Source of the DNA: Rubrivivax sp. | GTDB lineage: Bacteria > Pseudomonadota > Gammaproteobacteria > Burkholderiales > Burkholderiaceae_C | Length of the DNA stretch: 39,475 nt | Reading direction: 5' to 3' | Assembly: GCA_035633375.1 (NCBI GenBank) | Contig: DASQFA010000797.1 | Location: 1-39,475 of the forward strand | In this document: positions 1 through 39,475 of the stretch, in pieces | Layout of the letters: each line of letters starts with the position of its first letter | Position numbering within the stretch: position 1 is the stretch's first letter | Notes under the pieces: model-generated | The model's database searches: none | Seen by the model: the letters and a program-made list of their open reading frames with translations, nothing else | What the model was told of the DNA's origin: nothing | Position numbers and translations under genes: made by a program

Positions 1-65
1 GCCGCGGCTTCGCCGCATGCCGTGCCTGCCACAACCTGCCGTCCGGCTGTGGAACGAGGAGCGCC

Positions 66-755
66 ATGTCGAGCACTGAAGCGGAGCTGGTGTTCCTGGT
101 CGACGTGGACAACACGCTGCTCGACAACGACCGCATCCAGGCCGACCTGGGCGAGCGTCTGCTGCAGGTCTGCGGCGTTGCCGGCCGCGAGCGCTATGCC
201 ACCGTGCTGGAGCAGCTGTGGCAGGAGCTCGGCTACCGCGACTACCTGGGCGCGCTGCAACGCCTGCGTGTCGAGCGCCCGTTGGACGTGGAACTGCTGG
301 CGATGGCCTCCTTCCTCATCGACTATCCCTTCGCCGAGCGACTGTTCCCCGGCGCGCTGCAGGTCATCGCCCACCTGCGCCGCAGCGCACCGGTGGTGGT
401 GCTGTCGGACGGCGATGCGGTGTTCCAGCCGCGCAAGGTGCAGCGCTCGGGCATTGCCGCGGCAGTCGATGGCCAGGTGCTGATCTACATCCACAAGGAG
501 CTGGCGCTGGACGACGTGCAGCGCCGCCACCCGGCGCGGCACTATGTGCTCATCGATGACAAGCTGCGCATCCTGACGGCCGTGAAGGCGGCCTGGAAGC
601 AGCGCGTGACCACGGTCTTCGCGCGCCAGGGGCAGTTCGCCCTCGATGCCCAGGCCATGGCCGCCCTGCCGCCAGCCGACCGGCGCATCGACCGCATCGC
701 CGATCTTCTGGCGCATGATGCGCACGAACTGGCCGCCGCACCGCACGCCCCATAG
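66..755 (+). CDS. HAD-superfamily hydrolase (putative phosphatase)
   Basis: 229-aa ORF with motif I DVDNTL, motif II LSDGD, a motif III Lys and motif IV IDDK; GAGGA RBS upstream. Confidence 0.85.
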   Translation: MSSTEAELVFLVDVDNTLLDNDRIQADLGERLLQVCGVAGRERYATVLEQLWQELGYRDYLGALQRLRVERPLDVELLAMASFLIDYPFAERLFPGALQVIAHLRRSAPVVVLSDGDAVFQPRKVQRSGIAAAVDGQVLIYIHKELALDDVQRRHPARHYVLIDDKLRILTAVKAAWKQRVTTVFARQGQFALDAQAMAALPPADRRIDRIADLLAHDAHELAAAPHAP

Positions 756-793
756 CCACCGTCGGCCGCGCAAACCCTGCTGGAGAACGCACC

Positions 794-1882
794 ATGACCG
801 CGAATGCCCCCACCGCGCAATTGCACGCCCTGGGCCAGAGCCTGTGGCTCGACAACATCACGCGCGCGCTGCTGGCCAGCGGCACCTTGCAGCGCTACAT
901 CGATGAATGGTCGGTGACCGGGCTGACCTCCAACCCGACCATATTCGACCACGCCCTCAAGGGCAGCACCGACTACGACGCCGACATCCGTGCCAAGCTC
1001 GCGCAGGGCAAGTCGGGCGAGGCGCTGTTCTTCGAGCTGGCCTTGCACGACATCACGCGGGCGGCCGACCTGTTCCGCCCGGTGCACGAGCGCACGCGCG
1101 GCGTCGACGGCTGGGTTTCGCTCGAGGTGTCGCCGCTGCTGGCCTACGACACGCAGACCACGCTGCAGGTGGCGCGCGAGCTGCACGCGCGCGCCGCACG
1201 GCCCAACCTGTTCATCAAGATCCCGGGCACCCGCGAAGGTCTGCCGGCCATCGAGGAGGCCATCTTCGCCGGCGTGCCGGTGAACGTGACGCTGCTTTTT
1301 TCCACCGCGCAGTACCAGGCCGCTGCCGAGGCCTGGCTGCGCGGCATCGAAAGGCGCCTCGCCGCCGGCCTGCCGCCCGACGTGGGCTCGGTGGCCTCGC
1401 TGTTCGTCAGCCGCTGGGACGTGGCGGTGGTGGGCAAGGTGCCCGACGCGCTGCAGATGAAGCTCGGCGTGGCCATCGGCCAGCAGGCGTATCGCGCCTA
1501 CGGCGACTTCCTCGCGTCGCCGCGCTGCCGCCGCGTGATGAACGAGGGCGCCGTGCCGCAGCGCCTGCTGCTGGCCAGCACCGGCACCAAGGACCCCAAG
1601 GCCTCGGACACGCTCTATGTCGAGGCGCTGGCCGCACCCTTCACCGTCAACACCATGCCCGAAGGCACGCTCGAGGCCTTTGCCGGTCACGGCCGCGTCG
1701 GCGCGCCCACGCCGGCCGACGGCGGCGATTGCGAGGCCGTGCTGGCGCGCTTTCGCCAGGCCGGCATCGACGTGGATGCGCTGGCGGCGCGCCTGCAAAG
1801 CGAAGGCGCCGCCTCGTTCGTGGCCTCGTGGCACGAACTGATGCGCGTGATCGCGTCGAAGAGCGCGTCGCTAGTGGCCTGA
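794..1882 (+). CDS. tal: Transaldolase
   Basis: QSLWLDNI, GLTSNPTIF, VSLEVSP, FIKIPGT (Schiff-base Lys), VNVTLLF, ASTGTK, TVNTMP motifs; GGAGA RBS. Confidence 0.95.
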   Translation: MTANAPTAQLHALGQSLWLDNITRALLASGTLQRYIDEWSVTGLTSNPTIFDHALKGSTDYDADIRAKLAQGKSGEALFFELALHDITRAADLFRPVHERTRGVDGWVSLEVSPLLAYDTQTTLQVARELHARAARPNLFIKIPGTREGLPAIEEAIFAGVPVNVTLLFSTAQYQAAAEAWLRGIERRLAAGLPPDVGSVASLFVSRWDVAVVGKVPDALQMKLGVAIGQQAYRAYGDFLASPRCRRVMNEGAVPQRLLLASTGTKDPKASDTLYVEALAAPFTVNTMPEGTLEAFAGHGRVGAPTPADGGDCEAVLARFRQAGIDVDALAARLQSEGAASFVASWHELMRVIASKSASLVA

Positions 1883-1898
1883 CACGCAGGAACGACCC

Positions 1899-2094
1899 AT
1901 GAGAGTCCTGGTCGTCGATGCCGGCGGCAGCCACGTGAACATCCTCGTCAGCGGCCAGGCCGAGCCGCGGCGCGAATGCCTTCATCGGCGGCTTCCGCCT
2001 GTGGGATCAACCTGCCCGCGCGGCGCACCGGGCCGCACCACGCACACCGGCGTCCGCGCCCCGGCGTGCCGCCGGCGCGCGCCGCACAGCCTAG
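1899..2094 (+). pseudogene. Internally deleted ROK-family / polyphosphate glucokinase-like gene
   Basis: N-terminus [16 protein letters not shown] (DxGG sugar-kinase phosphate loop) is joined out of frame at ~1973 to [11 protein letters not shown]..., stop TAG at 2092-2094. That peptide resembles the C-terminus of this kinase family as I recall it. Confidence 0.7.
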
Positions 2095-2137
2095 GCTGCG
2101 CAGTGCGCCCGACCTTTCATCGATCGACGGAGTAAAC

Positions 2138-3772
2138 ATGACACCCTCTGCACACACCACCTCCCTGCCCGCCTGGAAGTCGCTCCAGGCCCATGCCAGC
2201 ACGCTGCAGACCCTGCATCTGCGCGAGATGTTCGCCGCCGACGCGCAGCGCGGCGAGCGCATGGCGCTCGATGCCGCCGGCATCTACCTCGACTATTCGA
2301 AGAACCGCATCACCGAGGAGACGCTGCGACTGCTGCAGACGCTGGCCACGCAAGCGGGGCTGCGCGAGCGCATCGACGCGATGTTCAGCGGGCAACGCAT
2401 CAACGTCACCGAGGACCGCGCCGTGCTGCACGTGGCGCTGCGTGCGCCGCGCGGCGCGAGCATCGTGCTCGACGGGGTGAACGTCGTGCCCGCGGTGCAC
2501 GAGGTGCTGGACCGCATGTCGGCCTTCACCGAGCGGGTGCGCAACGGTTCCTGGCTCGGACACACCGGCAAACGCATGCGCAACGTGGTCAACATCGGCA
2601 TCGGCGGCTCCGACCTGGGCCCGGTGATGGCCTACGAAGCGCTGCGCCACTACAGCGCGCGCGACATGGTGTTCCGCTTCGTCTCCAACGTCGACGGCAC
2701 CGACTTCGCCGAGGCCACGCGCGACCTGGACGCCGCCGAGACGCTGTTCATCGTGGCGTCGAAGACCTTCACCACGCAGGAAACCATGACCAATGCACAC
2801 AGCGCGCGCGACTGGCTGCTGGCCGCGCTCGGTGGCGATTCCAGCGCGGTGGCGCGGCACTTCGTGGCGCTGTCGACGAATGCCGCGGCGGTGTCGCAGT
2901 TCGGCATTTCTACCGACAACATGTTCGGCTTCTGGGACTGGGTGGGCGGGCGCTACTCGATGGTCTCGGCCATCGGCCTGTCGACCATGCTGGCCATCGG
3001 GCCGGAGCGCTTCGGCGAGCTGCTGGCCGGCTTCCACGAGATGGACGAACACTTCCGCCAGGCCCCTTTCGAGCGCAACCTGCCGGTGCTGATGGGCCTG
3101 ATCGGCCTTTGGCACAACGACTTCCTCGGCGCGCAGACGGTGGCCGTGCTGCCCTACGAGCAATACCTGAAGCGCTTCCCGGCCTACCTGCAGCAACTGA
3201 CGATGGAAAGCAACGGCAAGCAGGTGACGTTGGATGGCACGCCGGTGGGCTGCGACACCAGCGCGGTCTATTGGGGTGAACCGGGCACGAACGGCCAGCA
3301 TTCCTTCTATCAGCTGATTCACCAGGGCACGCGGCTGATCCCCTGCGACTTCATCGGTTTCGGACAATCGCTCAACCCGCTGGGCGAGCATCACGATCAG
3401 CTGATGGCCAACGTCTTCGCGCAGGGCGAGGCGCTGGCCTTCGGCAAGACGGCCGACCAGCTGAAGGCCGAGGGCACGCCGCAGTGGCTGGTGCCGCACC
3501 GCAGCTTCGCAGGCAACCGGCCGTCCAACACGCTGCTGCTGGAGCGGCTGACTCCGGCCGCGCTGGGCAAGCTGGTGGCGCTGTACGAGCACATCGTCTT
3601 CACGCAGGGCGCGATCTGGCAGGTCAACCCCTTCGACCAGTGGGGCGTCGAGCTCGGCAAGGTGCTGGCGAAGAAAATCACGCCCGAGCTGTCCGGCGGC
3701 GGGGCAGCGCCGGCGCACGACAGTTCGACGAACGCGCTGATCCGGCGCTATCGTCAGTTGAAAGGCGTCTGA
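2138..3772 (+). CDS. pgi: Glucose-6-phosphate isomerase
   Basis: [65 protein letters not shown]; start placed at ATG 2138 behind GGAG (ORF track extends to 1976). Confidence 0.97.
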
Positions 3773-3829
3773 AGGCAGGCCATCGCACGGCCGCCGCAGC
3801 GCCTGGCGCGCTTTCCAAAGGAACTCCTC

Positions 3830-4840
3830 ATGCAACTCGGAATGATCGGCCTCGGCCGCATGGGCGCGAACATGGTGCGCCGCCTGATGAAGGGGGGTCA
3901 CGAGTGCGTGGTCTTCGACAGGTCGCCGGCCGCCGTGGCCGGCATGGCCAACGAACACGCCATTGGCGCGGTCTCGCTGGCCGACCTGGCGGGCAAATTG
4001 GCCAGGCCGCGCGCGCTGTGGCTGATGGTGCCCGCCGCAATGGTGGACGCCACCATGGCCGACCTGCTGCCGCACCTGGAAGCCGGCGACACGCTCATCG
4101 ACGGCGGCAATTCGTACTACGTCGACGACATCCGCCGCGCCAAGGCGCTGGCGGCGCAGCGCATCGACTATGTCGACGTGGGCACCAGCGGCGGCGTGTG
4201 GGGCCTGGAGCGCGGCTACTGCATGATGATCGGCGGGCCGAAGGCCACGGTGCAGCGCCTCGACCCGATCTTCAGGACACTCGCGCCCGGCATCGGCAGC
4301 ATCGAGCGCACGCCGGGGCGCGACAGCTCGGCCGGCACGGCCGAAGAAGGCTACCTGCACTGCGGCGAGAGCGGGGCCGGGCACTTCGTGAAGATGGTGC
4401 ACAACGGCATCGAGTACGGCCTCATGGCCGCGTATGCCGAGGGCATGGGCATCCTGAAAAGCGCCAACGTCGGCAAGCTCCGCCACGACGTCGATGCCGA
4501 GACCACGCCACTGCGCGACCCCGAGCACTACCAGTACGACCTGAACCTGCCCGACATCGCCGAGGTCTGGCGCCGCGGCAGCGTCATCGCGTCCTGGCTG
4601 CTCGACCTGACCGCCACCGCTTTGATCGAAGACCCGGCGCTGACCAAGTTTGCCGGTCGCGTGTCCGATTCGGGCGAAGGCCGCTGGACCATCAAGGCCG
4701 CCATCGACGAGGCCGTGCCGGCGCCGGTGCTGACGAGCGCGCTGAATACACGCTTCAGCTCGCGCGGCGAGGCCGACTTCCAGAACAAGCTGCTGTCGGC
4801 GATGCGCTTCCAGTTCGGCGGCCACCACGAGAAGAAGTAG
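3830..4840 (+). CDS. gnd: 6-phosphogluconate dehydrogenase, decarboxylating (short YqeC/GntZ type)
   Basis: GLGRMG Rossmann motif, [44 protein letters not shown]; 336 aa. Confidence 0.95.
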
Positions 4841-4959
4841 TCCCGCGCCCTGACACGACGGGCCAGCCGCCGAAAGCCCGCCCGCCGATCCCCGCATCCG
4901 AGCCCAGCGCGTGCGTTGATGCACGCACACACCCGCACGCACAGCAAGGAGCCTGCCCG

Positions 4960-6339
4960 ATGAGCCGACCTCCGGATGCCCCGGCCGATGCGCTGGTCTT
5001 CTTCGGCGCCACCGGCGACCTGGCCTACAAGAAGATCTTCCCGTCGCTGCAGGCGATGATCCGCCGCGGCCACCTGAAGGTGCCGGTGATCGGCGTGGCC
5101 AAGGCGGGCTGGAACCTGGACCAGTTCCGCGCACGCGCCCGTGACAGCCTTGAAAAACATGGCGGCCTGGACCCGGCAGCCTTCGAGAAGCTGCTTGGCC
5201 TGCTGCGTTATGTCGACGGCGACTATGCCGATGCGGCGACCTTCACCGCGCTGCGCCAGCAGCTGGGCCACGCCAAGGCGCCGGCGCACTACATGGCGAT
5301 TCCGCCCGCGCTCTTCGCGCAGGTCGTGGAGCAGCTGGCGGCCACCGGCTGCACGCGCGGGGCACGCATCATCGTCGAAAAGCCCTTCGGGCGCGACCGG
5401 GCCTCGGCACTGACGCTGAACCAGGTCTTGCTGAAGACCTTCGACGAGACACGCATCTTCCGCATCGACCATTACCTGGGCAAGGGCCCGGTGCACAACA
5501 TGCTGCACTTCCGCTTTGCCAACGCGCTGCTCGAGCCCTTCTGGAACCGCGACCATGTGCAAAGCGTGCAGATCACTATGGCCGAGGACTTTGGCGTGCA
5601 GGGCCGCGGCGCCTTCTACGACGCCATCGGCACGACCCGCGACGTGGTGCAGAACCACATGTTCCAGTTGCTCAGCAACCTGGCCATGGAGCCACCTGCG
5701 CGCACCGACAGCGAGTCGATCCGCGACGAGAAGGTCAAGGTGCTGAAGGCCATGCGCACGCTGGGCAGCGACGACATCGTGCGCGGCCAGTTCGTCGGCT
5801 ACCAGGGCGAGCCGGGTGTGGCCGCCGATTCGAGCACCGAGACCTTCTGTGCCGTGCGCCTGTTCATCGACTCATGGCGCTGGCAGGACGTGCCCTTCCA
5901 CATCCGCGCCGGCAAGCGCCTGCCCGTCACCTGCACCGAGGTGCTGGTGCGGCTGCGCCGCCCGCCGTCGATGTTTTCGGTGCACAACGACACGCCCAAC
6001 CATGTGCGCTTTCGCATCAGCCCGGACATCCTCATCGCACTGGGCATGAACGAGGTGTCGCCGCTTGACGAGAGCCTGAGCCAGCCGACCGAACTGATGG
6101 CCAGCCGCCTGCCCGGCGCGCGCGAGATGGACGCCTACGAACGCGTGCTCGGCGACGCCCTGCGCGGCGATGCGACGCTGTTCGCGCGCGAGGACTATGT
6201 CGAAGAAGCCTGGCGCATTGTCGACCCGGTGCTCGGTGCGCGCACCCCCGTGCATCCCTACCAGCCCGGCACCTGGGGGCCGGGGGAGGTGCAGGCAGTG
6301 TCGCCTGCGGGCGGCTGGTACAACCCTCTGCTGGCCTGA
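4960..6339 (+). CDS. zwf: Glucose-6-phosphate 1-dehydrogenase
   Basis: [44 protein letters not shown]; start at ATG 4960 after AAGGAG. Confidence 0.95.
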
Positions 6340-6551
6340 CCCGCTGCCACCCGCCATGCAGATATCGGCGTCGCGCGCGGTTCAGCACCGGGTAGCTCAG
6401 GGTCATGCCCCGATGGCACATGTACGGCGAGGTCAGCGCCACATCGGCGGCGCTGACCTGCAGCACCGTATCACCGCATCACCCGGCACCCGCGAAGCCG
6501 TGTGGCCGTCGGCGCCCAGGCCCGGGTGCCGTGAGACCGAGACCCAGCGCA

Positions 6552-9281
6552 ATGTCCACGAATGAAACGATGCCGACGACGGCCGAAGACCAACGCCTGG
6601 CCGACGCGCGAGAAGGCAAGGTGCCCTGGCGCCGCTGGGGCCCTTACGTGAGCGAGCGCCAGTGGGGCACGGTGCGCGAGGACTACAGTGCCGAAGGCAA
6701 CGCCTGGGGCGACCTGAGCCATGAGCAGGCGCGCTCACGCGCCTACCGCTGGGGCGAAGACGGCATCGCCGGCATCAGCGACGAACATCAACGGCTGTGT
6801 TTTGCGCTGACGCTTTGGAACGGCGCCGACCCGATCCTGAAGGAGCGGCTGTTCGGCCTGACCGGACCCGAGGGCAACCATGGCGAGGACGTGAAGGAGT
6901 ACTACTTCCACCTCGACAACCTGCCCAGCCACGCGTACATGAAGTACCTGTACAAGTACCCGCAGCAGGCCTATCCCTACGCGCAGCTGGTGCAGGAGAA
7001 CCGCAAGCGCGGCCGGCTGGAGCCCGAGTACGAACTGCTCGACACCGGCATCTTCGACGAGGACCGCTATTTCGACGTCTTCATCGAGTACGCCAAGGAC
7101 GGACCGAACGATTGGCTGGTGCGCATCAACGCCATCAACCGCGGCCCGATGGCGGCCACGCTGCACCTGCTGCCCACGCTGTGGTTTCGCAACGACTGGA
7201 GCTGGACGCCCAGGCATGAGCGGCCGCGGATCGCGTTCGACGCCGCCCGGCCGGGTGTGCTGGCCGCCACGCACCCCACGCTCGAGCCCTATTGGCTGCA
7301 TTTCGAGAGCCCCGCACAGGTGCTGTTCACCGAAAACGAGAGCAACCGCGCGCGGCTGTGGGGCGAAGCCGCTGGGGGTTTTGCCAAGGACGGCTTCCAT
7401 GACTTCCTGGTGCATGGCCAGGCTGACGCAGTCAACCCCGCACGCACCGGCAGCAAGGCCGCGCCGCACTATCGGCGCGAACTGGCGCCCGGCGAAAGCT
7501 GGGTCGTCAAGCTGCGCCTGGGAGCCGAGGGCACACTGCAGGCACCGCTGGGCGCAACTTTCGACGCGCTGTTCGCGCAGCGCATCGCCGAGGCCGATGC
7601 CTTCTACCGACGGATCACGCCCTTCGAGTTGTCTGACGACTTGCGCAACGTGCAGCGCCAGGCCTTCGCCGGGCTGCTGTGGAGCAAGCAGTACTACCAC
7701 TACTTCGTCGACCGCTGGATCAAGGGCGACCCGGCGGGCCCCACGCCACCCGACGCGCGCAAGCAAGGGCGCAACCACGGCTGGTGGCACCTGGACGCTG
7801 CCGACGTGCTGTCGATGCCCGACAAATGGGAGTACCCCTGGTTCGCGGCCTGGGACATGGCCTTCCACTGCGTGGCCTTCGCGCTGATCGACCCCGATTT
7901 CGCCAAGCAGCAGTTGATCCTGCTGACGCGCGAGTGGTACATGCACCCGAACGGCCAGATTCCGGCCTACGAGTGGAACTTCAGTGACGTGAATCCGCCG
8001 GTGCATGCCTGGGCGGCGATGCGCATCTGCCAGATCGAGATGAAGATGAGCGGGCGCATGGACCGCCTGTTCCTGGAACGCATCTTCCAGAAGTTACTGA
8101 TCAACTTCACCTGGTGGGTGAACCGCAAGGACAGCGAAGGCAACAACCTGTTCGAGGGCGGCTTTCTCGGGCTGGACAACGTCAGTGCCGTCGACCGCAG
8201 TGCCGTTCTGCCCTCGGGCGGGCGCCTGGAGCAGGCCGACGGCACAAGCTGGATGGCCACCTACTGCCTGAACATGCTGGCCATCGCGCTGGAGCTGGCG
8301 AACGGCGATGCGGCCTACGAAGACGTGGCGACGAAGTTCTTCGAACACTTCGTCTACATCGGCGAGGCCGTGAACCGCGTCGGCGAGCAGGGCCGCGGCC
8401 TGTGGGACGAGACGCTGGGCTTCTACTTCGACCAGCTAAAGCTGCCCGACGGGCACAGCTGCCGTATCGAGGCCTTCACCATCGCCGGGTTGATCCCGCT
8501 GTTTGCCATCGCCGTGGGTGACCGCGATTCGTTCGATGGCTTCCGCGATTTCCGCAAGCGTTTCACCTGGTTCGCGCAGAACCGGCCCGAGCTGCTGGGC
8601 AACCTGGCCGACATGCGGCATCGTGGCGTGGACGCGCGCCTGCGCCTGGCGCTGGTCGATTCACACAGGTTGGGGCTGATCCTCGAACGCGTGCTCGACC
8701 CGGCGCACCTGCTCAGCCCGCACGGCGTGCGCTCGGTGTCCAAGCGGCACGCACACGAGCCCTTCGTGCTGCAACTGCAGGGGCGCCAGTTCAGGCTCGA
8801 CTACGAGCCGGCCGAATCCAGGGGCAGCATGTTCGGCGGCAACTCCAACTGGCGCGGGCCGGTGTGGTTCCCGCTGAACTACCTGCTCATCGAGGCGCTG
8901 CAAAGGCACGACTACTTCCTGGGCGAGACCTTCAAGGTGCCCAGCGGCGAAGGCCTGGGCGAAAGCTCCACGCTGTGGCAGGTGACGAGCGACCTGTCGC
9001 TGCGGCTGATCACGCTGTTCACGCGGGATGCGCAGGGGCGGCGCCCGGCCCATGGCCGTCATGAGAAGTTCCAGACCGATCCGCACTGGAAGGACCTGAT
9101 CCTCTTCTACGAGTATTTCGACGGCGACTCCGGCGCCGGCCTGGGTGCCAGCCACCAGACTGGCTGGACCGCTCTGGTGGCCAAACTGATCCAGCAGCAC
9201 GCCGAGTACGCGCTGCAAAAGCGGCAGCACGAGGTGGTGACCGGCTTCGGCGTCAAGCTGCCACCTGACAAGGCAAGCTGA
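6552..9281 (+). CDS. GH63/MGH1-like glycoside hydrolase (glucosidase)
   Basis: WGPYVSERQWGTVREDYS, SMPDKWEYPWFAAWD, PAYEWNFSDVNPP, GGNSNWRGPVW, EYFDGDSGAGLGASHQTGWT; start uncertain (6552 or 6570). Confidence 0.85.
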   Translation: MSTNETMPTTAEDQRLADAREGKVPWRRWGPYVSERQWGTVREDYSAEGNAWGDLSHEQARSRAYRWGEDGIAGISDEHQRLCFALTLWNGADPILKERLFGLTGPEGNHGEDVKEYYFHLDNLPSHAYMKYLYKYPQQAYPYAQLVQENRKRGRLEPEYELLDTGIFDEDRYFDVFIEYAKDGPNDWLVRINAINRGPMAATLHLLPTLWFRNDWSWTPRHERPRIAFDAARPGVLAATHPTLEPYWLHFESPAQVLFTENESNRARLWGEAAGGFAKDGFHDFLVHGQADAVNPARTGSKAAPHYRRELAPGESWVVKLRLGAEGTLQAPLGATFDALFAQRIAEADAFYRRITPFELSDDLRNVQRQAFAGLLWSKQYYHYFVDRWIKGDPAGPTPPDARKQGRNHGWWHLDAADVLSMPDKWEYPWFAAWDMAFHCVAFALIDPDFAKQQLILLTREWYMHPNGQIPAYEWNFSDVNPPVHAWAAMRICQIEMKMSGRMDRLFLERIFQKLLINFTWWVNRKDSEGNNLFEGGFLGLDNVSAVDRSAVLPSGGRLEQADGTSWMATYCLNMLAIALELANGDAAYEDVATKFFEHFVYIGEAVNRVGEQGRGLWDETLGFYFDQLKLPDGHSCRIEAFTIAGLIPLFAIAVGDRDSFDGFRDFRKRFTWFAQNRPELLGNLADMRHRGVDARLRLALVDSHRLGLILERVLDPAHLLSPHGVRSVSKRHAHEPFVLQLQGRQFRLDYEPAESRGSMFGGNSNWRGPVWFPLNYLLIEALQRHDYFLGETFKVPSGEGLGESSTLWQVTSDLSLRLITLFTRDAQGRRPAHGRHEKFQTDPHWKDLILFYEYFDGDSGAGLGASHQTGWTALVAKLIQQHAEYALQKRQHEVVTGFGVKLPPDKAS

Positions 9282-9599
9282 GGGCCGCGCTGCCAAGCGG
9301 CGGCCCTGGCACGCGGCCGTTTTCGGCGCCGCTGGGCACATGGCAAGTTTTTGCCGCCGTGCCATGGCTGCATTTCGAGGCTGCGCCACGACTGCGCAGC
9401 TGCACACTCGAACCGGCGCATGCGTTATCGAGCCTCTGTGCCTGCCGAATGCCAGCCGCCGATACGAGCCATCTCGCTGAATCCGTTGATATCAGGCTGA
9501 CCGCGCCGCTGTCGGCCTCGTCTGCCTGGAGACTCGCTCGACCGAGCAGACACGGCGTGATCACGCGCTGCAACACCTGCGCCACGGCCGTCACCAGCT

Positions 9600-10120
9600 T
9601 GGGCTGTGAAGCCAGCACCAGCTGAGCATGGACACGGTCGGTCCAGTGGGCAGACTGTGGCTGGCGAAGGCGGGATCGGCAACCGGATGACCCAAATGAG
9701 CACCCCGCCACACACCGAGAGTTTGCGCAGGATCAAGTCTAGAGAATCCAAGTCTGCGCAAACTAAGGTGTTCGTGACCCACAACAGCGCGTTGCCAGCG
9801 CAGATGGTCTGGGCGTTCCAAGACAGTCGTAGGCGGGTGGACATGTTTTGCAATCGCATCAAGCAACACCTGCGGATCAAGTAACGTCTGCGCAGTACCG
9901 AGAACGCCGTGGAGACACAAATTTGATGCCAGGTGGCCAACGGGCTGTTCACCGCCATCATGGTCGGGAAGGAGCTTCGAATCGAAGCCACGATGGACAC
10001 AGGTGGATAGATCTTGTCGGTATGCGTTTCTAGAAGGCCCTGGTTCATGCGCCCGCCCGGGCACCGTGTGCACAACCGAACAGCCAGACGACGCTCACCA
10101 CGCGAATCCATTCAGCGTTT
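9600..10120 (+). mobile_element. Degraded IS4-family DDE transposase remnant (C-terminal part)
   Basis: One frame reads SLRRIKSRE..VFVTHNSALPA..SRRRVDMFCNRIKQHLRIK*RLRSTENAVETQI*...*ILSV, matching the IS4 pattern LRRI..LVFLTNN..YK.RWQVELFFKWIKQHLRIK.F.GTSENAVKTQIW. In-frame stops at 9882, 9924 and 10008; boundaries approximate. Confidence 0.8.
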
Positions 10121-10364
10121 AGCAGGGATCCTCAAGATGAAACCATCCACATCATCCGCGCAACCGAGACGATCTGAGTGATGGCCACCGTGGCCCTATT
10201 CGTTTCCATCTGCAAACTGTTCAGGCGTGGACTGCATTGGCGCGCCTTCGTGAACAGCAATGAGCGGCGCGGCTTGCCCGCCGATCGTCATGCGGCGACC
10301 GCCGCACAAGAACAAGATACAGCAGGCCCTTGGATATTTTGGACCTCCTGGGAGTTAAAGCTTC

Positions 10365-12260
10365 ATGGTTGAAGTGAACTTGGGTTTCAAGATCCCGCTG
10401 TCGGTGCAGCACATTCTTGAAGCGTGCCCGAAGTACACCGTGGCCAAAAATTGGCAGCAGTTGTACGAACTGGCGACGCGTGACGCCGTGAATGGCATAC
10501 ACGAGGTCGCCTACGAAGTGCCTAGCCGGGGTCGGGTGCTGGAGGCCACGGTGTGCCGTGTCAAGAACGGCATCGCGGCCAATTACGTCGAGCCCTACAT
10601 GCGCCGCCGCGATCCAGACTGCATGGTCATTGCCGACCACCAGCCCACCGACAAACCGCGCTTCGAGGACAGGTACGGCAAGCCCTTTTCTTCGCTGCGC
10701 GAGGAAACCTTCGACTGGCTCAAGACCCAGGAGTTGGCGCTGTTCCCCTTTATCGCCGGAGTCGCCGGCATGGGTGCCGATGCCTTGGTGGTTGCCCCGG
10801 CCAACGCCGGCTTCTTCGCGCTCGGGCTGGCCTTGCTGCAGGGAATCGTCGACGAAAAGGATTTGTCGGCGGACTTCGACCCGAAGGCCGTGATCTTCGT
10901 TGCACCACCCTTTAGGCACACCCACTTCAAGGGCAAACAGATGGTGGTGCACAACCGCCGTTCCGGCCGGCATGAGTTGTTCAGCTACAACCTCTATCCC
11001 GGCCCGAGTGCCAAGAAGGGCATCTACGGCGTCCTGCTCGCGCTGGGTGAACGTGAGCATTGGTTGACCGCACACTGCGCGACAGTCATCGTCACCACAC
11101 CGTATGGCAGCAAGCTGTGCATCATGCACGAAGGTGCCAGTGGTGGTGGCAAGAGCGAAATGCTCGAGCAGGTGCATCGTCAGAAGGACGGCGGACTGCT
11201 GCTCGGCACCAATGTGCTGTCGGGTGAACGCCGCACTCTGGTACTGCCCCACAACTGTGAGTTGCGGGCCGTGACCGACGACATGGCCTTGTGCCATCCG
11301 TCGCTCGGCAAGAACGACGGGCGTCTGGCGCTGATCGATGCCGAACAAGGCTGGTTCGTGCGCGTCAATCACATCACCCACTACGGGACCGACCCCCACC
11401 TCGAGAAGATGACCATCCATCCCACCGAGCCCATGCTGTTTCTCAACATCGACGCCCACCCGGACAGCACGGCTCTGATCTGGGAGCACATCGAAGATGA
11501 ACCCGGCAAACCATGCCCGAATCCGCGCGTGGTCGTCCCCCGAAAAGCCGTGCCCGGCGTCCACAACGGCGCAGTCAGCGTAGACGTTCGCAGCTTCGGG
11601 GTGCGATGCCCGCCGAACGCGCAAGAGCTTCCGACCTACGGCATCGTTGGTCTGTTCCATCTGCTGCCGCCGGCGCTGGCCTGGCTGTGGCGGCTGGTGG
11701 CGCCGCGTGGTCACGCCAATCCCAGTATCGTGGCTACCGAAGGCATGACTTCGGAAGGGGTCGGGTCGTACTGGCCTTTCGCCACAGGGCGCATGGTCGA
11801 CCAAGCCAACTTGCTTCTCGATCAGATCGTCTCGACCCCGCGCATGAAGTACATCTTGTGCCCCAACCAGCACGTCGGTGCGTGGGAGACAGGCTTCATG
11901 CCGCAGTGGATCGCGCGCGAGTTTCTTTCCCGGCGAGGTGGCGCGCACTTCTCGAAAGAGCAGGTCACTGCGTCGCGGTGCCCGCTTCTCGGCTACGCGA
12001 TGAAGAGCGTGATCATTGAAGGGCAGACCATACCGGGGATCTTTCTGCGAGTCGAGATGCAGCCCGAGGTCGGAATTGCTGCCTATGACCAGGGTGCCCT
12101 GCAACTGACCGAGTTCTTTCACAACGAGTTGGCCCAGTTCCTGAGGGAGGCCGACCTGAATCCCCAGGGCCGAAAAATCATTGAGTGTTGCCTGGCCGGC
12201 GGTTCTGTGGACGACTACGTGGCGCTGCTCCCGATGACCGTTTTGGAAATGGACGACTAA
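10365..12260 (+). CDS. DUF4914-like protein with PEP carboxykinase-type catalytic motifs
   Basis: 631 aa with GGAG RBS; ordered motifs YPGPSAKKG, TAHCA, EGASGGGKSEM, VTDDMA, AEQGWF, PNPRV. Confidence 0.8.
   Translation: MVEVNLGFKIPLSVQHILEACPKYTVAKNWQQLYELATRDAVNGIHEVAYEVPSRGRVLEATVCRVKNGIAANYVEPYMRRRDPDCMVIADHQPTDKPRFEDRYGKPFSSLREETFDWLKTQELALFPFIAGVAGMGADALVVAPANAGFFALGLALLQGIVDEKDLSADFDPKAVIFVAPPFRHTHFKGKQMVVHNRRSGRHELFSYNLYPGPSAKKGIYGVLLALGEREHWLTAHCATVIVTTPYGSKLCIMHEGASGGGKSEMLEQVHRQKDGGLLLGTNVLSGERRTLVLPHNCELRAVTDDMALCHPSLGKNDGRLALIDAEQGWFVRVNHITHYGTDPHLEKMTIHPTEPMLFLNIDAHPDSTALIWEHIEDEPGKPCPNPRVVVPRKAVPGVHNGAVSVDVRSFGVRCPPNAQELPTYGIVGLFHLLPPALAWLWRLVAPRGHANPSIVATEGMTSEGVGSYWPFATGRMVDQANLLLDQIVSTPRMKYILCPNQHVGAWETGFMPQWIAREFLSRRGGAHFSKEQVTASRCPLLGYAMKSVIIEGQTIPGIFLRVEMQPEVGIAAYDQGALQLTEFFHNELAQFLREADLNPQGRKIIECCLAGGSVDDYVALLPMTVLEMDD
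10378..10426 (+). repeat. 49-bp direct repeat, copy 1 (inside the 5' end of the DUF4914-like gene)
   Basis: acttgggtttcaagatcccgctgtcggtgcagcacattcttgaagcgtg; 46/49 identical to 16546-16594. Confidence 0.9.
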
Positions 12261-12549
12261 TGGAGCAAGCCAAGTCCTTCATGCGCATGGAGCCATTTCA
12301 ATCTTTGCGCCACTTGCTACAAGCACCGGTCCCGTACCGATTGCGAAGCGCCGATGCGCGAGCGTCTGCATCACGCAGCCAGACCGAGGGAGGCGGCGAT
12401 GTTGCTCGATCACTACGACGCTTGCCTGAGGTTGCATTCAGTACCGACATCGCCATAATGAAAATCTCTCAGCCCAACGCGGCATATTTTCTAGGTTGTT
12501 GCCGCAGCGGTCGGTCCGATCCTTTCCAATGTACCCGAGGGCGACGCTG

Positions 12550-14076
12550 ATGACCCGCACGATTGAAGTCGTTGATGTAATTCTGAGAGACGCGCACCAA
12601 AGTCTCCTGGCCACACGGATGGCGATGGAAGACATGGTGCCGGCGTGCGAGGATCTCGACAACGCTGGCTACTGGGCGCTTGAGTGCTGGGGCGGCGCCA
12701 CTTTCGATGCGTGCATCCGCTACCTCAACGAGGATCCGTGGGAGCGGCTGCGCCAGTTCAAGAAGTTGCTGCCCAAAACTCCGCTGCAGATGCTGCTGCG
12801 CGGGCAAAACCTGCTTGGCTACCGCCACTACGAAGATGGCGTGGTCGAACGCTTCGTTGACAAGGCGGCCGAAAACGGCATGGACGTGTTCCGGGTGTTC
12901 GACGCACTCAACGACTTGCGAAATCTGAAGACCGCCCTCGCTGCCGTCAAGAAGACCGGCAAGCATGCCCAGGGCACGATCTGCTACACGGTCAGCCCGG
13001 TGCATACCAACGCCGCGTTCATCGAAATGGCGCAGCGCCTCAAGGACATGGGCGCCGACTCGATTTGCCTGAAGGACATGGCGGCGCTGCTAAGGCCGCA
13101 GGCGGCCTACGACATCGTCAAGGGCATCAAGGCCAAATGCGGCGACGACACTCTGGTCCACCTGCATTGCCATGCAACGACCGGCGTGACCTTGGTGTCG
13201 CTGATGAAGGCCATCGAAGCCGGCTGCGACATCGTCGACACCTCGATCAGTTCGCTGTCGCTCGGATCGGGTCACAACCCGACCGAGGCCCTGATGGAAA
13301 TGCTGGAAGACACCGGCTGCCAGACGCGCCTGGACAGGGATCGGGTTCTCAAGGTCCGGAACCACTTCGCGCACATCCGCAACCGCTACCGCGAGTTCAT
13401 GGGTGAGTACACCGGAGTCGATACCGAGATCTTCAAGAGCCAGATCCCCGGCGGGATGATTTCCAACATGGAGAGCCAGCTCAAGGGACAAGGTGCTGCC
13501 GACCGCCTGCAGGAAGTACTCGAGGAAGTGCCGCGCGTACGGCGCGACTCGGGCTACCCGCCGCTGGTGACACCCTCGAGCCAGATCGTCGGAAGCCAGG
13601 CGGTCTTCAACGTGCTGATGGGCCAATACAAGGCGATGACCGGCGAATTTGCCGACCTGATGCTCGGGTACTATGGCAGCATGCTGGGCGAGAAGAACCC
13701 CGAGGTGCTGGCCAAGGCCGAAGCGCACGCCAAGAAGCCGCCGATCACCGGCCGCCCGGCCGATCTGCTGAAGCCGGAATGGGATGCACTCACGGCGAGC
13801 GCCATCGCGATGGAGGGCTGCAACGGCAGCGCCGAGGACGTGCTGACCGCTGCAATGTTTCCTCAGGTAGCGCCCAAGTTCTTCAAGACGAGATCCCAGG
13901 GACCCTTGAATCTGGGCAAGGATCCGATCGCTGTCGTCCCTCAACCCGCGGCCGCGCCCAAGGGCGAGGTCAAGCCGGCCGCCGTGGGCAACGGTGCGGA
14001 CCCCATGTCACCTGTCACCTATGCCGTCTCGCTCCACGGGCAGGAGCACAAGGTCACGGTGGCTCGCGCGCCCTGA
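12550..14076 (+). CDS. Methylmalonyl-CoA carboxytransferase (transcarboxylase) 5S subunit; pyruvate carboxyltransferase domain
   Basis: LRDAHQSLLATRMAMEDM, ECWGGATFD, LNEDPWERL, MLLRGQNLLGYRHY, CLKDMA, HCHATTG, PPLVTPSSQIVG. No biotinyl domain; C-terminal PVTYAVSLHGQEHKVTV resembles the Propionibacterium 5S tail. Confidence 0.88.
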   Translation: MTRTIEVVDVILRDAHQSLLATRMAMEDMVPACEDLDNAGYWALECWGGATFDACIRYLNEDPWERLRQFKKLLPKTPLQMLLRGQNLLGYRHYEDGVVERFVDKAAENGMDVFRVFDALNDLRNLKTALAAVKKTGKHAQGTICYTVSPVHTNAAFIEMAQRLKDMGADSICLKDMAALLRPQAAYDIVKGIKAKCGDDTLVHLHCHATTGVTLVSLMKAIEAGCDIVDTSISSLSLGSGHNPTEALMEMLEDTGCQTRLDRDRVLKVRNHFAHIRNRYREFMGEYTGVDTEIFKSQIPGGMISNMESQLKGQGAADRLQEVLEEVPRVRRDSGYPPLVTPSSQIVGSQAVFNVLMGQYKAMTGEFADLMLGYYGSMLGEKNPEVLAKAEAHAKKPPITGRPADLLKPEWDALTASAIAMEGCNGSAEDVLTAAMFPQVAPKFFKTRSQGPLNLGKDPIAVVPQPAAAPKGEVKPAAVGNGADPMSPVTYAVSLHGQEHKVTVARAP

Positions 14077-14142
14077 ACACTTCGCCGGCACCGAGAGCGC
14101 TCACCGCTTCGATGTTAGAGCAGCACTTAGTAGAGGAACACG

Positions 14143-15717
14143 ATGCCTTCAAAAGCTACCGCAGCCGCGCCCCGCACCATTGAGGAGAAGCTCGCAGCGC
14201 TGGCGCTTGAGCGTACCCGGCTCGAACAAGGCGGCGGGACGGCACAGATCGACAAGCAACACGCGGCGGGCAAGCTGACCGCACGCGAACGCGTCGCCAA
14301 GCTTGCCGATGCCGGCAGTTTTCAGGAGATCGGTCTCTTTGCGCGCCACCGTGCCACCCAGTTCGGTATGGCGGACAAGGATCAGCCGGCGGACGGCGTC
14401 GTCACCGGCTGTGCCAAGGTCGATGGCCGCACTGTCCACCTTGCCAGCCAGGACTTCACGGTGGCTGGCGGATCCGCCGGTGAACTGCACAGCATCAAGG
14501 TCGCCAAGATGCTCGAGCTGTCGCTGAAGACTGGCACGCCGTTCGTGCTCATCAACGATTCCGGCGGTGCGCGCGTGCAGGAGGGCATCGACAGCCTGTC
14601 CGGCTATGGCAAGGTCTTCTATCAAAACGTCATGTTGTCGGGGTCGGTGCCGCAGATCTCGCTGATCTGCGGTCCGTGCGCGGGCGGCGCGGCCTATAGC
14701 CCGGCGTTGACCGACTTCATCATCCAGACGCGGCGCGCCCAGATGTTCATCACCGGGCCGCAAGTGATCAAGCAAGTCACCGGCGAGGTCGTCAGCGCCG
14801 AGGATCTGGGTGGGCCGATGGCCCAGATGAACCGCTCTGGCGTGGTCCACCTGATCGCCGAAGACGACGAAGACGCCCTCTACCAGTGTCGGCGCCTGCT
14901 CAGCTTCCTGCCCGCCAACAACCTGGAAGACCCGCCGCGCCTGCCCGTCGAAGAACCGCCCGAGTCTGATCCGGCGCTCAACCAGGCCATTCCGGTGGAC
15001 CCGAAGCAAGGCTACGACGTGCGCACCATCCTGACGCGAATCCTCGATGAGCAGGATTTCATGGAGATCCAGTCCGGTTTCGCACCCAACATCGTGATCG
15101 GGTTCGGGCGGATCATGGGCCGCACGGTGGGCCTCGTCGCCAACAACCCGGCGTCCATGGCCGGCGCACTCGACATCGACGCGTCGGACAAGGCGGCACG
15201 TTTCGTGCGTTTCTGCAATTGCTTCAACATCCCGCTCGTCACGTTCGTCGATGTTCCGGGCTTCCGGCCCGGCGTCGAGCAAGAGTACGGCGGCATCATT
15301 CGCCATGGCGCGAAGATGTTGTTCGCCTATTCGGCGACCACCGTGCCCAAGATCACGGTGATCCTGCGCAAGGCCTATGGCGGCGCTTATCTGGCGATGT
15401 GCGGGCGCGACCTCGGTGCCGACCGGGTGGTCGCCTGGCCGACCGCGGAGGTGGCGGTGATGGGCGCGGAGGGGGCGGCCGAGATCGTCTTCAGGCGCGA
15501 AATCGAAGGCGCCGATGACAAGGCAGGCAAGCGCAAGGAGATGATCGACCTGTACCGTGATGCCTTCGCCAACCCCTATGTGGCAGCGGGGCGTGGTCTG
15601 GTCGATGACGTGATCGAGCCGGCCGAGACGCGGCGCTACCTGGCGCTGGCGCTCGACAGCCTGCAAAGCAAGCGCGAGGCCCGCCCGCCCAAGAAGCACG
15701 GGCTGATCCCGCTGTGA
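14143..15717 (+). CDS. Acyl-CoA carboxyltransferase (transcarboxylase 12S / PCC-beta family)
   Basis: GKLTARER, ADGVVTG, QDFTVAGGS, DSGGARVQEG, GPCAGGAAYSPALTD, VDVPGF, RHGAK, RKAYGGAY, KKHGLIPL. Confidence 0.9.
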   Translation: MPSKATAAAPRTIEEKLAALALERTRLEQGGGTAQIDKQHAAGKLTARERVAKLADAGSFQEIGLFARHRATQFGMADKDQPADGVVTGCAKVDGRTVHLASQDFTVAGGSAGELHSIKVAKMLELSLKTGTPFVLINDSGGARVQEGIDSLSGYGKVFYQNVMLSGSVPQISLICGPCAGGAAYSPALTDFIIQTRRAQMFITGPQVIKQVTGEVVSAEDLGGPMAQMNRSGVVHLIAEDDEDALYQCRRLLSFLPANNLEDPPRLPVEEPPESDPALNQAIPVDPKQGYDVRTILTRILDEQDFMEIQSGFAPNIVIGFGRIMGRTVGLVANNPASMAGALDIDASDKAARFVRFCNCFNIPLVTFVDVPGFRPGVEQEYGGIIRHGAKMLFAYSATTVPKITVILRKAYGGAYLAMCGRDLGADRVVAWPTAEVAVMGAEGAAEIVFRREIEGADDKAGKRKEMIDLYRDAFANPYVAAGRGLVDDVIEPAETRRYLALALDSLQSKREARPPKKHGLIPL

Positions 15718-15737
15718 GCGGCGCTGGCGAGACTCCC

Positions 15738-16052
15738 ATGCCGGCGTTGACCCTCGATGACGTGATGGCCGAACTCGCGGCCCTGCGCCAGGAGACGCGG
15801 GTACAGATCGCCGAACTGAGCGCCCAGGTGGCAGCGCTGCAGGTGCTGGTGGACCGGCATGCGCCCGAGGCGATCACCCCGGAAGAGCTGGTGATGATGG
15901 CTGCAGCCGTGACCTCGTATCTGGGCGTTCGAGTGCGTATCCGCTCGGCGCGTCGAGTCGAGGGGCTGGCCAACAGCGGCGGCGCCTGGGCGCAACACGG
16001 CCGGGTCTTTGTCCAGGCCGCCGCCCACGCCATGCGGCGCGTATCCCGCTGA
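15738..16052 (+). CDS. Small accessory protein of the carboxyltransferase operon (epsilon/delta-like)
   Basis: Heptad-like N-terminus, EELVMMAAAVTSYLG, AWAQHGR; lies between 12S and the biotin carrier; alternative GTG start at 15714 overlaps the 12S stop. Confidence 0.7.
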   Translation: MPALTLDDVMAELAALRQETRVQIAELSAQVAALQVLVDRHAPEAITPEELVMMAAAVTSYLGVRVRIRSARRVEGLANSGGAWAQHGRVFVQAAAHAMRRVSR

Positions 16053-16095
16053 AGGCCGCCCTGCCGGCCTCATCAACCAACGAGGAGCCCACGCG

Positions 16096-16506
16096 TTGAA
16101 ACTGCAAATCGGCATTGACGGCAAGACCTACGAGATGGAGGTCGAGATCCTCCAGGAAGACAAGCCCCAGCGCGCATTCGGCTACGTGCCGCCCTATGCG
16201 CCGCCGACCACGTTACGCGGCGTTACCGCGGCCGAGCAGGCACCTCCGGCCGGATTGCCCAAAACTGGAGGGGCCGAGCCCCCGGTGGAGGAGAACCTGG
16301 TGGTGCGCTGCCCGGTGGCCGGCGTCGTCGTCCGCATCGCTGTCAAGCCCGGACAGGAACTCGCCACCGACGACGTCATCATGGTGCTGGAAGCGATGAA
16401 GATGGAGACCAGCGTCACCGCCTCTCACCCCGGCAAAGTGAAGGCCATCCGCGTTTCCGAAGGCGAAGGCGTCAAGGTCGGCCAGATCTTGATTGATTTC
16501 GATTGA
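16096..16506 (+). CDS. Biotin carboxyl carrier protein (transcarboxylase 1.3S-like)
   Basis: TTG start after GAGGAG; MKLQIGIDGKTYEMEVEI N-terminus, Pro/Ala-rich linker, biotinylation motif VLEAMKME. Confidence 0.92.
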   Translation: MKLQIGIDGKTYEMEVEILQEDKPQRAFGYVPPYAPPTTLRGVTAAEQAPPAGLPKTGGAEPPVEENLVVRCPVAGVVVRIAVKPGQELATDDVIMVLEAMKMETSVTASHPGKVKAIRVSEGEGVKVGQILIDFD

Positions 16507-16545
16507 CCGTTTACTGATTCAGCAGCGATATCGTCCTCGAACCGG

Positions 16546-16594
16546 ACTTGGGTTTCAAGAAGCCGCTGTCGGTGCAGCACAGTCTTGAAGCGTG
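16546..16594 (+). repeat. 49-bp direct repeat, copy 2 (degenerate duplicate of the DUF4914 gene start)
   Basis: acttgggtttcaagaagccgctgtcggtgcagcacagtcttgaagcgtg; weaker colinear similarity continues to acacgaggt at 16664 (matches 10499). Confidence 0.9.
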
Positions 16595-16756
16595 GTCATG
16601 GCGCGCAACAAGATTGCACTGGTTGGGGGCCTTGACCTGTTGGAGTGATGTGCGCCGAGGCGCACACGAGGTGAACGTGGCGACGACGCTACACTTCGCG
16701 CTCCCGATGTCCGGCATGGCCGGTACGTCCACCCCCACGGCCACCGGATCCACACC

Positions 16757-17137
16757 ATGCTTCGCTGTGCACTCACCCTGGCCCTGGCCGGCGCGCTGGC
16801 CCTGCCGACCGCCGCCCAGGTGCAACGCAACTTCACGTCGAAGGCCCTGCGCGGCGAAGTCGTCTTCGGCACGCCGCCCGAGCTCAAGCTGAACGGCAAG
16901 CCGGCACGGCTGGCGCCAGGAGCACGCATCCGCGACCAGAACAACCTGCTGCTCATGTCGGGCGCGCTGGTCGGCGGCAAGGCGATGGTGAACTACACCA
17001 CCGAGCTGGAAGGCATGCTGCTGGAGGTGTGGATCCTGAGCCCGGCCGAAGCCGCGCGCAAGCCCTGGCCGACGACCGAGAAGGAAGCGCAGACCTGGCA
17101 GTTCAACGTCGATGCCCAGACATGGACCAAGCCATGA
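16757..17137 (+). CDS. Hypothetical exported protein upstream of miaB
   Basis: 126 aa with a signal peptide (…ALALPTAA-Q); host-like codon usage; ATGA overlap with the miaB start. Confidence 0.8.
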
Positions 17138-18537
17138 GCACGCAGACGAAGAAGGTCTTCATCCGCAGCTTCGGCTGCCAGATGAACGACTACGACTCGG
17201 CCAAGATGGCCGACGTGCTGCATGCGGCCGAAGGCTACGAGCCCACCACCGATGTCGAGCAGGCCGACCTGATCCTGTTCAACACCTGCTCGATCCGCGA
17301 GAAGGCGCAGGAAAAGGTGTTCAGCGACCTGGGCCGTGTCAAGCACCTCAAGGCCAAGGGCGTGCTCATCGGCGTGGGCGGCTGCGTGGCCAGCCAGGAA
17401 GGCGCGGCGCTGATCGAGCGCGCGCCTTATGTCGACCTGGTGTTCGGGCCGCAGACGCTGCACCGCCTGCCGCAGATGATCGCGATGCGTCACGCACAGC
17501 AACGCCCGCAGGTGGACATCAGTTTCCCGGAGATCGAAAAGTTCGACCACCTGCCGCCGGCGCGTGTCGACGGCCCGTGCGCCTTCGTCTCCATCATGGA
17601 GGGCTGCTCGAAGTACTGCTCGTACTGCGTCGTGCCCTACACCCGCGGCGAGGAGGTCAGCCGGCCCTTCGACGACGTGCTGGCCGAGGTGGCTGCGCTG
17701 GCCGACCAGGGCGTCAGGGAGGTCACGCTGCTCGGGCAGAACGTCAACGCCTACCGCGGCACGATGGGTCGAAGCGACCAGGCGGGCGACGACATCGCCG
17801 ACTTCGCTCTGCTCATCGAATATGTCGCCGCGCTTCCCGGCATCGAGCGCATCCGCTACACCACCAGCCACCCGAACGAATTCACGCAGCGCCTGATCGA
17901 GGTGTACGCAAGGGTGCCGCAACTGGTGAACCACCTGCACCTGCCGGTGCAGCACGGCAGCGACCGCATCCTCAGCGCGATGAAGCGCGGCTACACCGCG
18001 CTGCAGTACAAGAGCACGATCCGCAAGCTGCGCGCGCTGCGCCCGAACATCTCGCTGTCCACCGACTTCATTGTCGGCTTTCCGGGCGAGACCGATGAAG
18101 ACTTCGCGCTGACGATGAAGCTCATCGACGACATCGGCTTCGACTCGAGCTTCAGCTTCATCTTCAGCCCGCGCCCCGGCACGCCAGCGGCAGCGCTGGC
18201 CGACGACACGCCCAAGGCACTGAAGCTGCAGCGTCTGCAACAGCTGCAGGCGCGCATCGAGGCCCAAGCGCGGCACATCAGCGCCTCGCGCGTGGGCACG
18301 GTGCAGCGCATCCTGGTCGAAGGCGCGTCGCGCAAGTCCAGCCAGGCTTCGCCCGAACTGATGGGCCGCACCGAGTGCAACCGCATCGTCAACTTCGCCG
18401 GGCCGCCGCAGCTGGTCGGCCAGCTGATCGACGTCGCCATCACGCAGGCCTATCCCCATTCGCTGCGCGGCGTCTGGCCGGCCGTGGAAACGCAGCCGGC
18501 CCGGGACGAGCGCTACGCCGAGTTGTCCGTGCCCTGA
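17134..18537 (+). CDS. miaB: tRNA-2-methylthio-N6-dimethylallyladenosine synthase MiaB
   Basis: [24 protein letters not shown], radical [34 protein letters not shown]-terminal TRAM domain. Confidence 0.96.
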
Positions 18538-18556
18538 GGCGCCGGGCGCCGTCGGC

Positions 18557-18838
18557 TCAGCGCCGCCGCGGCGCGAAACCGGCCCACCACAACGCCAGCG
18601 CCGCAACCCCGACCATCAGCGCATAGGTCGACATGCGCCCGTCGCGACCCGAGACCGCCAGCCCGCCCAGCATTACCCCTGAGCCGGCCGCGCTGGGCCA
18701 GGCCACCAGGCGCACCCAGGAAATGTGCGCCAGCTCGCGTCGCCAAAGGCATTTGGCCGCGCTGCCCGCGATCAAGCCAGTGGCCAGGGCGGGCAAGAAC
18801 AGCGCCAGAATGTGCCAGAGCGCGTCGATGGGGCCCAT
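18557..18838 (-). CDS. Small hypothetical membrane protein
   Basis: 93 aa, MGPIDALWHILALFLPAL…GRDGRMSTYALMV; about three hydrophobic segments; fills the miaB-hemA gap. Confidence 0.7.
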   Translation of the reverse strand: MGPIDALWHILALFLPALATGLIAGSAAKCLWRRELAHISWVRLVAWPSAAGSGVMLGGLAVSGRDGRMSTYALMVGVAALALWWAGFAPRRR

Positions 18839-18946
18839 GCGTGCTGTTTGTGCTGGGGTAGGGTCGGGGCTTGCGCATGATGGCCCGCCAACTGCCGTGG
18901 GGATAGCCCCGAGGGGCGATTCAGCCGTGGATTTTATAATCTGCCG

Positions 18947-20248
18947 ATGAGTGTCATTGCCCTTGGCCTGAACCACTCGACCGCGCCGCTGGATGTGCGT
19001 GATCGGTTCGCGTTCGCGCCTGAGCATCTGGCGAATGCGTTGCGCGGCTTTCAGGAGCGAATCCACCCGCAGGCCCACCCTGAAGCGGCATTGCTGTCCA
19101 CCTGCAACCGCACCGAGCTTTATTTCGCCTCCGGGCAGGGTGATGCGGCGGAGTTGGTGCGCCCCGCCATCGATTGGCTGGCCGCGCAAGGCAGCGTCAG
19201 CGGCGACAAGATGCTCGGCCACACCTATGTGCTCGAAGACCGGTCGGCGGCGCGGCACGCCTTCCGTGTGGCCTCGGGGCTGGACTCGATGGTGCTGGGC
19301 GAGCCGCAGATCCTGGGCCAGATGAAGGAGGCCGTGCGCCATGCCGAATCCGCCGGCACCATGGGCAGCACGCTGCACCAGCTGTTCCAGCGCTCGTTCT
19401 CGGTGGCCAAGGAAGTGCGCAGTTCCACCGAGATCGGCAGCCATTCGGTGAGCATGGCCGCCGCCTCGGTGCGGCTGGCGTCGCAACTATTCGAAGACCT
19501 GTCGCAGATCCGAGTGCTGCTTGTCGGTGCCGGCGAAATGGTGGAACTGGTGGCCACGCATTTTGCGGCGCGACAGCCGAAAGCCATGGCCGTGGCGAAC
19601 CGCACACTCGAGCGCGGCGAGAAGCTGGCCAGCCGCTTCGGCGCGCATGCGATGCGCTTGGCCGAGTTGCCGCAGGTCTTGCACGAGTACGACGCGGTGG
19701 TGTCCTGCACCGCGAGCAGCCTGCCGATCATCGGCCTCGGCGCGGTCGAGCGCGCGCTGAAGGCGCGGCGCCACCGACCGATGTTCATGGTCGACCTGGC
19801 GGTGCCGCGCGACATCGAGCCCGAAGTCGGCCGCTTGTCCGACGTCTACCTCTACACGGTCGACGACCTGTCGGACGTGGTGCAGACCGCGGGCGAACGG
19901 CGCCAGGCGGCGGTGGAGCAGGCCGAGGTCATCATCGACGCCGGCGTGCAGAGCTTCGCGCATTGGCTCGACCAGCGCGCCGCGGTACCCTTGATCCAGG
20001 CACTCAACCGCCAGGCCGACGATTGGCGCGGCACCGAGATGGCGCGGGCGCGCAAGATGCTGGCGCGCGGCGAAGACGTGAATCACGTGCTCGACATGCT
20101 GGCGCGCGGCCTGACGCAGAAGATGCTGCACGGCGCCATGGCGGAGTTGCATTCCACCGATGGCGCGCAGCGCGAGCAACTCGCGCAGACCGTGTCGCGC
20201 CTGTTCCTGCGCCAGACCACGCGCAACCCCGACGCCGACGGCCGCTAG
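18947..20248 (+). CDS. hemA: Glutamyl-tRNA reductase
   Basis: GLNHSTAP, LSTCNRTE, ASGLDSMVLGEPQILGQ, GAGEM, DLAVPRD; TATAAT just upstream (~18935). Confidence 0.97.
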   Translation: MSVIALGLNHSTAPLDVRDRFAFAPEHLANALRGFQERIHPQAHPEAALLSTCNRTELYFASGQGDAAELVRPAIDWLAAQGSVSGDKMLGHTYVLEDRSAARHAFRVASGLDSMVLGEPQILGQMKEAVRHAESAGTMGSTLHQLFQRSFSVAKEVRSSTEIGSHSVSMAAASVRLASQLFEDLSQIRVLLVGAGEMVELVATHFAARQPKAMAVANRTLERGEKLASRFGAHAMRLAELPQVLHEYDAVVSCTASSLPIIGLGAVERALKARRHRPMFMVDLAVPRDIEPEVGRLSDVYLYTVDDLSDVVQTAGERRQAAVEQAEVIIDAGVQSFAHWLDQRAAVPLIQALNRQADDWRGTEMARARKMLARGEDVNHVLDMLARGLTQKMLHGAMAELHSTDGAQREQLAQTVSRLFLRQTTRNPDADGR

Positions 20249-20323
20249 CGCCTGCGTCACCGCTGCGCAGCGCCCGTGACGGCGGGGCGCATTTCCGCTC
20301 TCCATGCCCTGCAGCGATCCGCC

Positions 20324-21406
<1,083 letters not shown>

Positions 21407-21482
21407 GGGCCGAGGTGAGCGCGCCGGGCCTCTGCCCAGCGCGAATCGCGGAGCGCGTTGCGCGCAGGCTGGTTTAGTGAGC

Positions 21483-22391
21483 ATGCCGGGCGGCGAGCGC
21501 GAAGATCACGGTGCGCAGCAAGCACGGACAGCGGTGTGTGCCACCGTCGGCGCGGCGATGGCCCAGGCGCGAAGCCAAGGCGTTGCGCGCCTGGATGCAC
21601 AACTGCTGTTGGCACGTGTGCTGCAGCAAGCGCGCAGCTGGCTGATTGCGCACGACGAGGCGGCGCTGTCCGCCGCGCAGTACACGGCGTTCATGGCCGG
21701 GTGTCAGCGCCGCGCCGAAGGCGAACCCATGGCCTACCTGCTGGGTGAGCGCGAATTCCACGGACTGATGCTGCGCGTCACGCCTGCGGTGCTGGTGCCA
21801 CGCCCGGACACCGAAACGCTGGTCGACTGGGCGCTCGAGCTGTTGCGCGGCGAGTTGGCCAACGAACAAGCTGCGCGTGTGGCCGATCTCGGTACCGGCA
21901 GCGGCGCGGTCGCCGTGGCGCTGAAGCACGCTCACCCGAATGCCAGCGTGTGTGCGGTGGACATCAGCGCAGCGGCGATCGAGGTGGCGCGCGCCAACGC
22001 GTCGCTGCATCGACTGGCGGTCGAGTTCATGGTCGGCGATTGGTGGCAGCCGTTGCAGGGACAGCGCTTTCACCTGGTGGTCAGCAATCCGCCCTATGTG
22101 GCCGTGGACGACCCCCACCTGGCTGGCTTGCGGTACGAGCCCGCGCAGGCGCTGACTTCGGGCGCGGACGGCTTGTCGGCCATCCGGCAGATCGTGCGCC
22201 AGGCCCCGCAGCACCTGCTGCCCGGGGGCTGGCTGCTGCTCGAGCACGGGCACGAACAATCCGATGCGGTGCGCCAGTGCCTGGAAGACGCAGGCTTCGT
22301 GGCGCTGCAGACACGCACCGACCTGGCGCTTCGGCCACGCTGCTCGGGCGGCCGCCTGCGAAACCTGGTGGCAAGGCAGGGCTTGGGCTGA
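21483..22391 (+). CDS. prmC: Release factor glutamine methyltransferase
   Basis: GEPMAYLLG, VLVPRPDTE, DLGTGSGA, VSNPPY, LLEHG; start uncertain. Confidence 0.92.
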   Translation: MPGGEREDHGAQQARTAVCATVGAAMAQARSQGVARLDAQLLLARVLQQARSWLIAHDEAALSAAQYTAFMAGCQRRAEGEPMAYLLGEREFHGLMLRVTPAVLVPRPDTETLVDWALELLRGELANEQAARVADLGTGSGAVAVALKHAHPNASVCAVDISAAAIEVARANASLHRLAVEFMVGDWWQPLQGQRFHLVVSNPPYVAVDDPHLAGLRYEPAQALTSGADGLSAIRQIVRQAPQHLLPGGWLLLEHGHEQSDAVRQCLEDAGFVALQTRTDLALRPRCSGGRLRNLVARQGLG

Positions 22392-22541
22392 CGCCGTTGT
22401 TACAAGACGCCGGCGCCCAAAAGTCACGCCACCCCGGATTCGGGGCCCATGGATACAAGGTAACAGGCCCACAAGCCCCGTAAAGCGCTAGGATGAGTCT
22501 CGACGCGGGAGCTTCCTGCGTCACCACTGAAGGGGTTGGCC

Positions 22542-23183
22542 ATGCGAATCCTGCGCACAGTTGCCTCGATAGGACTGGCTTGCCTCAGCGGCGTCGCCAG
22601 CGCGGACACCGGGTTGAAGGTGTATGGCACAGGCGGATACTGGTCCGGCGCCCAGACGCGCTTGCATCTGCAGGCGGTGGGTTTGGATTCCGCGCCGTTG
22701 CGCCTGGGCTCCCAGGCCCCGGTGGGGTTCAGCGGCCGTGCTCCGATGGCCGCGTATTTGTCAGGGGACTACTACTTCTCGAAGGACATCACCGACACCG
22801 CGCAGCCACGCGCAGGGTTTCGTGCCAGCAGCGCCCTGCTGATCCGCCAGCCGGGCATTTCTTTGTCGGATCTGGCCCTTTCGTCGCGCTCCGCGGCGAG
22901 TTTCGGCGTTGCGACGCCGCTGAGCCTGCCCAGCTTGCTTCCGGGCCTGGTGGACCATTCCGCCGACCTTGTCACCACCATGCCCTACCTGGGCATCGGT
23001 TACAGCGACTACTCGCTGAAGAGCGGCTGGGGCTTCTGGGCAGATATAGGCCTGGTGGTGCAAAGCCCGGGTAGCGCCGTGGGCGTGGGTAGGGTGTTGT
23101 TCGGCACGCAAAGCACCGAGGACCTGATGCGCGAGTTGCGCATGTCTCCGATGGTGCAGCTCGGCGTCAACTACTCGTTCTGA
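22542..23183 (+). CDS. Putative outer-membrane beta-barrel protein
   Basis: Signal peptide (…GVASA-D), amphipathic strands such as MPYLGIGYS, C-terminal VQLGVNYSF. Confidence 0.65.
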   Translation: MRILRTVASIGLACLSGVASADTGLKVYGTGGYWSGAQTRLHLQAVGLDSAPLRLGSQAPVGFSGRAPMAAYLSGDYYFSKDITDTAQPRAGFRASSALLIRQPGISLSDLALSSRSAASFGVATPLSLPSLLPGLVDHSADLVTTMPYLGIGYSDYSLKSGWGFWADIGLVVQSPGSAVGVGRVLFGTQSTEDLMRELRMSPMVQLGVNYSF

Positions 23184-23308
23184 GCTGCGCGAAGCATGCG
23201 CTGGCCGGGGCTTTCGTCCGCCCGGCGACCCCGCCCAGCGCTTTGCCGTATAACCGCGTCCTGAACTTCATCGGCCCTATTGCTACAACCATGCAAGGAA
23301 CGGTTTCC

Positions 23309-23623
23309 ATGAGCGACTCGCAGCAACGCATCGACCAGCTGGTCAAGAGCAACCGCGTGGTGCTTTTTATGAAAGGCACGGCTCAGTTCCCGATGTGCGG
23401 ATTCTCCGGCCGCGCCGTGCAGTTGCTGAACGCCTGCGGAGTGAGCGACCTGAAGACGGTGAACGTGCTCGAGGACGACGGCATCCGCCAGGGCATCAAG
23501 GCCTATGCCAACTGGCCGACCATCCCGCAGCTGTATGTCGATGGCGAGTTTGTCGGCGGCTCGGACATCATGACCGAGATGTACCAGTCGGGCGAGCTGC
23601 AGCAGGTGCTCGGCGCCGCCTAG
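23309..23623 (+). CDS. grxD: Monothiol glutaredoxin Grx4
   Basis: LFMKGT..PMCGFS, WPTIPQLY..GEFVGGSDI. Confidence 0.95.
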   Translation: MSDSQQRIDQLVKSNRVVLFMKGTAQFPMCGFSGRAVQLLNACGVSDLKTVNVLEDDGIRQGIKAYANWPTIPQLYVDGEFVGGSDIMTEMYQSGELQQVLGAA

Positions 23624-23785
23624 GGATGAAGCAAGCCCTGAGCCGGCTTCGATCACTGCCGCCACCACGCGCCGGACGCGCGGACGCCAGGACCGTCTGC
23701 TCGCATTCCGCCAGAGGCAGGCCGAGCAGGCTATGCGGGCGCTTGCATCGGCTCGTCGATCCAGCCAGCTCCTGCTGACATGCCC

Positions 23786-24373
23786 ATGCGTCTGGTCGTC
23801 GGCATCACCGGCGCCACCGGCGCGATCTATGCCATGCAGCTGCTGCGGCGCGCGCGAGCACTGGGCGTGGAGACGCACCTGGTGGTCACGCCGGCGGGCG
23901 TGCTCAACGTGCACCATGAACTGGGCCTCGAGCGGCGCGCGATCGAAGCACTGGCCGATCACAGCTATGCCCCCGGCGATATCGGCGCCTGCCTGGCCAG
24001 CGGCAGCTTCGATGCGTCGGCCATGGTCATCGCGCCCTGTTCGATGAAGACCTTGGCCGCAGTGGCGCATGGGCTGAGCGACAACCTGCTGACGCGCGCC
24101 GCGGACGTGATGCTGAAGGAACGCCGTGCGTTGTTGCTGATGGTGCGCGAGACGCCGTTCAACCTGGCGCACTTGCGCAACATGAGCGCAGTCACCGAAA
24201 TGGGCGGTATCGTGTTTCCACCGCTGCCAGCCTTCTACCACCGGCCGAAGACGATCGACGAGATGGTGGCCGACACGGTGGAGCGTGTCCTGCAGACCTT
24301 GCGTGTGCCCGGCGCATCACCGTTGCGCTGGGACGGTCTGCGCGCCGACTCGGCTTCCGCCACGCGGGGCTAG
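23786..24373 (+). CDS. ubiX: Flavin prenyltransferase UbiX
   Basis: VVGITGATG, LASGS, APCSMKTL, RAADVMLKERR, RETPF, PAFYHRP. Confidence 0.93.
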   Translation: MRLVVGITGATGAIYAMQLLRRARALGVETHLVVTPAGVLNVHHELGLERRAIEALADHSYAPGDIGACLASGSFDASAMVIAPCSMKTLAAVAHGLSDNLLTRAADVMLKERRALLLMVRETPFNLAHLRNMSAVTEMGGIVFPPLPAFYHRPKTIDEMVADTVERVLQTLRVPGASPLRWDGLRADSASATRG

Positions 24374-24411
24374 GGCCCCGCCACTTGGCCGGAACGCCGC
24401 GCAAAAGGCTC

Positions 24412-25095
24412 TCAGCCGCCTGAACGCGCGCTCACGGGCAGGACCGGCATGGCGGGCACCGCGTCGTCCAGCATCCACAAGCGCCGGTTGGCGAACACCG
24501 CGCTCGGGTATTCGCTGCGGCCGCGGCTGCCGTTGTAGCGGCCCAACGCCAGGAACAGGTCGCCCTTCTCGATATCGAGGTAGTGGCGCAGGATGACGCA
24601 GCCGAAGCGCAGATTGGTCTGCATGTGGAACAGCCGGCTCGCATCGCCGGTGCCGATGGTGCGCGCCCAGAAGGGCATGACCTGCATGTAGCCACGGGCA
24701 CCGGCCGAGCTGATGGCGTACTTGCGAAAGCCGCTTTCCACCTGGATCAGGCCCAGCACCAGCGCCGGCTCCAGCCCGGCCCGCTTGCTTTCGTACCAGA
24801 CGGCCTCGAGGAACTCGACGCGGATCAGGTGCTCGCTCTTGCGCTTCTTCATGCGCTCGCTCATTGCACCCAACCAGCGCAGGTAGGTCAGGCGCTCGTC
24901 GATCGACGCAAAGCTCGGGCGCGGCGGCGCGCTGTCAGCCACCGATGCAGCCAGCGCACTGCGCACCTTGTCGGCCAGCGGTTCCTCGAGTTGCGCCCCC
25001 GCGTGCACGCCGGGCGACAGACCCAGACCCAGCAGCGCCAGCGTGGCGCCGGCGCACGCCCGCCGGCGCGACACGCCGCCGGGGACTGGACTCAT
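24412..25095 (-). CDS. SLT-domain lytic transglycosylase
   Basis: [24 protein letters not shown]; N-terminal export signal (SRRR + hydrophobic); overlaps the proS stop. Confidence 0.88.
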
Positions 25096-26837
25096 GCGCC
25101 GAGACGGGCCTTCACGAAGGCGCCCAGTTCGGCCATTGGCACGCTTTGGGCATGCGCCTCGCGACGACCCTGCACCTCGATCATCCCCGCCGTCAGGCCA
25201 CGCTCGGAGATGACCACGCGCTGCGGAACGCCGATCAGCTCCCAATCGGCGAACATCGCACCGGGGCGTTCGCCCCGGTCGTCGAGCATGACGTCGATGC
25301 CTGCGCCCAGGAACTGGTCGTGCAGGGCATCGGCGGCGCTGCGCACGTCTGCGTTGCGCTCATAACCAATCGGGCAGATGACCACGCTGAACGGCGCCAT
25401 CGAGTCCGGCCAGAGGATGCCGCGCGCGTCGTGGCTCTGTTCGATGGCCGCGCCCAGGATGCGCGTCACGCCGATGCCGTAGCAGCCCATTTCCATCAAT
25501 TGCGGCTTGCCGGACTCGTCGAGGAAGGTGGCATTCATCGCACGGCTGTACTTGGTGCCCAGGTAGAACACATGACCGACCTCGATGCCGCGCTGGATGG
25601 CGAGCACACCCTTGCCGTCGGGCGAGGGGTCTCCGGCCACCACGTTGCGGATGTCGGCCAAAGCATCGGGCTCGGGCAGGTCGCGGCCCCAGTTCACCCC
25701 GGTGTAGTGAAAGCCTTCGTCATTGGCGCCGCAGATGAAATCGTGCATCGCCGCCACGGTGCGCTCGACCACCACCTTGACCGGCAGCCTGGTGCCGATC
25801 GGGCCCAGGTAGCCAGGCTTGCAGCCGAAATGTTGTTCGATTTCGGCACCGGTGGCAAAGCGGAAGCCGCCTTTCAGGCCGTCGACCTTGCCGGCCTTGA
25901 TCTCGTTGAGGCTGTGGTCACCGCGCACCAGCAGCAGCCACACGGTGGTCTTGAGCAGATCGCCCTCGGGGGAGAGCTGGTCGGTCGCCAGCACCAGGGA
26001 TTTGACGGTGCGCGCCAGCGGCACATCGAGAAATTGCGCGACCTCCTCGCAGGTGCTCCTGCCGGGAGTGGCGGTCTTCGCCAGCGGCTGGCCCGCAGCC
26101 GCGCGCGTTTCGATCAGCGGCAGCGCTTCGGCCAGCTCGATGTTCGCGGCATAGTCGCTGGTCGGGCAGTAGACAATGGCATCCTCCCCCGTGTCGGCGA
26201 TGACCTGGAACTCGTGCGATGCATCGCCGCCGATGGCCCCGGTGTCGGCCGCCACGGCACGGTACTGCAAGCCAAATCGGTCGAAGATTCGGCAGTAGGC
26301 AGCGAACATGACGTCATAGCTGCGCAGCGCCGAGGCGCGGTCACGGTCGAAGGAGTAGGCGTCTTTCATGGTGAATTCGCGACCCCGCATGATGCCGAAG
26401 CGGGGCCGGCGCTCGTCACGGAATTTCGTCTGGATGTGATAGAAATTGCGCGGCAACTGCTTGTAGCTGCGCAACTCCTGGCGCGCGATGTCGGTGATGA
26501 CCTCTTCACTGGTCGGCTGGATGATGAAGTCGCGCTCATGCCGGTCCTTGACGCGCAGCAGTTCCGGCCCATACGCCTGAAAGCGGCCCGATTCCTGCCA
26601 CAACTCGGCCGGTTGCACGACAGGCATGAGCAGTTCGACGGCGCCAGCCCGGTTCATTTCGTCGCGGATGATGGCCTCGACCTTGCGGATCACGCGCAGT
26701 CCCATCGGCATGTAGCTGTAGATGCCGGCGCCCAGGCGCTTGATGAGCCCGGCGCGCAGCATCAGCCGGTGGCTGACCACTTCGGCATCGGCAGGGGCTT
26801 CCTTCAAGGTGGAAACGAAGAACTGGCTGGCTTTCAT
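25092..26837 (-). CDS. proS: Proline--tRNA ligase
   Basis: [62 protein letters not shown]; includes the editing insertion. Confidence 0.97.
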
Positions 26838-26975
26838 CGGATGTGCGGCACCCGCCAGGGGCGCTTCGGCTGGACGCGCAATCACCCCATGGGGCGGACT
26901 GCGGGAAAGCAAGGGCTCGCGCGCGCAGCGCTGCCAATGCAATAATGATTTCAATCAAGAAATCGGGGTTTGATT

Positions 26976-27584
26976 ATGCTCGACCGTGACGGCTTCAGGG
27001 CCAACGTCGGCGTCGTCCTGCTCAATGCGCGCAACCAGGTGTTCTGGGGCAAGCGGCTTCGTACCCACTCGTGGCAATTCCCCCAAGGCGGCATCAAGCA
27101 CGGCGAGACGCCGGAACAGGCGATGTTCCGGGAACTGCACGAGGAAGTCGGGTTGCGTCCCGAACATGTGCAGGTGATTGCACGCACGCGCGATTGGCTG
27201 CGCTATGAGGTGCCCGATCATTTCATTCGCCGAGACGCCCGCGGGCACTACCGCGGCCAGAAGCAGATCTGGTTCCTTTTGCGCCTGATCGGGCGCGACA
27301 GCGACATGAACCTGCGCGCCACCGACCACCCGGAGTTCGACGCCTGGCGCTGGAACGAGTACTGGGTGCCGCTCGATGTGGTCATCGAGTTCAAGCGCAA
27401 CGTCTACGAGATGGCACTCACCGAGCTGGCGCGCTTCTTGCCGCGCGCGCATCACCACAACCGGTACCTGCGCGCCGGCATGCGTACGCATCGCCAGGAC
27501 GACAACGGCGGCCGGTCCGATGCCACGGCGCCTGCCGAACCCCTTGCCGACGAACCCCCGGCGCCAGGAGCGAACGATCGCTGA
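26976..27584 (+). CDS. rppH: RNA pyrophosphohydrolase
   Basis: [19 protein letters not shown], Nudix box [22 protein letters not shown]. Confidence 0.95.
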
Positions 27585-27690
27585 GCACGCCGGAAGGCAC
27601 GGGCCAGCGGCGCCAGCGGCGCCAGCGGGCTGAAGGCAAGCACAGCAGGGCCGAAGTTCCGCAGCGCCCGCAGCCTCGCCGCGTGGGCCC

Positions 27691-29890
<2,200 letters not shown>

Positions 29891-29931
29891 TTAACGAAAC
29901 GCAGTCATTGCGCCCAAGACCGGGTTCATAA

Positions 29932-29965
29932 CGACGAAGCCCCGGCGGGCCGGGGCTTCGCGTCG
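29932..29965 (-). terminator. GC-rich hairpin downstream of rpmA (putative terminator/attenuator)
   Basis: cgaagccccgg-cggg-ccggggcttcg perfect stem; U-tail weak. Confidence 0.55.
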
Positions 29966-29979
29966 GGCGGGGTGCTGGT

Positions 29980-30237
29980 TCAGGCGGGGCTGACGAACAC
30001 CGTCTGCTTGTTCATCGGGCCCTTGACATCGAATGACACCTTGCCATTGATCAGCGCAAAAAGAGTGTGGTCACGCCCCATGCCGACATTGGTACCCGCA
30101 TGGAACTTGGTGCCGCGCTGGCGCACGATGATCGAGCCGGCTGTCACGGCCTGTCCGCCGTACGCCTTGACGCCGAGCATCTTGGGCTGGGAATCACGGC
30201 CGTTCCGGGTGGAACCGCCGCCTTTTTTCTGTGCCAT
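29980..30237 (-). CDS. rpmA: 50S ribosomal protein L27
   Basis: [32 protein letters not shown]. Confidence 0.98.
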
Positions 30238-30278
30238 GGTTCAGGACTCCTGAAGATTCGGGCTCAAGCCATTCCGGC

Positions 30279-30590
30279 TCAGGCGTTGACCGAACTGATC
30301 TGAAGCTCGGTGTAGGACTGGCGGTGCCCACCGTGCTTCTGATAGTGCTTGCGGCGGCGCATCTTGAAGATTCGCACCTTGTCGTGCTTGCCATGCGCCA
30401 GCACGGTGGCCTTGACGTTTGCACCGGCCACCCAGGGCGCACCGACCTTGAGATCCGCGCCTTGCCCTACGGCCAGCACCTGATCGATGACGATTTCCTG
30501 GCCCACGTCAGCAGCAATCTGCTCCACCTTGATGCTTTCGCCTGCAGCAACCTTGTACTGCTTGCCGCCGGTTCTTATGACCGCATACAT
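30279..30590 (-). CDS. rplU: 50S ribosomal protein L21
   Basis: [29 protein letters not shown]. Confidence 0.98.
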
Positions 30591-30866
30591 ACTTGACCTT
30601 TCATTGAATCCGCCGCCAGCAGGCAGGCTGCTGCCCGGCGCATCCGGTACTCTTGGCCGGACGAACTTCACGCGCCGGGCGAAAAGCCTGCGATTCTAAC
30701 ATCAACCGGACGCGCGCCCGGTCAGCTTGTCGGCGCCAGGGCGCTGTGGTCGAACGTTCCCACAGGCGCCCGTTTGGGAACGGGCCGCATGCCTCGCTCA
30801 ACCCTGTATGGGGCATGCCCCAGGCTCGGCTTCCTATAATCTGCACATGTCCTGCTCAACCCTGCC

Positions 30867-31850
30867 GTGATCGAAGCCCCAGCCTCCCCCGCACTTCGTG
30901 CGGACCCGCTGGCGTCCGCGATGCAAACGGTGGACGCGACCATTCGCGAGCGCTTGTCGTCACGCGTGGCTCTGATCGATCAGATATCCACCTACATCAT
31001 CAGTGCCGGGGGCAAGCGCATCCGCCCGCGGCTGGTGCTGCTGTTTGCGCAGGCGCTGGGCTTCGAGGGGCCGGAACGCTACGAATTGGCCGCCATCGTG
31101 GAGTTCATCCACACTGCCACCTTGTTGCACGACGACGTCGTCGACGAGTCGTCGCTAAGGCGTGGTCGGCAAACGGCAAATGCCATGTTCGGCAACGCCG
31201 CCAGTGTGCTGGTAGGCGATTTTCTCTACTCGCGCGCCTTCCAGATGATGGTGTCGGTGAACCGCATGCGCGTGCTGGAAGTGCTGGCCGACGCCACCAA
31301 TGTCATTGCCGAAGGCGAAGTGTTGCAGTTAATGAACATCCACGACGCCGATCTGGCCGTAGCGGAGTACCTGCGCGTCATCCGCTTCAAGACAGCCAAG
31401 CTGTTCGAGGCCAGTGCGCGGCTGGGTGCGGTGCTTGGCGGCGTCGAGCGTGAGGTCGAGGAGAGCTGCGCCGACTATGGCCGCTCGCTGGGCACGGCCT
31501 TCCAACTGGTCGACGACCTGCTGGACTACGAAGGCGACCCCCACGCCCTTGGCAAGAACGTCGGCGATGATCTGCGAGAGGGCAAGCCGACCTTGCCGCT
31601 GCTGATCGCAATGGAGCGCGGGTCATCCGCCGAGCGCGAGCTCATTCGCCATGCCATCGAACACGGTGAAATACAGGGCCTGCCGCGGATCATCGATGTG
31701 GTTCGTCGCACTGGCGCACTGGATGCCACACGGGCCGTCGCCCAGCTGGAAGCGGATCAGGCGCGCAGCTGTTTGCGTGTCCTGCCGCATTCACCCGCGC
31801 GCGACGCTCTGCTAGAATTATGTGTTCGGTCGGTGCATCGTTCTTTCTGA
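30867..31850 (+). CDS. ispB: Octaprenyl diphosphate synthase
   Basis: GGKRIRP, LLHDDVVD, FQLVDDLLD, GKNVGDDLREGK; divergent from rplU; start uncertain (30867 or 30921). Confidence 0.93.
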   Translation: MIEAPASPALRADPLASAMQTVDATIRERLSSRVALIDQISTYIISAGGKRIRPRLVLLFAQALGFEGPERYELAAIVEFIHTATLLHDDVVDESSLRRGRQTANAMFGNAASVLVGDFLYSRAFQMMVSVNRMRVLEVLADATNVIAEGEVLQLMNIHDADLAVAEYLRVIRFKTAKLFEASARLGAVLGGVEREVEESCADYGRSLGTAFQLVDDLLDYEGDPHALGKNVGDDLREGKPTLPLLIAMERGSSAERELIRHAIEHGEIQGLPRIIDVVRRTGALDATRAVAQLEADQARSCLRVLPHSPARDALLELCVRSVHRSF

Positions 31851-31887
31851 GCAGCCGACGCCATGGCTGCCCCTCGGTCAGCCACAT

Positions 31888-31964
31888 CGGGGTGTAGCTT
31901 AGCCTGGTAGAGCGCTACGTTCGGGACGTAGAGGCCGGAGGTTCGAATCCTCTCACCCCGACCA
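31888..31964 (+). tRNA. tRNA-Pro (CGG)
   Basis: cggggtg acceptor stem pairing with caccccg-acca; anticodon arm ctacg-tt-CGG-ga-cgtag; T-loop gttcgaatc; encoded CCA. Confidence 0.97.
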
Positions 31965-32126
31965 GTTTGCGCCAGTCCGAAGAGCTGTTCGTGCGTCATG
32001 CCTACATTCGCTTGCGCCGCACTGCCATGCGGCATGAACGAATGCACGCGACGCCTGAGCTTTGGTTTACACCGGCCTGGGTATCAGCGATGATGCGCCG
32101 AATCGCTACGAGGAGGCATCCAGCCG

Positions 32127-33851
32127 ATGGCCGTTGACACGCTCGTCGAGTCGCCCAAATCGGCTCTCTCCGGGGTCGCCAGGGTGCTCGTGCACGCCGG
32201 CAAGCTCAGCGCCAAGGCGGCCGAAGATCTTGCGAAAAGCGCAAAGGAACGCCGCGCCAGCTTTGTCTCGGCGGTGGTTTCTGCCGGCGCCGTTCAACCT
32301 GCCGATCTGGCCCATACGCTGTCGATGGCGCTTGCGCTGCCGCTGGTCGACCTGAACGCGGTGGATCTGACGCGCCTGCCGCGCGGCATCGTCGATCCGA
32401 AGCTGGCCCTTCAGTACCAGCTGCTGGTACTGGGCAAACGCGGCAACCGTTTGTTCATCGGCGCGGCCGACCCCACCGATCAGGAGGCTGTCGAGCGGAT
32501 CAAGTTCGCCACGCAGCTATCGCCTGAATGGGTCATCGTCGAATACGACAAGCTGGTGCGCATCCTGGAATCCCAGGATGCCAATGTCAACGAAGCGATG
32601 GAGTCGCTGACGGCCGGCGAGTTCGATTTTGATATCACCGACGACGACAGTACGTCGCAAGAGAGTGCCGAAGTCTCGCAGGAAGTGGAAGACGCGCCCG
32701 TCGTGCGCTTCCTGCAGAAGATGCTCATCGATGCGATCAACGCGCGCGCCTCCGACCTGCATTTCGAGCCCTACGAGTACAACTACCGGGTGCGCTTTCG
32801 CATCGACGGCGAGTTACGAGAAATCACCCAGCCGCCGATCGCAATCAAGGACAAGCTGGCCTCGCGCATCAAGGTCATCTCGCGCATGGACATCGCCGAG
32901 AAGCGCGTGCCGCAGGACGGCCGACTGAAGCTGAAGTTCGGCAACAAGGCCATCGACTTCCGCATCAGCACCCTGCCGACGCTGTTTGGCGAAAAGATCG
33001 TCATCCGGATCCTCGATCCGTCGAGCGCCAAGCTGGGCATCGAAGCCCTGGGCTACGAGAAGATCGAGCGCGATCGCCTGATGCAAGTCATTCAGCGGCC
33101 CTACGGCATGGTGCTGGTCACCGGCCCCACCGGCAGCGGCAAGACGGTGTCGCTCTACACCTGCCTGAACATCCTGAACCAGCCGGGCGTGAACATCTGC
33201 ACGGTCGAGGACCCGGCTGAAATCAACCTGCCTGGGGTGAACCAGGTGAACGTCAACGACAAGGCGGGGCTGACCTTCGCTGCGGCGCTCAAGTCCTTCC
33301 TGCGCCAGGATCCTGACATCATCATGGTGGGCGAAATCCGCGATCTCGAGACCGCCGACATTGCCATCAAGGCGGCGCAGACCGGGCACATGGTGATGTC
33401 CACGCTGCACACCAATGACGCGCCGACCACGCTGACAAGGCTGCTGAACATGGGGGTCGCACCCTTCAACATTGCCGCGAGCGTGCTACTCATCACGGCG
33501 CAGCGTCTGGCACGCCGGCTTTGCGAGAACTGCAAGGCCCAGGCAGACTATCCTCGCGAGGCGTTGTTGCGCGCGGGATTCGTCGAAACCGATCTCGACG
33601 GCAGCTGGAAGCCCTACCGCGCGGTCGGCTGCTCTGCGTGCAACAACGGTTACAAGGGCCGGGTTGGCCTTTACCAGGTGATGCCCATCACTGACGCCAT
33701 ACAGCGCATCATCCTGGCGGAGGGCACCTCGATGGACATAGCCACCCAGGCACAGAAGGAAGGCGTGCGCGATCTGCGGCAATCGGGTTTGATGAAGGTC
33801 CGATCTGGCGCCACCACGCTGGAGGAGGTCATTTCGGTGACCAACGAGTGA
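32127..33851 (+). CDS. pilB: Type IV-A pilus assembly ATPase PilB
   Basis: ASDLHFEP, EKRVPQDG, GPTGSGKT, TVEDPAE, LRQDPDIIMVGEIRD, STLHTND, CxxC…CxxC. Confidence 0.96.
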   Translation: MAVDTLVESPKSALSGVARVLVHAGKLSAKAAEDLAKSAKERRASFVSAVVSAGAVQPADLAHTLSMALALPLVDLNAVDLTRLPRGIVDPKLALQYQLLVLGKRGNRLFIGAADPTDQEAVERIKFATQLSPEWVIVEYDKLVRILESQDANVNEAMESLTAGEFDFDITDDDSTSQESAEVSQEVEDAPVVRFLQKMLIDAINARASDLHFEPYEYNYRVRFRIDGELREITQPPIAIKDKLASRIKVISRMDIAEKRVPQDGRLKLKFGNKAIDFRISTLPTLFGEKIVIRILDPSSAKLGIEALGYEKIERDRLMQVIQRPYGMVLVTGPTGSGKTVSLYTCLNILNQPGVNICTVEDPAEINLPGVNQVNVNDKAGLTFAAALKSFLRQDPDIIMVGEIRDLETADIAIKAAQTGHMVMSTLHTNDAPTTLTRLLNMGVAPFNIAASVLLITAQRLARRLCENCKAQADYPREALLRAGFVETDLDGSWKPYRAVGCSACNNGYKGRVGLYQVMPITDAIQRIILAEGTSMDIATQAQKEGVRDLRQSGLMKVRSGATTLEEVISVTNE

Positions 33852-33903
33852 CACGCCGCCTTCCAAGAACCCCACGATCAGACAGGCTCGCGCCGGAGAA
33901 ACG

Positions 33904-35124
33904 ATGGCAACTGCAGTAGCCGCCAGAGGCATCAAGGACTCGATCTTCGAGTGGGAAGGCAAGGACAAGAACGGCAAGCTGGTGCGTGGCGAGATCCGCG
34001 CCGGCGGCGAGGCCGTGGTCAATGCCAGCCTGCGCCGCCAGGGCATCCTCATTACCAAGGTGAAGAAGCGCCGCACCAGTGGCGGGCGCGCCATCAAGCA
34101 AAAGGACATCGCCATCTTCACGCGGCAGCTGGCGACGATGATGAAGGCCGGTGTGCCGTTGCTTCAAGCCTTCGACATCGTGGCACGCGGCAGCACCAAT
34201 CCCAGGATGACACGCTTGCTGAACGAAATCCGCGGCGACGTCGAAACCGGCACCAGCCTATCGTCGGCGTTTCGCAAGCATCCGATGCAGTTCGACGCGC
34301 TCTACTGCAACCTGGTCGAAGCCGGCGAAGCCGGCGGCATCCTGGAAGCGCTGCTCGATCGACTGGCGATCTATCAGGAAAAGACACTGGCGATCAAGAG
34401 CAAGATCAAGTCTGCCCTGATGTATCCGGTCGCCGTGATCGTGGTGGCTTTCGTCGTGCTGACGGTCATCATGATCTTCGTGATCCCGTCGTTCAAGGAA
34501 GTCTTCAGCTCCTTTGGCGCCGATCTGCCGGCGCCGACCTTGTTCGTCATCGCGCTGTCCGAGTTCTTCGTCAGTTACTGGTGGGCTGTTTTTGGCTTTG
34601 TCTTCGGCGGCATGTACTTCTTCATGGAGTCCTGGAAACGATCCGAGAAGATGCAGATGTTCATGGACCGTCTGCTGCTGCGTCTGCCAGTCTTCGGTGA
34701 GTTGATCAACAAGTCGGTGGTGGCGCGCTGGACACGCACGTTGTCCACGATGTTCGCTGCCGGGGTGCCTCTGGTCGAAGCCCTCGATTCGGTAGGCGGC
34801 GCTTCCGGCAATGCGGTCTACAGGCTGGCCACCGTGCAGATCCAGAAGGACGTGTCCACCGGCTCCGCGCTGACCACCGCGATGACGACGACGGGTGTGT
34901 TCCCCACGATGGTGCTGCAGATGGCGGCCATCGGTGAGGAGTCAGGCGCGCTCGACCACATGCTGGCCAAATGCGCCGAGTTCTACGAAGACGAAGTCGA
35001 TGAAATGGTCAAGGGCCTGTCCAGCCTGATGGAGCCGTTCATCATCGTCATTCTCGGCGTGCTGATCGGTGGCATCGTGGTGTCGATGTACCTGCCCATC
35101 TTCAAGCTGGGCGCGGTGGTCTGA
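33904..35124 (+). CDS. pilC: Type IV pilus platform protein PilC (GspF family)
   Basis: FTRQLATMMKAGVPL, AGEAGG, ALMYP, IGEESG, MYLPIF. Confidence 0.95.
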   Translation: MATAVAARGIKDSIFEWEGKDKNGKLVRGEIRAGGEAVVNASLRRQGILITKVKKRRTSGGRAIKQKDIAIFTRQLATMMKAGVPLLQAFDIVARGSTNPRMTRLLNEIRGDVETGTSLSSAFRKHPMQFDALYCNLVEAGEAGGILEALLDRLAIYQEKTLAIKSKIKSALMYPVAVIVVAFVVLTVIMIFVIPSFKEVFSSFGADLPAPTLFVIALSEFFVSYWWAVFGFVFGGMYFFMESWKRSEKMQMFMDRLLLRLPVFGELINKSVVARWTRTLSTMFAAGVPLVEALDSVGGASGNAVYRLATVQIQKDVSTGSALTTAMTTTGVFPTMVLQMAAIGEESGALDHMLAKCAEFYEDEVDEMVKGLSSLMEPFIIVILGVLIGGIVVSMYLPIFKLGAVV

Positions 35125-35132
35125 GCGCCGGC

Positions 35133-36062
35133 ATGGCGCCGGAGATCTGGTTCTCCCCACTGCCCTTGGCATTGCTGGGGCTTTGCGTCGGCAGCTTCCT
35201 TAACGTGGTGGCGCATCGGCTGCCGATGATGCTCGAGCGCGAGTGGTGGCTCGACGTCGCTGAGAATCAGCTCGGCGATGCGCAGGCCTGGCAACGTGTC
35301 AGCGGGCGCAAAGGTGCAGCGCCCGCGGCCTTCGAGAACGCCGCCAGGACCATCGCCGATGCGCTTGCTGCGCTGTCACCGATCAGCCTGTCAAGTCCGC
35401 GCTCGCGCTGCCCGAGTTGTGGCCATGTGTTGCGCTGGCACGAGAACCTGCCGGTGATCGGTTGGCTGCGGTTGAAGGGTCTTTGCTCTGCATGCGGCAC
35501 CGCCATTTCGAAGCGCTACCCGCTGGTCGAACTATTCACTGCAGTGCTGTTTGCGGCCTGCGGCTGGAAGTTCGGCGCCCAGCCCTCGACACTGCTGTGG
35601 TGTGCGGCGGTGGCGCTGATGGTGGCGATGGCGCTGATCGATCTGGACACCACCTACCTGCCCGACGACTTGACATTGCCGCTGATCGGCTTGGGCCTGC
35701 TCGGCGCTGGTCTGGGCTGGACCGGCGTTACCCTGGAAGCCTCGGCCTGGGGCGCATTTGCCGGCTATGCCGCGCTGTGGCTGCTGGCCTTCAGCTACAA
35801 GAAGCTGCGCGGCGTGCAGGGCATGGGCGAAGGCGACTTCAAGCTGCTGGCCGGACTGGGTGCGCTGCTGGGCTGGCAGTTGCTGCCGTCGATCGTGCTG
35901 CTGGCATCGGCCGTCGGTGCCGTGGTGGGCATTGCGATGATCGTCCTGGGCGGCCACAAGCGAGAAGTGCCCATCCCGTTCGGCCCATACCTGGTGGGCG
36001 GCGGCATCGCCGCGATGTTCTTCGGACGGCAGCTCACGCAGCTGTGGTTCCCCACGCTTTGA
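35133..36062 (+). CDS. pilD: Prepilin peptidase/N-methyltransferase
   Basis: GSFLNVV..RLP, two CxxC pairs, RYPLVE, LIDLD..LPD, GMGEGDFKL, IPFGPYL. Confidence 0.95.
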   Translation: MAPEIWFSPLPLALLGLCVGSFLNVVAHRLPMMLEREWWLDVAENQLGDAQAWQRVSGRKGAAPAAFENAARTIADALAALSPISLSSPRSRCPSCGHVLRWHENLPVIGWLRLKGLCSACGTAISKRYPLVELFTAVLFAACGWKFGAQPSTLLWCAAVALMVAMALIDLDTTYLPDDLTLPLIGLGLLGAGLGWTGVTLEASAWGAFAGYAALWLLAFSYKKLRGVQGMGEGDFKLLAGLGALLGWQLLPSIVLLASAVGAVVGIAMIVLGGHKREVPIPFGPYLVGGGIAAMFFGRQLTQLWFPTL

Positions 36063-36682
36063 GCCGACTGCATATCGGGTTGACGGGAGGCATCGGCAGC
36101 GGCAAGAGCACCGTCGCCGCCATGCTGGTGGCTTGCGGCGCCGTGCTGGTGGACACCGACGCCATTGCCCACGCACTCACGGCCCCGGGCGGCGCGGCGT
36201 TGCCAGCGCTGGCGCACGAGTTCGGGCCGGACATCATCGCCGCCGATGGCTCGATGGACCGGGCGGGCATGCGCGCCTTGGTCTTCAGCGACGCCTCGGC
36301 CAAGAGTCGACTCGAATCCATCCTGCACCCGATGATCGGCACCGAAGGGTTGCGCCAGGCCGAGGCTGCCGAAACCACACCGGTGGTCTTCGACGTGCCC
36401 CTGCTCACCGATTCCAGCCACTGGCGAGGGCGCGTCGCGCGCGTGCTGGTGGTCGACTGCCTCGAGAGCACGCAAGTGCAGCGTGTGATGCAACGTTCGG
36501 GCTGGAGCGAAGCGCAGGTGCGGCGCGTCATCGCCCAGCAATCGACGCGCGCGGCGCGGCGGACCCTTGCCGATGCCGTCATCTTCAACGACGGTCTGCC
36601 CCAGGCAGCGCTGGAGATCGAGGTGCAAGTCCTTTGGAACCGGTGGAACGCCATGACGCGAGGCGGCGCGTCGGGCCTGTGA
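36059..36682 (+). CDS. coaE: Dephospho-CoA kinase
   Basis: IGLTGGIGSGKST, VDTDAIAH, LESILHP, DVPLL; TTG start overlapping the pilD stop. Confidence 0.93.
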   Translation: MSRLHIGLTGGIGSGKSTVAAMLVACGAVLVDTDAIAHALTAPGGAALPALAHEFGPDIIAADGSMDRAGMRALVFSDASAKSRLESILHPMIGTEGLRQAEAAETTPVVFDVPLLTDSSHWRGRVARVLVVDCLESTQVQRVMQRSGWSEAQVRRVIAQQSTRAARRTLADAVIFNDGLPQAALEIEVQVLWNRWNAMTRGGASGL

Positions 36683-36749
36683 AACAATCCGGCGCAGTCA
36701 GTCGACTACCGCCCGCTTGATCGAACGCCCGTCCCCGGAGAGCCCGGCC

Positions 36750-37505
36750 TTGGTTGTTTACGAATACCCCTTCAACGAAGGCATCCGCACGATGCTGCGT
36801 GTGGAGCATCTGTTCGATCGTCTCGGTCAACTCATGCGGCGCGAGACCCCGGTCGACCACCACTTCGCGCTGGCAACAGTGTTCGAGATCATGGACGTGG
36901 CGGCGCGAGCCGACCTGAAGTCCGACCTGCTGAAGGAGCTCGAGCGCCACCGTTCCCTGTTGCAAGGATATCGAGGCAACCCGCAGATTTCCGAGGCGGC
37001 ACTGGATGAAGTCGTGGCCCGCATCGATCACGCCTTCGACGGCCTCAACCAACTCGTTGGCAAGGCCGGGCAGGCACTGACCAGCAACGACTGGCTGATG
37101 AGCATCCGCAGTCGCATCAGCATTCCCGGCGGCACCTGCGAATTCGACCTGCCGGGTTACTACGCTTGGCAACAGCATCCCGCGGCGAGCCGGCGCGCCG
37201 ACCTGGGTCGGTGGACCACCAGCTTGATGCCGTTGGCTGAAGCGCTGCATGTATTGCTGGGCCTGGTGCGAGACAGCGGCGCACCCCAACGGGTGGTGGC
37301 CGTCGCTGGGCAGTTCCAGCAAAGCTTGCCGCCGGGGCGGACCTACCATCTGATGCGGGTACGTCTACAGCCTGCGGAGCAGCTGGTGCCCGAAATCAGC
37401 GGCCACCGGCTCATGGCCATGGTGCGAATGATGCAGCCGGACGCCGACGGCCGGCTCAAACCCAGCGCCAACGACACCGAATTCGAACTCACGCTGTGTT
37501 CGTGA
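36750..37505 (+). CDS. zapD: Cell division protein ZapD
   Basis: YEYPFNE.IRT.LR, DLKSDLLKELER, IPGGTCEFDLP, PEISGH; probable TTG start at 36750 after GGAG. Confidence 0.92.
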   Translation: MVVYEYPFNEGIRTMLRVEHLFDRLGQLMRRETPVDHHFALATVFEIMDVAARADLKSDLLKELERHRSLLQGYRGNPQISEAALDEVVARIDHAFDGLNQLVGKAGQALTSNDWLMSIRSRISIPGGTCEFDLPGYYAWQQHPAASRRADLGRWTTSLMPLAEALHVLLGLVRDSGAPQRVVAVAGQFQQSLPPGRTYHLMRVRLQPAEQLVPEISGHRLMAMVRMMQPDADGRLKPSANDTEFELTLCS

Positions 37506-37717
37506 TGGCGACAAGCGCGACCAAGGCCCGCTGGGTGCGCTGCCCTTCGTGCGGCATGCAGGCCTCCTACTCGGCCGACAATCCGTCACGACCCTTTTGC
37601 AGTGCGCGTTGTCGCAATGCCGACTTTGGTGCCTGGGCCAGCGAGAACTATCGGGTGGAATCCGACAAGCGGTCGGAATCCGATGGCGACGATCCCGTGC
37701 GCGGCATCCCGCACTGA
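37505..37717 (+). CDS. yacG: DNA gyrase inhibitor YacG
   Basis: VRCPSCG…RPFCSARC..DFGAWASE; TGATG overlap with zapD. Confidence 0.92.
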   Translation: MATSATKARWVRCPSCGMQASYSADNPSRPFCSARCRNADFGAWASENYRVESDKRSESDGDDPVRGIPH

Positions 37718-37770
37718 CCCGCCCCGCATGGCCGCCGTGACAGCGGTGTCAAGCTCCAGCGTCGAATTCG

Positions 37771-37802
37771 CCCCTTGAACTCAACGCTCGCGCCCTTATA
37801 AT
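37771..37802 (+). promoter_or_regulatory. groE promoter (sigma32-like, with overlapping sigma70-like boxes)
   Basis: ccCTTGAA-13 nt-CCCTTATA; also TTGAAC-16 nt-TATAAT, directly before the CIRCE element. Confidence 0.65.
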
Positions 37803-37809
37803 CTGATTG

Positions 37810-37836
37810 CTAGCACTCGTGAGAGACGAGTGCTAG
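37810..37836. promoter_or_regulatory. CIRCE element (HrcA operator)
   Basis: cTAGCACTC-N9-GAGTGCTAg, matching the consensus TTAGCACTC-N9-GAGTGCTAA, upstream of groES. Confidence 0.93.
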
Positions 37837-37939
37837 CGATTGGTCGCTGTGCAAACTGCAGGGTGATCGGAAAAGTTGATGTGCGCCAACTTACTTGGTG
37901 CGCTTTGTCAGTGCTCAAATTGAACCTTTAGGAGATGCA

Positions 37940-38230
37940 ATGAAACTTCGTCCTTTGCACGATCGGGTGATCGTCAAGCGCCTGGAACAGGAAACCAAGA
38001 CGGCCTCTGGCATCGTCATTCCCGACAACGCGGCCGAGAAGCCCGACCAGGGTGAAGTGCTGGCGGTGGGCCCTGGCAAACGCAACGAAAAGGGCGACTT
38101 CGTCGTCCTGAACATCAAGGTCGGTGATCGCGTGCTGTTCGGTAAGTACAGCGGCCAGACGGTCAAGGTCGATGGCGAAGAACTGCTGGTCATGAAGGAA
38201 GAAGACCTCTTCGCTGTCGTCGAGAAGTAA
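37940..38230 (+). CDS. groES: Co-chaperonin GroES
   Basis: [36 protein letters not shown]; AGGAG RBS. Confidence 0.98.
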
Positions 38231-38343
38231 TCATCTGCGGCGATTGCTTGCGTCGCAAGCCAGATTGAGCTTGGCACAGCCAAGTCAAGAGCCGAAGGCT
38301 CGGCAGAAGACGCAAGTGAATCGTCCGATCTAGAACCCCCTGA

Positions 38344-39475
<1,132 letters not shown>

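What the first reader, a model, noticed from the sequence alone, without database searches (positions are those of the whole stretch)
10365..16506. Candidate new system: PEPCK-fold enzyme plus Propionibacterium-type transcarboxylase in a betaproteobacterium
Seen: co-oriented DUF4914 - 5S - 12S - small ORF - 1.3S, with no biotin carboxylase (so not a self-contained pyruvate or propionyl-CoA carboxylase) and no membrane OadB/MmdB subunit (so not a Na+ pump). Established: 5S+12S+1.3S form transcarboxylase (EC 2.1.3.1; methylmalonyl-CoA + pyruvate = propionyl-CoA + OAA) of the Wood-Werkman cycle, best known in propionibacteria, where a PPi-PEPCK supplies OAA. Inference: the module forms a carboxyl relay, CO2+PEP to OAA to acyl-CoA carboxylation without ATP-dependent biotin carboxylase. 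It could serve low-energy propionate (or acetyl-CoA) assimilation or, in reverse, propionate formation for redox balance in anoxic phases. It appears horizontally acquired (IS relic, terminal repeat, visibly lower GC).
Basis: partly seen in the sequence, partly recalled or inferred. Interest (0 to 1): 0.85.

Follow-up and report, generated by a model that had tools for sequence, protein, structure and literature searches.

The report
Transcarboxylase operon with imported PEPCK-like neighbour
A Rubrivivax-like freshwater-sediment bacterium carries a four-gene operon of the known propionibacterial type, predicted to move CO2 between methylmalonyl-CoA and pyruvate without ATP, and the unstudied PEPCK-like gene in front of it likely arrived from a different donor and was found beside such an operon only in this one small clade.

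Summary
The genes are real and the assembly holds: contigs from three studies bridge the DUF4914-5S junction. 5S, 12S, small ORF and 1.3S are the known four-gene transcarboxylase operon (mtcABCD-type). The 5S passes the NCBIfam cut-off, and the best PDB hits of 5S and 12S are the Propionibacterium subunits. DUF4914 has the PEPCK fold and residues, as this scan found before on other DNA.

The proposed conserved system fails its own test. 0 of 80 DUF4914 loci hold the operon and 0 of 78 5S loci hold DUF4914. Only 2 of 80 DUF4914 genomes have a 5S, and those are unlinked. The usual neighbours of 5S are epimerase and mutase. DUF4914 came from a Propionivibrio/Accumulibacter-like donor (85% DNA, with donor yccA relic and leader); the operon's nearest fetched kin are 75-81%. 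The pairing seems shared only within a ~90%-identity clade, and one member apparently lost DUF4914. The host already has two GTP-PEPCKs, PEPC, mutase, fumarate reductase and two Na+-pump decarboxylase operons.

Side result: the small ORF is a conserved, unanchored homologue of decarboxylase delta/gamma subunits, likely a fourth transcarboxylase subunit. Verdict: new member of a known kind, interest 0.35.

The parts
9690..9884 (+). IS4-family transposase relic (decayed; further IS-like matches to other contigs of the genome over about 9490-10053)
   Evidence: tblastn hits to IS4 transposases; blastn/tblastx to C166, C554
10137..10265 (+). decayed 3' end of yccA (Bax1-I), the gene preceding DUF4914 in Propionivibrio/Accumulibacter loci L001, L002, L004
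   Evidence: 74-76% DNA match, alignment, family of the donor gene
10255..10364 (+). DUF4914 leader shared with Rhodocyclaceae-type loci, including two (L006, L008) with a different upstream gene; two small hairpins, folding no better than shuffles here
   Evidence: no Rfam match
10365..12260 (+). DUF4914, PEPCK-fold protein, 631 aa, under purifying selection
12547..14076 (+). transcarboxylase 5S (pyruvate/oxaloacetate carboxyltransferase, no biotin domain), 509 aa
   Evidence: NF008984 over cut-off; top PDB 1rqb 713 bits against 505 for the next family
14143..15717 (+). transcarboxylase 12S (acyl-CoA carboxyltransferase), 524 aa
   Evidence: top PDB 1on3 689 bits, next 655; own clade in tree
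15714..16052 (+). conserved small protein (104-112 aa): coiled coil, then a helix and W-x3-GR motif; unanchored homologue of decarboxylase delta/gamma subunits; likely equivalent of PFREUD_18850 / mtcC
   Evidence: PMC2909200
16096..16506 (+). 1.3S biotin carboxyl carrier, TTG start, 136 aa, EAMKM
10371..10426 (+). direct repeat copy 1 (codons 3-21 of DUF4914)
16539..16594 (+). direct repeat copy 2 (89%; core 49 nt 94% to own copy, 82% to Accumulibacter/Propionivibrio copies), 32 nt after the 1.3S stop

Best explanation
Four genes at 12547-16506 form a Propionibacterium-type operon (5S, 12S, small protein, biotin carrier) that likely encodes a soluble, ATP-free methylmalonyl-CoA:pyruvate transcarboxylase, while the PEPCK-fold gene DUF4914 in front of it likely arrived from a different donor and is a clade-limited neighbour rather than a standard part of the enzyme system. 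Inferred mechanism: 12S moves the carboxyl of methylmalonyl-CoA onto the biotin of 1.3S, 5S moves it onto pyruvate, giving propionyl-CoA and oxaloacetate, reversibly. The small protein likely acts as a tether like the delta/gamma subunits it resembles. With the host's mutase, a probable epimerase and fumarate reductase, this would serve a succinate-propionate (Wood-Werkman-type) route in anoxic sediment. DUF4914 likely interconverts PEP and oxaloacetate through the common pool, beside two GTP-PEPCKs and PEPC; its phosphoryl donor is unresolved.
For: Shown: 5S over its equivalog cut-off. Best solved relatives are the P. freudenreichii 5S and 12S. 5S and 12S of these operons each form a clade apart from OadA/PycB and MmdA/PccB (29 of 29, support 0.91; 22 of 22, support 0.92). 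Of 78 metagenome 5S loci, 63 hold 12S, 51 the carrier, 49 the small ORF; 32 hold epimerase, 25 mutase, 17 MeaB, and 0 hold OadB, biotin carboxylase, GTP-PEPCK or PEPC. DUF4914 is in 0 of these 78 (49 had 2.5 kb or more upstream), and the operon is in 0 of 80 DUF4914 loci (63 had 2.5 kb or more downstream). 2 of 80 DUF4914 genomes have a 5S over cut-off, outside the DUF4914 locus. Three congeners have the operon without a DUF4914 match (73-79% complete). The DUF4914 segment is 82-86% identical to Propionivibrio/Accumulibacter DNA and carries their yccA relic and leader; the operon's best fetched kin are 75-81%. Host mutase, epimerase-like gene, frdAB and birA. The four-CDS operon is in print (PMC2909200, PMC7344785; passages read).
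Against: The pairing is not unique to this genome. Logan 5S P0571 (93.5%) reads through from the last 14 codons of DUF4914. P0557 (DUF4914, 91.6%) and P0569 (5S, 92.3%) both come from 5,032-bp JGI contigs, probably the same one. These DUF4914s form one clade with the window's (support 0.999), and dN/dS against Propionivibrio/Accumulibacter copies is 0.10-0.14, so the neighbour has been kept, not merely dropped in. The repeat places a DUF4914 start directly behind 1.3S too. No terminator-like site was found in the 286-bp spacer, so co-transcription is possible. Sampling was partial: the best 80 of 286 DUF4914 loci, and 78 loci from 18 of 64 parts of the metagenome collection. The 5S tree clade is partly by construction. 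The epimerase hit is under its cut-off. The genome has distal beta subunits and biotin carboxylases. No activity was measured.
Confidence: 0.72

Rival explanations
1. Clade-specific carboxyl relay: the five genes are one transcript. DUF4914 carboxylates PEP to oxaloacetate and the transcarboxylase passes that carboxyl to propionyl-CoA (or acetyl-CoA), saving one ATP against pyruvate kinase plus propionyl-CoA carboxylase when CO2 is high.
For: Co-orientation with no terminator-like site in the spacer. Adjacency apparently kept across about 8% protein divergence. DUF4914 under purifying selection. Its structure ties between the P. freudenreichii PPi-PEPCK (Z 31.5, 578 aligned, rmsd 3.2) and ATP-PEPCK (Z 31.4). 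Other DUF4914 loci lie near CO2-related genes: carbonic anhydrase 5, PurK-like 6, Sbt transporter 4 of 80.
Against: No adjacency outside the clade (0 of 80, 0 of 78). One clade member (P0571) kept the 5S with only a 14-codon DUF4914 tail behind unrelated sequence. Oxaloacetate is diffusible, and the host has two GTP-PEPCKs, PEPC and a PCC operon. 5S loci never carried GTP-PEPCK or PEPC.
Confidence: 0.17
2. The proteins work with distal partners: the carrier hands carboxyl to one of the genome's membrane beta subunits (Na+-pumping decarboxylation) or is charged by a distal biotin carboxylase.
For: 4 OadB/MmdB matches and 4 biotin carboxylases in the genome. The order 12S-small-1.3S mirrors mmdA-mmdD-mmdC, and the small ORF is a delta/gamma homologue. 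8 of 41 family members have an N-terminal membrane helix.
Against: The window's small protein has no membrane helix (hydropathy 0.64). The beta genes on C123 and C236/C783 have their own CT, delta and carrier; the third copy (C753) is cut at a contig end and is 98% like C123's. 0 of 78 5S loci hold beta or biotin carboxylase. G034 and G691 have the operon with no beta match (incomplete genomes).
Confidence: 0.07
3. DUF4914 is not a working PEP carboxykinase but acts on another substrate, so it has no metabolic tie to the operon at all.
For: Only 10-16% identity to solved PEPCKs. No hit to the Pfam PEPCK_ATP or PEPCK_GTP families. Kept alongside ordinary PEPCKs. No paper found.
Against: Whole-chain PEPCK fold, and the metal, P-loop and PEP-site residues are kept in 80-83 of 83 full-length rows.
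Confidence: 0.04

Closest known systems
Methylmalonyl-CoA carboxytransferase (transcarboxylase, EC 2.1.3.1) of Propionibacterium freudenreichii / P. acidipropionici; PFREUD_18870-18840, mtcABCD; PDB 1rqb, 1on3
   Same: Stand-alone 5S, 524-aa 12S, small fourth CDS and 1.3S; locus tags run 5S, 12S, small, 1.3S (PMC2909200); no biotin carboxylase or membrane subunit in the operon.
   Different: Betaproteobacterial host, inside an insertion with an IS4 relic; DUF4914 upstream; mutase and epimerase not in the cluster; the host also has two Na+-pump decarboxylase operons and PCC.
PEP carboxykinases: ATP type (1j3b, 1aq2), GTP type, PPi type (8e1u, 6k31)
   Same: DUF4914 model matches all three (Foldseek E about 1e-22; VIA Z 26-31.5), with KK, His, P-loop, DD and NxR motifs kept.
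   Different: 10-16% identity; outside the Pfam ATP and GTP families; 631 aa against about 1,120 for PPi-PEPCK; donor and direction unmeasured.
Na+-pumping methylmalonyl-CoA / malonate / oxaloacetate decarboxylases (MmdA-D-C-B, OadG)
   Same: CT - small subunit - biotin carrier order; the small protein is homologous to the delta/gamma chain.
   Different: No beta subunit in the operon, no membrane anchor on the small protein here, and a second CT (5S) as carboxyl acceptor.
Ca. Kentron (gammaproteobacterium) with MMCT and GDP-PEPCK (PMC6593406, passages read)
   Same: A proteobacterium whose reconstruction lists both a methylmalonyl-CoA carboxytransferase and a PEPCK.
   Different: Ordinary GDP-PEPCK; the passages seen say nothing on gene linkage.

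Membership tests
Transcarboxylase EC 2.1.3.1 | Stand-alone 5S without biotin domain, of the 5S family | tested here: met
   509 aa, NF008984 916 > 827; 1rqb top hit; RDAHQS, KDMA, HxH motifs present (roles recalled)
Transcarboxylase EC 2.1.3.1 | 12S-type acyl-CoA carboxyltransferase | tested here: met
   1on3 top hit, 689 against 655 bits; clade apart from MmdA/PccB
Transcarboxylase EC 2.1.3.1 | Stand-alone 1.3S with biotin lysine; biotin ligase in the genome | tested here: met
   EAMKM Lys102; birA match
Transcarboxylase EC 2.1.3.1 | Four-CDS operon without biotin carboxylase or beta subunit | tested here: met
   PMC2909200
Transcarboxylase EC 2.1.3.1 | ATP-independent carboxyl transfer and 12S/5S/1.3S assembly | not testable with these tools
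PEP carboxykinase superfamily | PEPCK fold | tested here: met
   model pLDDT 93.9; Foldseek probability 1.00; VIA Z 31.5, rmsd 3.2, 578 aligned; profile hit 1j3b E 1.3e-6
PEP carboxykinase superfamily | Catalytic constellation (R80/R82, Y211, K217, K218, H237, P-loop K263-S264, D305-D306, R388) | tested here: met
   80-83 of 83 full-length rows; KK, His and P-loop align to 1j3b; other role labels recalled
ATP- or GTP-PEPCK (PF01293, PF00821) | Sequence family match | tested here: not met
   no hit at E <= 0.001
PPi-PEPCK | PPi-type architecture and donor site | tested here: inconclusive
   ties with the ATP type on Z, but is about half the length
PEP carboxykinase superfamily | PEP + CO2 <-> oxaloacetate activity | not testable with these tools
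   needs assay
Na+-pumping decarboxylase | Beta subunit in the operon and membrane-anchored delta/gamma | tested here: not met
   separate pump operons elsewhere
Conserved DUF4914-transcarboxylase system (proposed) | Recurrent adjacency or co-occurrence across lineages | tested here: not met
   0 of 80, 0 of 78, 2 of 80 genomes unlinked, 0 of 3 operon-bearing congeners; adjacency only in a ~90% clade

The most novel reading that the evidence does not exclude
A clade of freshwater-sediment betaproteobacteria has newly assembled a five-gene CO2 relay. It joins an uncharacterised fourth class of PEP carboxykinase (possibly PPi-using, like the propionibacterial one) with a transcarboxylase held together by an overlooked fourth subunit, a de-anchored Na+-pump delta chain, and carboxylates acyl-CoA without a biotin carboxylase.
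Probability: 0.15. Interest if true: 0.7.

Novelty: new member of a known kind. Interest (0 to 1): 0.35.

Why it matters
The operon extends a textbook propionibacterial enzyme to Rubrivivax-like betaproteobacteria (4 of 222 genomes of the genus, at least two separate acquisitions by the tree) and points to anaerobic propionate metabolism in a widespread sediment lineage. The more general lead is the small gene. It is usually filed as the C-terminal piece of 12S, yet it is a separate, conserved protein related to decarboxylase delta/gamma chains, which makes a fourth-subunit role directly testable and bears on Wood-Werkman engineering. DUF4914 stays an unassayed PEPCK class worth purifying, but this locus adds only weak, clade-limited evidence about its role.

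Tried and rejected
Single-sequence PDB search with DUF4914 found nothing real; the profile was needed. An in-frame extension of the DUF4914 relic beyond the 56-nt repeat looked plausible by eye but was not significant by HMM, so it is not claimed. The sequence ahead of the DUF4914 tail in P0571 looked like an IS91-type transposase end (recalled), but gave only one weak hit to a hypothetical protein and no Pfam hit; unconfirmed. Small-protein monomer model (pLDDT 77.5, pTM 0.41) gave no Foldseek match; the PDB profile search gave only coiled coils. The small-protein family did not match the C123 delta chain (probability 1.8). The atlas search of its C-terminal part gave no usable hit. Complex prediction of 12S with the small protein was not available, so binding is untested. 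RNA runs X19 and X20 hold scattered pieces, also over the IS relic, so they show no transcription. No sigma-70 promoter was found, terminators were at chance level, there was no Rfam family, and the leader folded no better than shuffles (z 0.06). DUF4914 was not found on plasmids. 5S over cut-off was in 0 of 399 class-level genomes; DUF4914 was in 0 of 150 genus and 0 of 400 family genomes. Rows dropped: alignment A2 left out L165 (wrong frame) and L127 (near-duplicate) of the 42 ORFs found in 52 loci; the trees used every third metagenome locus; 95 of 117 DUF4914 neighbours were scanned. Literature: DUF4914, 0 papers; PF16260 with PEPCK, 0; PFREUD_18850, 1. PMC8100219, PMC3199775 and PMC8307300 passages added nothing on linkage. 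Subscription papers were not searchable and no supplements were read.


Full report
Observation. The five co-oriented genes are present: DUF4914 10365-12260, 5S 12547-14076, 12S 14143-15717, small ORF 15714/15738-16052, biotin carrier 16096-16506. The host is Rubrivivax/Burkholderiales-like by the names in the PilC cluster; the assembly is 84.9% complete with 3.8% contamination. The join is not an assembly artefact: contigs of run X1 (11367-13121, possibly the source), X2 (12101-12824) and X6 (12078-12905) bridge the DUF4914-5S spacer, and X1 and X2 bridge the right flank. 18 DNA runs from 9 studies, mostly sediments, hold 0.29-0.94 of the sampled words; six of these were laid.

The operon is a transcarboxylase of the known type. 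5S passes the NCBIfam 5S model (916 against 827 bits) and stays under the OadA cut-offs. Its best solved relative is P. freudenreichii 5S (713 bits; the next family 505). The 12S's best is 1on3 (689; next 655). In trees, 29 of 29 operon 5S and 22 of 22 operon 12S sequences group apart from OadA/PycB and MmdA/PccB (supports 0.91 and 0.92). The 5S clade is partly by construction; the 12S clade is not, since those were picked by adjacency. Of 78 metagenome 5S loci (68-82% identity), 63 hold 12S, 51 the carrier and 49 the small ORF; most misses are contig ends. Their neighbours are epimerase (32), mutase (25), MeaB (17) and Rex (15); none holds OadB, biotin carboxylase, GTP-PEPCK or PEPC. PMC2909200 (passages read) describes the P. 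freudenreichii operon as four CDS, the third being 'the C-terminal part of 12S'. PMC7344785 (passages read) uses mtcABCD. The four-gene unit is therefore known.

The small ORF. It is a family of at least 2,282 proteins, many labelled 12S or large subunit by JGI, with Actinomycetota look-alikes (0.88-0.90, a lead). The family has a coiled coil, an Ala/Pro linker, an AA-x4-LG helix and a W-x3-GR motif. 20 of 41 members weakly match OAD_gamma (best E 1.8e-5). The profile finds the delta chain of the genome's own pump operon on C236 (E 4.3e-5; hhalign probability 79, E 1.5e-5) but not that of C123. 8 of 41 keep an N-terminal membrane helix; the window's protein does not. I infer a tethering subunit. 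Against an absolute need, 2 of 52 loci (L103, L144) have only 80-105 bp between 12S and the carrier match. Binding was not tested.

DUF4914. The model (pLDDT 93.9) matches PEPCKs along the whole chain (Foldseek E about 1e-22). PPi-PEPCK 8e1u (Z 31.5, 578 aligned) and ATP-PEPCK 2pc9 (Z 31.4) tie, ahead of GTP types (about 26). Metal, P-loop and PEP-site residues are kept in 80-83 of 83 full-length rows (role labels partly recalled). It matches neither Pfam PEPCK family, and no paper names it. Earlier notes of this scan reached the same fold on other DNA.

The link test. None of the best 80 (of 286) DUF4914 loci holds the operon. One has an opposite-strand 27% OadA/PycB-like gene with carrier and OadB (L022), and one a 29% CT (L075). 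None of the 78 5S loci holds DUF4914. Genome-wide, 2 of those 80 genomes have a 5S over cut-off, outside the DUF4914 locus. In the genus, 3 of 221 other genomes carry the operon at about 75% DNA identity (two candidates scored per genome), none with DUF4914 (73-79% complete). In two of them a CoA-transferase gene precedes 5S, and they sit on another branch of the tree. DUF4914 is in 0 of 150 genus and 0 of 400 family genomes.

Origin. Congeners have 1.4-1.9 kb between the flanking genes, against 7.5 kb here. An IS4 relic lies at the left. The segment from 10137 to about 12290 is 82-86% identical to Propionivibrio/Accumulibacter DNA and includes the decayed end of their upstream yccA and their leader. 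The protein was clustered with Accumulibacter proteins (88%). Those donor-type loci carry carbonic anhydrase, VTT or Usp genes nearby, not the operon. The operon's nearest fetched DNA is 75-81%, and nearer named proteins are alphaproteobacterial (79-81%). Two sources are thus likely. The 56-nt copy of the DUF4914 start behind 1.3S is closer to the local gene (94%) than to Accumulibacter (82%), a scar of local recombination.

What speaks for the pairing. It is older than this strain. P0571, a 5S at 93.5%, reads through from the last 14 DUF4914 codons, though these follow unrelated sequence, which suggests loss of DUF4914 there. P0557 (DUF4914, 91.6%) and P0569 (5S, 92.3%) share a contig length of 5,032 bp; I could not fetch those contigs. 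These DUF4914s form a clade with the window's (0.999), and dN/dS is 0.10-0.14, as within the donor group (0.11). No terminator-like site lies in the spacer. A clade-limited co-expression is therefore possible.

Host context and mechanism. The genome has mutase with MeaB, PCC and an epimerase-like gene under cut-off on C410, frdAB directly before an mmdA-delta-carrier-beta operon (C123), a second pump operon with a malonate-type beta (C236, C783), two GTP-PEPCKs, PEPC and birA. From established chemistry the operon would catalyse methylmalonyl-CoA + pyruvate = propionyl-CoA + oxaloacetate. I infer use in a succinate-propionate route under anoxia, conserving the carboxyl where the pumps conserve Na+ motive force; the direction is not shown. 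DUF4914 would at most top up oxaloacetate through the common pool. A relay into acyl-CoA is chemically feasible at high CO2 but needs no dedicated partner.

Verdict. New member of a known kind, with a clade-limited, unassayed neighbour. Best explanation 0.72, relay 0.17, interest 0.35.

Noticed in passing
G000 C123:4892-11246 (L263); C236 and C783 (L264, L265); C753:5012-6310: Two Na+-pump decarboxylase operons in a Rubrivivax-like genome: frdAB-mmdA-delta-carrier-beta, and CT-delta-carrier-malonate-type beta whose 3' part lies next to a FadX-like gene (sub-cut-off, probably a CoA-transferase). A further beta copy is 98% like the first.
   Followed up: partly
L136, L143, L145, L147, L158, L161, L163, L178 (small ORF after 12S): 8 of 41 small-protein homologues carry an N-terminal membrane helix with no beta subunit in the locus: possibly membrane-tethered transcarboxylases.
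   Followed up: partly
window 10255-10310; L001, L002, L004, L006, L008 upstream of DUF4914: Leader conserved ahead of DUF4914 despite different upstream genes, with two or three short hairpins; weakened in the window copy; no Rfam match.
   Followed up: partly
P0571 (Logan protein), residues 1-85: 5S read-through containing the DUF4914 tail behind transposase-like sequence (family unconfirmed): a sister strain that seems to have lost DUF4914.
   Followed up: partly
window 16546-16592 and 10378-10424: The repeated stretch folds into a stem-loop in the downstream copy; function unknown.
   Followed up: no
window 9250-16735; L219:16014-17963; L221:12424-13805: The site between the MGH1-like glucosidase and the conserved 126-aa gene before miaB holds inserts of different length in congeners, unrelated to this one: a likely insertion hotspot.
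   Followed up: partly
window 16757-17137: Conserved 126-aa protein without Pfam match, overlapping the miaB start; found in 36 of 40 congeners.
   Followed up: no
window 66-9281: HAD, pgi, gnd, zwf and MGH1-like glucosidase cluster, syntenic in close congeners.
   Followed up: no
control genomes: Thermotoga maritima carries DUF4914: a cultured source for the assay.
   Followed up: no
L180:10137-12245; L267:10924-13032: Acetyl-CoA hydrolase/transferase-GNAT fusion directly upstream of 5S in two congeners.
   Followed up: no
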